From the NCBI GenBank assembly GCA_965224705.1, contig OZ245056.1, forward strand, positions 2,368,001 to 2,432,000: a DNA stretch of 64,000 bases, given 5' to 3'. The notes below the pieces were generated by a model. It ran no database searches. It saw only the letters and a list, made by a program, of their open reading frames with translations, and was not told the DNA's origin. Shown piece after piece: positions 1-64,000 of the stretch (the stretch's first letter is position 1; each line of letters starts with the position of its first letter). The position numbers and the translations under genes are program-made. The DNA comes from Spirochaetaceae bacterium. Its GTDB lineage: Bacteria; Spirochaetota; Spirochaetia; DSM-2461.

Positions 1-718
1 TGTACCGTTCGTCATCAGGATGAACAGCCACAGCGGTATCCCCAAACATTGTTTCGGGCCTGGTGGTCACAACGGTTAAACACTCATTACCATCGGTAAG
101 GGGATAGCGGATTTCCCACAGTCCTCCTTGTTTTTCTATATGATCCACTTCATCGTCTGCCAGGGCGGTTCCACAGGCAGGACACCAGTTCACAAGGTAT
201 TCACCTTTATACAGGAGATTTTTCTCGTAGAGGGAAACAAAAACTTCTCGAACGGCTTTTGTATATTCGGAGTCCATGGTAAAACGTTCACGGCTCCAGT
301 CACAGGATGAACCGATGGTTTCCAGTTGTCTGGTGATGATTGCATGATGTTCATCTTTGACTCTCCAGGTTTCCGCAATGAATTTCTCCCGGCCCAGATC
401 GTGCCGATCTTTTCCTCTTTCTTTCAAACGGCGTTCTACAACGTTTTGTGTGGCGATACCGGCATGATCTGTACCCGGCAGCCAGAGGGCTGGATGCCCT
501 TTCATCCTCCAGTAACGGATGAGCAAATCCTGGAGTGTGTTGTTCAACCCATGTCCCATGTGCAGGATGCCGGTTACATTGGGCGGTGGAATAACGATGA
601 CATAGGGATTATTCCCACTGGAATTCGGGGCAAAATATCCCCCCTCCTTCCATAGCGAGTATATTCTTTCTTCAAAGTCCTCAGGGTTATATGATTTGGG
701 CAGTTCTATTTGTTTCAT
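1..718 (-). CDS. valS: Valine--tRNA ligase, N-terminal part (runs off the window)
   Basis: Manual minus-strand translation from ATG 718: MKQIELPKSYNPEDFEERIY...IPPPNVTGILHMGH (HIGH motif)...TTRPETMFGDTAVAVHPDDERY. Absent from the ORF track because it is truncated by the window edge. Confidence 0.97.
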   Translation of the reverse strand, partial: MKQIELPKSYNPEDFEERIYSLWKEGGYFAPNSSGNNPYVIVIPPPNVTGILHMGHGLNNTLQDLLIRYWRMKGHPALWLPGTDHAGIATQNVVERRLKERGKDRHDLGREKFIAETWRVKDEHHAIITRQLETIGSSCDWSRERFTMDSEYTKAVREVFVSLYEKNLLYKGEYLVNWCPACGTALADDEVDHIEKQGGLWEIRYPLTDGNECLTVVTTRPETMFGDTAVAVHPDDERY

Positions 719-1298
719 GTGTTTTCCTCAGGTAGAGAATTATGATCAAAATACTGCATTATAGTACAGTGGGGAAGGACGGAGAAGACCTGTCGCTGAG
801 CCGGTCAGGACGATTGTACCTGAAACCCGTTATAACCTCAGGCAAGCAGTTATTATCCCATCCAGTTTTCTTTCATCCGGCAGCAATTCTGGCCTTAATG
901 ACTTGTCCTTATCAGAGACACATCGGTATTCCCTCAAATGGGCTCGAATTCTCATCAAACACATCAGCAGAAAAAGCAGTAAACTTAAACACTGTAACCT
1001 CAATTCAGTGTCAGAAAGCTTGTTAATGCAACAAAAACCTCCTGTCAGGCTCGTTATAACATAGTAAGAAAACAATTTATAAAGGAGTTTGACCATGCCA
1101 TTCCCTCACTGCCCCAACCCGAAATGTATCCATTTCAGTGCCCCAGAGCAAAAAAACTGGTTTTCGATACACAGTTCCTACCACACAGAAGCATTTGGAA
1201 CAGTCCAGCGCTACATCTGCAATGACTGCAAAAGAACCTTTTCCTCCCAGGGCAATTGCATCTAAAATCCACTTATGAAAGCCTTATTCATGATTCTT

Positions 1299-1517
1299 AA
1301 CCGCAGAGAACGCAGAGAGCGCAGAGTGTTCAAGATAAATGTTGACCAATCTGTTTATGCTATAGAGACGAAAAAACCCGGACTAAAGTAAGACTTTTTC
1401 TCCATTTTTGGGTGTTTTGCCCAAAATGTGGGTGCGTCCATGCGCCCACGGGCAGCTCTAAGCGGTTTTAAGAGCTCCCCTATATCTCTCTGCGTACCTC
1501 TGCGTTCTCTGCGGTTT
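1299..1517. repeat. Inverted pair of (CGCAGAG)-type tandem modules inside the MITE
   Basis: AACCGCAGAGAACGCAGAGAGCGCAGAG (~1299-1326) versus CTCTGCGTACCTCTGCGTTCTCTGCGGTTT (~1488-1517). Confidence 0.8.
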
Positions 1518-1558
1518 AATGCCGCTTTGAGGAGATTCCACATTCTTTGAGACACTAG

Positions 1559-3243
1559 CCCCTATTTCTCACCAAGACCTTGAGACAAAGCAGGCTTCCC
1601 ATGCTAAAATATTTACATGAAAAAAAATACAAAACGAAAAGAAGCCCGCTTTGCTAATACAGAGTGTAAAGCCCATCAGCTCGAATTGCAAGGGATGGAA
1701 ATCGGAAAATCCCGCAAAATTATTGTAAAGAATGACGGCAAGGTCAACAGCTCCGATGCCGGATTTCTTCTGCTCCAGCAGGTTGAGCAGAAGCACAGAA
1801 TTATTGAAAAGCTGTCAGATTTCTTCACCGATAAAAGAGATCAGGGAAAAATTACACATAGCCTGAGTGCTCTTCTGAAACAGAGAATCTTCGGAATCTG
1901 TCAGGGCTATGAAGATCTCAATGATCATGAACAATTGCGCGATGATCCGCTGCTTCAGTATATATGCGGACGGGATGATAAAACTCCAGCTGCAGGAAAG
2001 AGCACCCTGAACAGATTGGAACTCGGTCATGAACTGGATGAAAAAACCAAGGACCGGTACAGCAAAATCACCTGGGATGCCGAGGGGATTGAAGAGCTGC
2101 TCTGTCAACTGTTTCTTGAGAGTTTCGAGGAGCCGCCGAAAACCCTGATTCTGGATTTTGATGCCACTGACATTCCCATCCACGGCGAGCAGCAGAGGCG
2201 GTTTTTTCACGGATATTACGATCACTACTGCTACCTTCCGCTCTATGTGTTCTGTGATGATTTTCCCCTGATCGCCCGCCTGCGGTCGTCCAGCGTGGAT
2301 GCCTGTGAGAGTACCGAAGAGATTCTGGTCAAGCTGGTTGGCGCGATCAGGGCCAGATTTCCTGATGTCCGTATCATTTTCCGTGGAGACTCGGACTTCT
2401 GCCGTGAGAGTATACTGAAGCAGTGTGAGATATTAAAAGTCAAATATATCACCGGTATGGCAGGAAATACGCGGCTACTGAAGAAAATTGAACCGCAGAT
2501 GGCTGAGGCTGAAAAGCTCTTCGTTAAGAGCAAAGCAGCCGAACGTGTTTTTACCCGTTTTTCCTGGAGGACCCAAAGCAGCTGGAGTCGCAATCGGGAT
2601 GTCATTGCCAAGGCGGAACATCTGCCGGGCAAGAAGAATCCCCGCTTTATTGTGACTGACATACCTGTTGAAGAAGGGGATGCCCAATCGCTGTATGAAG
2701 ATGTCTACTGTGCACGCGGCGATATGGAGAATCGCATCAAAGAGCAGCAGCTTTATCTGTTTGCCGACCGCACCTCCAGCTATTGGGTGAGTTCGAATCA
2801 GCTCCGATTGTACTTTTCGACAATCGCCTATATATTCTTTGTCCATCTTCGAAAGACAATTCAGCAGGTCAGCGGCGATGAAACCCGGAGCCTGTCCTCT
2901 ACGATCCGATTAAGAATGCTTAAAGTGTCAGCCGCTGTAAAGATTACGGTTCGCCGAGTCTGGATCAGTCTTCCGGAGAGTTTTCCCTGGTGGGACATTT
3001 GGATACGAACATCCCGGGCCATCTGAGCGGTAATAAAAGCAGTTGAGAGTTCTAATCTGGGTTCCTTGGGGAAGCTGTGCCCCGAGGGTTGAAAAAACGG
3101 AAGAAAATCAGAAGAAATCGACTTAATTTGGGCGGAAATAACAAGGATCAATCAACTGGAAACTTTTTGTTCGATATATTAGGGGAGAGAACAGAAATTC
3201 TCCAAGATTTTTTATGCAGTTTTATGTTGGTGAGAAATAGGGG
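1559..3243 (+). mobile_element. IS1380-family insertion sequence
   Basis: Perfect 17-bp TIRs CCCCTATTTCTCACCAA (1559-1575) and TTGGTGAGAAATAGGGG (3227-3243), flanked by CTAG on both sides (1555-1558, 3244-3247). Confidence 0.93.
1617..3026 (+). CDS. IS1380-family DDE transposase
   Basis: Motifs SSDAG, GYEDLNDH..LRDDP, ILDFDATD, FFHGYYDHYCYLPL, RGDS, YCARGDMENRIKEQQL. Confidence 0.95.
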   Translation: MKKNTKRKEARFANTECKAHQLELQGMEIGKSRKIIVKNDGKVNSSDAGFLLLQQVEQKHRIIEKLSDFFTDKRDQGKITHSLSALLKQRIFGICQGYEDLNDHEQLRDDPLLQYICGRDDKTPAAGKSTLNRLELGHELDEKTKDRYSKITWDAEGIEELLCQLFLESFEEPPKTLILDFDATDIPIHGEQQRRFFHGYYDHYCYLPLYVFCDDFPLIARLRSSSVDACESTEEILVKLVGAIRARFPDVRIIFRGDSDFCRESILKQCEILKVKYITGMAGNTRLLKKIEPQMAEAEKLFVKSKAAERVFTRFSWRTQSSWSRNRDVIAKAEHLPGKKNPRFIVTDIPVEEGDAQSLYEDVYCARGDMENRIKEQQLYLFADRTSSYWVSSNQLRLYFSTIAYIFFVHLRKTIQQVSGDETRSLSSTIRLRMLKVSAAVKITVRRVWISLPESFPWWDIWIRTSRAI

Positions 3244-3540
3244 CTAGATAAAAATTTCCATTGACCTCGAAAATCAGTGTTTTTCATTCTTTTTGGGACA
3301 GAATTAGATGCAATTACCCTGCTTTTCCTCCCAGACTTTTTCAATCGATTACTATGCGAAAAAAGTCATCGACTACGAGGAACTTCTACAGCATCTGGTG
3401 ACCTCTTCCGGTGTGAACGACATCAGCCGTCATCTGGAGGTTTCTTCCGATACGGTACAGAACCGATGCGAAAGACTGGCCCGTTCCGCCATGGCAATCC
3501 ATGCCCGGCTGTTGAAAAAACTCCCCATGAGGGAATCCAT

Positions 3541-3704
3541 GGAGTCTGTCGGACTTTAAGACTTCGAGGCGATTTTTGATGATTTTTTCCTGATGCAAGG
3601 CGACAAAAACTCAAGCGTAGCTGGGCTACGTGAGTATTTTGGCAACGCAGCAGCAGGGGAAAAGGGCAAAAATCGAGCCGTGAGGCGTAAGTCCGACAGA
3701 CTCC
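3541..3704. mobile_element. MITE with GGAGTCTGTCGGACTT ends, copy A (164 bp)
   Basis: TIRs GGAGTCTGTCGGACTT / AAGTCCGACAGACTCC with an AT (alternatively CATG) duplication. Removal restores ...GAA TCC ATG GCC... in the host ORF. Confidence 0.88.
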
Positions 3705-4669
3705 ATGGCCGCCGATGGACTGGAGTCCTTTTCCTTCTCTCAATACTATCCCAACCACATCAACATCTTTGCCGGAAGTGAGTCCGAGTTCATCTATGAG
3801 ACCGGGTTTGCCAATCTCAGGAGGAAAGGAAGAATGACTTCCCGTCAGAAATTGATCCGAAAAAAGCTGGAGGCCCGGGGCAGGGCGGATCCCGGGGCCA
3901 TTGAGAAATCGGTGAGAAGTCTGACAGAAGATTTGATTCAATTTCTTATGAAGAAAAAGGTTGTGCATAAGCTTCTCTTCACGGATATGCACAGGGCATA
4001 CACCCGGGCCTTTGCGAAAACCGAGCATTTTCTCCACTTCTTCATCCGGATCATGACATCTTCAAGGTCGGCCAGAACCATGGATAATCCGATGTTTCCT
4101 ATTAACTACATTGACCGTCAGATCAGGAAAGATATTTCAGATCATGTCAGGGAGACGGTCAAGTTTGCCAAATCTCCCGCTGCGATGATGATTCGATTTG
4201 TTCTTTATCGTCACTATCACAACTGCATGATTCCATGGAGGGTGAAGGAAGCCAGGAAGAAGAAGGACACAACTCATGCTGAGAAGGCCGGGATCACCAG
4301 GAAGAAACTTCGCAAGGCAGTGAGCAAATACTGGTTGAAGAGGGCCTTTCTGAGCAGGGTCAATCTGGGTGCGGCAGAGAAGAAGACCTGGTTGTGTGAG
4401 TGGCGTAATCCGGGAGTGGAATCCGGCCGTTATGATCCGCTGTATGTGAAGGTTTAGGATGAGATCGGACTCCCGGGATGGGTTGAAGAGGGTTTTACAG
4501 GCTTTCTGACACTGGATATTTCAATCAAAGAAAGTATACAGGATGCGATGGATTTGTTTAATCGGTGCAGAAAAAATAGATTCACAGCAATTTCCTCCAA
4601 CTAAAATAAAAAACTTTTTTTTCCAGAAAAAATGAATAATGCCCCACTTGAAAGAGTCATACAGGATGT

Positions 4670-7600
4670 ATGAAGAATCGCTTTTTCCATTGGTTACCAA
4701 CATCAGGAGTCTGGTCTTATCGATTTGCAAGTTTACTTTTTACCTGTGTCATCATTTCCTGGAGTGTTTTCCCCCAGACCATACCCCTTCTTCCCAGCAC
4801 CAACCATGCCTTGCTGGAGGTTTACATTGATCAGGCTGCCAGTACTCGGACTCGCAATGACTGGCTGCGCATAGCCCGAGGTGGATTTGAATCGGTTCTG
4901 GCCGAATGGGAGGCCGCTGCTGCCCTTGTTATTACTGACAGTCGTGTTCTGCAATCTGGTAGGAAGAAGGTGTTGAAAGATCTTGAACAAAGTCTGTCAA
5001 CAGGATTGTCCGAATGGGCTGTTACTCAGTTTCGCAACCAGCATGACCCCCGGGGATTCTCAGATTTCTGGGTTCAAATGAGAGAGGCCGCCCTGACCGC
5101 AACATTTGAATCCCGGAGCGGAGAATTTATCAAAGATGAAAAAGGGCGGCTGGTTGTTATAAAAGCTGACAGGGAGACACTTGCCGAAGATTCGGCTGCA
5201 TTTAAAAACTTCTGGGATGAGCTTATAGACCAGAAGGTTGATGATTGGTATTCAGGGGCCCAGACGGCTTTTTCGGAATTGCTTCTGGATTTTGGTTCCG
5301 AAGAAGCAGCCATTCTTGAAACATATCGTCAGAGTACACTTTCGTCACTGAAGCAGTCGTATTCCAGGGAACTTTCAAAAATGACCCGCCTTACCGAATC
5401 GGCTATGATTCACTATCGCCTCAAAAATATAGTTGATTCCGACTCTGATGCAGGCGGGCAGGATGTGATTCCCTCGGAAACCAGAGCCATGCTCAACCAG
5501 GTTCAAAACGATGCAGAGGCTGGTTTGACACGCTTGAAGGATGGACTGAATGTCAACCAGGATGCACCCGAAGTGAAGAAAGCTGATATAGATGCCGCCC
5601 GATGGAGGGCGAGTTTCCGGGAAGAACTGGAAAAGGGCATACTTCTCTGGAGGGAGGCTGAAGAGAGGCTTCTGATGAACCGGATCGAATGGGAGAAAAA
5701 GGCCGGTTATGATCTTGTTCTGACTCGAAAAAGGTGGGATAAGGCATTCCGGGAGTTGGCCGAAGCCAATGAAAAGTGGCTTGATGACTATCAGCGGATC
5801 TGGAATGAGGGTCAGGATCGCTGGGAAATCCAGAGCCGTCAGATGCAGAACACTCTGGAAAATGCCCGCAGTGAAATGGCATCAAACATCAATGGCCGCC
5901 ATGATTCCATGGTTCAGAGGGTGTCTACTCTGGTGGATATTCTTGGCCAGTCTCTGATAATGATGAGCACGGCCCGGGAAAACTTTGCGTACTGGATGAA
6001 CAAAGCAGCTCCCTACAGTCAGCAAACTCTGGAGCAGGTATCATGGGATATCGAGGATCTGAGAGCACGCTATAACAGAGCTGTTAATTTGAAGAAATAC
6101 AGTCATGGCCTGCGGTGGAGTTTTCTTTTCTTTAATGATAAAGCCGGAGAACAGGCCCGTTACTGGCTGGAAGACATCTACAACGTGTATCTGGAACGTG
6201 CGCAGGATGTCAGAGCCGATCTGTATCAGACATACAATTTATCGGTTTTCGGAGAAAGCGGACTTGATGAAATGGGACTCAAGGACCTTACCTCTGAACT
6301 GAAGAATGGTCAGTGGGAACAGATCTTTTTAGATGACTATCAGGTGGAACTGCTCAAGGCCAGAGCGGCTGCTTCGTATTGGGAGAAGGAACTGGAGATT
6401 GCCGCTGCCGTTACCCGCTACGCAGAAAAGCCGAGTTCCATTCTGGGAAGTGAAGAAGAAAAGAATGAGGTGGATAGAGCCTGGACGGAGAGCTTTGATG
6501 CGTACCAGAAGGCCCTCGAAACATATCAGGCGGGCATCAAAAAACTTGAAATGGCAAACCTGGATCTCAAGGAAAATAGCAGAAAATTGACCGAAGTGCA
6601 GAAAATTTTGACCGGATACAGGGAAGAACTCGCAGAAGCCCGGGCAGTTTACCAGAATGAAATACTTTTAAAAGAGCTGGATTCTTCCCGGTACTTCAAG
6701 GAACAGATTCGAGATTCCTATGTGAGGTTACTGGAACTTTACGGATTGACTGATGATGAGAAGAAAAGTACCGAGAGTTTCTATATGGATTATCTCAATA
6801 AGAATAGGGCATATGAGGGAGAATTCTCCCTCTCTCAGACATCTCTTCTGGTCACGGAACTCATTGAAGGTGATCCGGGCAGAATTCCTCCCATACTTTC
6901 TCTGCAGGATCTGGGAGTCCGTTATGAGAATGCCAGAGATTGGAATACGGCCAACTTGTTTTCTGCCAGTCGATTGAATCCAGACTTCATGGAGAAGTTT
7001 CAAAAGGCCTGGAACCTGAGCATTGATGAAGAGGTTTATCTCAAGGCGACCAAACTGGTGAAAGGCCTGTCAGCACAATATGATGCTGATGGTACACTGG
7101 ATACAGAGGCCATGGTCATTTTTCAGGCTGATATTGCTGCTATAACGGCAGGACTTTTGAGAAACTATAGAACCGAACTGGAATCGGTTGTGAATCAGAT
7201 AGTTCTTCTCACCTCTGAACATATTTTTGAGGACACAGGATGGGCGGGAAGCTCTGTTGATCTTTCCCGAGCTGAAAGTGAAGAGGATGTGAAATCAGCC
7301 CTCAAAGATGAAGCACAGCGGGCAAAGTTCACATTGATTGCAGATCGGATCACCTTCGATAAGGAAGTTCTGTTCAAGCTGAAGCAGAATCTTGACAATT
7401 GGATGGCAGGCGGTTTGAAAGAAACTGATTTTCGTCCCATCCAGCCCAATGATATCAATGATCAGCAATCAGTACTGGCCTGGATTTACTATTCCAGTCT
7501 CCATGAGAATGCTTCTTTCTCAGTCCGTCTCAAAAAGGATCTGGAATTCCTGGCTGAACTGGAAGAGGTTGCCGGTGAAGAGGAGACAATCAAGAATTTT

Positions 7601-10600
7601 TCCTCACTGGCTGAAGCCTTCCGTCAGCTTATTCCTGCCAATCCCCTTGCGTCCATCTACATCAATGGTAGAAGTCTTCTGATGAGAAATGATGAAGACT
7701 ACGGGGCGATCTTTCTGGCTGATCAATTCAGCACTCATGATCAGTCGGTCCAGGGTATTTCTCACTGGAATATCTTTGGCCCTTATTCTGTTTCCGGGCG
7801 GCAGATGGCAGAAAAATCGACCATTGCTGAAATCTATCGAATTATTTCCCGTCATGGTCTGGCCGATAGTTCAGATGGCGCATGGCAGTTCCTGAACCCT
7901 GAAACGGTATGGGAAAACGCTCATTTTCAATCCAGAGAAGAAGTTTCCCACATGCTTGTACACCTTTCCCGCGATCTGGAAGACATGCCGACGGCCCGAC
8001 CTGTAACCGAGCATGTTATGGAAGCTCTGGAAAGGTGGCAGAAAAGCCTGGAGGACTACTTCCTGGTAAAAAGTCATTCATTCTCTGATGATCTGGATGA
8101 AGAGGAGATACAAACCAGACTGGAAGAGCTTGAAGCTGCACGGGAAGTTGTGAAAATGAATACCCAGAGACACTCCCGCATTGAATCGACCAGTGAACCA
8201 TTGATGATGTTGGCCCTCAGTATTCTGATTCATCCCAATGAGAGTTCTGCCAGTGAAACCTTCATCAGAATTTCAGCCAGTGAATTAGCCGGGATGCTGA
8301 CAGATCTGAACTCTGATCTGGATGCAGAATCCACCTGGCTTCCTTTATTGACAGACCTTAAAGAGACCCTGGGAATTCAGCCGGATGATGAGGTGGCAGG
8401 CGTGCTGGACGATCATTTCTTACCAGCACGGATTCTGGCTGCACAATATGTGAGAGAGGCCTCTGGAATTGCCAGGGGAGAGGCTGCTTATGCCGATCAG
8501 ATTCTCTATTCCAGATTGACCGGGTTGTCTCTGGAGTCTTACGCATCCATGATCGGTCAATTTGAATCCGAAAACTCTCCTGGAGAGTTGTTAAACGATT
8601 CGTATGCTTCGAGAGGGAATCTGGATGAACTGCAGAATAATACCGCATGGGAGGACATTCTTGCCCCGGCTCTCTCAGATTTGCCGGGATCGAAACTGTA
8701 TCAGGCCACTCTGGCTGAGATCCTGATAACTCTGACCGATGAGCCCACTGCCCGGTGGTATCTGGCCCAGGAGGGCATCGACATCAACTTTGATTCTACA
8801 GGATACAGCCGCCATTATGCTCTGGATGAGAGAGCTGCACTTTTTTTTCTGAAGAGAGAAGCTCTGTGGGGGACGTTGACCGATGAGAAGAAGGAAGAGT
8901 TCAGCCTTTCCGATGAATCGGCCCGGGAACTGGAGAAGTTTTCCCTCATTGCTGAAGCACTTCATCGATACATACCGGCGGTGGATGGAAATCTCATCGA
9001 ATACCTTGGCGGCATCAATGGCATCAGTGAATCCGAAGCGGGCATCATCCTTTCAGACCGCTGGAACGATCTTTATTTTCAGAAGAGTATTCAGGAGCGT
9101 ACACTTTCTGACGCGGATCAGTTTCTCTGGGTTAATTCCAGCCTTGATTCTTTAAATCAATACCACAAAGCTGCGGCCTTTTCTCAAGTCAGTCATCTGG
9201 CAGAGAAAACTCGAAATACTCTGGCGGCAGAAAGTAAGAGCCTTGACCGGGAAGACTCCAGGCTGAAATATGCCGTGAGAAGAAATGAACTGAGGGAAAA
9301 ATCTCCGGGCATCTGGCGGCTTTACCTGGATGCAAAATACATGCAGCTGAGGGAGAATGAAGAATGGAGCGGATCAATCGGAGAGACAGAAGAATTCAGG
9401 ACAGGTGAGACTGAATTTATTGACCGGGTCCCGCTGTATCAGGGAGAATCTCTTCCCCTGGACAGCAGGAGAACTATTTATCAGGCGAAGGACAGGACTC
9501 AGGCCGCTCTTCTGGAAACCTTCAATCAGCTTGCTCTGACGACTGACAAATTGAATGATGTCCTCAAAACCCGGGACGAAGAAAGTATCAGTGATTCCTC
9601 CATGGAAAGATTCAAACTCTGGGCGGAAGAGCTTTCTTCCAGGATCGGAACTCACTTTGAACCTGAGAAGGATCCCGTTCCGACCGATGTCTTTCAGGTA
9701 AACCAATCTTTGAAAATAGAAGTGGAATCTTCTCGCAGTGAATGGCACAGGCGGGAGTCTGAGATTTCATCCCTCCAGTCAAAAATTCGCTCCTTTGGAC
9801 AGAGCATATCCAATTGGATCGAAAACATAGATCAACAATCCCGGCCTTTTATCACTGGATCTCAGCAGGTAATCAAAGATTTGAACGTAAAAATTGATGC
9901 GGTGGAAGAAAGATGGAAGAATCTCATCGGCCCGAAAGATGATCCCCAGGCGGATACTTACAGGGGAGCCGAATACCGCTACTCAAGGTCATATAATGAA
10001 GTTCAATCCAGTCTGAAATCCCTTGATGCAGCGAAGCAGAACTTCAAAAAGTCAAAGGCCATCCGGGATTACTCATCAAGCTATCATCTGTATCTTGGGC
10101 GGGATATTGCTTCGGAGGAAAGACCGGCAGACAGGGGTGAATCCCTCCAGATGGATGAACTTCAACAGATAATTGATGCTGCCCGTCCTGAGAAGTATCT
10201 GGGTCAGGTTTCCACCCAGTATCATCGGAGCAGGATTGTTGTGGAAACTCTTGAGAATATCCAGCAGAAAACAGCCGATTCTCTTTCTGAACGAGACAGC
10301 CTCTACAGAAAACAATCAGAAGAAGTGAACAGTGCCCGAAGGCTGGAGGTGGCTCTGAAGAGTCTCTCCAATGTTTTAACAGATTATACGGAAAAAACTC
10401 TGGGTGAATATGAGAGAATCTACCAGAAAAGGGAAGCAGTCCTCCGCAAATTCACCCTGGACCTTGGGGATGAGGACGACTTTATCTACAACTTCCGGAC
10501 TGATCCAGGCGGCTCAAAACTTATGGAAGAACAGGTTCTTCTCAACGGCATGGATGTACACTGGGACAGAGATGGCCGTGCACATATAACCTTTGATTTG

Positions 10601-13600
10601 AATGGATTTGATGAACCTGACAGGGAATCCAGTGTCAGTGGAGATCCTTCTGAAATAAAAGAATTAAGGAGGGTACGGAGTTTCTATGGCTACAAATTTG
10701 AGAAAACAAATCATGACTATTACATGGATATGATTGAGCAGGTTGATAGATCGTCGGAGTATATGAGCGAGGAAGAATTAAAGCAGCCCCTGTACCGATT
10801 GAGAGATGATGAAGAACGTCTATCCCGACTCAAACAGTTTTTCGGGATTGAACCTGCTGCTGATGGGATGCAGACGTATGAAGATCTTCTCCACCAACTT
10901 CTTGTTTTTATGAGCCGAAAAGATAGGAGCACCCTTGCCCAATGGCTTAACAGTGTTACCTATGAAACCGCACATTTCTGGAAGCATTTCCCCAGGAAAG
11001 GGAGTTCCGATTACGCCTATTCCATGGCCATGCGTTACAGTGTCTTTGGTAAGAGTCCTGAAGAGGTATACGGTGGGCGGATCAGGGAAGAATCTTCAGG
11101 AGCTTCTTATAATGTCTATATAAACTCATTCCAATCTGACTTTGAAGCCATTGAATCGAAAAGAGATACTCTCTATCAGTTCTTTAAATTCGCCGTGCTC
11201 AGTAACAAACTGAAGAGTTCATCGCCAATTATCAGCTTTCAGAGAATGAATGAGAGCCTGGGACAGATGCTGCTTTACGTGTATACAGAAAGGCGGGTTA
11301 GTAGTTGGTGGGATCGATTCTGGACTCCCCATGCCCACAGCGTAGCTCGAAAAAAGGCGGATGAGAACAGGGATTATTATACGGAACAGGCTCAAACTTT
11401 CCTCAACCTGTCCCGTGAATATGCAGATCTCACTCGAAAAGAGTCCTCGATAAAATCTCAATTGAATATTGTCAATGGAAAGGATGATCTGGGCATGCAG
11501 CAGCTCTTCACCGCACTGGGAGAAGCTGTATGGCATGCTTCTACTCGCCAGAAATTGGAGTTGGCGGACTGGTTACAAATAACAGAAGACCATGAATCCT
11601 TCCCTGATAAATGGACGGCCTCCCAATGGGCTGCAAACCTGGCCATCTGCTTTGCTCCCCTGACGAACACCCTGAACCCCACTGTTCTTGATGCAGCCGG
11701 AAGCTTTGGTCAGTTGATGGATTTACTGGTCGGGATTTCTACAATCCAGCGTGAATCCAGGGAAAATACCCGGAATACCTATCTCTACGGCCTGAATGGA
11801 ATTGCCGAAAACCATGAAAACAATGTTCTCGAGTTCAAAGAAGCCTGGAAGGATTTCCAGAAATCCGGCCTCCTGCCCCTTAAGAACTATAATCTGGATG
11901 ATGCGGAATCCAGATTGAACAGGTGGACTGTCAACGGGGAAAAATCAGATCTTGCGCCTCACATTCAGTACTACCTGAATCAGTATGTCCGGGATGCCGT
12001 CCCGGTTTCTCAAATCCAGATCGATCTTCAGACGGCAATGATGAAATACAGGGATCTCATCGGTGAGAATCCCCTGGAGGCCAATCAAGCCTTCATGGAA
12101 GCGGCCGAATACTTCTCGACGATACTGCAGAATTACCGTATCGGGGAAACCTTCATCGCATCGGCCCGTCAAGCCTGGAGTCAACCGGTGTTCAATAAGC
12201 GGGATATCCTGACAGATTCATGGAATGCGGACAAAACTCTTTATGAGGAACTTCTTTCCGGCAGTAATTCCCAGGGCATCCTGGCGAGCAGATATATTCT
12301 GCCCGGATTGAAGGAAATACTGGGTTCCGTGTTCAATGCCCGAATGGATGGCTGGCAGGAAGTTCGTCTGGCCCGGATGTCTGATATGGTGAAGGAAGGA
12401 CAGCTTCAACACGAGCAATGGAATAAGCAGATGCAGGCCATCCTTGCCCGGGGGAAGATGGAATGGCAGCTTGCCAGAATCCGGCTTGAGGCTGAAAGAG
12501 AAAACTGGAAGGAGGATTTTCAAAACAGTTTTCAGGAGAATCTGGAGGCCTGGAATCTTCAATACCAGCTTTTTCTGGAGAAAAAAACATCCTGGGTGTC
12601 TCAAACAACAAAGCAGGCGGTGAATATTGGCGACAGGGATATCCTTCTCCGATTCGGTGCCGCTGCCCGGGAATCTATTGCGGAAGCGGAAAAATTCGTC
12701 ATGCCTGACTTGCCGGATCCCCCCGATCTCAGTAATTTCATGGGCCGCATACTGGATACCACCCTCCTTGCCGGTCTGCTTGAAAATGCACATGGGTTAA
12801 ATGATGGCATTGATGCCATAGAGCCGGTTGTATTTACTTCTCTGACTGAAAACAGCTACCTCACCGGGGACATTCTGGACAAGATTCGTTTCTACCAGAC
12901 AGAAGAAAACGAAGAACTCAGTGCACGAATGGCATTAATTCAGTATGAACGCATGCTTGACACCCTTCATAAGGCTGTTAAGGGTCTCAGGGAGAGTGTT
13001 CACACAGCGAACGCCGATTTTGCTGACAGCATGAAGAACATGCTCATGGCTGGTGGTTTCAAGCGGGTGGGGAAAAATTTTATAAAGAACACAATGGTAA
13101 CTTCCACTCTGTGGGAAACCAAATACGCCGATCATTACATCGAAGGCAGCAGTGACTACGAACCCAATATAAGAAATCTCAGCAAAGAAATGGTTCCCGT
13201 CAGTGATTCCCTTATCGAAGAGTTTGGTTATGTCGGCATACAGGCTCTTCTTGACAGGGCTGTCCAGGGCCTTGAAGATGAGCAGAAACGCATTTTTGGC
13301 GGCGAGGCCGTTTACATAGCTCAAACAATGACTGAGTACTCAGAGAAATACGACGAGTATGATAACAGCAGTAAAAAATGGATAACACGTACCCGTACCT
13401 GGTATGAGGTTGATCCTGATGAAACCATCAGTGCAGAAGAATACAGAAAGCAGGTTCGAGCATGGGAGAATGCCGATTCCGATCAGCAGTCCCGATCCCG
13501 TTACATCAAGCAGAACGGAGGAGAATTCAACGCCCACATTGGCTATGCTCCTCAATTCAAGCCCCAGCCTGACACAAATTTACGCCTTTCTGACTGGAAG

Positions 13601-16060
13601 CAGAATGTCCGCTTCACGGGATCCGGGGAACAGGGCCGTATCATTGGCCTTTTCTCCCAGCATCAACTGATTGAAGCCGTCGCTATCGCTGAATTCAATA
13701 AACCTTTCTATGAGAAAAAACTCTGGGATGACCGTTTCATCGATTTCAAGTCCTTGAGTCTCCGATCAGTTGTTGATATCAGTACAGCCATTGCCGCTGC
13801 TGTAGTCAGTACCGTTGCGACAGTTGTTGTTCCTGCCGCTGGAATTCCGATGATGATGGCAACAGCCGCCCTGACGGCCGGTATTACACTGACCGATGAT
13901 CTGGTTTTTTCAATAGCTGATATGGCAACCGGTTACCGCACACCTGCACAGGCCATGGAAAGTCTGGTGAAAAAAAACTTATCCACCTTTGCCTCAAGTG
14001 CCATCGGTTCCATCGGGTCCGGAATCTTTGAAGGTGCCGGTGCCCTGGGAAAATCTCTCATCGTAGCCGCCCGGACCGGTACAAATCAGGTGGCAGTTTC
14101 CACGATTAACGCCATAGATTTCACGGCCGCTGATGGTGACTTCTTTGATGAAGATGCTTTTTTGGGAGGATTGAATCCAGGAAGTATCGTCATGGGTATG
14201 GCCGGGAGTTTTGTTCAATTCAGCCTGAATGAAGTCAATCTCGCAGGTTATCTTGGAATGGATTACAAACAGGGTCAGATTCTGCACCGAACCATTGGTA
14301 CAGGTGTCAATGCCTCACTGGAATACGGTTTTCAGGGAGAAACTTCTCTGAATCTTCTGAGCTTTTCGGACTTTTTCATGCCGTTCTCCGGGGATGGAAA
14401 GGCTGCTTCGAATTCCAGGATCTTCAACAGTTTTGCTCATGTTGATGTCGGGCTCTTACAGGTTAATCTGGGACAGGATGGTATAACCGCCAACATTGGA
14501 ATGGGTGGGCATCGGATGAATGCCGGTGCCATAGTCCATGCCATCAACGGACTTGACATTTATAGAGAGAATGCCCGTATTGCCCGTTCCAATATCGATG
14601 ATGATCTAACAGTCGCCATGCGGACCCTATACTCTGCCCGGGCTGAGAATGGAGGAACCCGGGTCATGAGAGATCTCTATGAGGACATTCTTGTCGGGAA
14701 AAGGGCCAGGCTGCGGACAGCAAACCGTCAGACATATGATGGAAAAACCGAACTACTCGGTGGGATACGTGTCATTAATTTGAACAAAGAGGGAAAGAGC
14801 GATTTTGATCTGGCTGTACTTCTTGCTCACGAGGCCTGGCGGGATGGAATTGATTCGGGAGAACTGGCCAATAAGATCGAAACCTCGAATGCGGCCTTTG
14901 GGCACATGAGTGTTGCGGCACAGATTGCTTCCACCTATGGATACGACTCTCTGAATGAACATAATGCTGATGAAGCCCGTGCCTTCAATGAAGCCGGTAT
15001 CAGTGGTGACTGGAATGAAGTTGGTGGAATGGTTGAACGATATGATTGGAGTGGAGAGTATTGGAAGTTAATCAGGAAAGAAGATGCATCGTATAAAATT
15101 GTATGGGATGGGGAAAAGAATCTGTATGATGAGAATGGAAATCTTCTTTCCATTGATACAACGGATTCCTATGCCCTGAGTCTTTCAAAATACCTGGGGT
15201 TAGCCAGAACAAATGACTGGCGCAGGGCGGCAGTTCTATTGACGGATAAGGGTGTCAATATAAACAAAGAACGAAATGGATACGTACAGAGCCGTGAGCA
15301 TCGGCAGGAAAATGGTCGGTTGGGTCTGGATGAAATACTCTCTTTCAATGTGGGAAGCAAGAGGCAGGGAGAAATCGATTCCTACCTGTCATCCCGTAAG
15401 CAATACATAAATAAATACAATATGTGGGATATGGTCAATCTTGATGGCAGGTTGTCGAAAATTGGAGGAAAACATGTCCGGAACAGAGCTGAAAGAGCTC
15501 GGATTGACTTCTATCAGGATGTCGCTTCGAATCCTGAGAATCTATGGAAAATGAGAGGAAATTCCCTGACCAATCCTGTGCAGACAGTTGAAGATGGTCA
15601 GGAGACCTATATTACTGTTGCAGACAGGTATAATTATACGGATGAAGCCGGTGTTCATTACAACGGAATCCATAGGGTTTTATTCAGCGAAAACAAAGCT
15701 GTGGATATTGGGAGTCAGGGAATATCCAGCCCGGTATTCACAATCGGCCCTACCACCTTCATGCGTCCGCGATGGCAAAACGTTGACAAAAAAGACTCCG
15801 GATATGGATATTTTGCATCAGGTTTGAGTCGTAACTTCGGATTTATATCAGGTCACTTGAATGATAATAACAGTATTCAGAAGGATTTAGATCATTTATT
15901 TGATAATGCGGACCAGGCGGGATTTAATGTTGTTCAACTACCTGATTACACTTCCTATGGGATGACCGGAACTACCGGGAACTCCACAGCCATACATCTT
16001 CATTATGAGGTAGGCCATTATGACACTATGTATGAGCGTTTGCGGAAGTGGCTGCCTTAG
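4670..16060 (+). CDS. Giant (3796 aa) secreted helical/coiled-coil protein with a C-terminal M23-peptidase-like domain
   Basis: Uninterrupted 11.4-kb ORF. Signal-peptide-like N-terminus, long E/K/R/W-rich coiled-coil tracts, Ala/Val/Gly hydrophobic segment (~13770-14100), LAHEAWRDG motif, terminal GTTGNSTAIHLHYEV (M23 HxH-like). Confidence 0.8.
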   Translation: MKNRFFHWLPTSGVWSYRFASLLFTCVIISWSVFPQTIPLLPSTNHALLEVYIDQAASTRTRNDWLRIARGGFESVLAEWEAAAALVITDSRVLQSGRKKVLKDLEQSLSTGLSEWAVTQFRNQHDPRGFSDFWVQMREAALTATFESRSGEFIKDEKGRLVVIKADRETLAEDSAAFKNFWDELIDQKVDDWYSGAQTAFSELLLDFGSEEAAILETYRQSTLSSLKQSYSRELSKMTRLTESAMIHYRLKNIVDSDSDAGGQDVIPSETRAMLNQVQNDAEAGLTRLKDGLNVNQDAPEVKKADIDAARWRASFREELEKGILLWREAEERLLMNRIEWEKKAGYDLVLTRKRWDKAFRELAEANEKWLDDYQRIWNEGQDRWEIQSRQMQNTLENARSEMASNINGRHDSMVQRVSTLVDILGQSLIMMSTARENFAYWMNKAAPYSQQTLEQVSWDIEDLRARYNRAVNLKKYSHGLRWSFLFFNDKAGEQARYWLEDIYNVYLERAQDVRADLYQTYNLSVFGESGLDEMGLKDLTSELKNGQWEQIFLDDYQVELLKARAAASYWEKELEIAAAVTRYAEKPSSILGSEEEKNEVDRAWTESFDAYQKALETYQAGIKKLEMANLDLKENSRKLTEVQKILTGYREELAEARAVYQNEILLKELDSSRYFKEQIRDSYVRLLELYGLTDDEKKSTESFYMDYLNKNRAYEGEFSLSQTSLLVTELIEGDPGRIPPILSLQDLGVRYENARDWNTANLFSASRLNPDFMEKFQKAWNLSIDEEVYLKATKLVKGLSAQYDADGTLDTEAMVIFQADIAAITAGLLRNYRTELESVVNQIVLLTSEHIFEDTGWAGSSVDLSRAESEEDVKSALKDEAQRAKFTLIADRITFDKEVLFKLKQNLDNWMAGGLKETDFRPIQPNDINDQQSVLAWIYYSSLHENASFSVRLKKDLEFLAELEEVAGEEETIKNFSSLAEAFRQLIPANPLASIYINGRSLLMRNDEDYGAIFLADQFSTHDQSVQGISHWNIFGPYSVSGRQMAEKSTIAEIYRIISRHGLADSSDGAWQFLNPETVWENAHFQSREEVSHMLVHLSRDLEDMPTARPVTEHVMEALERWQKSLEDYFLVKSHSFSDDLDEEEIQTRLEELEAAREVVKMNTQRHSRIESTSEPLMMLALSILIHPNESSASETFIRISASELAGMLTDLNSDLDAESTWLPLLTDLKETLGIQPDDEVAGVLDDHFLPARILAAQYVREASGIARGEAAYADQILYSRLTGLSLESYASMIGQFESENSPGELLNDSYASRGNLDELQNNTAWEDILAPALSDLPGSKLYQATLAEILITLTDEPTARWYLAQEGIDINFDSTGYSRHYALDERAALFFLKREALWGTLTDEKKEEFSLSDESARELEKFSLIAEALHRYIPAVDGNLIEYLGGINGISESEAGIILSDRWNDLYFQKSIQERTLSDADQFLWVNSSLDSLNQYHKAAAFSQVSHLAEKTRNTLAAESKSLDREDSRLKYAVRRNELREKSPGIWRLYLDAKYMQLRENEEWSGSIGETEEFRTGETEFIDRVPLYQGESLPLDSRRTIYQAKDRTQAALLETFNQLALTTDKLNDVLKTRDEESISDSSMERFKLWAEELSSRIGTHFEPEKDPVPTDVFQVNQSLKIEVESSRSEWHRRESEISSLQSKIRSFGQSISNWIENIDQQSRPFITGSQQVIKDLNVKIDAVEERWKNLIGPKDDPQADTYRGAEYRYSRSYNEVQSSLKSLDAAKQNFKKSKAIRDYSSSYHLYLGRDIASEERPADRGESLQMDELQQIIDAARPEKYLGQVSTQYHRSRIVVETLENIQQKTADSLSERDSLYRKQSEEVNSARRLEVALKSLSNVLTDYTEKTLGEYERIYQKREAVLRKFTLDLGDEDDFIYNFRTDPGGSKLMEEQVLLNGMDVHWDRDGRAHITFDLNGFDEPDRESSVSGDPSEIKELRRVRSFYGYKFEKTNHDYYMDMIEQVDRSSEYMSEEELKQPLYRLRDDEERLSRLKQFFGIEPAADGMQTYEDLLHQLLVFMSRKDRSTLAQWLNSVTYETAHFWKHFPRKGSSDYAYSMAMRYSVFGKSPEEVYGGRIREESSGASYNVYINSFQSDFEAIESKRDTLYQFFKFAVLSNKLKSSSPIISFQRMNESLGQMLLYVYTERRVSSWWDRFWTPHAHSVARKKADENRDYYTEQAQTFLNLSREYADLTRKESSIKSQLNIVNGKDDLGMQQLFTALGEAVWHASTRQKLELADWLQITEDHESFPDKWTASQWAANLAICFAPLTNTLNPTVLDAAGSFGQLMDLLVGISTIQRESRENTRNTYLYGLNGIAENHENNVLEFKEAWKDFQKSGLLPLKNYNLDDAESRLNRWTVNGEKSDLAPHIQYYLNQYVRDAVPVSQIQIDLQTAMMKYRDLIGENPLEANQAFMEAAEYFSTILQNYRIGETFIASARQAWSQPVFNKRDILTDSWNADKTLYEELLSGSNSQGILASRYILPGLKEILGSVFNARMDGWQEVRLARMSDMVKEGQLQHEQWNKQMQAILARGKMEWQLARIRLEAERENWKEDFQNSFQENLEAWNLQYQLFLEKKTSWVSQTTKQAVNIGDRDILLRFGAAARESIAEAEKFVMPDLPDPPDLSNFMGRILDTTLLAGLLENAHGLNDGIDAIEPVVFTSLTENSYLTGDILDKIRFYQTEENEELSARMALIQYERMLDTLHKAVKGLRESVHTANADFADSMKNMLMAGGFKRVGKNFIKNTMVTSTLWETKYADHYIEGSSDYEPNIRNLSKEMVPVSDSLIEEFGYVGIQALLDRAVQGLEDEQKRIFGGEAVYIAQTMTEYSEKYDEYDNSSKKWITRTRTWYEVDPDETISAEEYRKQVRAWENADSDQQSRSRYIKQNGGEFNAHIGYAPQFKPQPDTNLRLSDWKQNVRFTGSGEQGRIIGLFSQHQLIEAVAIAEFNKPFYEKKLWDDRFIDFKSLSLRSVVDISTAIAAAVVSTVATVVVPAAGIPMMMATAALTAGITLTDDLVFSIADMATGYRTPAQAMESLVKKNLSTFASSAIGSIGSGIFEGAGALGKSLIVAARTGTNQVAVSTINAIDFTAADGDFFDEDAFLGGLNPGSIVMGMAGSFVQFSLNEVNLAGYLGMDYKQGQILHRTIGTGVNASLEYGFQGETSLNLLSFSDFFMPFSGDGKAASNSRIFNSFAHVDVGLLQVNLGQDGITANIGMGGHRMNAGAIVHAINGLDIYRENARIARSNIDDDLTVAMRTLYSARAENGGTRVMRDLYEDILVGKRARLRTANRQTYDGKTELLGGIRVINLNKEGKSDFDLAVLLAHEAWRDGIDSGELANKIETSNAAFGHMSVAAQIASTYGYDSLNEHNADEARAFNEAGISGDWNEVGGMVERYDWSGEYWKLIRKEDASYKIVWDGEKNLYDENGNLLSIDTTDSYALSLSKYLGLARTNDWRRAAVLLTDKGVNINKERNGYVQSREHRQENGRLGLDEILSFNVGSKRQGEIDSYLSSRKQYINKYNMWDMVNLDGRLSKIGGKHVRNRAERARIDFYQDVASNPENLWKMRGNSLTNPVQTVEDGQETYITVADRYNYTDEAGVHYNGIHRVLFSENKAVDIGSQGISSPVFTIGPTTFMRPRWQNVDKKDSGYGYFASGLSRNFGFISGHLNDNNSIQKDLDHLFDNADQAGFNVVQLPDYTSYGMTGTTGNSTAIHLHYEVGHYDTMYERLRKWLP

Positions 16061-16318
16061 AGCCTGTCGGACTTACGTCTCACGGCTCAATTTTTGCCCT
16101 TCTCTCCAGAAGCAAGCCTCCTGCTTGCTTCTGGAGAGCCGCCTTCGTTTTCTCGCTATCGCTCGGCACTCTCTCAGGATGCGAGTCCATAGACTCGCAT
16201 ACCCTGCTGCTGCGTTGCCAAAATACTCACGCAGCCCAGCTACGCTTAAGTTTTTGTCGCCTTGCATCAGGAAGAAATCATCAAAAATCGCCTCAAAGCC
16301 TTAAAGTCCGACAGACTC
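16060..16318. mobile_element. MITE copy B (about 259 bp), inverted relative to copy A
   Basis: GAGCCTGTCGGACTTA...AAGTCCGACAGACTC. The body matches the reverse complement of 3541-3704 plus about 97 extra nt containing hairpins 16102-16138 and 16179-16200. Confidence 0.85.
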
Positions 16319-16390
16319 CTCAGGAGATGCGGGTCGAATCTGCTGTTCGAGTTATGGGCAATTCGGGGGGTTCCCCCCAGGGCCTGGGAT

Positions 16391-16399
16391 TGGTACACT
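16391..16399 (+). promoter_or_regulatory. Possible extended -10 promoter for the cys cluster
   Basis: TGGTACACT (TGn-TACACT) about 80 nt upstream of the cysD ATG; no clear -35. Confidence 0.3.
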
Positions 16400-16409
16400 A
16401 ATCATCCTA

Positions 16410-16464
16410 GGAGCCTGTCGAACTTCCGCCTTGCGGCGCAAAGTCTTAAAGTCCGACAGACTCC
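16410..16464. mobile_element. Minimal MITE copy C (55 bp)
   Basis: GGAGCCTGTCGAACTT...AAGTCTTAAAGTCCGACAGACTCC; same ends as copies A and B. Confidence 0.8.
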
Positions 16465-16477
16465 TGGAAGTGATATT

Positions 16478-17359
16478 ATGGATCAAATTACACAACTTGA
16501 AAGTCTTGGTATTCATATACTTCGGGAAGCATATGCTAATTTCACCAATCTCTGTATGCTGTGGTCAATTGGAAAAGACTCGACAGTACTCCTGTGGTTA
16601 GCCCGCAAGGCCTTCCATGGTCATGTTCCTTTTCCCCTGGTTCACATTGATACGCATTACAAGATTCCTGAGATGATTGAATACAGGGACAGGCTTACCC
16701 GTGAGTGGCATCTGCCAATGGTTTACGGCGAGAACAGGGCCGCTCTTGAAGCCCGGCAAACCTTTCCCGATGGCAATGTCGACCGTATCACCTGCTGTCG
16801 TCTGCTCAAGTCAGAAGCTCTCAGGAATACTCTGAACGGCACATGGCCGCGGTATCGATACAATCATCAGGATGGTGAGTACCAGGTGGACAGGGATACG
16901 GAGGCCTACACCGGAGTCATTGTGGGGGTAAGATCGGATGAGGAGGGATCCCGGTCCAAAGAAAGATACTTCTCTCCCCGGGATACGGAGAATATCTGGG
17001 AGGTGGAAGATCAACCTCCAGAGTTCTGGAACCAGTTCAAAACAGATTTTGCTCCGAATACTCATATCCGTATTCATCCCCTGCTGGATTGGACTGAAAC
17101 GAATATCTGGGAATACATAGAACGTGAATCCATTGCAACTGTTTCCCTCTACTACGATCAGGGAGATGGCCGACGGTACAGATCCCTGGGGTGTGGACCC
17201 TGTACCCATGCGGTGAAATCCGGCGCAAAAAACGTTCAGGACATCATCACTGAATTGAAGTCAGGTCAATTCTCAAATATTGCCGAGCGTTCAGGACGGG
17301 CCCAGGACAAAGAAGATGGCGGGGGACTGGAAACACTTCGCCGTGAAGGTTACATGTAG
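16478..17359 (+). CDS. cysD: Sulfate adenylyltransferase subunit 2
   Basis: [12 protein letters not shown] (PP-loop), [30 protein letters not shown]...LRREGYM. Start moved to ATG 16478 because the ORF-track extension runs through MITEs. Confidence 0.9.
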
Positions 17360-19155
17360 TGACCGAACAGATGAATGTGGTTATCACTGGCCATGTTGAC
17401 CACGGAAAGAGTACTGTAATCGGTCGTTTGATGGCGGATACAGGCAGTTTACCGGATGGAAAACTCGAGCAGGTACAGGCTTCATGCCGCCGGAACTCAA
17501 AACCCTTTGAATATGCGTTCCTCCTGGATGCCCTCAAAGATGAACAGAGCCAGGGCATAACCATTGATTCGGCCCGGGTCTTCTTCAACACCAAGAAGCG
17601 TCACTACATCATAATTGACGCCCCCGGTCATATTGAATTCCTCAAAAACATGGTGACAGGAGCATCCAGGGCGGAAGCTGCCTTTCTCTGCATTGATGCT
17701 CATGAAGGAGTGCAGGAAAACTCCAAACGGCATGGGTACCTCCTATCCATGCTTGGAATCAAGCAGATATGTGTTCTGGTGAACAAGATGGATCTTGTAA
17801 ACTACGATTCCAGAACCTTCAAATCCGTTGTTCGGAAGTTTTCCCGGTTCCTACGGAATATCAATATGAGAAATGTTCCGTTTATACCGGTTTCCGGCAT
17901 GAACGGAGATAATATTACAACCATCAGCCAGGCAATGCCATGGTGGGATGGCCATACAGTTCTTTCCCTCATTGATTCATTTCAGAAGGAAGAGATTCCA
18001 TTGAACATGCCCTTCCGCATGCCGGTTCAGGGAGTGTATAAGTTTACGGCACTGGAAGATAACCGTCGCATTGTTGCCGGAACAGTTTCTTCGGGAACTC
18101 TTAAAAAAGGTGATGAGATTGTCTTTTATCCATCGGGGAAGAGAAGTCATATAGCCAGTATAGAGGATTTTCCGGACAAAAAGATTGAAGCAGTTGGAGC
18201 AGGTGAGGCAACGGGTTTCACCCTGACCGAACAGATTTACATCAAGCGCGGAGATCTTGCCGCAAAGTCAGATGAAAAACCTCCACTGTCCGGGAACTTG
18301 ATCAGGGTTAATCTTTTCTGGCTTGGTAAAAAACCTCTGGTCCGGGACAGGGAGTACTTCCTGAAAATAGGTACTGAGCGGGTCCGAATGCAGCTGGTGG
18401 ATACTATGAAAGTGATTGATGCTTCCAATCTTAATACTGATGGAATGAAGAAGATGGTTGAGCGTCATGATGTGGCGGACTGTGTTCTCACGACCCAACG
18501 TCCCATTGCTTTCGATCTGGTTGAAGATTTTCCCCAGACCAGTCGCTTTGTTATTGTCGATGGGTATGAAATTGCCGGAGGCGGCATTATTAATCAGTCT
18601 CTCCGGGGAAGAATTGCCCAGTACAGAGACCAGGTTATGAACCGGAACCTTAAATGGGATGTGGGTAATATTACCAGAGTGAGCCGAAGCGAGAAGTATG
18701 GACATCAATCAGCCCTGATTCTTGTTGGAGGACCTGAGGACAGACGCAAAGCAAATTTTGCACGAACTGTTGAAGAAAGGCTTTTCAACCTTGAAACCAA
18801 GGTGTACTACCTGGGAGTTCAGAATGTTCTGGCTGGCCTGGAATCTGATCTGGTTGTAAAAAGAGATGCCATTTACCCGAAGGACAGGGATGAAATGATA
18901 CGCCGCCTTGCTGAGTTGAGCAATATCCTTGTGGATGCCGGTATTGTTCTTGTGGCAACAGTATCTGAATTGAGTCAGGAAGAACAGGAGATTTTTACAA
19001 CTTCTGTTTCTCCAGTATCCGTTTTTACTATCTGGGTTGGCTCAGCAGAAGGTTCCGCTGTGAATGCGGACTACATAATTGAGAAGACGGAGACAGCTCC
19101 CGATCATCTGGATCCTGTGATGAAACTGCTTAAAGAGAAAGGAATTGGAATATGA
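17359..19155 (+). CDS. cysN: Sulfate adenylyltransferase subunit 1 (GTPase) with a degenerate APS-kinase-like C-terminus
   Basis: [50 protein letters not shown]. The C-terminal CysC-like region lacks GxSGSGKS. Confidence 0.88.
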
Positions 19156-20444
19156 GATTCTCACCAACTTCTTACCAACTGGTTTCAGTTAAATCGGGGA
19201 AAGTCTATTCCGATACCAATGAATGGACTTTGAGCCTTCCTGAAGAATCTCCATCCCTGATTCGGGCAGTGTACAGAGAGAAAAAGCTCAGTATCAGGAG
19301 TGATCTGGAAGGATTATACTGTTTTGCCGACTGGCTTCCTGTCAAACGAACGCTGAGGGGGGCATCGGTACCGATCACGTTCAGAAGTACAGCCCTGGCC
19401 GTTGAACTTGGCCTGAACAATCTCTGGATAACTTTCAGTGGGTGGTGGCCGGAGAAGGGCATCACCATGATCACCGGTACTTTTAAGGAATGCGAAGCAT
19501 ACACCGTATGTGCCCGTATGGGTGAACACTTTCCCCATGTTCTCGTGGTTGCTTCGGCCGGAAACACGGCAAGAGCTTTTGCCCATGTGTGTTCAGACAA
19601 TAACATTCCCCTGCTTCTTTTTGTTCCACAGGATAACACAGGTGATGTCTGGCTGGACAAACCCCTGGCTGATTGTGTGAAGCTTGTCTGTCCTGCGGCC
19701 GGTGGGGATTACTACGATGCGATTCGCATGAGTGAGGCTGCGGTTGCAGGTTCAAGCCTGTTTATTGCAGAGGGGGGGGCAAAGAACATCGCTCGCCGGG
19801 ATGGCATGGGAACCACAGTATTATCTGCCGCGGTAATCATTGGCCGTATCCCGGATGTCTACTTCCAGGCAGTGGGAAGTGGAACCGGGGCCATTGCCGC
19901 GTGGGAGGCAGCCATGCGGCTGGCTGCTGATGGCCGATTCGGAAAGAATTCCATGCGGCTTATGGTGAGTCAGAATGAGCCTTTTACACCTATGGCGGAT
20001 TCCTGGAATGCTGACAGCCGGGATTTTATTGTAAAAGATGATGAATCGGCGAGAAAGCTTGCAGGACAGGTGAATGCAAAGGTTCTCACCAATCGACGAC
20101 CTCCCTGGGCAATCCCCGGCGGTTTGTATGATGCCCTGAAATCCACGGGGGGATCTATTCTTACCGCATCCAATGAGGAAGCCTTCAGGGCAGGTGAAAG
20201 ATTCGCAGAACTGGAAGGTTGTGATATCACTCCGGCAGCTTCAGTGGCCGTGGCTTCCTTATTCGATTCAGTAAAAACGGGCAAAGTCGGAAAGGATGAA
20301 GTGGTGATGCTCAATGTAACAGGTGGTGGAGTCCGCGGAATAAAAGAACATGGAGAACTGCATCACATCATCCCGGAGGAAATACTCCCATTGGATTCTT
20401 CTGATGAGAGTATTGTTGAAATCTGTGAGAAGCTCTTCAACTGA
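19152..20444 (+). CDS. Cysteate synthase (PLP-dependent, threonine-synthase-like fold)
   Basis: [20 protein letters not shown] (PLP Lys), [58 protein letters not shown] match the MA_3297/TIGR03844-type family as I recall it. Overlaps the cysN stop (ATGA). Confidence 0.85.
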
Positions 20445-20534
20445 ATTCAATATTTCATGTATAGTGCACAGGAAGGATATCGCTGAATGCAAACTGCAGG
20501 CGAACCCTACCAGCTGATGAGTATTGGAGATTAA

Positions 20535-21824
20535 ATGATTGATATTTTTGCAAAATGTGCGACCAGTGAAGGATACTTCGGAGAACTCAGGACTGCCGGA
20601 GACCGATTTTACACATTACCGGTTATCGATGACATTCCCGGCCCCCTGATGAAGATTCAGGGTCGTGAAAGCATTATGTGGTCGGTCAATAACTACATCG
20701 GCCTTGCCAATGACGCAGAAATCAAAGCTGCTGCGATTGAGGCGGCGGAGAAGTGGTCTGTCAGTTCACCGATGGGCTCCCGTATGATGAGTGGTACGAC
20801 AGGTGAGCATCTGGATCTGGAGAAGTCATTGGCTGAATATGCCCGAAAAGAAGACGCTTTCCTGTTTAATTACGGTTACATGGGTGTCGTGGGAACTGTT
20901 ACCTCCCTCTGTGGACCTGATGATATTCTCATCGTGGACAGGCTTGCGCATGCCTGTATAATTGATGCGGCGTTCAGTGCGAAGGGCGGTCAGGGAGGTA
21001 AACCCATGGTCCGGTTTTTTCGTCACAATGATATGAATGATCTGGAATCGGTACTTGGCAGTGTCAACAAAAACCGTAAGGGCGGGGTGATGATATTGAT
21101 CGAAGGTGTCTACGGAATGACTGGAGACCTGGCTGATCTTCGGAATATTACAATGCTGGCAGAAAAGTACAGTGCCCGTATATTCATTGATGATGCCCAT
21201 GGCATTGGAGTTATGGGTAATCAGGGTCGAGGTACGGCTGATTTCTTTGGTGTCCAGGAGAAAATTGACATTTATTTTGGCACATTTGCGAAAACATTTG
21301 CTTCTATCGGGGGGTATGCGGCTACAAGCACTCAGGTTCGGGACTGGATTGCCTTCAATGCTCGAACTCAGGTCTTTGCCAAAGCCCTTCCCATGGTCTA
21401 TGTTAAATCCCTTCAAGTTGCCCTCAAGAAGGTTATCAATGGAAATGACAGACGTGCTGTCATGTGGGAACGTTCCAACCGATTAAAGAATGGTCTTCGA
21501 GAACTGGGCTGTCATATCGGTTCTGGTGAATCCCCCATATGTGCTGTTTACATTCCTGCCGGGGAAAGTCTGGAAGAACTGATCAAAAAAGTTCTCACCT
21601 ATCTGAGAAGAAATGGAGTTTTCTGCACAGGAGTTATCTGGCCCGTCATTCCCCCGGGGATTGTGATGCTTCGAATGATTCCAACTGCCGCTCATACAGA
21701 AGAACACGTGGCTGAAACAGTTGAAGTATTTAGACGAATGCGGGAAGACTTGCATGTGAAGTTTTCTCTGGCTGAAGAGGAAATTGCCAAAGTTGATAAA
21801 ATATACAGGAAGGGAGCTTTATAA
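20535..21824 (+). CDS. Alpha-oxoamine synthase, SulA/CapB-like cysteate acyltransferase
   Basis: WSVNNYIGLAN, PMGSRMMSG, AFLFNYGY, HACIID, EGVYGMTGD, DDAHG, GTFAK (PLP Lys), QVFAKALP, RMIPTAAHT. Lies directly downstream of the cysteate synthase. Confidence 0.75.
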   Translation: MIDIFAKCATSEGYFGELRTAGDRFYTLPVIDDIPGPLMKIQGRESIMWSVNNYIGLANDAEIKAAAIEAAEKWSVSSPMGSRMMSGTTGEHLDLEKSLAEYARKEDAFLFNYGYMGVVGTVTSLCGPDDILIVDRLAHACIIDAAFSAKGGQGGKPMVRFFRHNDMNDLESVLGSVNKNRKGGVMILIEGVYGMTGDLADLRNITMLAEKYSARIFIDDAHGIGVMGNQGRGTADFFGVQEKIDIYFGTFAKTFASIGGYAATSTQVRDWIAFNARTQVFAKALPMVYVKSLQVALKKVINGNDRRAVMWERSNRLKNGLRELGCHIGSGESPICAVYIPAGESLEELIKKVLTYLRRNGVFCTGVIWPVIPPGIVMLRMIPTAAHTEEHVAETVEVFRRMREDLHVKFSLAEEEIAKVDKIYRKGAL

Positions 21825-21862
21825 AAAGGCCCAGGCTCCCAGGAATCTACAGGGAGAGAGTT

Positions 21863-21946
21863 TACCGGCGGCCGGACTTGAACCGGCACGGCACATGTGC
21901 CAGCAGATTTTAAGTCTGCTGTGTCTACCTATTCCACCACGCCGGC
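21863..21946 (-). tRNA. tRNA-Leu (TAA)
   Basis: GCCGGCG..GGAATAGGTAGACAC..GCAGA-CT TAA AA-TCTGC, long variable arm, GCCGG-TTCAAGT-CCGGC, CGCCGGT-A. CCA is not encoded. Confidence 0.95.
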
Positions 21947-21956
21947 TGCATATGTC

Positions 21957-21985
21957 ATCTTAATCGTGCCCATGGGTTGGGTCAA
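21957..21985 (-). promoter_or_regulatory. Sigma70-type promoter of tRNA-Leu
   Basis: TTGACC-17 nt-TAAGAT on the minus strand, just upstream of the tRNA. Confidence 0.6.
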
Positions 21986-22026
21986 CGGTGAATCATATGT
22001 TAGAATAATCTGGAAGGAGAATAATA

Positions 22027-23109
22027 ATGAGTATCAAAATTCTCGACAATATCAAACCGGGTGTTGTCTACGGAAATGATTTAAAAAGACTGTTTGAAAT
22101 TTGTAAGAGTCAGGGGTTTGCTCTTCCGGCAGTGAATTGTGTCAATACTGAATCAGTTAATGGTGCACTTGAAGCAGCTGCCAGAGTTAATTCACCTGTT
22201 ATTATCCAGTTCTCCAATGGGGGATCAACGTTTTTTGCCGGGAAGGGTCTTAAACCCGCCAGGGGCCGGGCCGATGTCATTGGAGGTATTGCTGCTGCCA
22301 ATCACATCCATCATGTTGCGGAGGCCTATGGTATTCCCGTTGTTCTTCACACAGATCATTGTGCGAAGAAGCTGCTGCCATGGCTGGATGGACTGCTGGA
22401 TGCCGGTGAAGAGTTTTACAAGGAAAAGGGTCGGCCGCTTTACAGCTCTCACATGCTTGATCTCTCGGAAGAACCCATTGAAGAGAATGTGAGGATTTCC
22501 GGTGAGTATCTCAGGCGTTTAAGTTCTCTGGATATGTATCTTGAAATGGAACTGGGTATCACTGGCGGTGAAGAAGATGGTGTTGATAACTCGGATAGAG
22601 ATCCAGCCGATCTGTACTCAAAACCTGAGGAAATTGATTATGCCTATACCGAACTGAATAAAATCAGTCCCAATTTCACCATAGCGGCGGCATTCGGTAA
22701 TGTGCATGGGGTGTACAAACCAGGAAATGTCAAACTGACACCGGCCATTCTTGATCAAGGGCAGAAGTATATAGTCCGTAAACACAATCTGACCAATCCT
22801 CATCCAGTCACCTATGTATTTCATGGCGGTTCAGGTTCTTCCCAGGATGAAATCCGCAGAAGTATTGAATACGGTGTGGTGAAAATGAACATTGATACCG
22901 ATACTCAATGGGCGACATGGACAGGAGTGCTGAATTTCTATAAGGAAAACGAAGCTTTTCTGCAGAGCCAGTTGGGGAATCCCAATGGTGCCGATGCACC
23001 GAATAAGAAATACTATGATCCAAGAGTCTGGCTCAGAAAAGGCCAGGAAACGCTGGTGGCTCGTATCATTGAAGCATTCGAAAGCCTCAACGCTGCAGGG
23101 CGTAATTAG
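22027..23109 (+). CDS. fbaA: Fructose-bisphosphate aldolase class II
   Basis: HTDHCAKKLLPW, SSHMLDLSEE, ITGGEEDG, FGNVHGVYKPG, FHGGSG, KMNIDTD, YDPRVWLR. Confidence 0.97.
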   Translation: MSIKILDNIKPGVVYGNDLKRLFEICKSQGFALPAVNCVNTESVNGALEAAARVNSPVIIQFSNGGSTFFAGKGLKPARGRADVIGGIAAANHIHHVAEAYGIPVVLHTDHCAKKLLPWLDGLLDAGEEFYKEKGRPLYSSHMLDLSEEPIEENVRISGEYLRRLSSLDMYLEMELGITGGEEDGVDNSDRDPADLYSKPEEIDYAYTELNKISPNFTIAAAFGNVHGVYKPGNVKLTPAILDQGQKYIVRKHNLTNPHPVTYVFHGGSGSSQDEIRRSIEYGVVKMNIDTDTQWATWTGVLNFYKENEAFLQSQLGNPNGADAPNKKYYDPRVWLRKGQETLVARIIEAFESLNAAGRN

Positions 23110-23127
23110 AGTCATTGCTCATTAGAA

Positions 23128-23955
23128 TTGATTCCCCATTTCATGGACAGATCGAAAAACTGTTACCTTCCCTGTAGAATTATCGATTCCCATTTTCATG
23201 CTCTACACATGAGAAAAAGAGGAATGAATCTTACGGAAATTTTTCGCACTGCATTTTCCAATGGCCTGACAGGGGCCATAGATGTTGCAGTCAATGAGAA
23301 CGATTTTGATGAGCGCCTTGGATTCTCCAATGAATTTGAACTGATCAAGCTTTCGGCCGGTATTCATCCCCTATCATCGGCCAGCGATGGAAAAACAACA
23401 TGGCATGAACGTTTCGAAGTGATCCGGGAACAGGCCAGGCACCCCGATGTTGTGGCAGTTGGGGAAAGCGGACTTGATTTCTACAGGGATCATGTACCGG
23501 TCAGGGTGCAGAAAATGGCATTCAGGGAGCACCTGGATCTGGCTTCAGAACTCAACAAGCCAATAATCATTCATAACCGGGAAGCTGACAGGGATATTTT
23601 GGAACTGGTCAGAGGATCTTCCTGCCGCAGGGGTGTATTTCATTGTTTCTCATCCAACAGGGAAACGGCTGAGCAGGCCCTGGAACTGGGATATTACATA
23701 TCCCTGGCGGGAAACCTCACATACAGGAAGATGGGGATACTTCATGAGGCTGTCAGGATCATTCCCAGGGACAGAATACTTATCGAAACAGATTCGCCTT
23801 ATCTGGCTCCGCAGCATGTAAGAAGGCAGAATAATCATCCTGGATTCATTGGGTATACACTGGAATATCTTGCAGAATTAAGAGGAGAAGACCCCGGGGA
23901 ACTGGCACAGAGCATCAGAGACAATACTCAAAGATTATTCTCAATAGAACCTTAG
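23128..23955 (+). CDS. TatD-family hydrolase/DNase
   Basis: IDSHFH, GIHP, VGESGLDF, IIHNREA, VFHCFS, IETDSPYL. Start uncertain (ATG 23143 possible). Confidence 0.92.
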   Translation: MIPHFMDRSKNCYLPCRIIDSHFHALHMRKRGMNLTEIFRTAFSNGLTGAIDVAVNENDFDERLGFSNEFELIKLSAGIHPLSSASDGKTTWHERFEVIREQARHPDVVAVGESGLDFYRDHVPVRVQKMAFREHLDLASELNKPIIIHNREADRDILELVRGSSCRRGVFHCFSSNRETAEQALELGYYISLAGNLTYRKMGILHEAVRIIPRDRILIETDSPYLAPQHVRRQNNHPGFIGYTLEYLAELRGEDPGELAQSIRDNTQRLFSIEP

Positions 23956-25128
23956 AGGCAGGTAAATGGAAACCTCAGTTCCTTTCTTGACGGCACTCTG
24001 AATTTCAACAGTTCCATTATGGGCTTCTACGACTGTTTTTACAATGTGCATTCCCAGTCCTGTGCCTCCATGCTCTGAATTCGTGTAAAAAGGATCAAAT
24101 ACATGTGTTCTTGTTTCATAGTCCATGCCAATACCATTATCTGCCACAGTTAGACACAGATAGTTGCCTTTTCTCTTTGAAGAAACAATGATTCTGTTGT
24201 TTTTCAGACATGCCTTCAATGAGTTATCAACCAGATTGATAAGAACTCTCAGGATGCGTTCAACATCAAGCAATATGACTTCCTTGAACTCATTACTCCA
24301 TATTAGATCTATTTCCTTTGATTTTGCTGATGCGCCTATACTGTCATTAAGAGATTTAAATAAATCGGCTGTTTTTGAAGGGGCATATACCAGATGTATT
24401 TCACCCTTGGAGTAATCAAGCAGTTCATTGGTTAAACCAGTAAGTCTTACGGTTTCACGATGAATCTGATTTGTGTATTTTTTTAATTCCAGAGTATTCT
24501 CATCATCTCCTTCCAGTTTGAGGGCCAGCATATCCGCATAGGCATTGATGACTGAGAGAGGATTTCGGAGATCGTGCATTATCATTGATGAGAATTTACC
24601 CAGGCTGGAGAGACGATCCTGACGCAGGAGTTGTCTCTGAGCCTGTTTCAGATTATTATTCGCAATGATCAGTTCATTATTGCGCATACGAAGTTCGTGT
24701 ACGAAACTGTCATTACTGCTGCGAACTATACGAGAGATACCCTTCATCAAGGATAATGCTATTGTACCGCGGTCTTTTAATAATTTACGGAAATCATCCG
24801 TTGAAATTGTATAACCGGAGACAGTAGACTGGGTAACCATCGTTGCACTGCGCGGCAACTCATCGACTACACTTAATTCACCGACGAGATTCGGTGCTTC
24901 TGTAACCGTTAGAAGATCGGCACTGTCCGTACCATAATCTACCCATATTCCAACTTTGCCTGTCAGTATTACAAAAAGCCTGTCGGCATCCAGACCCTGA
25001 TTGGCAATTACGGTGTTTTTGTCGATTTTTATTGCATGACAAATATCAGCAATTGCACATCGATCTTCATCGGTTAAATCAGTAAAGGACGCAATTGCAA
25101 CCAGCTTTTCAGCAACACTGTTCATCAT
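23941..25128 (-). CDS. Cyclic-nucleotide-binding-domain sensor histidine kinase
   Basis: N-terminal cNMP domain (VGELSV..PRSAT), H-box MHDLRNPL, NLVDNS, DNGIG, FDPF, GTGLG. Confidence 0.9.
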   Translation of the reverse strand: MMNSVAEKLVAIASFTDLTDEDRCAIADICHAIKIDKNTVIANQGLDADRLFVILTGKVGIWVDYGTDSADLLTVTEAPNLVGELSVVDELPRSATMVTQSTVSGYTISTDDFRKLLKDRGTIALSLMKGISRIVRSSNDSFVHELRMRNNELIIANNNLKQAQRQLLRQDRLSSLGKFSSMIMHDLRNPLSVINAYADMLALKLEGDDENTLELKKYTNQIHRETVRLTGLTNELLDYSKGEIHLVYAPSKTADLFKSLNDSIGASAKSKEIDLIWSNEFKEVILLDVERILRVLINLVDNSLKACLKNNRIIVSSKRKGNYLCLTVADNGIGMDYETRTHVFDPFYTNSEHGGTGLGMHIVKTVVEAHNGTVEIQSAVKKGTEVSIYLPLRFY

Positions 25129-25193
25129 GACAAATCAGCTCAAGATTTCTTTTCAGCACGGCAAAAATTCTGGTTTACTATGCTTTTTTGGAC

Positions 25194-25892
25194 TCACCAT
25201 GCATCTATCATATCATCACTGTCCCGGCTTTCTTCGGCAAAAAGATCCGTTACAGCCCGGATGTCATCAAAATAAATGTAGTATTTTCCATAAGTTTCTG
25301 CGACATTGCATACAATATTGAAGCCGGTAATGCTGACACCCATCCGGTCATTATAATGATAATCACGCTGCTTTAAACTGACTGGAACGGTAACAGTAAG
25401 CTTTTTCCAGCCGGAAAAATTGAGTTTTCCCATTGGAATTACTGCATGATTTCCAAACTGATCGGCCAATGTCAGTTCCAGCTTGTGTTCAGTGTTTCTT
25501 CCAGCTACCCATACCGATATTGTTTTTGTTATTCCTTCAATAGGCAGAGGTCTGGTTGGTTTGAGGGAGAAGGTGATTGCACCTCTATGGTAAAACTCAA
25601 TTTTGGCACCAACAACTCTTTCATCTTTCTCACCCAGACCGAACTGTTGTTCATCTTCAATGACTTCTTTGTTGTTTGAACCACCAAAGAAGGTTCTGAG
25701 TGACATGAAACCATGGTCAGCCGGTATAATACCATACCACAAACCCGTGTCCTCCATCTTGCTGACTGAGATCTCTTTGAGTTTTTGCTGGGCAGTGAGT
25801 TTACCTATTTGTTCAGGGTTAATTTCATTCTGGGCAAACCCTGCGGATAAAACCAGCGTTAAGACAATTACTGTAGCTATAAATTTCTTCAT
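25194..25892 (-). CDS. flaA: Flagellar filament outer layer (sheath) protein, FlaA family
   Basis: Signal peptide MKKFIATVIV; PIEGITKTISVWVAGRN, MGKLNFSGWKKL, YIYFDDIRAVTDLF. Confidence 0.88.
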   Translation of the reverse strand: MKKFIATVIVLTLVLSAGFAQNEINPEQIGKLTAQQKLKEISVSKMEDTGLWYGIIPADHGFMSLRTFFGGSNNKEVIEDEQQFGLGEKDERVVGAKIEFYHRGAITFSLKPTRPLPIEGITKTISVWVAGRNTEHKLELTLADQFGNHAVIPMGKLNFSGWKKLTVTVPVSLKQRDYHYNDRMGVSITGFNIVCNVAETYGKYYIYFDDIRAVTDLFAEESRDSDDMIDAW

Positions 25893-25893
25893 T

Positions 25894-26676
25894 TTATTCT
25901 CCTGCTGTCCAGATTTCTTGAGTTCTTTGTTTTGTGACCAGATGATATCCATCATATTGTGTGTTGTGTATATCCGTAAGTATTTTCAAATGATCCAGAT
26001 ACAGATTGAAGCCGGACACAAGTTCTTCCGGATGAGTTGAGATTACTATTTTTGTCAGACTCAGCGAAGGAACAAGTTTTATGTAATTGGAAGACTGTTT
26101 TATGTGGTTTGGCATTGTGATGAACATGTTTTTCCAGCCAATGAACTTCAGGCTTCCTGGATCTCGGAGATTTTCATTTCTAAATGGATGAAGGCGGTGG
26201 GATATCCCGTTGAAATCTCTAAAAAGAAACTCTATGTTGTAGTTATAATTTGATCCCCAAACCCAGAAATCAAGAGTATGTACCCGTCCAGGCAAGGGTA
26301 CAGCCTTGGGAATGAATTCTCCATCATTCTCAACGCCGGGAATGATCTCTATCTGATTATATCCTTGCCGTATAAATGCAGCGTTGATTCCGAATACACC
26401 CAGCGTTTCAGGTTCTCCAGGATCTGTACCGAATAAGTCAGAAGGCCATTCATTCATGGCATATGCCAGGCGCGGACGGTTTTCTTCGGAGAACTTACTT
26501 CCCCTGACCTGCCATACAATGGGTTCCCCGGTGTCACTAAAGTACCCGGATTCCGGCCCATCCCAGGTTTCAATTATCCTCGACTCCAGTCTTACGGTAA
26601 TCTCGTCTGCACCAAGTGCACCTGACAGTACTACCATCAGTATGATCAAAGTCGAATAAAGGCTGTTTCTTTCCAT
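25894..26676 (-). CDS. flaA: Flagellar filament outer layer protein, FlaA family (second paralogue)
   Basis: TAAGGAG RBS before ATG 26676; WQVRGSKF, RQGYNQIEI, LDFWVWGSNYNY, GSLKFIGWKN, LYLDHLKILTD. Confidence 0.85.
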   Translation of the reverse strand: MERNSLYSTLIILMVVLSGALGADEITVRLESRIIETWDGPESGYFSDTGEPIVWQVRGSKFSEENRPRLAYAMNEWPSDLFGTDPGEPETLGVFGINAAFIRQGYNQIEIIPGVENDGEFIPKAVPLPGRVHTLDFWVWGSNYNYNIEFLFRDFNGISHRLHPFRNENLRDPGSLKFIGWKNMFITMPNHIKQSSNYIKLVPSLSLTKIVISTHPEELVSGFNLYLDHLKILTDIHNTQYDGYHLVTKQRTQEIWTAGE

Positions 26677-26731
26677 TCTTAATCTCCTTATTTGTGATAA
26701 GCAAAACGGTGAACAATCACGTTCATAATAA

Positions 26732-27613
26732 TTATAGAATTGACTGCTTGAATGAGTCAAACCATTTTCGCCTATATTTCAATCTACCGGGGTAAAAAAT
26801 AAGCGATTCCTGATTCTTATCACCCATCACTGATAAAAGAATTTTTCTCATCCTTCTATCATCATTTTCTATACTGGCAATAATCCTTTTACTCCAGTAT
26901 CCTGTTGAGGCCGCTGATTCCGTTATAACTGGCGGTTGAATATCCTGAGTTCCATGGTAGGCCTCAGTATTCATTGAACCGGCCAAAAGAAGTAATACCG
27001 ATGCCTCAGCTGCTTCCTCTACAAAACCATCAGGTAACCTGTCCGTATTGATATCACTAATAACCGGGAAGTTCAAGATTGGATAACGCCCGTTTGTTAT
27101 ACTTTCATATGAAGTGAGTAAACTCTCAATTTCTCCGTTATGGAGTATCAGTGCTGGTTTACCCTGATCAACAGCCATATTTCCTGCAATTTCTCCCATC
27201 CTTATGTAGTTTTGTGTTTTGTCCAGGGCGATACCCGTCACATTTTCAGGAGAATCGGCCAGTGGTTCTCCTCCGGCGATTATTACCTGGCTCCTTTTCA
27301 GTAATGGCCGCTTTGCTTCCTCAGCATTCCATGGGGTAAGAACCACGATATCAGGAATATATGCTAATTCTGCAATTATTTCTGAAAGTGTTTCATCATC
27401 ACTCTGTACTTCATGGATTACACGGATGCCATTCAAACGGGAATTCAATGCAAGCCACCAGCTGTATATCTCCCGGTTGCCAATAGTATCGGCATAAGGA
27501 TCGGATATGAATAGAGCTGTTTGCTGTGAACAACCTGGATTGTTTCCGGCCAAGAGGAGGATGAACAATGTCCAGAGACAGGTTCTCAATATCGACTTAG
27601 ATCGACCAGCCAC
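26732..27613 (-). CDS. Hypothetical exported protein/lipoprotein
   Basis: 293-aa ORF in the operon with a hydrophobic leader ending PGC; no family recognised. Confidence 0.6.
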   Translation of the reverse strand: MAGRSKSILRTCLWTLFILLLAGNNPGCSQQTALFISDPYADTIGNREIYSWWLALNSRLNGIRVIHEVQSDDETLSEIIAELAYIPDIVVLTPWNAEEAKRPLLKRSQVIIAGGEPLADSPENVTGIALDKTQNYIRMGEIAGNMAVDQGKPALILHNGEIESLLTSYESITNGRYPILNFPVISDINTDRLPDGFVEEAAEASVLLLLAGSMNTEAYHGTQDIQPPVITESAASTGYWSKRIIASIENDDRRMRKILLSVMGDKNQESLIFYPGRLKYRRKWFDSFKQSIL

Positions 27614-28250
27614 GTGAGTCCATATAAATCATTGCAGATGACCCGGCCGCCAGCACAATGACAATGAGCCATGCAGTAATTTTTTCATTGTAAATGTAGA
27701 GCATTGGAATAAGTGTAAACAGTGATGGCAGAATTAAAGCCACTGCCAGTATGAGAAATTGTATTCTTCGTTCCATTCTGAGACCATGATCAAGAATAAA
27801 GGCTGTACAGCTCAGCACTGCTATCCAGACAAGGGGCGTAAAAAGATATCGATAAACTTCAAACCCTGGATCCAGGGAAAGAGCTGTCCATACCATATAA
27901 ACAGTGGCTATACCGCTGAACCATCCGGCCAGATTTCTAATCCGGGATTTAGATGTTGGTCTGGTAATGTAGAACGCTGTGACAGTGATCACTCCTGGAG
28001 TCATGGCCCATCCACTGCCCCTGAACCAGTTCCAGAAATACAAATGCATGGAATCCAGCCCGAAAACCATTCTGGATGACAGGCTCAGAGTCAATAATAA
28101 CGAGCCCATTCCAACCAACAGGCCACTGAACCAGGGCATGAGAATTCCCTGCCAGCCTGATAAGGGGGGAGGATAATATGAAATAATCAATAGATACCAG
28201 AGCGGCGCAGCAACAACAAGAAATAAACTCATGAAACCTAAAACTAACAC
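27597..28250 (-). CDS. Hypothetical integral membrane protein
   Basis: Several hydrophobic segments; in operon after rsmA. Confidence 0.65.
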   Translation of the reverse strand: MLVLGFMSLFLVVAAPLWYLLIISYYPPPLSGWQGILMPWFSGLLVGMGSLLLTLSLSSRMVFGLDSMHLYFWNWFRGSGWAMTPGVITVTAFYITRPTSKSRIRNLAGWFSGIATVYMVWTALSLDPGFEVYRYLFTPLVWIAVLSCTAFILDHGLRMERRIQFLILAVALILPSLFTLIPMLYIYNEKITAWLIVIVLAAGSSAMIYMDSRGWSI

Positions 28251-28276
28251 AGGCAGGAGATGTAGGCAATGACTGA

Positions 28277-29137
28277 TTAAGAGGTAAACAATTTGTTTGT
28301 CAGAGCTACCCAGATTTCCGGCCCCATAGTTTCTGCCCTCTGGTTGAGTGCTATCCCCTGATCTCTCAAAATGGATTTGACAGTATCAATACTGGGGAAT
28401 TTTTCAATGTTTCGGGCCGTGTTGAGATTATTATTGATTGTTTTACGCCGTGCATGAAACAGGCTGCGGGTGAGCAGCTGTAATAGATTCAGGTCTGAAA
28501 TCTCTCCATAAGGCTTTGATGGTTCAAGGATTATGATCCGGGATTGTACCCGGGGAACAGGATAAAATGAATTTGGAGATAATCTTCCTCCATCAGTAAT
28601 GCTGTAATTGGCCTGGCAAAGAATTGAAAACGAGGAGTATGCTTTTGTTCCTGTTGAGGCAAGCATGCGCTGAGCCATTTCTTCCTGCACTGTCACAACC
28701 CATCGTTTGGGCATGCATTGAGCTTCTGTAAATGATGCAATGATTGCTGATGCTGCATTGTAGGGAAGATTACCTGTAATTCGGTCTGGATATTCAATTT
28801 CCCATTGATCCTTCCAGGTTTTCATTACATCGCCTGAGATGAGTTTCATGCCTTGAGACGTGTAGGAATCTATGAGCCATTGACAGCAGGCCGGGTCAAT
28901 CTCAAAAACAGTCAGGCAGGAAGATTCGTGTAGTATTAGTTCAGTCATGGCTCCCAGACCTGAACCAATTTCCCAGACTTTTGTGCCAGGTGAGATATCG
29001 AGAAATTCAATGATTTTTTTTCTTGCTCCCTGGTTGATAAGATAGTTTTGCCCCCATCGTTTCCGTGGAGACAGATTATGGGCTTTGAGAAATTTGCGGA
29101 TTGAGGCTGGGGAGTTGTGGTTCAACTGTGTGGACAT
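28277..29137 (-). CDS. rsmA: 16S rRNA m6,2A dimethyltransferase
   Basis: RKRWGQNYL, WEIGSGLGAMT, GNLPYN, FYPVPRVQS, ARRKTI. Confidence 0.95.
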   Translation of the reverse strand: MSTQLNHNSPASIRKFLKAHNLSPRKRWGQNYLINQGARKKIIEFLDISPGTKVWEIGSGLGAMTELILHESSCLTVFEIDPACCQWLIDSYTSQGMKLISGDVMKTWKDQWEIEYPDRITGNLPYNAASAIIASFTEAQCMPKRWVVTVQEEMAQRMLASTGTKAYSSFSILCQANYSITDGGRLSPNSFYPVPRVQSRIIILEPSKPYGEISDLNLLQLLTRSLFHARRKTINNNLNTARNIEKFPSIDTVKSILRDQGIALNQRAETMGPEIWVALTNKLFTS

Positions 29138-30557
29138 TGTTCTTATAAAGTGTTGGCAGTATAGTACCGACGGCCATAATTGGCCAAGATAGGAATGGAC
29201 TTACGCGCAAAGCAGGAACTCTGGAGAAGAAACTGGCCATGACTGTCATCAACTCCACCATTGTATCCAGAAAGATTATGTTGAATTCCGTGATTCTGCC
29301 AACTGGAATAAGCATGAGGACTGTTCCAGCAGCCATGGATAATGCGACAGGAGGTGTGAGAAATGCTGCCGATACAATGGCAATGGGTCGCCAGATTCCA
29401 AACGCCTTTGTAATAATTGGCATGGCAGCAGTTTGAGCACCAATACTAATTCCAATAATTCCAGCAGTATGGACAGGGATATAACGTTTGAGAATGCTGC
29501 TTAAACTCAAGCCCCCTGTCAGTATGCCGACAAGTGCCGTATAGCTTAACAGAAATGAAAGGGAGTTGACACTTCGCGGGAAGAGAATTATCTGGAAAAT
29601 GAAGGCAGTACACAGGTAGTTGAGAGGGGATGTCTGATAACCTCTGTATCTGTCTCGTGTCCACATTGTATACATGAGTACCGCCCGTACCAGTGAAGGA
29701 CGGAATCCTGCCATGAGTAGGTAGACGACTACAACCAGGAGTGATGCCATGCTTGAACCTTTCATGCCAAGAATGACCATTGTTATGCGTCTGATTGCAA
29801 CGGCAATTAATCCTACATGAAAACCTGACAGTGCCAGTAGATGCATGCACCCTGCTTCACGGAATTGCCTGATTATACGCGAGCCGGAGTCAATTCTGCG
29901 GCCAAGAATGAGTGCTGAGAGAAATGTAAAAGTATCATGGGAGGTTCTTTCCAGACCCTCACTCATCTTTCCAAGTAAGGAATGTCTCCATTTCAACAGC
30001 CGGGATCTCCATTCATTGGGAGTTATTTCATCCGAATACCAGAATAATGGTTTTTCAGTATACCCTGTCGATTGAATAATACGGCCAAATCCAATCTCCA
30101 GAGGTGACGATTGGCCAAAAACTGTCACTCGTCCTTTTGCTTCTGCGGTCAAGTTTTCCGAACTGGCTTCAAGAAGGATTGCATCGGCGGTCCAGAGGCC
30201 TTTTTTTATGAGAACGGGATCTTCAATCAGCATACATTTCACTTCCCTGACATCCTCCATCCTGATCCCATGGGTGGTTCGAATTGTCTGCAGGGGGATT
30301 CGTATCTGGGACAAACCGGAAATAATAAATCCTGACAGAACGAGTATGAGAATACTTGAAATCTCCCTCAATCGAACCTGCAGTGAGTAATGCCATCTTT
30401 CGGGATGAAACCCGACAAACAGTAAGATCAGAAGAATGAAACCAGTTCCGTAAATAATCCAGTACACAACAGAAATCCAGCCGTATGAACTGACCGCCAG
30501 GTAAACAGCACATCCAGAAGCAATCGGAGGAGGTTTTGACCATTGATGGTTTTTCAT
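29076..30557 (-). CDS. comEC: ComEC/Rec2-family competence membrane protein
   Basis: ALILG, FREAGCMHLLALSGFHVG, PSLVRAVLM, SFLLSY. Confidence 0.88.
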   Translation of the reverse strand: MKNHQWSKPPPIASGCAVYLAVSSYGWISVVYWIIYGTGFILLILLFVGFHPERWHYSLQVRLREISSILILVLSGFIISGLSQIRIPLQTIRTTHGIRMEDVREVKCMLIEDPVLIKKGLWTADAILLEASSENLTAEAKGRVTVFGQSSPLEIGFGRIIQSTGYTEKPLFWYSDEITPNEWRSRLLKWRHSLLGKMSEGLERTSHDTFTFLSALILGRRIDSGSRIIRQFREAGCMHLLALSGFHVGLIAVAIRRITMVILGMKGSSMASLLVVVVYLLMAGFRPSLVRAVLMYTMWTRDRYRGYQTSPLNYLCTAFIFQIILFPRSVNSLSFLLSYTALVGILTGGLSLSSILKRYIPVHTAGIIGISIGAQTAAMPIITKAFGIWRPIAIVSAAFLTPPVALSMAAGTVLMLIPVGRITEFNIIFLDTMVELMTVMASFFSRVPALRVSPFLSWPIMAVGTILPTLYKNNVHTVEPQLPSLNPQISQSP

Positions 30558-30629
30558 ACTATGGAAGACTGCTTCAAAACCAGTAATCGTGGTTTTCTGT
30601 GAGAAATACTTTTGAGGTGCCCTTTGCGC

Positions 30630-30917
30630 CAGGGTAATCGCATCTAATTCTATCCCAAAAGAATGAAAAACACTGATTTTTGGGGATCGAATGGAGTTTT
30701 CTTCAATAGGAGGAGTTTATCAACTTTTCGTTATCGTTGTGAGGTGAATAATTACCTTAATCACTCTGCGCTCTCTGCGTCCTCTGCGGTTAAAAAACAT
30801 GAATAAGGTATAAACCGCAGAGGACGCGGAGGTACGCAGAGCAATATGCATGAATAAAGACTGATGAATAATTACCTTGAACACTCTGTTTAGTGGATTT
30901 TAGATGCGATTGCCCTG
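30630..30917. mobile_element. ISAs1-type MITE, second copy (288 bp, inverted relative to 1248-3321)
   Basis: TIRs CAGGGTAATCGCATCTAA / TTAGATGCGATTGCCCTG; exact 10-bp duplication CCCTTTGCGC (30620-30629, 30918-30927). Subterminal sequence matches the first copy. Confidence 0.92.
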
Positions 30918-30936
30918 CCCTTTGCGCTGTCTGGAC

Positions 30937-30965
30937 TTGATTCTGGCTCCTTATCAGATTATACT
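30937..30965 (+). promoter_or_regulatory. Sigma70-type promoter
   Basis: TTGATT-17 nt-TATACT. Confidence 0.55.
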
Positions 30966-30972
30966 GAGTTCT

Positions 30973-31908
30973 GTGAATTTAAGGCGGTTAATTGAGATAT
31001 CAATCTTCATTGCCCTCTCCTGTGCTGTGGTACACGCTGATGAAGGTGTCCATCCCCTGAGTATTGAAGCTCTGCGGGAGAGGAAGTATTCAGCCGGTAC
31101 CATTACCTTCCTGAATTCAGTTCCTGCACTGGAAGGTTTGGAAGCCCGTGAGTTCCAATATGAATCCGATGGAAATACTGTGTACGGGCTTATCGAAAAA
31201 CCCATTGGAAAAGCTCCGCCGGGCGGCTGGCCTGTTATACTCCTGGCTCACGGTTACATACCGCCGAATCTTTATTCAACCACAAAAAACTATCGTCTGG
31301 TAACTCAGTATTATGCAGCAGGAGGTTTTTTCGTGGTTAAACCTGACTATCGTGGGCATGGGCGGTCTACAAACCGCAGCCGTAGTCCTGCCCGAACGGT
31401 CGATTACACGGTTGATGTAATGAATCTCATCGCCGGACTCAAAATGATCTCCGATGTCGATTCGGAAAACATCTTTCTTTATGGTCATTCCATGGGCGGC
31501 GAAATAGGTCTGAGGATCATGACCATTTCCAATGATCTTAAGGGATCCACACTCTGGGCACCGGTCACCCGAGATTTCCCGGAAAACACCCTGTACTTTC
31601 TCAGGAAACGGAATTACAAAGAAGCCGCCCAGCGACTGGAGTTAATCAACACAGAAATACCCCCTGAAGCCCATGCTTCCATAACACCAAACAACTATCT
31701 GGATTCCATTAATACACCTTTGATCATTCATCATGGGAGTGCAGACGAATCGGTTCCCTTTAATTGGAGTCAACCGTTCCGACAACGCCTCGATGCTGCA
31801 GGAGTTCCTTATACCTTTTATGAGTACCCAGGGGAAAATCATAACATTTCAAAAAGCTTTTATAAGGTAATGACTATCGATATGGAATTTTTTCGAAATC
31901 TAATGTAG
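30973..31908 (+). CDS. Secreted alpha/beta hydrolase (S9 peptidase-like)
   Basis: LAHGY, PDYRGHG, GHSMGG nucleophile elbow, HHGSADESV, YPGENH. GTG start chosen because the ORF-track start lies inside the MITE. Confidence 0.85.
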   Translation: MNLRRLIEISIFIALSCAVVHADEGVHPLSIEALRERKYSAGTITFLNSVPALEGLEAREFQYESDGNTVYGLIEKPIGKAPPGGWPVILLAHGYIPPNLYSTTKNYRLVTQYYAAGGFFVVKPDYRGHGRSTNRSRSPARTVDYTVDVMNLIAGLKMISDVDSENIFLYGHSMGGEIGLRIMTISNDLKGSTLWAPVTRDFPENTLYFLRKRNYKEAAQRLELINTEIPPEAHASITPNNYLDSINTPLIIHHGSADESVPFNWSQPFRQRLDAAGVPYTFYEYPGENHNISKSFYKVMTIDMEFFRNLM

Positions 31909-31940
31909 AGTTTTGATTCCTGTGAGTTAAAATACCTGTC

Positions 31941-32378
31941 TCAGCTGAGTCCTTCCGCATAGGTTTTGAAGCGTTCCAGACTCCTTGCTGTTTCCCTGCG
32001 AAAACTTCCTGGAAGAAGAAAACAGATGACAGCCATCAATCCCCTGCAGCGGAACTCATTAAACTGTGTCCAGCGTACACGGTCAGGTTCAATTAACTCA
32101 AAGCGGTTGACAGTCCGGTTCCACACCCCTTTTGCCTCATAGGTGAATGTCATTGTATCTGGAAGAGAACGTTCCTGCAAGGTTTCAATCATTTCCAGAC
32201 GTTTCCCATTCATGTCGTAAATAAGGCGCATTCTGGCTCCCGGAGACTTACGATCTTCATCAAGAAATTCGTAACTCAACAGACCCGGCTGCCAGTTTTT
32301 CATGCCCTCAGGGTCTTCCAGAATCTCAAGGAAGCGATCTCTGCTCATATTTATTTCTATGGATGTTTGATACTTCAT
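31941..32378 (-). CDS. SRPBCC/START-domain protein
   Basis: MKYQTSIEIN..DPEGMKNWQPGL..MIET..YEAKGVWN..FKTYAE pattern; GGAGG RBS. Confidence 0.8.
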   Translation of the reverse strand: MKYQTSIEINMSRDRFLEILEDPEGMKNWQPGLLSYEFLDEDRKSPGARMRLIYDMNGKRLEMIETLQERSLPDTMTFTYEAKGVWNRTVNRFELIEPDRVRWTQFNEFRCRGLMAVICFLLPGSFRRETARSLERFKTYAEGLS

Positions 32379-32459
32379 ACATACCTCCGATACATGGTTT
32401 TAGAGATATATTAAACGATTGGATTCAATTTGTCCTGTCCGTATCAGTGTCTTCTTCCC

Positions 32460-32531
32460 CGGTGTCAGAAAGCCTGTTAATGCAATAAAAAAACCATGTC
32501 AAACTCATATCACACAGGCTTTCTGACACTG
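32460..32531. mobile_element. 72-bp miniature derivative of the IS at 1006-4514
   Basis: CGGTGTCAGAAAGCCTGTTAATGCAA...ACAGGCTTTCTGACACTG shares both TIRs and the left subterminal sequence. Confidence 0.8.
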
Positions 32532-32630
32532 ATATTGTTTGCAAACACGACCCATTATATAAATCCACTAATCACCTGTATAGTTGTTTCCTGTTTATTG
32601 AAATTTTTTGATGAATTTATCGATATCACC

Positions 32631-32660
32631 TTGACGTATCATGTTTGCGGAATATACTAT
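32631..32660 (+). promoter_or_regulatory. Probable dcw (mraZ) promoter
   Basis: TTGACG followed by TATACT/TACTAT at 16-18 nt spacing. Confidence 0.5.
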
Positions 32661-32719
32661 CTGATGTGTAAAAAAGTATTCAGATGTGGTGAATTAATTG
32701 ATCTTTGTGGGGAGTGATC

Positions 32720-33190
32720 TTGATACTTCAAGGCCAATACAGTGTGATTATTGATGACAAAGGCCGAATGCTGCTGCCAGCCAAATTACGGCAGCAGATC
32801 CCCGGCGAAACTCTTATACTCACAAAGGGGATTCAGAAATGCCTCTGGCTTTTTCTTCCTGGGAAATGGAAGAAAATTTCTCAGGAGATTTTGAGTCAGG
32901 CATCAGTTTTTTCTCTGCGCAATCAAGATGTCATGCGCCGTATTGTTGCTCCTGCGGAGGAGATTTCGATAGATAAAACCGGACGGGTAAAATTGTCGTT
33001 ATCCCTCATGAGGGCTATCGGAATTTCAAAGGCATGCTATGTCATGGGAATGGATGAGCAGTTGGAAATATGGGATGAAACAGCTCTTAATCAGTATGAA
33101 TTGGACAAGGCTGGCGAGGTAGAACAGGTCTGGGAGGACTTCGGCATTATGGATGAGACAGAAAAAAATGAGTGTGATTCCAATTCATAA
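32720..33190 (+). CDS. mraZ: Division/cell wall cluster regulator MraZ
   Basis: IDDKGRMLLPAKLR and IDKTGRV repeats; first gene of the dcw cluster; TTG start after GGGGAG. Confidence 0.92.
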   Translation: MILQGQYSVIIDDKGRMLLPAKLRQQIPGETLILTKGIQKCLWLFLPGKWKKISQEILSQASVFSLRNQDVMRRIVAPAEEISIDKTGRVKLSLSLMRAIGISKACYVMGMDEQLEIWDETALNQYELDKAGEVEQVWEDFGIMDETEKNECDSNS

Positions 33191-34082
33191 ACCAGTTATG
33201 TCTGAGGAGGTACTCAGGCATCTCGTCCCCAGCTGCAGGAATGTCTGCATCATTGATGCCACCCTTGGAGAGGGTGGTCATGCGTCAATGTTTCTTGAGG
33301 CGTATCCAGAATCGAAGGTTGTTGGTATTGATGCTGATCCAATCATGGTTGAAAGGGCTTCCATGCGATTATCATCATATTCTCCTGATCGGTTTGAGGG
33401 CAGGGTGGGGTGGAATGATGATGTACTGGCTGACTGGAAAGGCCCTGCACCCGGCATCGTTCTGGTGGATCTGGGGGTTTCTTATTATCACTATAAGAAA
33501 AGAGGGAAGGGATTTGCGTTCACTTCATCAGAGCCCCTGGATATGCGTCTCGATGACAGTGCTGAAGTTTCGGCATCAGATCTTGTCAATAAGCTTGGAG
33601 AAGATGATCTGGCCAATCTCATCTTCAAGTATGGGGAAGAGCGTTACAGCCGTCGAATTGCCAGACGGATTGTTGCCAGACGTCAGCAGAAAAAAATAGT
33701 AGAGTCCTCTGATTTAGCAAACATTGTTTATTCTGCTGTGCCTTCCAATTACAGATACGGTCGGCTTCATCCAGCTACAAAGACATTTCAAGCTCTTCGC
33801 ATTGCTGTTAATCATGAGTTGGACAGATTAGCCCGCATTCTGGATATGGTACCTGGAATGCTTGCCTCAAAGGGGAAACTGGGTGTAATCAGCTTTCATT
33901 CCCTGGAAGATCGGATGGTTAAGCAGACCTTTCGCAGCAGAGATGTGAAATACGGTGGGGATTGTACTGTTTATACGAAGAAACCGGTCGTTCCTTCTGA
34001 GAGTGAATGTCTGGAGAATCCTTCATCAAGGAGTGCGAAGTTCAGAGTTCTGGGCAGACCTGAAGTTGGAGGGAGTCAATGA
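33168..34082 (+). CDS. rsmH: 16S rRNA m4C1402 methyltransferase
   Basis: HKPVM, DATLGEGGH, DLGVS, PLDMR, FQALRIAVN, SFHSLEDR, NPSSRSAK. Confidence 0.96.
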   Translation: MSVIPIHKPVMSEEVLRHLVPSCRNVCIIDATLGEGGHASMFLEAYPESKVVGIDADPIMVERASMRLSSYSPDRFEGRVGWNDDVLADWKGPAPGIVLVDLGVSYYHYKKRGKGFAFTSSEPLDMRLDDSAEVSASDLVNKLGEDDLANLIFKYGEERYSRRIARRIVARRQQKKIVESSDLANIVYSAVPSNYRYGRLHPATKTFQALRIAVNHELDRLARILDMVPGMLASKGKLGVISFHSLEDRMVKQTFRSRDVKYGGDCTVYTKKPVVPSESECLENPSSRSAKFRVLGRPEVGGSQ

Positions 34083-34369
34083 AACATGTTCTCGCTGCAC
34101 TGATCTTAGTGAGTATTCCGGCATTGTTGATGATGAAGGCATTGCAGTCCTATCGTTATACGGTTGCCCTTGAAGAAATAGGGGTTTATGAGGGTGCACA
34201 GGAAGAGTTGTTGGAGGAGAATAAACGATTACTGGCAGGAATAGCTGTATTCAGTGCGCCGGAAAGAGTGCATACCCTGGGGAAAGGTCCTCTGGAGCTT
34301 AATCCAGCTGATCATGAAAATGTGCTGCAGGTACAATTGCCTGAATCAATCGGAGAAAGCAGTGAATGA
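34079..34369 (+). CDS. ftsL: Cell division protein FtsL-like
   Basis: Single TM segment plus coiled coil ending PERV; position after rsmH. Confidence 0.7.
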   Translation: MKHVLAALILVSIPALLMMKALQSYRYTVALEEIGVYEGAQEELLEENKRLLAGIAVFSAPERVHTLGKGPLELNPADHENVLQVQLPESIGESSE

Positions 34370-35729
34370 ATTGCTGGATATGTTCAATGCCTCCATGCTT
34401 GCAGAGTTGACCGATGGTGAATTGCTGGGGAATCCTGATGCCGGGATTTGTCGAGCGAGAGCTGATTCTCGAATCTGCCAGACAGGTGATCTTTTTGTTG
34501 CGCTGCCAGGAAGAACGCAGGATGGCAGTCAGTTTGTCTTATCAGCATGGGAAGAGGGAGCAGAAGCTGCTCTTGTATCGAAAAGTCGAGATCTGCCTGC
34601 ACCGCCGCCGGGTAAATCATTGGTTATAGTTGATGATGCCCGGACAGCTCTTCTGAAAGCAGCCAGGGCTCGAAGAGAAGCGGCAAAGAATCTCAGGGTT
34701 GTCGGTATCACAGGGAGTAATGGGAAGACAACGACGAAGGATATCCTTGCAGCCATCATGGAGGCATGGAAGGGTTCTTCTGTTTTACACACCCAGGGTA
34801 ATTATAACTCGGATATTGGTCTTCCTCTTACTCTTTTTGATCTCCGGTCAAGACATGAATTTGCGGTTCTGGAAATGGGGATGAATCGCATTGGAGAGAT
34901 TGCACTTCTTGCGGATATTGCCCGGCCGGAAGTCGGGATTATAACAAATATCGGCCTGGCTCATGTCGGGGAAATTGGCTCTCTTGAATCTATTGCCAGT
35001 GAAAAAAAGGCAATTTTTAATTCATCCTCCTCCGTGGCTGTTGTTTCCGCAAATGAACCCTGGCGGGATTTTCTTGTTGGGAATTTTCCGGGTGAAGTGA
35101 GACTGTTTGGAAAGTGGGGGGAAAAAAACTGGATTGATTTTAAGGATGATGGAATTAAAGGGTATCGCATAAGACGGGGGAGGGGGGAGGTAAAATACCC
35201 TCTGGCCGGCAGGCATAATCTCCTTAATGCCATGGCGGCAGTGGAGGCCGCTCTTGCCCTTGGTGTGCCGGAATCTGCGATCGCATCCGGTTTGGAATCT
35301 GTAAAGCCGGCGGACAGCCGGTGTGAAATAATTGAAGGTAAATACACTGTTGTACGAGATTGTTACAATGCGAATCCTGAATCGCTGAATGCGGCACTTG
35401 AGTTCTTCAGGGGATTGAAATTGACTGGACGCCGCATTGTTATTTTAGGTGAGTTATTAGAATTAGGGAATGAAACCATACCAGCACTGAAGGTCGCTGG
35501 CAAAACTGTCGCCAGGATTGAACCCGAAGCAGTTTTTCTTTACGGGGATACTTCAATTTCAATAGAAGAATCTTTACTGGCCAGCGGCTATCAAGGTTCT
35601 CTACGGCGATATACAAATATGGGACAATTGAAATCAGATCTTCTCGGGTATAAAAAACCTGGGGATATTGTATTGATAAAAGGATCTCATGGGAATGCTC
35701 TTGAGCGTTTGTATGATGTTTTTGCATAA
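34362..35729 (+). CDS. murF: UDP-MurNAc-tripeptide--D-Ala-D-Ala ligase
   Basis: DSR, GITGSNGKTTTK, GNYNSDIGLP, LEMGMN, DCYNANPES, KGSHG. Confidence 0.94.
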   Translation: MNELLDMFNASMLAELTDGELLGNPDAGICRARADSRICQTGDLFVALPGRTQDGSQFVLSAWEEGAEAALVSKSRDLPAPPPGKSLVIVDDARTALLKAARARREAAKNLRVVGITGSNGKTTTKDILAAIMEAWKGSSVLHTQGNYNSDIGLPLTLFDLRSRHEFAVLEMGMNRIGEIALLADIARPEVGIITNIGLAHVGEIGSLESIASEKKAIFNSSSSVAVVSANEPWRDFLVGNFPGEVRLFGKWGEKNWIDFKDDGIKGYRIRRGRGEVKYPLAGRHNLLNAMAAVEAALALGVPESAIASGLESVKPADSRCEIIEGKYTVVRDCYNANPESLNAALEFFRGLKLTGRRIVILGELLELGNETIPALKVAGKTVARIEPEAVFLYGDTSISIEESLLASGYQGSLRRYTNMGQLKSDLLGYKKPGDIVLIKGSHGNALERLYDVFA

Positions 35730-35805
35730 TATTATTGACAAAGTTTTTGTTAATGAAGTATGAATAAATAATCCAACTGGAATTCATTACGCCGTTTAGG
35801 GAGGG

Positions 35806-36888
35806 GTGATGGTCAAGGCTCTGTTTTATCCATTGGTGGATATTGCCAATGCTTTCAATATCTTTCAATACATCAGTTTCCGTTCAGCTTATGCCGCTGT
35901 TACGGCGTTATTAACAGCCTTCCTCTTTGGCCCGAAAGTCATACAGTTTTTGATTCGATTTAAAATCGGTCAGGAAATACGGGCCGATGGACCTGAGGCC
36001 CACCTGTCCAAGGCTGGAACTCCCACGATGGGTGGGGCTCTTATCCTTCTTGCATTCTTAATTTCCGTTCTTTTATGGCAGGACTTATCATCCAGTTATA
36101 CATGGATAGTTATTCTCAGTGCTGTTGGATTCGGTCTGCTGGGTTTTGTCGACGATCTGTTGAAGATTACGAAAAAAAACTCAAATGGTCTGCGTGTTGG
36201 AGTGAAGTTTGTGGGGCAGATAATTGTATCACTTTTTGTGATGATTCTTCTCTACATCTTCAGGAATCCTGAAACAACAATGCTGTACGTCCCGTTTATT
36301 AAGAAGCCGATTCTGGATATGGGACTCCTGTACATCCCATTTGGTATCCTTATGATTGTCGGAGTCTCGAATGCGGTTAATTTGACTGATGGTCTGGACG
36401 GACTGGCAGTCGGACTTGTTGTCATCGCTCTTGTTGCTGTTGCCGGCCTTGCCTATCTTTCCGGCCATGCTGAATTCGCACGATATCTCATCATTCCATA
36501 TTTAGCAGGAGCAGGAGAATTGACAATATCGACCACCGCATTGCTCGGAGCCTGCGTGGGTTTCCTCTGGTTCAATGCGCATCCGGCTGAAATCATGATG
36601 GGAGATTTAGGAAGTCTCACTCTGGGCAGTCTTCTTGCCGTCTTTTCTTTGCTGCTGAAGAAAGAAATCTTGTTTCTTGTTATTGGAGGAGTGTTTGTTA
36701 TTGAAACCCTGTCAGTCGTCATCCAGGTCCTGTATTACAAAAAGACGAAAAAAAGAGTCTTTCTGATGAGCCCCCTCCACCATCATTGCGAACTTTCAGG
36801 CTGGAAAGAGAGCAAAGTCGTTACTCGTTTCTGGATCCTTGGGGGTCTGTTTGCCATCCTGGGATTGAGTACGCTGAAGATTCAGTGA
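35806..36888 (+). CDS. mraY: Phospho-N-acetylmuramoyl-pentapeptide transferase
   Basis: KAGTPTMGG, NAVNLTDGLDG, WFNAHPA, MGDLG, PLHHH. Confidence 0.97.
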   Translation: MMVKALFYPLVDIANAFNIFQYISFRSAYAAVTALLTAFLFGPKVIQFLIRFKIGQEIRADGPEAHLSKAGTPTMGGALILLAFLISVLLWQDLSSSYTWIVILSAVGFGLLGFVDDLLKITKKNSNGLRVGVKFVGQIIVSLFVMILLYIFRNPETTMLYVPFIKKPILDMGLLYIPFGILMIVGVSNAVNLTDGLDGLAVGLVVIALVAVAGLAYLSGHAEFARYLIIPYLAGAGELTISTTALLGACVGFLWFNAHPAEIMMGDLGSLTLGSLLAVFSLLLKKEILFLVIGGVFVIETLSVVIQVLYYKKTKKRVFLMSPLHHHCELSGWKESKVVTRFWILGGLFAILGLSTLKIQ

Positions 36889-36899
36889 GAGAGGATGTG

Positions 36900-38024
36900 A
36901 TGGGATTTGTCGTCTTCAGACCTGAAAAACTGGCAGGTGCAGAACCTGCGAAAGGAATGCCGGGCTTGCAATTTCTGCTTATAGGGATTGGTACAGCCTT
37001 CCTTTTTTCGGCCTCCTGGCATTTTGCGGATGCTGTTTTCGATGATCCTTTCAGGATCTGGAGGCGTCAGCTTGTATGGGTGTTTCTGGGTTCTATTGCC
37101 GGTGCCGCTGTCTATAGAATTCCTCTGGTTTACATAAAAAAATCTGTTCCCATTCTGGTGTGGATAGCTTTGCTTTTAAATCTCATGACCTATGTTCCGG
37201 GTGTTGGTTATCTTTCTGGTGGTGCCCGCCGCTGGATTGAGATTTATGGATTGACCTTTCAGCCTTCTGAACTTACCCGGGTGGTTTTGATTCTGTATCT
37301 TGCACGGATGTTGGCAAAAAATCGCGGTAAATTGATCAATTTTCGTGACGCCCTGCTGCCTCCTCTTCTGGTCGCTGCGGCTCTGGTGGCAACTGTATAT
37401 TTTCAGAATGATTTTTCAACAGTCGCTTTTTTGCTGGTGCTGACTCTGATGCTTTTTTTTATTGCCGGTGTTTCCGGAAATGTTATTGGAGTGCTTTCCA
37501 TCTCCGGAATTCTGGTCTCGATTGCTATGCTGGCTGCCAGACCGTATCGTCTGAGCCGCATCCTTTCGTGGTTGACACCTGAGGCTGATCCCGGCGGTTC
37601 GGGGTATCAAATCCTGAAAGCCAGAATGGCTCTGGAACGCGGGGGAGTTTGGGGCAAGGGTGTCGGTCAGGGGATCGTCAAACGCGGCGGTCTGCCATCC
37701 GCTCATTCGGATTTCGTTGTTGCCGTGGTTGGTGAGGAAACAGGATTTCTTGGTATTTCCCTGATCATGCTGCTGTTCGTCATACTGGCCATTAAAGGCT
37801 GGGCCATGGTCGCAAAAATTGATGATGACTTCTCCAGATGGGGAGGTTTTGGAATTGTAACGGCAATTTTCTGGCAGGCCCTTGTCAACTTTTCCGTCGT
37901 TTCAGGAGTATTGCCCGCTACGGGGATTCCCCTGCCATTGTTTTCTGCAGGAGGCTCGTCTGTCTTTATGACTCTCGTCTCTTTTGGATTGGTTTTTAAT
38001 CTGGCCAGGGGGAAGGCGCGATGA
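36900..38024 (+). CDS. ftsW: SEDS peptidoglycan glycosyltransferase FtsW
   Basis: GARRWI, QPSE, GYQ, AHSDF, GEETG, PATGIPLPLFSAGGSS. Confidence 0.92.
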   Translation: MGFVVFRPEKLAGAEPAKGMPGLQFLLIGIGTAFLFSASWHFADAVFDDPFRIWRRQLVWVFLGSIAGAAVYRIPLVYIKKSVPILVWIALLLNLMTYVPGVGYLSGGARRWIEIYGLTFQPSELTRVVLILYLARMLAKNRGKLINFRDALLPPLLVAAALVATVYFQNDFSTVAFLLVLTLMLFFIAGVSGNVIGVLSISGILVSIAMLAARPYRLSRILSWLTPEADPGGSGYQILKARMALERGGVWGKGVGQGIVKRGGLPSAHSDFVVAVVGEETGFLGISLIMLLFVILAIKGWAMVAKIDDDFSRWGGFGIVTAIFWQALVNFSVVSGVLPATGIPLPLFSAGGSSVFMTLVSFGLVFNLARGKAR

Positions 38025-38800
38025 ATATATCCAGGCGGGCAGGTCTGCGAATAATCTGTGTACTTAGTATCCTCATGCTCTCAGGATTGATCGCCGGGGA
38101 ATTTGTATGGGGTATATGGTCCAATCGCCGCCATGCAGGTGTCAGAACAATCACTCTTGACAGCGATCTGGGGCTTGCTGACAGTCAACTGCTGGAGATC
38201 CTTGATCTTGAGGGTGTCCGATGGAGTCGTGTGGATGCTGATGAACTGGAGGCCAGGCTTGAGTCGTATCCTGTGGTCAGAAAAGCCCGGGTACTCAAAG
38301 TATTCCCTGATTCCTTGAAAGTATTTCTTTACCGGCGGAAGCCGCTGGTCATTATGCTTTTCGCTGGAGATTCAGAATCTCAATCAGCCGTTTTTGATGA
38401 AGAAGGATACACGGTGAAATCTGGCGAGATTTCAGGAACTGAAGACTTGCCCATTATCTCTGGCCTGATCTTTGAGCGTCCGAAGCTGGGAGACCGGTTC
38501 CCGGAAACGGTGCAGAGAGTGCTGTTCGATTTATCCAGGCTGAGAAAGGATGATCCAGAACTGTTTTCCCTGCTGTCTGAGGTTGAAATCCTTCCTCTTG
38601 AAAGCGGAGGTTATTATCTCAAATTGTTTATGAATCACATCAGAATTCCCGTGTTGGCAGGCAGAAATCTCACCTCAGAGAGTTTAAACAAGACAGTATT
38701 GGTCCTCGACGTGTTATCGTCAGGAACCGTGGGGCAAAAAATTGAAGAGGTCGATATCCGGGGGGGAAGCGTGGTTTTTCGAAACGCAGGGGAAATTTGA
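38021..38800 (+). CDS. ftsQ: Cell division protein FtsQ/DivIB
   Basis: TM segment plus POTRA-like domain (KVFPDSL); C-terminal VDIR; between ftsW and ftsA. Confidence 0.8.
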   Translation: MNISRRAGLRIICVLSILMLSGLIAGEFVWGIWSNRRHAGVRTITLDSDLGLADSQLLEILDLEGVRWSRVDADELEARLESYPVVRKARVLKVFPDSLKVFLYRRKPLVIMLFAGDSESQSAVFDEEGYTVKSGEISGTEDLPIISGLIFERPKLGDRFPETVQRVLFDLSRLRKDDPELFSLLSEVEILPLESGGYYLKLFMNHIRIPVLAGRNLTSESLNKTVLVLDVLSSGTVGQKIEEVDIRGGSVVFRNAGEI

Positions 38801-40032
38801 TGGACGGTCAGGTTATTGCCGGGTTGGATGCAGGGAATGATACAGTTCGAGTTCTTATAGGAGAACTGTTCCCTGATGGTGAGATTGTTTTCTCTGGTTG
38901 GGGATCCTGTCCTGCCAGAGGTTTATTGAATGGCTTCATCGTCAATATAGTGGATTTCCAGGAATGCACTGAAAAAGCTGTTGAGCATGCGGAGCAGAAG
39001 GCTGGGAGAGAAGTGGAAGACCTGCTGGTTTCCTTTGGGGGGATACCCACCTACAGTTTCAATTCAAAAGGTGTTGTGAAAGTCTCGGGGAAGAACAGCG
39101 AAGTTGGACAGCCGGATATTGACAATGTTCTTGAATCAGCGAGTGCTGTCTCTCTGCCTGTGGAACAGAGTATTCTCCACATCCTTCCACAGGATTACAT
39201 CCTGGATTACCAGCCTGGTATCCACGACCCAAGGAATATGAATGGTGTCAGACTTGAGTGCAACGTCCATATAACTACGGTGCAGTCTTCATACATTGGG
39301 AATATGGAAAGAGCATTCGAACGGTCAGGGTACAGGATTCGGGATAAGTTTCTGGGTTCCTGGGCATCGTCAAACGCAGTGCTCAGTAGAGATGAAAAGA
39401 ATGCGGGAGTTCTGCTGATTGATGTCGGATCACTGGTCACTGATTTCATGCTCATCCGGGATGGGATGCCCGGATTTTCGGGTTCAATCAATATCGGCGG
39501 TAAACTTGCAACTCATGACCTTGCCACAATACTGCATGTTTCAATGGAAACAGCGGAGACTCTCAAGAATGAGTATTCAAGTTCCTGGCCGGCTTTTGCG
39601 GATCAGGATAGAACAATTCCGATAAAGGGTGCGATCGGACAGGGTCCTTCCTCGGTTCAAACGTCAAGTCTTGCCAGCATACTGGAGGCTCGAATGGAGG
39701 ACCTGTTCAAATCAATAAAAAAAGAAGTTGATAAATTGCAGGGTGGGCAGTTGATTGGTGGTGGATTGGTTTTAACAGGCGGAGGGTCATTGCTGCGGGG
39801 TATGACAGAATTGGCCCAGAAGGTGTTTTCAAAACCTGTGAGGGTGGGTGGAGCTAAGTCTGTTTTGAATCTGCCAGAAGAGTGCTGTGATCCGCGGTGG
39901 GCTACAGCGGCCGGACTGGTGCAGTTGGGGGCTGAATCTTTTTTCGTCGGAAAGAGTGGGAGATCAAAAGGTTCAGCTGTTTCACAAAGTTTTCTGAGCA
40001 GTATCTCTGATTGGCTGCGGCGTTTTTTTTAA
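38797..40032 (+). CDS. ftsA: Cell division protein FtsA
   Basis: AGLDAG, ILHILPQDY, GVRLE, IDVG, LVLTGGG, C-terminal amphipathic WLRRFF. Confidence 0.94.
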   Translation: MMDGQVIAGLDAGNDTVRVLIGELFPDGEIVFSGWGSCPARGLLNGFIVNIVDFQECTEKAVEHAEQKAGREVEDLLVSFGGIPTYSFNSKGVVKVSGKNSEVGQPDIDNVLESASAVSLPVEQSILHILPQDYILDYQPGIHDPRNMNGVRLECNVHITTVQSSYIGNMERAFERSGYRIRDKFLGSWASSNAVLSRDEKNAGVLLIDVGSLVTDFMLIRDGMPGFSGSINIGGKLATHDLATILHVSMETAETLKNEYSSSWPAFADQDRTIPIKGAIGQGPSSVQTSSLASILEARMEDLFKSIKKEVDKLQGGQLIGGGLVLTGGGSLLRGMTELAQKVFSKPVRVGGAKSVLNLPEECCDPRWATAAGLVQLGAESFFVGKSGRSKGSAVSQSFLSSISDWLRRFF

Positions 40033-40182
40033 GGGAGGGAGAATGTATTTAAAAACAATCGACATGTTGTTTATTGGAAGAACTGCATCAGGGCTCTTGT
40101 GTGCAGTCATGGCGGAAAAAGATGCGGATGACCGTATGATGATGAGATTTGGAGTGAAACGTGTGAATTTCTGGGGGGGAAA

Positions 40183-41409
40183 ATGGATTTAGAAGTAACG
40201 GATGATTTGTTGTTTGGACATGCTGTAATAAAAGTCGTTGGATGCGGCGGTGCTGGAAATAATGCTGTTGATCGAATGATAACGTCTGGTCTGGGGAATG
40301 TGAGTTACATCGCTGTGAATACAGATTTTCAGGCTCTCGACAAATCAAAGGCTCCCACCAAGATCCTGTTGGGCCGCAAGGTTACCGGGGGATTGGGGGC
40401 TGGTAATGACCCCGCTGTAGGTGAGAAGGCAGCTGAGGAGGAAGTGGAAACAATTAAGGAACATCTCAAAGGGGCTGATATGGTGTTCCTCACAGCAGGA
40501 ATGGGGGGAGGAACTGGTACGGGAGCAACTCCGGTTGTCGCTCGAACAGCCATGGAATTGGGTTGTCTGACTGTCGCTATCGTAACAATGCCTTTTGTTC
40601 ATGAGGGGAAACAAAAAATGATCCGGGCCGAATCAGGAATTGAGAAACTGAATCACCATGTCGACACTTTGATAAAAATGTCCAATCAGAATCTCATTGA
40701 CAATGGTCATGGTCAGTTAAATATAAGCGAATCCTTCCGTAAAATCGATGAAATTCTGCATCTGGCCGTACAGGGGATAACAGATCTGGTAACGAAGAGG
40801 GGATTGATGAATATCGATTTTGCAGATCTCAAGTCTACAATGAAGGGGCAGGGTGCTTCTCTGATGTGTATCGGCCGGGGAAAAGGCAGTAACCGGTTTG
40901 TTCAAGCCGCCAGAGCAGCCATTACCCATCCTATGTTTGATGGTGTGAAAATTGACGGGGCAAAAAATATTCTGGTTAACATTCGAAGCACCACGGACAT
41001 TTCGGCAAATGCATTGAATGAAACAATGGCCATAATCACCGAAAAGGCGGATCCTGATGTTAACTTCAAACATGGATTGATTCTTGATGAAGATCTCGAG
41101 GATGAAGTGATGATAACTGTAATCGCTACTGGTTTGAGTGATCAAAAAACCGACGAAACGGTGGAGAAGGAACCCGTCCCTAACAGGACGTTGATTCCAC
41201 CTGACACAAACAGCAATCGTAAAGGAAATGAACTTTCATACCACCAGTGGAATGCCGTGTTCAATAAGCGAGGTTTAAGAACAGGTTTACCAACCTCAAA
41301 CTCTCTGGAAACTTCACCGAACCATGGAGACGGCGATAAAAAAGACAGCGGTGAGGACATGCTTATTCCTTCTTTGTATCGCAGGCATAAACCAGAGAAT
41401 AATGAGTAA
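40183..41409 (+). CDS. ftsZ: Cell division protein FtsZ
   Basis: IKVVGCGGAGNNAV, GMGGGTGTG, NIDFAD, C-terminal IPSLYR. Confidence 0.97.
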   Translation: MDLEVTDDLLFGHAVIKVVGCGGAGNNAVDRMITSGLGNVSYIAVNTDFQALDKSKAPTKILLGRKVTGGLGAGNDPAVGEKAAEEEVETIKEHLKGADMVFLTAGMGGGTGTGATPVVARTAMELGCLTVAIVTMPFVHEGKQKMIRAESGIEKLNHHVDTLIKMSNQNLIDNGHGQLNISESFRKIDEILHLAVQGITDLVTKRGLMNIDFADLKSTMKGQGASLMCIGRGKGSNRFVQAARAAITHPMFDGVKIDGAKNILVNIRSTTDISANALNETMAIITEKADPDVNFKHGLILDEDLEDEVMITVIATGLSDQKTDETVEKEPVPNRTLIPPDTNSNRKGNELSYHQWNAVFNKRGLRTGLPTSNSLETSPNHGDGDKKDSGEDMLIPSLYRRHKPENNE

Positions 41410-42286
41410 TCAGCAGCTGATCATTGATTTTCAGGGCTATCTCAGGCATGAACTGCATGCAGCGAATTCCACGATTGAAACCTATGTTTCGGAAGTTCAA
41501 CGATTTACAGTATGGCTTGATGAATCCGATGCAGGAGATGTGACTGAATCAGAACTTGAGTCCTATATTGTGGCACGGAAAACAACCTGCCTGCTGAGCA
41601 GCAGTACAGTTTCCCGTATCATCAGTTCATTGAAGTCTTTTTTTATCTTCCTGCAGAACACTGGTTACCGAAAAGATAATCCAGCACAGGAGATGCAGCG
41701 CTCCAAAGTTGCAAGGCATTGGCCGGAGGCTCTGGATTCGGCTGATCTGGAAAAATTCTTCAAGTCAATCGACTGGGAAACTCCTCTTGGACTGCGGGAC
41801 AGGGCACTCTTTGAACTGATCTATTCCTGTGGTTTAAGAGTGAGTGAGGCCGTCAGTTTGGAACTGTCTCACATCTCTTTCGAAGAAGGATTAATTCATG
41901 TGTACGGTAAGGGGAACAGGGAAAGACTGGTTCCGTTAGGGGAGGATGCTGAGCAATGGATGAAGCATTATCTTTCATCGGGCAGACCCCATCTGCTCAG
42001 AGGCGTTTCCAGTACCAACCGGGTATTTCTTAATCACAGAGGAGGAGGTTTGAGCCGGAAAGGCATGTGGAAGAGATTTCGTGGGATTGCGGCTATGGCC
42101 GCTGTGGATGGAAAAATTCACTCTCTGAGACATTCCTTTGCAACCCATTTACTGAAGGGGGGAGCCGACTTGAGAAGTGTTCAGGAACTTCTTGGGCATG
42201 TGGATATTGGTACAACTCAGATATATACTCACTTGAATCGGGATGATCTGGCCAGTGCCCATAATGAGTTTTTTCCGAGGAAGTGA
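41402..42286 (+). CDS. xerD: Tyrosine recombinase XerD-like
   Basis: RDRALFELIYSCGLRVSE, HSLRHSFATHLL, LLGH..TTQIYTH. Confidence 0.85.
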   Translation: MSNQQLIIDFQGYLRHELHAANSTIETYVSEVQRFTVWLDESDAGDVTESELESYIVARKTTCLLSSSTVSRIISSLKSFFIFLQNTGYRKDNPAQEMQRSKVARHWPEALDSADLEKFFKSIDWETPLGLRDRALFELIYSCGLRVSEAVSLELSHISFEEGLIHVYGKGNRERLVPLGEDAEQWMKHYLSSGRPHLLRGVSSTNRVFLNHRGGGLSRKGMWKRFRGIAAMAAVDGKIHSLRHSFATHLLKGGADLRSVQELLGHVDIGTTQIYTHLNRDDLASAHNEFFPRK

Positions 42287-42453
42287 TGAATACGACATTG
42301 GACGATATTCTTTCTGGTTTTGACCTGGCTTTTTCAATTACTGTGGAGGGGATGAGTATTTCAGGCTCCAGGATACATGAACGAAGGATTCCGCTGTGAG
42401 TTTTCGGAGGATCTCTTCACCGGATTCCGGGAGCACGTCTTATAGAGGATCGC

Positions 42454-43200
42454 ATGAGTGTTAATCAAGTTCTTTTTCAGAGAATACTTATGATCAAACT
42501 GCGATGTTTTTTCATTTTACTGATCACAGGACTTATTTCCTGCGGTAAAAATGATAACCGTACAGTTCTGGCAAAGCGGCTGATGGAATTGGAAGGAAAT
42601 CTTGAAGAACCTGAGAGGATCCGGGAATTGAAATTCAAAATAAGAGCTGTAGACTCTGAGGTCGAAAAAACTCTTGAATTGGTAGAAGATAAAGCTACTT
42701 ACTGGCGTTTGCTCGGACTCAAGTACATGGATTATAAAATGTGGGGAAAGGCTGCGGAGGCGTTTGACGAGGCAATAGAATTAACACCTGATCATGCAGT
42801 ATTGCTGTATAGAAAAGCTCTCTGCATCGGACAACTCTCATTGTCCATTGCTGATGAAGAGTTGAAAAGGAAGTATATGGAAGAAGCCAGAAATGGATAT
42901 CAAAGAGTGCTGGCCATTGACCCTCGTTATACACCGGCTATGTACGCCCTGGCCGTTATCTATGTTTTTGAGACCGGAGAGTACTTGAAAGCAGCTGAAT
43001 TGCTGAATAATTTACTTAAAATAGAGAGAAGTGATATTCAAGCTCGTTTTCTGTTAGCAAGAAGCCTTATGGAAATCGGAAAAACAGCGGATGCCCTTGA
43101 TGTTTACAGCGACATTGTACGCAGTGCTGAACGTGATTCAGATAAGAAAAAAGCTGAAGATTTGTATAAGAGGATTCTGGAGGATGCCGATGGAAACTAA
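42454..43200 (+). CDS. TPR-containing lipoprotein
   Basis: Lipobox-like LISC and TPR-like repeats; start may be ATG 42490. Confidence 0.75.
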   Translation: MSVNQVLFQRILMIKLRCFFILLITGLISCGKNDNRTVLAKRLMELEGNLEEPERIRELKFKIRAVDSEVEKTLELVEDKATYWRLLGLKYMDYKMWGKAAEAFDEAIELTPDHAVLLYRKALCIGQLSLSIADEELKRKYMEEARNGYQRVLAIDPRYTPAMYALAVIYVFETGEYLKAAELLNNLLKIERSDIQARFLLARSLMEIGKTADALDVYSDIVRSAERDSDKKKAEDLYKRILEDADGN

Positions 43201-44191
43201 TCTCCAGTTGGCACTTGCTGTTAACCGCTTCCCGGGCCATCGTGGATGGCTTAAAAAGAAGGTGCTTGAAACGTGTCGCGATGAAACCGACCTGATGGAT
43301 GCTTTTCAGCTCTATCTGTCAAAGATCACTACCTCCAGAAACCGAAAAAAAATAAATCTATCCTGTCTGCTAAAGGAGTCTGAAACTGAAATCACCCGTC
43401 TGAAGAACTGGGGCATCCGGTGCCGTATTCTTGGTGATAGCAGTTATCCAGCCAGCCTTGCCATGATAAGTGATCCACCCCTGGTGCTGTACAGCCGGGG
43501 GGAGTGTTCATGGATGGAGAAACCATGTATTGCCATCGTTGGAACGAGGAGGCCAACGGCCGGAGGTCTGCGGGAAGCATACAAACTTGCCCTGGAATTC
43601 TCCCTTGCAGGGTATCCTGTGGTATCAGGACTGGCTTTTGGAATCGACAGGGCTGCCCATGAAGGGGCACTGGATGGTGGTGGGCCAACCTGGGCCGTTC
43701 TTGCAGGCGGATTGGACAGGCCAAGTCCTGTGTCCCATCGACAACTTGCATCAAGGATACTTGACAGGGGAGGTGCTCTTATGGGGGAGATCTCTCCGGG
43801 CGGTTTCCCGGTTCGGTATGCCTTTCCAAGACGGAATCGTATCCTCAGCGGATTGTGCCGGGGATGTATTGTTGTGCAGGCACCAGAGAAATCAGGAGCC
43901 CTGATTACAGCTGATTTTGCACTGGAACAGGGCCGGGATCTCTATGTTGGATTGTCAGGAATCAGTTTCCCCAACTTCAGGGGAACATGCGAACTTGAAG
44001 AACAGGGGGCTCCAGTGATAAGCAGTGCATCCGATGTTTTGATGGACTGGGGAAAGCCGGGAGATATCCGCTGTGTGCAGGCAGTTTCTGAGCCTCAAAG
44101 TTCAATCGACCTTGTTCGGCTGATCAGGAAGGAATTGGAAGGACGTGTTTTCAAACACATGGGGGGCTGGTTTGAATATCAAGGTGTATGA
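43190..44191 (+). CDS. dprA: DNA-processing protein DprA
   Basis: YPASL..DPP, AIVGTR, VSGLAFGID, FPRRNR, SGALITA. Confidence 0.93.
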   Translation: METNLQLALAVNRFPGHRGWLKKKVLETCRDETDLMDAFQLYLSKITTSRNRKKINLSCLLKESETEITRLKNWGIRCRILGDSSYPASLAMISDPPLVLYSRGECSWMEKPCIAIVGTRRPTAGGLREAYKLALEFSLAGYPVVSGLAFGIDRAAHEGALDGGGPTWAVLAGGLDRPSPVSHRQLASRILDRGGALMGEISPGGFPVRYAFPRRNRILSGLCRGCIVVQAPEKSGALITADFALEQGRDLYVGLSGISFPNFRGTCELEEQGAPVISSASDVLMDWGKPGDIRCVQAVSEPQSSIDLVRLIRKELEGRVFKHMGGWFEYQGV

Positions 44192-45065
44192 CTGGCTGGA
44201 TCATCTTCGCAATGTCAGAGGTCTGTCGAATGCCACCATCAAAGCGTATACTCAGGATGCTGCCGCCTGGACATCATTTCTGGATCAGCAGGGAATGGAT
44301 ATTGATACCGCTGATCAGATTGAAGCACGATCATTTGTAAACCAGATGTCAGTGGACAATTTATCAGCAACAACTGTGAATCGCAGGCTGTCCGCTCTCA
44401 GAGGATTCTACAGGTGGTGTCACCACCGGGATAATTCATGTACTAATCCATTCAATGGAGTGAAAACCCTCAAACAGGGACGTCAACTCCCCGGGTATTT
44501 AACCTGTGAAGAGATTGATGGAATACTGGACAGTACGGACAGCAGCTTTACAGGGAAGCGGGATAGAGTAATAATTGAATTACTGTACTCAACCGGGTGC
44601 CGTGTTGGAGAACTCTGTGCTCTGAACGTAGCAGATGTTCTTAAACGGCAGATCAAAGTGATGGGGAAGGGATCCCGTGAGCGCTATGTCTTCATCGGTT
44701 TAAGGGCTGAGGAGGCATTGGAAGATTACCTGCCTCTCAGAGAGGAACATGTATCCGATAGTCCTGACAGCCGGATGGCCCTGCTGCTCAATATGAGGGG
44801 CAGGCGATTGACTACCCGGGGTGTTCGATATTTGATAAAGAAGCTGTCAGTTCGGAGTGGAACAGCGAAGGTTGTACATCCTCATACTTTTCGGCATAGC
44901 TTTGCCACTCATATTCACGATGGGGGTGCGAATATCAGAATAGTTCAGGAGCTTTTAGGGCATTCAAGTCTATCGACAACTCAGGTTTATACTCATACGG
45001 GTATAGAACGTATAAAGAAAGTGTACAGAGATGCCCATCCCCATGGGAAAAAATCAAACTGTTAA
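44172..45065 (+). CDS. xerC: Tyrosine recombinase XerC-like
   Basis: LYSTGCRVGE, HPHTFRHSFATH, LLGHSSLSTTQVYTH, YRDAHP. Start approximate. Confidence 0.85.
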   Translation: MNIKVYDWLDHLRNVRGLSNATIKAYTQDAAAWTSFLDQQGMDIDTADQIEARSFVNQMSVDNLSATTVNRRLSALRGFYRWCHHRDNSCTNPFNGVKTLKQGRQLPGYLTCEEIDGILDSTDSSFTGKRDRVIIELLYSTGCRVGELCALNVADVLKRQIKVMGKGSRERYVFIGLRAEEALEDYLPLREEHVSDSPDSRMALLLNMRGRRLTTRGVRYLIKKLSVRSGTAKVVHPHTFRHSFATHIHDGGANIRIVQELLGHSSLSTTQVYTHTGIERIKKVYRDAHPHGKKSNC

Positions 45066-45074
45066 GAGGTATGA

Positions 45075-45620
45075 ATGGTAGAAATACGGGGAACGACAAT
45101 AGTTGCAGTTCGGAAGGATAATGAAGTGGCCATGGCCGGTGATGGTCAGGTCACTCTGGGTCAGTCCGTTATAATAAAAGGCCTGGCCCAAAAAGTAAGA
45201 CGTCTTTACAACGGGCGTGTTCTGGTGGGTTTCGCTGGATCCACTGCCGATGCATTTACCCTTGAAGAACGCTTTGAGGCTAAATTGAAGGAGTTTGCAG
45301 GGGATGTGACTCGAGCGGCTGTAGAACTGGCCAAAGATTGGCGTACTGACCGCATCCTGCGCCGCCTGGAAGCCATGCTGCTGGTAGCTGATGAAAACCG
45401 GACACTGCTTTTAAGTGGTACAGGGGATGTGATTGAACCGGATGGTGATGTTGCCGCTATTGGCAGCGGCGGGAACTATGCCAGTGCTGCTGCTCGGGCT
45501 TATCTGGATACTTCCAATTTCAATGCGGCTGAAATCGCCCGAAAATCCATGGATATAGCGGCTGATATCTGTGTTTTTACAAACAAGAATATAGTTATGG
45601 AGACATTGCCGAATGAGTAA
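45075..45620 (+). CDS. hslV: ATP-dependent protease subunit HslV
   Basis: [28 protein letters not shown]. Confidence 0.97.
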
Positions 45621-46974
45621 ACTGGATGGATTAACACCACAGGAAATTGTTGACTGGCTGGATCAATACATCATTGGCCAGAATGCCGCTAAGAAAGCTG
45701 TTGCCATTGCTCTGCGGAATCGCCAGCGCCGGGCTGTGCTTCCTGATGATATAAGGGATGAAGTGGCACCGAAAAACATACTGATGATTGGTCCTACTGG
45801 TGTTGGAAAAACAGAAATCGCCCGTCGACTGGCAAAACTTGGCGGAACACCATTCATCAAGGTGGAGGCGACTAAATTCACAGAGGTTGGTTATGTTGGC
45901 CGGGATGTCGAATCCATGGTCCGGGATCTTATCGCCAGGGCCGTATCAATGGTAAAGGATGAAATGAAAACCAGTGTCGAAAAGGCGGCCCATGAAGCCG
46001 CCGAGGAAGCACTTCTGGACATCCTTCTGCCCGGCTCTTCAGTACCACCTCCGGAGGGAGTTAATAGTACTACCCCGGTGGAGCCTGACAGGGGTAAATA
46101 TGCAAGAGAAGTCCTGAGAAAAAAACTCCTGGCCGGTGAACTGGATGACAGACTGGTGGAGATCACAGCAGGTTCCGGTCATCGTCCCCAGGTGGAAGTT
46201 ATTACCGGCTCAGGGATTGAGCAGATGGGATTTGATTTCAGCAGCTTCGGATCATTGTTTCAGGGTCAAAAAAAATCCCGTAAGGTGAAGGTTTCCCAGG
46301 CAAGGGATATTCTTCTAGCAGAGCATCAGGAAAAATTAATTGATTCTGAAAGTGCTGTGGAACTGGCAAGGGAGAAGGTTCAGAATGGCGGAATCATATT
46401 TATTGATGAGATCGATAAAATTGCGGGTAAGGGAGGTCACTCCGATGGACCCAATGTGTCACGGGAAGGGGTTCAAAGAGATATTCTCCCCATTGTAGAA
46501 GGATCCACAGTCAATACGAAATATGGGATGGTGGAAACCGATCATATTTTATTCATTGCCGCCGGTGCTTTCAATCTTTCCAAACCATCCGATCTCATTC
46601 CAGAACTTCAAGGCCGATTTCCTCTCCGAGTTGAACTTGAATCCCTTGATGCGGACGATTTCGAAGTTATTTTGACTTCGCCAAGAAATGCACTGACAAA
46701 GCAATATGTCGAGCTTCTGGCTACTGAAGGAATTGAACTCGAATTTCGGGATGATGCCGTTAAGCAGCTGTCGAAAATTGCAGCTGAAGTCAATGCACAA
46801 ACCGAGAACATTGGTGCCCGGCGGCTTCATACCGTTCTGGAGCATTTGCTGGAAGAGATTTCATTTGATGCCCCCGATCGGAAAGGGGAGAAGATAGTGC
46901 TGACAAAAGAATATGTGGATGAAAGACTGAGTGAAATTGTTGAGGATAGAGATTTATCGCGTTACATCCTCTGA
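45613..46974 (+). CDS. hslU: ATP-dependent protease ATPase HslU
   Basis: [40 protein letters not shown]. Confidence 0.97.
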
Positions 46975-47040
46975 TATTCTCAGATTGCGGGGAGGGATTG
47001 TCGAAGATGAAGAAGAGGGCAAACCCTTTGGGAGGAAAAA

Positions 47041-47454
47041 ATGGAATATTCCAGTTTGAATCGTACGACGGATCTGTTACTGCGCAGCATGTCTGCGGCC
47101 ACTTTGCGCCGTCAGGTGATAGTAAACAATATGGCTAATGCCGAAACGCCTGGTTTCAAGCGTTCAGAAGTGAGCTTTGAAGCTGAACTTGCCCGCGCAC
47201 TGCGGAGAGAAAAAGGCAATCAGTCAATTGGAGTTACAACCCATGAGAAGCATATTCCATTCACCCAGAATGTTGATTATCGCAGTGTGAAACCAAAAGT
47301 TACTCTGGATTATCTTACTGTGGCTAAGAATAATGGCAACAATGTGGATGGGGAGATCGAATTGAACAACAGCATGAAGAATCAGATGATGTATGAACTG
47401 ATGACCAGCGTTATGGGACACCAGTTTCGAGTAGTGAACCTGGTTATTGAATAG
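47041..47454 (+). CDS. flgB: Flagellar basal-body rod protein FlgB
   Basis: NNMANAETPGFK, NNGNNVD. Confidence 0.94.
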   Translation: MEYSSLNRTTDLLLRSMSAATLRRQVIVNNMANAETPGFKRSEVSFEAELARALRREKGNQSIGVTTHEKHIPFTQNVDYRSVKPKVTLDYLTVAKNNGNNVDGEIELNNSMKNQMMYELMTSVMGHQFRVVNLVIE

Positions 47455-47468
47455 GAGTGGTCTGATCA

Positions 47469-47927
47469 ATGGGTCTATTTACAACAATTAACACAGCCGC
47501 TTCCGGTTTAACGGCACAACGGCTGCGGCTGGATGTGATCTCTGACAATATTGCGAATGCCAATACAACAAGGACAGCGGAAGGCGGGCCGTACAGACGC
47601 AGCCGAGTCGTATTCAGGCCGAGAACAAAACAAACCTATTGGAGAAGTCCGTTTCTGCCTGATTTTCTCAAGAACAGGGTTGGCGATGGCGTTCGGGTTG
47701 TGTCCATTGAAAAGGATATGGATTCCGATCTGGTTCTCAAATGGGATCCTTCGCATCCGGATGCAATTAAAACAGGCCCGAAAACTGGATACGTTGAACT
47801 TCCCAATGTCAACATTGTCAATGAAATGGTGGATATGATTTCGGCTTCCAGGGCCTATGAAGCCAATATTGCCATCATTGATGGATCCAAGAGTATGTAT
47901 AGAAAAGCACTGGAGATAGGGAGGTAG
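47469..47927 (+). CDS. flgC: Flagellar basal-body rod protein FlgC
   Basis: SGLTAQRLRLDVISDNIANA, DPSHPDA, EMVDMISASRAYEAN. Confidence 0.96.
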   Translation: MGLFTTINTAASGLTAQRLRLDVISDNIANANTTRTAEGGPYRRSRVVFRPRTKQTYWRSPFLPDFLKNRVGDGVRVVSIEKDMDSDLVLKWDPSHPDAIKTGPKTGYVELPNVNIVNEMVDMISASRAYEANIAIIDGSKSMYRKALEIGR

Positions 47928-47929
47928 TT

Positions 47930-48253
47930 ATGAATCCAGTTTCCCCTGATGGGAATATTGTAAAAATGGAATTGACAGATGCAATGCATCTTAACAGTAC
48001 CGGACAGTTGAATCCGGAGGTGAATACCGATGGAAAGGACTTCAGTACGGTAATAGCGGGTGCTTTCGACAGGGTATCCGACAGGCAGATGGCAGCAAAC
48101 AATATATTTGAACGGATGATAACACATCCTGACGAGGTGGAAATACATGATGTTACGACGGCCATGGCAACAGCTGAAATGAGTGTACGTCTTACGAAGG
48201 CCATAGTTGATAGAGCTGTTAAAGCTTACAATGACATCACTTCAATGAGGTAG
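47930..48253 (+). CDS. fliE: Flagellar hook-basal body protein FliE
   Basis: HDVT.AM..AE....DRAVKAYNDI; position in operon. Confidence 0.92.
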   Translation: MNPVSPDGNIVKMELTDAMHLNSTGQLNPEVNTDGKDFSTVIAGAFDRVSDRQMAANNIFERMITHPDEVEIHDVTTAMATAEMSVRLTKAIVDRAVKAYNDITSMR

Positions 48254-48309
48254 AAGTATAACAACCATGGGACGGGGAATCCTGTGGCTTGAATGGGAGG
48301 GGAAAGTAC

Positions 48310-50025
48310 ATGCTTGAATGGCTTGAGAATATCTACAGCAGGTTCAAGGAATTCTGGGGGCAATTAGCAGCGATAAAAAAACTGGCCTTTATCGGTATAA
48401 TTGTAATAGTGGCAGGGGCATTTATTCTCCTTGGAGTATTGTCCTCAAGTCCAGTCCAGACAGCGATATTCAATGCGGCGATTACTGATGAGGAGTGGCT
48501 CATACGGATATCGACAGCACTGGATTCTGAAAATATTGATTACAGCAGAGGTGCCGATGGACGCTTCTATACTGAAAATGAAGCAACGGCAAGGTTGGCA
48601 AGAACATTGCTTGTACGGGAAGATCTTATCCCCGGCCAACTGGATCCATGGAATTTCTTCACAAATATGGACCGGTGGACACTCACTGATTTTGATAGAA
48701 ATATAAATTTACAGCGTGCTCTGACAACGAATCTTGAGGAACACATTGCGGCACTGAGCGATGTGGATTCTGCCAAAGTCACTCTTGTCATGCCAGAAAC
48801 ACAGTTCTTTGTAGAAGACCAGAAACCGGTAACGGCATCGGTTATCATCCACCCAAAGCCGGGAAGTGATATCAGCGAGAACAGGAACAAAGTTGAAGGT
48901 ATCGTCAAGCTTATCCAGTTTGCCGTGGAAGGACTGACAGCTGAAAACATAACAATAATGGATTTTCGCGGTACACTGCTCAATGATTACGATTCATTGG
49001 ATGAAGTCGATCGTTTGAATCTTACAACTCGAATGCTCCGTCAGAAAAGAGCACTGGAAGCACAGTATACCGCAGGCATTCTTGAATCCTTGAGCAGTGT
49101 ATTTACACCCTCACGCGTGAATATCGTAAACTTTGACATTGATCTGGAGTTCGTAAAAAAATCGATCGAAACGCAGGAACATTTTCCCGTCACCATGAAA
49201 GAAGATGATCCTGGCACACCCTACAGTGAATTGGAAGTTGCACCATCAATTATTCGCAGTCGGGAAAACACATCAGAGAACTTTGAAGGTACTGGCTTCA
49301 ATCCCGAGGGCCCCCCGGGCCAGGAAGGTCAAACACCGCCCGCATATCAGGATTTAACCAATCTTGTTGGACATTATGAGTCCGACAGGAATATTGAGAA
49401 TTTTGAGATCAACAAGCGAAGCATAATCGAGGAAAAAAGTCCCTATGAGATAAAAAGGATAAGCCTGGGAATGGTTATTGATGGGACATGGGAGACTAAA
49501 TACGATGAAAACAACGATCCCGTCATTTTACCCGATGGCGGACGAGAGCGGGAGTATTCTCCAGTCCCTGAGGAAGTATTGAAACAGGCACAGGACGTTG
49601 TTAAAAGTGCCATTGGTTTCTCTCTGCTTCGGGGAGATGTTGTGACGGTTGAAAACATTCCATTTGATAGAAGTGCTCAATTTGAACTTGAAGATGCTCA
49701 GTGGATGAAAGCACAGCAGACAAGAAAAATAATCGTATGGAGTGTCCTCGGCTTAATCGGAGCTGTTGTACTGTTTGTAATAGCACAGGTCATCAGCAGA
49801 TTCCTTGAAAAACGACAGCGTGACAGAGAAGAACGACTGGCGAGACAACATCAATCCATGCGTGAACAGGCATTACGGGATGCCGTGGATGATGGAATTG
49901 AAATAGAAATGTCCGTAGAAGAAAGAGCACGTCTTGAATTACAGGATAATGCCAAGAGTCTGGCACAGGAATATCCTGAAGATGTAGCTCAACTCCTGAA
50001 AACCTGGATCGCTTCGGAGAAATAA
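48310..50025 (+). CDS. fliF: Flagellar MS-ring protein FliF
   Basis: Two TM segments, WTLTDFDR, VTASV, NPEGPPG, RGDVVTV, PEDVAQLLKTW. Confidence 0.95.
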   Translation: MLEWLENIYSRFKEFWGQLAAIKKLAFIGIIVIVAGAFILLGVLSSSPVQTAIFNAAITDEEWLIRISTALDSENIDYSRGADGRFYTENEATARLARTLLVREDLIPGQLDPWNFFTNMDRWTLTDFDRNINLQRALTTNLEEHIAALSDVDSAKVTLVMPETQFFVEDQKPVTASVIIHPKPGSDISENRNKVEGIVKLIQFAVEGLTAENITIMDFRGTLLNDYDSLDEVDRLNLTTRMLRQKRALEAQYTAGILESLSSVFTPSRVNIVNFDIDLEFVKKSIETQEHFPVTMKEDDPGTPYSELEVAPSIIRSRENTSENFEGTGFNPEGPPGQEGQTPPAYQDLTNLVGHYESDRNIENFEINKRSIIEEKSPYEIKRISLGMVIDGTWETKYDENNDPVILPDGGREREYSPVPEEVLKQAQDVVKSAIGFSLLRGDVVTVENIPFDRSAQFELEDAQWMKAQQTRKIIVWSVLGLIGAVVLFVIAQVISRFLEKRQRDREERLARQHQSMREQALRDAVDDGIEIEMSVEERARLELQDNAKSLAQEYPEDVAQLLKTWIASEK

Positions 50026-50028
50026 TCA

Positions 50029-51084
50029 ATGGCTAAGACGAATGAGATGGACAATAGTACAGCTTCTGAATCAGGTGGATCGGTAAACACACTCAATGGG
50101 AAACAGAAATCCGCTATATTTCTTGTAACCATGGGAACTGAGATATCATCTGAAATTTTCAAGCACCTGAAGGATGAGGATATAGAAGTACTGACATGGG
50201 AAATTACAAGACTGGGTGACATCGATTCTGCTGACAGAGATCTTGTTCTTCAGGAATTTCATGCACTGATGCTTGCCCAGGACTTCGTTACATCAGGAGG
50301 TGTCGATTATGCCAGGGAAATTCTTGAAAAATCTATGGGGGCACAGAAATCTGCGGAAATCGTAAGCCGTCTTACCAGTTCTATTAAAACTCGTCCATTT
50401 GACTTCATTCGCCGCACAGATCCAGCGAACCTTCTCAATCTGATTCAGCAGGAACATCCCCAAACTATCGCACTGATTCTCGCCTATCTTGAACCTGCAA
50501 AAGCCTCACAGATCATTGCCCAGCTGAGTCCGGAAAAACAATCGGATGTTGCTAAGAGAATTGCAACAATGGATAGAACCAGTCCAGAGATCTTGAGGGA
50601 AGTTGAAAGGGTCCTGGATAAAAAACTTGCATCGCTTTCACAGGAGGATTATACGGTAGCCGGTGGGGTAGAGAACATTGTTGACATACTCAACCTTGCA
50701 GATAGATCGACTGAAAAGTCCATTATTGAATCATTGGAAGAAGAGGATCCTGAGCTTGCTGAAGAGATCAAAAAACGTATGTTTGTATTTGAAGATATTG
50801 TTATGCTGGACGACAGAGCTATTCAGCGGGTTCTCAGAGAAGTTGATGCCAGTGAATTGTCCAAGGCACTCAGATCTGTAGATTCTGAAGTTCAGGATAA
50901 AATATTCCGAAACATGTCGAAGAGGGCGGCAGTGCTTCTCAAGGAAGATATGGATTATCAGGGACCCACTCGAAAAAAAGATGTGGAAGAATCTCAGCAG
51001 AGAATTGTCGGAATTATAAGGAAACTTGAAGATCAGGGAGACATTGTCATTGCCCGTACTGGCGAGGAGGATGTTCTTGTTTAA
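50029..51084 (+). CDS. fliG: Flagellar motor switch protein FliG
   Basis: PFDFIRR, EHPQTIALIL, MFVFED, NMSKRAA. Confidence 0.97.
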   Translation: MAKTNEMDNSTASESGGSVNTLNGKQKSAIFLVTMGTEISSEIFKHLKDEDIEVLTWEITRLGDIDSADRDLVLQEFHALMLAQDFVTSGGVDYAREILEKSMGAQKSAEIVSRLTSSIKTRPFDFIRRTDPANLLNLIQQEHPQTIALILAYLEPAKASQIIAQLSPEKQSDVAKRIATMDRTSPEILREVERVLDKKLASLSQEDYTVAGGVENIVDILNLADRSTEKSIIESLEEEDPELAEEIKKRMFVFEDIVMLDDRAIQRVLREVDASELSKALRSVDSEVQDKIFRNMSKRAAVLLKEDMDYQGPTRKKDVEESQQRIVGIIRKLEDQGDIVIARTGEEDVLV

Positions 51085-51101
51085 CGGGGCAGGAGTAAGA
51101 T

Positions 51102-52001
51102 ATGGCAAAGAATTTTTTCCAGCATGTGGAAATAGTTGAGCTGACCGGGCAGAAGTTTGAAGTAAAAGCTCCGGTATTCAAAGTCGAAGAACCAGTCTCT
51201 TCAACTCCTTCGGAAGAGGATGTCCTCAGGCAATACAGAGAAGAAGCTGAGGCTTTCAAGAAATCCTGGGAAGCTGAGAAGTTGAAAATGATTGAGCAGG
51301 CTCAGCATGAAGCAGAAAAAATTAGAACGGAAGCTGAGGAATTCTCCAAAGAGATGATGCGTACCAGTGTCGAATCAGCCAATCAGGAGAGACAAAAAGC
51401 TGAAGCTGAAGCAGAGGGAATAAAAGCTGAAGCTGAAGATGCAGCAAAGCGTATTGTGGAAGAGGCCGAAGCCAAACGGAATGAGATGTATGAAGAAACA
51501 CATACCGCTGCCCTGAAAGAGGCAAGTGAGGAAGGATGGAAAGAAGGAAAAGCAGAAGTTGATCGCTTAGTAGAACGCCTCCACAGTATCATCAATTCGT
51601 CAATTCAGAAACGTCGGGAGATAATAGAGGATGTAGAACTTCAGCTCATTGATCTGGTTTTATTGATTTCCCGAAAAGTCATCAAAGTTATCAGTGAAAA
51701 ACAGAAGAATGTTGTTACTCAGAATATAATCCATGCACTTAAGAAGATCAAAGCCCGTGGTGATGTTGCGATTCGAGTTAATCTGGCTGATCTTGAACTG
51801 ACAACCAGGCATACTGAGGATTTCCTGGCCATGGTGGAAAACTCCTCTATCAAGGTTCTTGAGGATTCCTCTGTTGATAGGGGCGGAGCTGTTATTGAAA
51901 CTGATTTTGGACAGATAGATGCACGGATCCATAGTCAACTGCGGGAAATTGAGGAAAAAATTCTGGAGATTATACCCATTAAATCGACCGAGGAAAGTTA
52001 G
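51102..52001 (+). CDS. fliH: Flagellar assembly protein FliH
   Basis: E/A-rich coiled coil; GGAVIETDFGQIDARI. Confidence 0.92.
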   Translation: MAKNFFQHVEIVELTGQKFEVKAPVFKVEEPVSSTPSEEDVLRQYREEAEAFKKSWEAEKLKMIEQAQHEAEKIRTEAEEFSKEMMRTSVESANQERQKAEAEAEGIKAEAEDAAKRIVEEAEAKRNEMYEETHTAALKEASEEGWKEGKAEVDRLVERLHSIINSSIQKRREIIEDVELQLIDLVLLISRKVIKVISEKQKNVVTQNIIHALKKIKARGDVAIRVNLADLELTTRHTEDFLAMVENSSIKVLEDSSVDRGGAVIETDFGQIDARIHSQLREIEEKILEIIPIKSTEES

Positions 52002-52002
52002 C

Positions 52003-53352
52003 ATGGTATTGGACAAGTATCTGGATGCAATTGTAGATGTTGATCCGGCCAAATTCGTTGGCAAAGTTGTTCATGTACAGGGACTTCTTATTGAAAGTCG
52101 AGGTCCAAGGGCCGCTGTTGGAGAATTGTGCCATATCAATTCTTCCCGGGGAAGAACTCTAGCCGCAGAAGTGGTGGCCATTAAAGGGGAGATTGTTCAG
52201 CTGATGAGTTATGATCCTCTCCACGGTCTGGAAGTCGGTGACGCTGTTGTTGCATCAGGATCTGCTCTTGATGTTTCTGTGGGACTTAAAATGCTGGGAC
52301 GGGTATTTGATTCCCTTGGACGGCCAATTGACGGTCAGGGTCCGTTTTCTGTACAGGGACGATATCCATTGCATGAATCCTCCCCCAGACCAATGGAAAG
52401 GGCCCCGATATCCGGAAGGGTTGATACAGGAATACGGGCAATTGATGCCATTATGCCCATAGGTCAGGGACAGAGAATGGGGATAATGGCCGGATCGGGT
52501 GTCGGTAAATCAACTCTGCTTGGCATGATTGCCCGAAACACTTCTGCGGATGTGAACGTCATTGCATTGATTGGTGAACGTGGACGTGAAGTGAGGGAAT
52601 TCATCGAAAACGATCTTGGCAGGGAGGGCCTTAAACGATCTGTTTTAGTTGTCTCAACTTCCGATACACCAGCTCTTGCACGAGTCAGAGGTGCATTCAC
52701 TGCAACAGCAATTGCTGAATACTTCCGCAATGAGGGAAACCGTGTCATGCTTTTATTCGACTCAATAACACGCTTTGCCATGAGCCAGCGGGAAATTGGT
52801 CTTGCCATAGGTGAACCGCCGACGACACGAAGCTATACACCGTCTGTTTTTTCTCTTTTACCCAGTTTACTTGAACGTTCCGGGGTTTCTGAGAAAGGAA
52901 CTATTACCGGACTGTATACTGTACTTGTGGAAGGCGATGATTTTGATGAGCCAATAGCGGATGCGGCCCGGGGTTATCTGGATGGACACATTGTTCTCAG
53001 CCGAAGTTTAGCCGACAGGAGTCATTACCCCGCCATCGATATTCTCACTTCCATCAGTCGAGTTGCCCCCCGACTAATGAATAAACGTACTGCTGAAGCG
53101 TCCGAAAAAATCAAAAAACTCGTTGCTACCTACCGGGACAAGGAAGATCTCATTGATGTTGGTGCCTATGTAGCAGGAAGCAATGCCGATATTGATGAGG
53201 CCATCGAAAAACGTGAACCAATTAATGATTTCCTCAAACAGAAAATAACTGAAAAGGAAAATTCAGGGAGTGTTTTTGCAAGGTTGGCTGAAATTGCTGG
53301 ATTAGAGCCAGAATCTGGAGAACCTGATGAAGAGATTTCGGTTTACGCTTGA
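52003..53352 (+). CDS. fliI: Flagellar export ATPase FliI
   Basis: GSGVGKS, IGERGRE, DSITRFA, DGHIVL, YPAID. Confidence 0.96.
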   Translation: MVLDKYLDAIVDVDPAKFVGKVVHVQGLLIESRGPRAAVGELCHINSSRGRTLAAEVVAIKGEIVQLMSYDPLHGLEVGDAVVASGSALDVSVGLKMLGRVFDSLGRPIDGQGPFSVQGRYPLHESSPRPMERAPISGRVDTGIRAIDAIMPIGQGQRMGIMAGSGVGKSTLLGMIARNTSADVNVIALIGERGREVREFIENDLGREGLKRSVLVVSTSDTPALARVRGAFTATAIAEYFRNEGNRVMLLFDSITRFAMSQREIGLAIGEPPTTRSYTPSVFSLLPSLLERSGVSEKGTITGLYTVLVEGDDFDEPIADAARGYLDGHIVLSRSLADRSHYPAIDILTSISRVAPRLMNKRTAEASEKIKKLVATYRDKEDLIDVGAYVAGSNADIDEAIEKREPINDFLKQKITEKENSGSVFARLAEIAGLEPESGEPDEEISVYA

Positions 53353-53779
53353 AACCCTCCTCAATCTGCGCCGTGAAAAGGAACAGGAATGTGAGATCAC
53401 ATTGGCACGTGCCGCAGGAAAACTCAAAATGATAGAGAAGGAAATAGAAGCTGTTCGGCAGACTGGTGATGAAGTTTTTACCCAGAAAATTGAAACTCTT
53501 GATGATCTACAGGCCAGAGATAGAATCTGGTTGAAAATGGTGAATGAACTCAAAAAACTGGAGGTCTCCAGACAGGAGGCTTTTTCTCACTATGAAACTG
53601 CTGGAAAGCAATACAGAGAAGCCTACATGCAGCATAAGACTCTGGATAGATTGAAGGAGCGGCGATTGGAGCATTGGAAAGGAACTGCGGCCCGAGAAGA
53701 AATCAATCAGCGTGATGAAGTGGCAAGAGGTGTGGGAAGAAGAAGACGTGTAATGGGAGAAACATATGAGTATTCGTGA
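53327..53779 (+). CDS. fliJ: Flagellar export protein FliJ
   Basis: MKRFRFTLETLLNLR; position after fliI. Confidence 0.88.
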   Translation: MKRFRFTLETLLNLRREKEQECEITLARAAGKLKMIEKEIEAVRQTGDEVFTQKIETLDDLQARDRIWLKMVNELKKLEVSRQEAFSHYETAGKQYREAYMQHKTLDRLKERRLEHWKGTAAREEINQRDEVARGVGRRRRVMGETYEYS

Positions 53780-54422
53780 AATTGGTGTTGTGATCGCCAA
53801 AATAGTATTCATGCTCATACTCCTGCTGACCGTGATAACCGGCGGTCTTGTCTGGATGGATTATCTTGGATTCATTGACTTCAGATCCCGGCTGGCACCT
53901 GTCGCTTCTTTTCTGGGTTTCAAAGCATTGGAACAGGAAGAACAGCCTTTTTCTCCTGTCCTGCTCGATGATGAGCGCCTGGAAAAAGAGCGCCAGGCAT
54001 TGACCATTCGGCAGCAGGAATTTGAGAAGATGATGGAGGAGTTTGCTCTCAGGGAAGCAGAATTAAAACAGAGAGAGAGTGAAATAGCCGAAAGAGAAAA
54101 ATCGGTTGAAGAAAGACAGAATTCTCTAAACGAGGCCATCAGTCAATACGACAATAGAATAGTAAACCTGGAGCAAACGGCACAGTACATGATGGGAATG
54201 CCTCCCTCTGATGCTGTTGCGATTATGGATCAATATGAGTTGAATAATCTTGTCGATCTGCTCCGGACGAGTGAACGTCTGTCCCAGGCGGCTGGAGAAG
54301 CATCACTGGTATCCTTCTGGCTTTCCATCATGTCTGATCGAAATCGAGCGGCAGAAATACAGCGTTTACTGGTGGAGAAACCCGGTATGAGTCTGAATAG
54401 TCAAAGATTTCAGGAGAATTGA
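53766..54422 (+). CDS. flbB: Periplasmic flagellar collar protein FlbB
   Basis: TM segment plus W.DYLG, LDDERL, GMPP..AV, SLVSFWLS, RAAEIQR. Confidence 0.85.
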   Translation: MSIREIGVVIAKIVFMLILLLTVITGGLVWMDYLGFIDFRSRLAPVASFLGFKALEQEEQPFSPVLLDDERLEKERQALTIRQQEFEKMMEEFALREAELKQRESEIAEREKSVEERQNSLNEAISQYDNRIVNLEQTAQYMMGMPPSDAVAIMDQYELNNLVDLLRTSERLSQAAGEASLVSFWLSIMSDRNRAAEIQRLLVEKPGMSLNSQRFQEN

Positions 54423-55702
54423 TGACCAGTTTGTCGTTTAAAGAATTGAATAATGTTGAAGGACAGGAAAACGCTCTTCGATTAGAATCCGGGAAAATTT
54501 TCAGGAACAATGATCGAAAAAAAACTTCAAAGGCAACATTCAAAGACGCACTGAAGAAGGCTGCATCAAACGATCAAACGACTCCTCGGAAGAATGCGTC
54601 AAAGAGCAGTCCTCCGTCCAGAAAAAATGCGGCAGAACTGCGGACAGATGTGAAACTGACAGGAATAGAGAAATCGGGCAGAACACTTGCAAAGATAAAA
54701 CTGACAGGGACTGAAAAAACAGCGGATCAACCTTCCCCGGACGTTAAAGAAGCAGCAGAGATAAAAGAAAAAAATGCAGTTGATCATAGATCAGATGATT
54801 CCCTGTTTGAATTACAGGGGAAGAAAAAAAATGGGCTGAAAAAATCCGCAGCATTAATCTCAAAGTCAGCCGAGGATGATGCGCCTTTATCTTCCAGGCT
54901 GGATGCAGAGAGTATAGCAGCCGGGTTCAATGATGGTAAAGACGGGCAGCAAGTCAAAAAGGGAAGGAATGAAAAAACCAGGGAGCTGGAAAACACAAAA
55001 AAATTCTCCAATGGTGAACAGTCGATAATAAAACTCTCAAACCTGACAGATAATTCCAGACGGGTGGAGGTTATCGACAGGCGAGTGCTCTCCTCTCAAA
55101 AAGTGGCCGAATCCAGGCAGAGAAATCATAGGAAGAAGGCTGCCGGGTCAGGTGCGGATCTTTCAGGAACTTTGATTCGAAATTCTGGTGATTCCAAATT
55201 TGCCATTCTCGAAACCGAAATAAATATTCCCAGGAGTTTTGGGAATAGAACAGGTACAGAAAGCATTGCAGAGGCATTATCCAGGAAGCTTGATAATCAA
55301 TCCGGAAATGAAATCGTTCAGCAGGTGAAGCTTCTTCTCAATCGTGCGGAATCTGGTGAGATCAGGATTAATTTGAAACCGGACAGTCTTGGCCGGGTCA
55401 GAGTGAATATACAGATGGAGAATAATCGTCTTTCCGGCAGAGTTCTTGTTGAATCTGCTGCGGCAAGAAATGCTTTCCGTTCCAGCCTGGATAATTTGCA
55501 GGCGAAATTAATTGAAAGCGGGTTCAATGACGCCGATCTTACTCTTACATGGGATGACAGGAGCAATCAGCATCCCGGCCAGGGCGGCCGCTTTGCAAAC
55601 AGGGATAGCAGTGGCGATATAAAAAAAGCCATTCAGGATTTTGAAGTCTTATCTGCCGGGAACTACAGTGTTTTCGAAGGGCAGATAGATATGGTGGTGT
55701 AG
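54419..55702 (+). CDS. fliK: Flagellar hook-length control protein FliK
   Basis: Low-complexity N-terminus; GEIRINLKPDSLGRV domain. Confidence 0.88.
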   Translation: MMTSLSFKELNNVEGQENALRLESGKIFRNNDRKKTSKATFKDALKKAASNDQTTPRKNASKSSPPSRKNAAELRTDVKLTGIEKSGRTLAKIKLTGTEKTADQPSPDVKEAAEIKEKNAVDHRSDDSLFELQGKKKNGLKKSAALISKSAEDDAPLSSRLDAESIAAGFNDGKDGQQVKKGRNEKTRELENTKKFSNGEQSIIKLSNLTDNSRRVEVIDRRVLSSQKVAESRQRNHRKKAAGSGADLSGTLIRNSGDSKFAILETEINIPRSFGNRTGTESIAEALSRKLDNQSGNEIVQQVKLLLNRAESGEIRINLKPDSLGRVRVNIQMENNRLSGRVLVESAAARNAFRSSLDNLQAKLIESGFNDADLTLTWDDRSNQHPGQGGRFANRDSSGDIKKAIQDFEVLSAGNYSVFEGQIDMVV

Positions 55703-55710
55703 GAGTCAGT

Positions 55711-56145
55711 ATGGATATAGTCAACACTTTGAGTGGGCCCAGTCTTGTGGATCTTGAGAGACAGGTTGATTCATTGAATGCAAAGATGAGTCACACACGC
55801 AGCGTACAGGAAAATCTTCAGAGGGATGATTTTCTCAAGATTCTGATTACTCAGCTTCAGCATCAGAATCCATCAAAGCCAATGGAAGACAGGGAGTTCA
55901 TTGCTCAAATGGCCCAGTTCTCATCATTGGAACAGATGACCAACATGAGCCGACAGTTTGCGGAGCTTTCAGCAACGATGAAAAATGCCCAGGCTGTGAA
56001 TCTTGTGGGGCGGAGTGTGGAGATAAATCATGGGAAATCAACAGTTCATGGAATTGTTGAAGCTGTCAACGGCAACACATTCCCGCAATTACTTGTGGAT
56101 GGTGTGTATTACAACTATGACGATGTTGTAAAAGTAATGAAATAA
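55711..56145 (+). CDS. flgD: Flagellar hook capping protein FlgD
   Basis: DFLKILITQLQHQNP..PM..EFIAQMAQFSSLEQ. Confidence 0.95.
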   Translation: MDIVNTLSGPSLVDLERQVDSLNAKMSHTRSVQENLQRDDFLKILITQLQHQNPSKPMEDREFIAQMAQFSSLEQMTNMSRQFAELSATMKNAQAVNLVGRSVEINHGKSTVHGIVEAVNGNTFPQLLVDGVYYNYDDVVKVMK

Positions 56146-56161
56146 CAGGAGAGATAAGACT

Positions 56162-57574
56162 ATGATGCGATCACTTTATTCCGGTGTCTCCGGTTTGCAG
56201 AATCACCAGATCCGAATGGATGTTATTGGTAATAATATTTCCAATGTGAATACGATTGGATTCAAAAGAGGGCGAGTGAATTTCCATGATCTTATTTCTC
56301 AGAACATGAGTGGTGCAGCCAGGCCAACTGATGAGGTTGGAGGTGTGAATCCCAAACAGATAGGCCTGGGAATGATGGTGGCCAGTATTGACACAATTCA
56401 TTCACAGGGGTCTTTGCAGACAACTGGGGTGATATCTGATATTGCCATCCAGGGCAATGGTTTTTACATTCTCCGTTCAGGTGATAAAGAACTCTATACG
56501 CGGGCAGGGGCATTCGACCTGGATGCTGAAGGGTATGTCGTGAATCCTGCAAATGGAATGAGACTTCAGGGATGGCTGCCTGAGGATCTGGGAGATGGTC
56601 AGTTCGGTGCCATAAAAACGGCTGCTGATGTGCAGGATCTCATTGTTCCTGTGGGTTCTAAAGATCCTGCCCGGGCTACAACTCTGGTGGAACTGGCAAG
56701 TAATCTGGATAAAAGAACCCCTGTCATACCTCCGGGTGCTGGACCGGCAACTGTTGCGGAAGGAACCTGGAATCTGGATAAGGAGATCTATGACTCCTTC
56801 GGCAATGCCCATGAAATACGCATAAACTTCACCCGGACACCGGATATCAACAATTCCTGGGATGTTGTTGTACAGATTGACGCGGACAGACCAGCCGATG
56901 CAGAAGTTCCCTCCAATGTTACATTGGGTTTCGATCCGGCAACGGCGGCTGGAAATGGTAACAATGAGGGTGAATTTACCATAACGTTTGACAATCTCGG
57001 GGCTATATCCACTGTGACTGATGCCCAGGGTAATGTAATTGATGCTGGCCGAATACAGATTCCCGTTACATTTGATATCGAAAATGACGCCAATGGTGAG
57101 ATAATTACGCAGAACTTTTTGATAGATGTGGGAGAAGTTGGCAGCTATACAAATTCCACGACTCAATTCGCAGAATCTTCAAGTACGAAGGCTTTCAGGC
57201 AGGATGGGTTTTCCATGGGCTATCTGGAAACCTACAGCATAGATCAAAAGGGCGTTATTTCCGGAATCTACTCCAATGGAACTATAAGGGAACTTGGTCA
57301 GGTAGCGTTGGCCAGCTTCACAAATCCTGGAGGCCTAACGAAAGTTGGAGAAACAGCATTCAGCCAATCGATAAATTCAGGTGAAGCTTTGCTGGGGCCT
57401 TCAGGCGTTGCCGGGAAGGGAAAAATCATTTCCGGTGCGTTGGAGATGAGCAAGGTTGATCTGGCTGAAGAATTCACTGATATGATAGTGACTCAGCGCG
57501 GTTTCCAATCCAACAGCAAGACCATCCAGACTTCAGATCAAATGCTTCAGGAACTTTTGACACTTAAACGATAA
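56162..57574 (+). CDS. flgE: Flagellar hook protein FlgE
   Basis: MMRSLYSGVSGL, GNNISNVNT, YTRAGAF, LEMSKVDLAEEFTDMIVTQRGFQ. Confidence 0.97.
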   Translation: MMRSLYSGVSGLQNHQIRMDVIGNNISNVNTIGFKRGRVNFHDLISQNMSGAARPTDEVGGVNPKQIGLGMMVASIDTIHSQGSLQTTGVISDIAIQGNGFYILRSGDKELYTRAGAFDLDAEGYVVNPANGMRLQGWLPEDLGDGQFGAIKTAADVQDLIVPVGSKDPARATTLVELASNLDKRTPVIPPGAGPATVAEGTWNLDKEIYDSFGNAHEIRINFTRTPDINNSWDVVVQIDADRPADAEVPSNVTLGFDPATAAGNGNNEGEFTITFDNLGAISTVTDAQGNVIDAGRIQIPVTFDIENDANGEIITQNFLIDVGEVGSYTNSTTQFAESSSTKAFRQDGFSMGYLETYSIDQKGVISGIYSNGTIRELGQVALASFTNPGGLTKVGETAFSQSINSGEALLGPSGVAGKGKIISGALEMSKVDLAEEFTDMIVTQRGFQSNSKTIQTSDQMLQELLTLKR

Positions 57575-57618
57575 TCAGGATATTCGTCTCACTGAGAAGA
57601 CGTTGAGGAAGATTTGGT

Positions 57619-57828
57619 ATGATCAAAGTTAGTTTGCCGGGTAAATCAGAGCGGCATGTTCTTCTGAATCCTCACTTGATTGAGTATATCGAGGAATCCG
57701 GTGCGGGAAGAACAGGGTTGTTGTTAACAACTGGCAAACGTTTTGTTGTAAACGAATCACCCAGTGAAATCCAGGCTCTGATTATTGATTACAGACGGAA
57801 GATCGGTTCTTTCTCACAAGAGGAGTAG
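57619..57828 (+). CDS. flbD: Flagellar protein FlbD
   Basis: LNPHLIEYIE...L.TGKRFVV.ES; between flgE and motA. Confidence 0.85.
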   Translation: MIKVSLPGKSERHVLLNPHLIEYIEESGAGRTGLLLTTGKRFVVNESPSEIQALIIDYRRKIGSFSQEE

Positions 57829-57832
57829 ATGT

Positions 57833-58612
57833 ATGGATATTGCAACAATCGGTGGAATGGCAGCAGGTTTAATCCTCATATTTACAGCCTTCGTTCTTGG
57901 AGGCAACAATATTATGGGGTTGGTGGATATCAACTCATTTGTTGTCGTCATATTTGGTTCTCTTGCAGCGGTTATTGCTGGTAATCCCCTGCGAAGAACA
58001 ATGAATCTTATCCGGTATATGAATATTGCTTTTCAACTTCCTTCATTGCAGGACAAAACTGTTCTTATCGGACAACTTGTTGAGTTTTCAACCAGTGCCC
58101 GCAAAGAAGGACTTCTATCTCTTGATGATTCCCTGGATGATCTGGAAGATGATTTCTTACGTGGAGGACTGCGGCTTGTCGTTGATGGTACGGATCCGGA
58201 TATTATCAAGAGAATTCTTTATACAAATCTCGATCAGGTGGAATTCCGGCATGAAAATGGAATCGGAGTATTTGAAAGATGGGCTAAACTTGCTCCGGCA
58301 TTTGGTATGATTGGAACACTTCTCGGACTCATTGGTATGATGGCGAACCTTGAAGATACAGCTTCAATCGGCCCCAATATGGCGATTGCCCTTGTCACGA
58401 CTCTTTATGGCACCATTTTTGCCAATTTGATTATCATTCCAATTCAGAGCAAACTACAGGATAGACATAATGATGAAATGCAGTTGAAGGAGATCATCAT
58501 TCAGGGAATTCTCTCCATTCAAAGTGGTGATAATCCTCGAATACTTGAGGATAAACTTTTGACATTTATACCTCCATCAGAAAGACCTACCCAGAGTGTA
58601 ACAGGAGATTAA
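57833..58612 (+). CDS. motA: Flagellar stator protein MotA
   Basis: ARKEGLL, VDG, APAFGMIGTLLGLI, ALVTTLYG, GDNPR. Confidence 0.96.
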   Translation: MDIATIGGMAAGLILIFTAFVLGGNNIMGLVDINSFVVVIFGSLAAVIAGNPLRRTMNLIRYMNIAFQLPSLQDKTVLIGQLVEFSTSARKEGLLSLDDSLDDLEDDFLRGGLRLVVDGTDPDIIKRILYTNLDQVEFRHENGIGVFERWAKLAPAFGMIGTLLGLIGMMANLEDTASIGPNMAIALVTTLYGTIFANLIIIPIQSKLQDRHNDEMQLKEIIIQGILSIQSGDNPRILEDKLLTFIPPSERPTQSVTGD

Positions 58613-58615
58613 TGC

Positions 58616-59359
58616 ATGTCCGATCAAGAGAGGGCCGCTAAAAAAGAAAAAGGTTCTGGTGGTGCTGATGACTGGCTCACAACTTACGCTGATATGGTCA
58701 CTCTTCTCCTTACTTTTTTTGTTTTACTGATGAACCCAGATAATCCAATTGACAGCCAGAGAGTTGAATTAATTATGCAGGCTTTTCAGGGACTTGGCCC
58801 CATGCAGGGTGGAAATACTCTGTCGGAAGGAATCCTGGCTGAGTTGGGCAATGATGTGGCGAATTTGCCATCAAAAACTGGGGGGAACCGTCTTAAGAAT
58901 GCCCGCAAAAAAGCTGTAAGTGAATTTCAACCAGAAATACAAAACCGATTTGTGAAGATAAAGGAAGATGAACGGGGTCTGGTCATTACCCTTGCCGGTG
59001 ATTTCCTTTTTAAGAGGGGCAGTGCTGAAGTTGATCTGGAACAATCCAGAAATACACTGCGAAAACTTGCTCAATATCTTGAATCCGACGATCTGGAGAA
59101 TAGAAAAATTCGTCTTGAAGGTCATTCAGACTCACTGCCAACAGAACCCCAGGGTCCATGGCCTACAAACTGGGAGTTATCAGCCGCTCGTTCATCATCT
59201 GTTTTGCATTATCTTGTTGATTATGGAGCAACAGAAAATCGCTTTCAAATTGCAGGTTTTGCCGATACAGTGAAAATCCGCAATCCAGAACGAACGGAAG
59301 CCGATCGTGCTGAAAACAGACGAGTTGATATTGTTATTCTCAAAGAAGGACATGAATGA
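58616..59359 (+). CDS. motB: Flagellar stator protein MotB
   Basis: WLTTYADMVTLLLTFF, EGHSD, NWELSAAR, NRRVDI. Confidence 0.96.
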   Translation: MSDQERAAKKEKGSGGADDWLTTYADMVTLLLTFFVLLMNPDNPIDSQRVELIMQAFQGLGPMQGGNTLSEGILAELGNDVANLPSKTGGNRLKNARKKAVSEFQPEIQNRFVKIKEDERGLVITLAGDFLFKRGSAEVDLEQSRNTLRKLAQYLESDDLENRKIRLEGHSDSLPTEPQGPWPTNWELSAARSSSVLHYLVDYGATENRFQIAGFADTVKIRNPERTEADRAENRRVDIVILKEGHE

Positions 59360-59440
59360 ATAAAATATATAAAACAGGGGCTGACACACTTTTCGTAAAT
59401 ATGCTATTGTTTTATAGACATCAAGGGAGGGCGATGTCCT

Positions 59441-60006
59441 ATGTCTGATGAACAGCTGGAACTTGGTAACGCCTTGGAATCTGAGGGTGAAGGTTTTACT
59501 TCTGAGCCGACAAAGCGCAAATTATTCTCAGATCGAATAGTAAAACTCTTATTCTTTCTTGTATTCGGTGTCATTGCTATATTCCTGAGTATTACGATCG
59601 TTTCTTTACATATCGGTTCATGGATAGGGGGAATCGAACGCGTCAATTCCCGGTTTTATCCGAAGAGTATAATACAGTTGTACCAGAATATGCTATCTGG
59701 ACATTTCTCGCTGATGATGGCTATGATTTGAGAACTCAAACAAGTGATCAGGAACGGTTCACAGTTTCAGCAAGAATCAAGTTTGGTTACGATGATAAAA
59801 CTTACAAAGAACTCTCCAGTGAACTGACCAGTAAGAATGATATTTTGATGGATGCGATACGCTTTTATTTCAGCCAGCGAACGAAGGCTCAGTTATCGGA
59901 TGAAATGGCGGTGAAAGCAGAATTGCTGAGCAGGGTTAACAGTTACCTTTCCCAGGGAGAAATTGAGCAGATATTGTTTTTGCAGTATCAAATTATTGGG
60001 CTGTAG
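59441..60006 (+). pseudogene. fliL: FliL split by a 1-nt frameshift near 59605 (pseudogene or sequence error)
   Basis: The N-terminal TM part (ORF 59441) and the periplasmic part (ORF 59620-60006, DAIRFYFS...IEQILF) are in different frames. One added base at GTTTCTTTACA joins them. Confidence 0.8.
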
Positions 60007-60023
60007 TTAAATAGGAGAACCAA

Positions 60024-61055
60024 GTGACAGAAGTTCTGTCCCAGGACGAAATTGATCAACTACTCACCGCCATTAGTTCTGGAACTACCGAAACTGAGGA
60101 AACGACACATACAGCGGAACGAAGAAATATCCGTATATGGGATTTTCGCCGTCCTGATAAGTTTTCAAAGGAGCAAATTCGGACAGTTTCATTCATGCAT
60201 GAAACGTTTGCACGTCTTACAACTACAAGTTTGGCCGCTCAGCTGAGATCCATGGTTCATGTCCATGTTGCATCAGTCGATCAGCTTACATATGAAGAAT
60301 TCCTTCGGTCAATACCCTCTCCAACTGCCCTGGCTGTTATCAGTATGGATCCTCTCTCTGGTTCTGCCATACTTGAAATCGACCCGGCCATTACTTTTAC
60401 AATGATTGATCGATTGTTTGGCGGCCCCGGAGAAGGGGTTAAAATCAACAGGGAAATATCGGAAATTGAACGTGCCGTCATGGAATCCATCATTGTCCGG
60501 GTCCTTGGAAACCTGCGTGAATCCTGGAGTCAGGTAGTCGATCTTCGCCCAAGATTGGGTCAAATTGATACGAATCCCCAGTTTGTACAAATAGTCCCGC
60601 CGACAGAAATGGTGTTATTGGTAACATTGGAAACGAAAATCGAAAACGTTGAGGGAATGATAAACATCTGTATACCCTACCTGACGATTGAGCCTATTAT
60701 TTCAAAGCTGTCAGCACAATACTGGTATTCTTCAGTTCGCCGGGGTATTTCTTCAGAGAATCTGATTTTGCTCAAGGAGAAATTGGAGAAGGTTTTTATT
60801 CCGATTATTGCTGAAATTGGGAAAATCAATCTGCCTATGAAGAATATTATTTCAATGGAGCCTGGAAATGTCATACGTCTTCCAGGTGTTCGAATTGGAG
60901 ATCAAATGACTCTAAAAATGGGGAATAAACCAAAATTTGAGTGCAGGCCGGGTGTGATAGGAACTCGGCTGGCTGTTCAGGTGACACGGCAGATTGAAGG
61001 TATTGATGAAACAGAATTTGACGAGCTTATTTCCGAAGGAGAATTAGATGAGTGA
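60024..61055 (+). CDS. fliM: Flagellar motor switch protein FliM
   Basis: MTEVLSQDEIDQLL, DFRRPDKFSKEQ, NPQFVQIVPP. Confidence 0.97.
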   Translation: MTEVLSQDEIDQLLTAISSGTTETEETTHTAERRNIRIWDFRRPDKFSKEQIRTVSFMHETFARLTTTSLAAQLRSMVHVHVASVDQLTYEEFLRSIPSPTALAVISMDPLSGSAILEIDPAITFTMIDRLFGGPGEGVKINREISEIERAVMESIIVRVLGNLRESWSQVVDLRPRLGQIDTNPQFVQIVPPTEMVLLVTLETKIENVEGMINICIPYLTIEPIISKLSAQYWYSSVRRGISSENLILLKEKLEKVFIPIIAEIGKINLPMKNIISMEPGNVIRLPGVRIGDQMTLKMGNKPKFECRPGVIGTRLAVQVTRQIEGIDETEFDELISEGELDE

Positions 61056-62172
61056 TGGAGTCCTCTCTCAAGATGAAATTGATGCTTTGCTGGGAGGTGA
61101 TGCAATTCCTTCCATGCCTTCAGATACTGGTGCTGGCGGTCCGAATGCTTCGGGCAGCATGGATTTGAGCGGCATAATTGAATTGCTTGAACCAGTCGCC
61201 GACAATCTGGGTGAATCACTGACTGCTGCCCTGTCAAAGAAAGTAAGCTTTGGTAAACCAGATATACAAATAGTTGCCAGGGAAGATCTTCTTCCTGTTC
61301 TACCGGATGAAATTGTGGAGTTTAAGAGTAACTTCAAGGGGGGATTAACCGGCATGCATCTCCATCTGATCTCCAGGGATGATGCATTGAAAATAGCCGC
61401 ACCAATGATAGGTCAGGATGGTTTGGAACTGGATGAAACAACGATTGGTGCTGTCGGTGAAGCTGTGAATCAAATTAATGGTATAACTCTGGCTGCAATT
61501 GGAGAAAAAGTAAGTGATGCAATTCTACCGGATGTGCCGGAAGGTCAGGTAATCCCTAAAGCAACGATCGGCCTTCCTGACGGTCAGATAATCCAGGCGA
61601 TTTACAATGTTGAGGTTGAGGATCAGGGCAGTTTTGAAATACGGGAAATCTTTGAGATGGAAATGCTGAGCAGTTTCATTGGCAAACAGACACTCAGCAG
61701 TGATGCAGATTCTCTGAGTTCTTTTGAATCATTGATGGAAACGGCCCCTGCAGCGAACCAGATGAGTAATCCTGGACAGGTCTCGCTTAATACGGACATG
61801 TCGTCTGGACTGGGCAGCCCATTGATTGGAGTTTCAGGTGATAATGCTTCTGCCAGACCCAGTGTTCAGGGAATACAACTGCCCAATCTTTCGCCATTAA
61901 GCTCTGCGGGTGAACAGAGAAACATTGGACTCCTCATGGATGTGTCCATGGAACTCTCCGTTGAACTTGGACGAACAAAATGGAAAATTAAGGATATCCT
62001 TGGTATTGGTGAAGGTACAATCGTTGAATTGGATAAACTTGCCGGTGAACCTGTGGATATTCTGGTTAACAACAATCTTCTTGCTAAAGGTGAGGTTGTT
62101 GTTATTGATGAGAACTTCGGAGTCCGCATAACTGAAATTGTCACAACAATCGATAGAATGACTGAGCATTGA
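61048..62172 (+). CDS. fliY: Flagellar motor switch protein FliY/FliN
   Basis: LSQDEIDALL, CheC-like middle region, C-terminal LDKLAGEPVDI..AKGEVVVIDENFGVR. Confidence 0.9.
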   Translation: MSDGVLSQDEIDALLGGDAIPSMPSDTGAGGPNASGSMDLSGIIELLEPVADNLGESLTAALSKKVSFGKPDIQIVAREDLLPVLPDEIVEFKSNFKGGLTGMHLHLISRDDALKIAAPMIGQDGLELDETTIGAVGEAVNQINGITLAAIGEKVSDAILPDVPEGQVIPKATIGLPDGQIIQAIYNVEVEDQGSFEIREIFEMEMLSSFIGKQTLSSDADSLSSFESLMETAPAANQMSNPGQVSLNTDMSSGLGSPLIGVSGDNASARPSVQGIQLPNLSPLSSAGEQRNIGLLMDVSMELSVELGRTKWKIKDILGIGEGTIVELDKLAGEPVDILVNNNLLAKGEVVVIDENFGVRITEIVTTIDRMTEH

Positions 62173-62233
62173 GCGGTCGATAATCCAGGCCGGTTGGGGA
62201 AGAACTGGCTTGAGTTGAACTGGGAGGAACAAA

Positions 62234-62833
62234 TTGAAAATCACATTTATCATACTCATTCTGCTTGTAAGTGGTCTCCAGGTTACAGCTCAGGAGGGCA
62301 GCACAGCAACTCCCCCAGCAGACAGACCGGAAGAAACGGAGATTCTGCTGGATCCAGGAACTGAAACAGACCCTGGAGATGCGGTCATCGGTGGAGAAAA
62401 CCTTCCAGGCCTTGGAATCGGCGATTTCATACGCATGATACTGATCCTTGGCTTTGTGATTGCCCTGGTCTATGGCTTCTTCTGGCTTCTCAAAAGGTTC
62501 TCAGGCGTCAAGGCTGAACGGGAGGATGTCATTCATATTATTTCCACACGACCGCTAAAGGGGGATACCGCTCTTCATCTGATTGAAACTGGAAAAAGAC
62601 TGTTCCTTATCGGAGGTTCCGGGAACTCTATCAATTTAATTACAGAGATTGATGACAAAGAATCAATTGATGAGATTCGATTAACTGCCTCGAAGAACCC
62701 AACCCCCGCAAATGGGTTCAATTCTTTGATTAAGAGGCGATTGAATTCTGGTGCCGGGATAACGGATGCGGGAGAAAACAAGGATCCCGCAGAATTTCTC
62801 CGCCAGCAGAGAGATCGATTACAAGACTTATGA
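62234..62833 (+). CDS. fliO: Flagellar biosynthesis protein FliO (FliZ)
   Basis: Signal peptide plus TM segment, LIG...INLITEI, FLRQQRDRL; position before fliP. Confidence 0.8.
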   Translation: MKITFIILILLVSGLQVTAQEGSTATPPADRPEETEILLDPGTETDPGDAVIGGENLPGLGIGDFIRMILILGFVIALVYGFFWLLKRFSGVKAEREDVIHIISTRPLKGDTALHLIETGKRLFLIGGSGNSINLITEIDDKESIDEIRLTASKNPTPANGFNSLIKRRLNSGAGITDAGENKDPAEFLRQQRDRLQDL

Positions 62834-63630
62834 GACGTTCATGGCTCAGACAGAAGATTTTCACTCTATTTTTGATCTTTTTGTTCAGTTCACAGTCCAT
62901 TACTGCCCAGGAAGCGGAAACCGCCGGTGATACCCAGAACGATGGAATCCCCATTCCTTTCGTCGATTTGACACTGAGGGAACCCCTGTCCAATAATGAA
63001 ACATCCCTTTCGATACAATTGCTGTTATTGCTTACAATTATCAGTCTGGCACCATCCATAGCCGTACTGATGACCAGTTTTTTACGGATCTCCATTGTTC
63101 TTGATTTCGTAAAGCGCGCTCTTTCCCTTCAGCAGGTACCTCCAAACTCTGTGCTCATGGGAATCGCTCTTTTTATTACATTGTTCATTATGTTCCCTAC
63201 GTTTACTTCGGTGTATCAAGAGGCCTTTGTACCCTATGCCGATGGTCAGATTGAAACAGAGGAACTGTATGCGAAGGCTGTCTCGCCTCTTAGATACTTC
63301 ATGTATCGTCAAATGGCTTCGGATACAAAGAATATCACATTATTCATGAATCTATCGGGATTGGAAAAACCGGAAACTTTTGCAGATGTTCCAACATACG
63401 TGCTGATACCAGCCTTTGTCCTTCATGAACTGATAGTTGCATTTCGTATCGGTATATATATATATGTACCGTTTATTATCATTGATATGCTGGTTGCATC
63501 CATCCTGATGTCGATGGGGATGATAATGCTTCCACCTGTGATGATATCAATGCCGTTCAAATTGATTCTTTTTGTTCTGGTGGATGGCTGGACTCTGCTG
63601 GTTGAACAAATTGTCCTGGGTTTTCAATAA
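62830..63630 (+). CDS. fliP: Flagellar export gate FliP
   Basis: MTSFLRI, QQVPPN, LMSMGMIMLPP, LFVLVDGW. Confidence 0.96.
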   Translation: MRRSWLRQKIFTLFLIFLFSSQSITAQEAETAGDTQNDGIPIPFVDLTLREPLSNNETSLSIQLLLLLTIISLAPSIAVLMTSFLRISIVLDFVKRALSLQQVPPNSVLMGIALFITLFIMFPTFTSVYQEAFVPYADGQIETEELYAKAVSPLRYFMYRQMASDTKNITLFMNLSGLEKPETFADVPTYVLIPAFVLHELIVAFRIGIYIYVPFIIIDMLVASILMSMGMIMLPPVMISMPFKLILFVLVDGWTLLVEQIVLGFQ

Positions 63631-63641
63631 GGAGAAGCTGA

Positions 63642-63911
63642 ATGGAATTAAGCAGTGTTATTGAGTTAATGCGTTCATCTGTAACGATGATAGTCATCGT
63701 AGCTGCTCCAGTTTTACTTGTAGCCATGGGTGTCGGATTGATTATTTCAATTATTCAGGCAACGACAAGTATTCAGGATCAAACGCTTACCTTCGTACCA
63801 AAAATCCTTGCAATTCTTGCAGTACTTGCAACACTGTTCGGCTGGATGGCCACCCGATTGATAAGTTTTACGACTATACTTTTTGAAAGGATATCCAGTC
63901 TCACCGTATGA
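63642..63911 (+). CDS. fliQ: Flagellar export gate FliQ
   Basis: QATTSIQDQTLTFVPK. Confidence 0.95.
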   Translation: MELSSVIELMRSSVTMIVIVAAPVLLVAMGVGLIISIIQATTSIQDQTLTFVPKILAILAVLATLFGWMATRLISFTTILFERISSLTV

Positions 63912-64000
63912 ATGTCTGGGGGGATTTAATCAATGAAGCACAACTTTTTCTGATTGTGTTTGCCAGGGTGGCGGCCCTGCTGCGAACGGCCCCATTGACT
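63908..64000 (+). CDS. fliR: Flagellar export gate FliR, N-terminal fragment
   Basis: MNVWGDLINEAQLFLIVFARVAALLRTAPL; overlaps the fliQ stop and runs off the window. Confidence 0.85.
   Translation, partial: MNVWGDLINEAQLFLIVFARVAALLRTAPLT

What the first reader, a model, noticed from the sequence alone, without database searches (positions are those of the whole stretch)
16478..21824. Candidate sulfonolipid (capnine-type) biosynthesis cluster in a spirochete
Seen: four co-oriented genes, the first three overlapping: cysD, cysN(C), a cysteate synthase and an alpha-oxoamine synthase. Known: MA_3297-type cysteate synthases make L-cysteate from O-phosphoserine plus sulfite, and Bacteroidota SulA/CapB/Fjoh_2419 enzymes condense cysteate with an acyl thioester to give 3-ketocapnine. 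The last gene shows signatures I recall from that subfamily (M.DIF start, WS.NNY.GLAN, PMG.RMMSG, N[FY]GY, TFAK, Q.[FY]AK.LP) rather than from BioF or Kbl. Inference: this spirochete routes activated sulfate to cysteate and then to a sulfonolipid. That lipid class is characterised mainly in Bacteroidota, and I know of no characterised spirochete example. No APS reductase or ketocapnine reductase gene is present in this window.
Basis: partly seen in the sequence, partly recalled or inferred. Interest (0 to 1): 0.85.

Follow-up and report, generated by a model that had tools for sequence, protein, structure and literature searches.

The report
Sulfate-to-sulfonolipid operon in a spirochete
A spirochete genome carries four adjacent genes that are predicted to turn sulfate into cysteate and then into the sulfonated long-chain base of sulfonolipids, a lipid class so far tied almost only to Bacteroidota.

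Summary
Window 16478-21824 holds four co-oriented genes: cysD, cysN fused to a degenerate APS-kinase-like domain, a cysteate synthase (TIGR03844, 458.8 bits against a cut-off of 324.9) and an alpha-oxoamine synthase.

The last enzyme matches the solved cysteate acyltransferases CapB (28EH, 325 bits) and SulA (7U7H, 321 bits). The best serine palmitoyltransferase scores 213 bits. It keeps the diagnostic active-site lysine and 9 of 10 mutagenesis-tested pocket residues. In an ML tree it falls in a 100/100-supported CFAT superclade, as a spirochete sister clade to the Bacteroidota enzymes.

No NIR_SIR (PF01077) sulfite reductase domain was found in this genome. In a 400-genome Spirochaetota sample, the CFAT-like gene and cysteate synthase co-occur in 23 genomes. 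One genome has cysteate synthase only, none has CFAT only, and 376 have neither.

The ketocapnine reductase and N-acyltransferase are not identified. No lipid has been measured. I rate it a new variant of a known pathway, with interest about 0.62.

The parts
16478..17359 (+). cysD, sulfate adenylyltransferase small subunit (293 aa)
   Evidence: NF003587 scores 327.7 bits against a cut-off of 195, and PF01507 scores 124.9. The upstream TTG at 16262 lies inside a dispersed repeat.
17359..18633 (+). cysN GTPase part, sulfate adenylyltransferase large subunit
   Evidence: TIGR02034 scores 337.1 against 336.1 over residues 7-402. GTP_EFTU scores 160.9 bits.
18634..19155 (+). Degenerate APS-kinase-like C-terminal domain of cysN
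   Evidence: PF01583 scores only 35-37 bits. NF003013 scores 58.8 against a cut-off of 163. In the alignment to the APS kinase structure 3UIE, GLSGSGKS is replaced by GGPEDRRKA and DGDN by GVQN. The same degeneracy is seen in 11 of 11 relatives' cluster CysN.
19152..20444 (+). Cysteate synthase (430 aa)
   Evidence: The TIGR03844 equivalog scores 458.8 bits against a cut-off of 324.9. The next best family is threonine synthase at 73.8. Among the 14 control genomes only Methanosarcina acetivorans passes the cut-off.
20535..21824 (+). CFAT-type alpha-oxoamine synthase (cysteate fatty acyltransferase-like, 429 aa)
   Evidence: Best PDB matches are 28EH CapB (325.3 bits) and 7U7H SulA (320.9 bits). 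The best SPT, 3A2B, scores 213.5. The PLP lysine is K253 and the diagnostic lysine is K283. The careful tree places it in the CFAT superclade with 100/100 support.
21863..21946 (-). tRNA-Leu(taa), downstream boundary of the cluster
   Evidence: Rfam RF00005 scores 58.8 bits, and ARAGORN calls it.

Best explanation
The four co-oriented genes likely form one operon that, with an unlinked APS reductase, would convert sulfate through APS and sulfite to L-cysteate. It would then condense cysteate with a fatty acyl thioester to give 3-ketocapnine, the first committed sulfonolipid intermediate.

Steps, each marked as shown or inferred:
1. CysD/CysN make APS. The family assignment is shown and the activity is inferred.
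2. The CysC-like domain lacks its P-loop and DGD motif, so APS rather than PAPS is the likely product. The sequence is shown and the inactivity is inferred.
3. A CysH-type APS reductase at G000:C1:1663217-1664254 would give sulfite. The gene is shown and its link to the cluster is inferred from relatives where it sits inside the cluster.
4. Cysteate synthase would join sulfite to O-phosphoserine. SerC is present in the genome.
5. The CFAT-like enzyme would make 3-ketocapnine from cysteate and acyl-ACP or acyl-CoA.
6. Reduction to capnine and N-acylation would be done by genes not identified here.

No NIR_SIR-type sulfite reductase domain was found in this genome. Sulfate reduction here therefore probably serves the lipid head group rather than cysteine synthesis.
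For: Family and junction evidence:
- Overlapping stop and start codons are shown.

CFAT identity of the fourth gene:
- PDB phmmer gives 325 and 321 bits to CapB and SulA. It gives 213 to the best SPT, 179 to Kbl and 143 to BioF.
- The SulA Lys281 / CapB Lys280 equivalent is K283. Of the 10 alanine-scanned pocket residues of CapB (PMC13692747, section 6 read), 9 are identical and F113 is Y.
- Careful IQ-TREE tree of 73 rows: CFAT superclade of 59 rows at 100/100, spirochete clade of 24 rows at 99/92, Bacteroidota-type clade of 35 rows at 100/99, SPT clade at 100/98.
- The Bacteroidota-type clade holds a Capnocytophaga protein scoring 824.6 bits to 28EH and an Alistipes protein scoring 910 bits to 7U7H.

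Co-occurrence in 400 other Spirochaetota genomes:
- Both genes in 23 genomes.
- Cysteate synthase only in 1 (G070, 89% complete).
- CFAT-like only in 0.
- Neither in 376.

Synteny:
- cysD-cysN-cys-cfat is conserved in 11 of 22 other spirochete genomes whose neighbourhoods I fetched.
- An APS reductase (TIGR02055, 272.6 bits in G196 against a cut-off of 235.3) sits directly after cfat in G196, G276 and G421. In G193 one (262.9 bits) lies divergent from cys.

Own genome:
- APS reductase: TIGR02055, 251.1 against 235.3.
- No PF01077 domain, with 0 first-look candidates.
- No true APS kinase.
- SerC: 470.4 against 443.6.

Weak hint of expression: contigs of three RNA libraries match pieces of cysN, cys and cfat with 0 differences at depth 2-4.6. 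The tool warns that this does not show transcription.
Against: - No enzyme was assayed and no lipid was measured.
- The spirochete clade is a sister group of the characterised enzymes, only 36-42% identical to them. Substrate and chain length are extrapolated.
- No ketocapnine reductase or N-acyltransferase could be named. The genome has 12 generic SDRs.
- No SulP sulfate permease was found. Other transporter types were not searched.
- The 'dedicated' reading does not generalise. G196, G276 and G241 do have NIR_SIR proteins.
- CysD occurs in 140 of 401 sampled genomes, mostly without CFAT.
- Only 3 of 17 family-f19 genomes, all CFAT-positive, have CysD. The link to cysDN is therefore lineage-specific.
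- The Bacteroidota reference rows were fished with a motif that contains the diagnostic lysine. Only one protein passing the SPT model's cut-off is in the tree.
Confidence: 0.78

Rival explanations
1. The cluster is an ordinary assimilatory sulfate-reduction operon for cysteine synthesis, and its adjacency to cysteate synthase and the AOS is incidental.
For: CysD is common in Spirochaetota without CFAT: 140 of 401 genomes. Three relatives with the cluster also have NIR_SIR sulfite reductases.
Against: No PF01077 domain was found in this 95.2%-complete, single-contig genome. The stop and start codons of the first three genes overlap. The same gene order recurs in 11 of 22 other genomes examined, across four coded families (f1, f57, f58; f41 in part).
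Confidence: 0.05
2. The AOS is a serine palmitoyltransferase, Kbl or BioF. Cysteate would then be made for another purpose, such as an osmolyte or a taurine- or coenzyme-M-like product.
For: NCBIfam gives near-equal sub-threshold scores to SPT, BioF and Kbl models. No CFAT model showed up in that library: two close relatives of the characterised CFATs also reached no cut-off.
Against: PDB scores favour CapB and SulA by more than 100 bits. The tree separates the enzyme from SPT, Kbl and BioF with 100/100 support. The position that is Ala in Spt (PMC9304779, passages read) is Lys in the window's protein and in 22 of 22 full-length clade members. It is Ala in 6 of 6 SPT-like spirochete paralogues. 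Co-occurrence with cysteate synthase is near perfect.
Confidence: 0.05
3. The enzyme does use cysteate, but the product is not a capnine-type membrane lipid. It could be a short-chain or otherwise modified sulfonated amino-ketone used as a signal or secondary metabolite.
For: Acyl chain-length specificity cannot be read from the sequence. The reductase and N-acyltransferase are unidentified. The clade is distinct from the characterised one. In the 7 f19/f32 genomes whose neighbourhoods were fetched, cfat is paired with a PanE-like reductase and a transporter rather than with lipid genes.
Against: All six assayed CFATs made long-chain bases (PMC13692747, section 6 read). The acyl-side pocket residues listed there are conserved. 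In Bacteroidota the reductases are also unlinked, generic SDRs (PMC11211663, section 7 read).
Confidence: 0.12

Closest known systems
CapB / CFAT of Capnocytophaga ochracea (PDB 28EH/28FA) and SulA of Alistipes finegoldii (PDB 7U7H)
   Same: The fold-type I AOS scaffold matches. The PLP lysine, the diagnostic second lysine, and residues N52, G114, Y115, H139, C141, H222, T250 and R380 are kept. These are the best PDB matches, and both fall in the same 100/100 superclade.
   Different: This enzyme is only about 37-42% identical to Bacteroidota-type proteins. It lies in a separate sister clade confined to spirochete genomes in my sample. Three pocket positions differ: F113 is Y, A82 is S and M277 is V. 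It has not been assayed.
Cys-CFAT-KCR (CapA-CapB-CapC) sulfonolipid pathway of Bacteroidota
   Same: The same two committed enzymes occur: a TIGR03844-type cysteate synthase plus a CFAT. In both cases the reductase is unlinked. PMC11211663 section 7 reports KCR genes scattered and not clustered with cys or cfat.
   Different: Here the two genes are adjacent and fused into an operon with cysDN, and in three relatives with an APS reductase as well. Of 80 lysine-motif loci fetched from the public genome collection, mostly Bacteroidota and with flanks of 3 kb or less, only one had cysteate synthase next to cfat. That one is a Spirochaetia MAG.
Archaeal cysteate synthase (the family behind TIGR03844; its role in coenzyme M synthesis is recalled, not tested here)
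   Same: The equivalog model is passed. The only control genome that passes is Methanosarcina acetivorans.
   Different: The context is bacterial, next to a lipid-type AOS. I did not search this genome for coenzyme M genes.
Bacterial serine palmitoyltransferase and sphingolipid synthesis
   Same: Same superfamily and the same condensation chemistry.
   Different: It scores 213 bits or less to the solved SPTs. It has Lys instead of Ala at the diagnostic position. It forms a separate clade.
CysDN-CysH assimilatory sulfate reduction
   Same: CysD, CysN and a CysH-type APS reductase all pass their family cut-offs.
   Different: The APS-kinase domain is degenerate. No NIR_SIR sulfite reductase was found in the genome. 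Sulfite therefore likely goes to cysteate rather than to sulfide.

Membership tests
Cysteate fatty acyltransferase (CFAT; SulA/CapB) | Fold-type I alpha-oxoamine synthase with a PLP-binding lysine | tested here: met
   PF00155 scores 126.5 bits. K253 aligns with CapB K250.
Cysteate fatty acyltransferase (CFAT; SulA/CapB) | A lysine from the neighbouring protomer (SulA K281 / CapB K280) where Spt has alanine | tested here: met
   K283 lies in QVFAKALP. Six of 6 SPT-like spirochete paralogues have Ala there. The criterion comes from PMC9304779 (passages read).
Cysteate fatty acyltransferase (CFAT; SulA/CapB) | First-shell residues around the PLP-cysteate adduct (N52, F113, G114, Y115, H139, C141, H219, T247, K250, K280 of CapB) | tested here: met
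   Nine of 10 are identical and F113 is Y. The mapping was made by hand from the HMMER alignment, and the residues were read.
Cysteate fatty acyltransferase (CFAT; SulA/CapB) | Phylogenetic placement with characterised CFATs rather than SPT, Kbl or BioF | tested here: met
   The careful tree gives the superclade 100/100. The enzyme is a sister clade, not nested inside the Bacteroidota clade.
Cysteate fatty acyltransferase (CFAT; SulA/CapB) | [quoted passage not shown] | not testable with these tools
   This needs an enzyme assay.
Cysteate synthase (TIGR03844) | Score over the curated equivalog cut-off | tested here: met
   458.8 bits against 324.9.
Cysteate synthase (TIGR03844) | O-phosphoserine plus sulfite gives cysteate | not testable with these tools
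   Only substrate supply was checked. SerC is present and an APS reductase is present.
Bifunctional CysN/CysC | An APS kinase domain with a Walker A loop and the DGD motif | tested here: not met
   The alignment to 3UIE shows GGPEDRRKA and GVQN at those positions. NF004035 scores 425.4 against a cut-off of 715. The meaning of the motifs is recalled knowledge.
Thioredoxin-dependent APS reductase (TIGR02055) | Score over the cut-off, plus the CC...CXXC cysteines | tested here: met
   251.1 bits against 235.3. ECCGIRK and GCAPCT are seen in the translation. Their iron-sulfur role is recalled.
3-ketocapnine reductase (CapC/KCR, SDR) | An SDR that reduces 3-ketocapnine | tested here: inconclusive
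   There are 12 SDRs in the genome and none is assignable by NCBIfam. The literature says sequence alone does not predict KCR activity (PMC11211663, section 7).

The most novel reading that the evidence does not exclude
Sulfonolipids are a regular membrane lipid of a broad set of Spirochaetota lineages. They are made from inorganic sulfate by a self-contained cysD-cysN-cys-cfat(-APS reductase) module. In this mollusc-metagenome-associated genome, sulfate reduction survives only to feed that lipid head group. This raises the possibility that the lipid acts on the animal host, as Bacteroidota sulfonolipids act on choanoflagellates and on TLR4.
Probability: 0.5. Interest if true: 0.75.

Novelty: new variant of a known kind. 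Interest (0 to 1): 0.62.

Why it matters
- Sulfonolipids are treated in the papers I read as a Bacteroidota trait. One survey of human gut genomes assigned 9632 of 9633 prioritised producers to Bacteroidota (PMC11525784, passages read).
- A conserved spirochete clade of the two committed enzymes would extend the lipid class to a second phylum with a very different cell envelope.
- It also offers a compact, portable operon for making cysteate-derived lipids from sulfate.
- It gives a testable reason why a genome without sulfite reductase keeps sulfate activation.
- The DNA runs that hold most of the stretch, and the RNA runs that hold small parts of it, include runs labelled mollusc metagenome. 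Named relatives include a clam symbiont and an abalone-associated candidate genus. A host-signalling role is therefore worth testing.

Tried and rejected
I obtained Bacteroidota references instead with a motif scan of genome contigs and family searches in those genomes.
- One search failed on one mis-specified reference and was repeated without it.
- A PanE/ApbA-like reductase next to cfat in f19-type genomes looked like a candidate ketocapnine reductase. It has no homologue in this genome at E <= 1e-8, so it cannot explain this cluster.
- I tested whether CysD would track CFAT across the phylum. It does not: 140 of 401 genomes have it, and only 3 of 17 in f19.
- I tested whether absence of sulfite reductase is general among cluster carriers. 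It is not: 3 of 5 have NIR_SIR.
- No SulP transporter was found. Other sulfate transporters were not searched.
- No Rfam riboswitch or leader was found in the window. Promoter and terminator scans were at chance level.
- RNA-library contigs cover only small parts of the cluster at low depth. Parts without cover say nothing.
- The search of earlier findings returned nothing for this place.
- Literature: 'sulfonolipid' + 'spirochete' gave 9 papers. At least 3 of cysteate, spirochaet, sulfonolipid, capnine and sulfobacin gave 22 papers. By listing and abstract start, none reports a spirochete sulfonolipid. One lipidomics paper that included Treponema denticola reports ceramide sulfonates for other species (passages only; its supplementary tables were not read).
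- The library holds open-access papers only. Liu et al. on CapA/B/C was not read.


Full report
**What is there**

The window is G000:C1:2368001-2432000 of a 3.0-Mb single-contig genome, 95.2% complete. FlaA genes at 25194-26760 mark it as a spirochete.

Four + strand genes occupy 16478-21824:
- cysD: NF003587, 327.7 bits against a cut-off of 195.
- cysN: TIGR02034, 337.1 against 336.1, with a C-terminal APS-kinase-like domain.
- Cysteate synthase: the TIGR03844 equivalog scores 458.8 against 324.9. The next family is threonine synthase at 73.8.
- An alpha-oxoamine synthase (AOS) that reaches no NCBIfam cut-off.

The junctions support one transcription unit. The cysD stop overlaps the cysN GTG by one base, and cysN overlaps cysteate synthase by ATGA. 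A 90-nt spacer with a GGAG precedes the AOS. A tRNA-Leu(taa) on the other strand at 21863-21946 closes the unit. The downstream fba and tatD genes are unrelated.

**The APS-kinase-like domain is degenerate**

In the alignment to the Arabidopsis APS kinase structure 3UIE, the Walker A stretch GLSGSGKS is replaced by [13 protein letters not shown] is replaced by GVQN. The same two positions are degenerate in all 11 relatives' cluster CysN proteins I aligned.

The genome has no other convincing APS kinase. The likely product of CysDN here is therefore APS. The functional meaning of the two motifs is recalled knowledge.

**The AOS is a CFAT-type enzyme**

phmmer scores against all PDB chains:

| PDB chain | Enzyme | Bits |
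|---|---|---|
| 28EH | Cysteate-C-fatty acyltransferase (CapB) | 325.3 |
| 7U7H | Alistipes SulA | 320.9 |
| 3A2B | Best serine palmitoyltransferase | 213.5 |
| 1FC4 | Kbl | 178.7 |
| 1DJ9 | BioF | 143.5 |

Radka et al. (PMC9304779, passages read) name Lys281 of SulA as the one active-site difference from Spt, which has alanine. Pang et al. (PMC13692747, section 6 parts 1-2 read) solved the CapB PLP-cysteate complex and alanine-scanned ten pocket residues.

I mapped these by hand through the HMMER alignment and read them. The window's protein has N52, Y113, G114, Y115, H139, C141, H222, T250, K253 and K283. That is 9 of 10 identical, with Phe113 changed to Tyr. Of 18 listed contact residues, 15 are identical.

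Within Spirochaetota the lysine is present in the window's protein and in 22 of 22 full-length clade members. Six of 6 SPT-like paralogues from other spirochetes have alanine.

**Tree**

I collected 73 rows:
- The window's protein.
- 22 spirochete CFAT-like proteins. L031 was left out as truncated.
- 6 spirochete SPT-like paralogues (NF047600, 516-589 bits for the four I scanned, below the 640 cut-off).
- 36 proteins from loci found by a lysine-motif DNA scan of the public species genomes. These were chosen from the 80 loci with fetched flanks, favouring named genera and full length.
- One Bacteroidota SPT that passes NF047600 (691.9 against 640).
- Five Bacteroidota Kbl, plus E. coli Kbl and BioF.

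The quick tree and the careful tree (IQ-TREE LG+C20, UFBoot/SH-aLRT) agree. Support in the careful tree:

| Clade | Rows | UFBoot/SH-aLRT |
|---|---|---|
| CFAT superclade (stem 1.42) | 59 | 100/100 |
| Spirochete clade, including the window | 24 | 99/92 |
| Bacteroidota-type clade | 35 | 100/99 |
| SPT clade | 7 | 100/98 |

The Bacteroidota-type clade contains a Capnocytophaga protein scoring 824.6 bits to 28EH and an Alistipes protein scoring 910 bits to 7U7H.

Caveats:
- The reference rows were selected by a motif containing the lysine.
- The tool flags long branches.
- Only one protein passing the SPT model's cut-off is included.
- The PDB scores are an independent check.

**Sulfite supply**

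A second PAPS_reduct protein lies at G000:C1:1663217-1664254. It passes the APS-reductase model TIGR02055 (251.1 against 235.3) and shows the ECCGIRK and GCAPCT cysteines. It has a 100-residue N-terminal extension with a CxxC and no Pfam match.

No NIR_SIR domain (PF01077) was found in the genome, with 0 first-look candidates, while 11 of 14 controls ring. SerC is present.

This genome can therefore probably make sulfite from sulfate, and O-phosphoserine, but probably cannot reduce sulfite further.

**Relatives**

Phylum sample of 400 other Spirochaetota genomes:
- A CFAT-like hit (414 bits or more, 46-57% identity) occurs in 22 genomes. A truncated copy at a contig end occurs in one more. The next-best AOS hit is 260.5 bits.
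- Cysteate synthase occurs in 24 genomes, split over two contigs in G169.
- The two sets overlap in 23. G070 (89% complete) has cysteate synthase only. No genome has CFAT-like only.
- These genomes are related, so the counts are not independent.

Among 30 nearer relatives, 17 have the gene, including 12 of 13 in the same genus.

Gene order across 22 other genomes:
- cysD-cysN-cys-cfat is kept in 11: G196, G276, G241, G414, G406, G412, G417, G416, G413, G421 and G422.
- In G196, G276 and G421 an APS reductase follows cfat directly.
- In G193 an APS reductase is divergent from cys-cfat.
- G427 keeps the cys-cfat pair only.
- In G426 and G432 cfat stands alone in the stretch fetched.
- In seven f19/f32 genomes the two genes are unlinked.

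By contrast, only 1 of 80 lysine-motif loci had cysteate synthase within the 3-kb-or-less flanks. Those loci are mostly Bacteroidota, and the one exception is a Spirochaetia MAG. This fits the report that cys, cfat and kcr are scattered in Bacteroidota (PMC11211663, section 7 read).

**Results that limit the reading**

- CysD is common in the phylum without CFAT: 140 of 401 genomes, and only 3 of 17 in the all-CFAT family f19.
- Three of five cluster carriers tested do have NIR_SIR proteins. 'Sulfate reduction only for the lipid' is therefore a statement about this genome, not about the module.
- Four of five f19 genomes have only sub-threshold PAPS-reductase-like hits.
- No SulP permease was found.
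- The reductase step is open. There are 12 SDRs and none is assignable.
- The N-acyltransferase was not sought, because I know of no defined family for it.

**Expression and habitat**

One DNA contig from a run labelled mollusc metagenome spans 16296-21892 with 27 differences. The cluster is therefore contiguous in a second assembly, which may or may not be independent.

Contigs of three metatranscriptome libraries match pieces of cysN, cys and cfat without differences at depth 2-4.6. The tool states that this does not show transcription.

**Verdict**

The novelty lies in three things:
- The phylum.
- The distinct enzyme clade.
- The operon that couples sulfate activation, and in relatives APS reduction, to the two committed sulfonolipid enzymes.

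The lipid itself is predicted, not shown.

Noticed in passing
window 16056-16330 and 16437-16475: A MITE-like dispersed repeat with inverted ends (GAGCCTGTCGGACTT ... AAGTCCGACAGACTC) sits just upstream of cysD. blastn finds 347 matching pieces in the genome, with up to about 165 covering one position and about 25 near full length at 74-86% identity. Metagenome contig depth spikes there.
   Followed up: partly
window 4670-16060 (+): An uninterrupted 3796-aa ORF lies directly upstream of the cluster. It has no Pfam match at E <= 0.01.
   Followed up: partly
window 1617-3026 (+): An IS1380-family transposase (NF033539, 332 bits against a cut-off of 180).
   Followed up: no
L032-L037 (other Spirochaetota genomes): SPT-like AOS paralogues group with a protein that passes the Bacteroidota SPT model (100/98). 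The four scanned score 516-589 bits to NF047600, under the 640 cut-off. All six have Ala at the CFAT lysine position. Some spirochetes may therefore make sphingolipid-type bases.
   Followed up: partly
L042:8935-9975(-) and its homologues in L044, L046, L048, L050, L052, L054: In f19/f32-type genomes, cfat is flanked divergently by a PanE/ApbA-family reductase (7 of 7) and a Glt-symporter-like protein (6 of 7). The reductase is a possible non-SDR ketocapnine reductase. It has no homologue in the window's genome.
   Followed up: partly
L056, L070, L072 (genome contigs): The CFAT lysine motif also occurs in MAGs labelled Thermoanaerobaculia, Chlorobiota and Roseobacteraceae. The Chlorobiota locus has an APS-reductase-like gene next to cfat. 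In the tree, L070 and L072 fall inside the Bacteroidota-type clade.
   Followed up: partly
G000:C1:1663217-1664254 (L003:1393-2430, -): The genome's APS reductase carries a 100-residue N-terminal extension with a CxxC pair (SPCAKC) and no Pfam match. The cluster-borne reductases of relatives (237-249 aa) lack it.
   Followed up: partly
L041:9343-10101 (+), genome G241: A 252-aa protein with DUF2061 plus a weak APS-kinase-like domain (NF003013, 76.8 against a cut-off of 163) lies just upstream of cysD in one relative.
   Followed up: no
G000:C1:1676687-1677838 (L002, -): A threonine-synthase-like frame (66 bits to TIGR03844, below the cut-off) contains one in-frame TGA.
   Followed up: no
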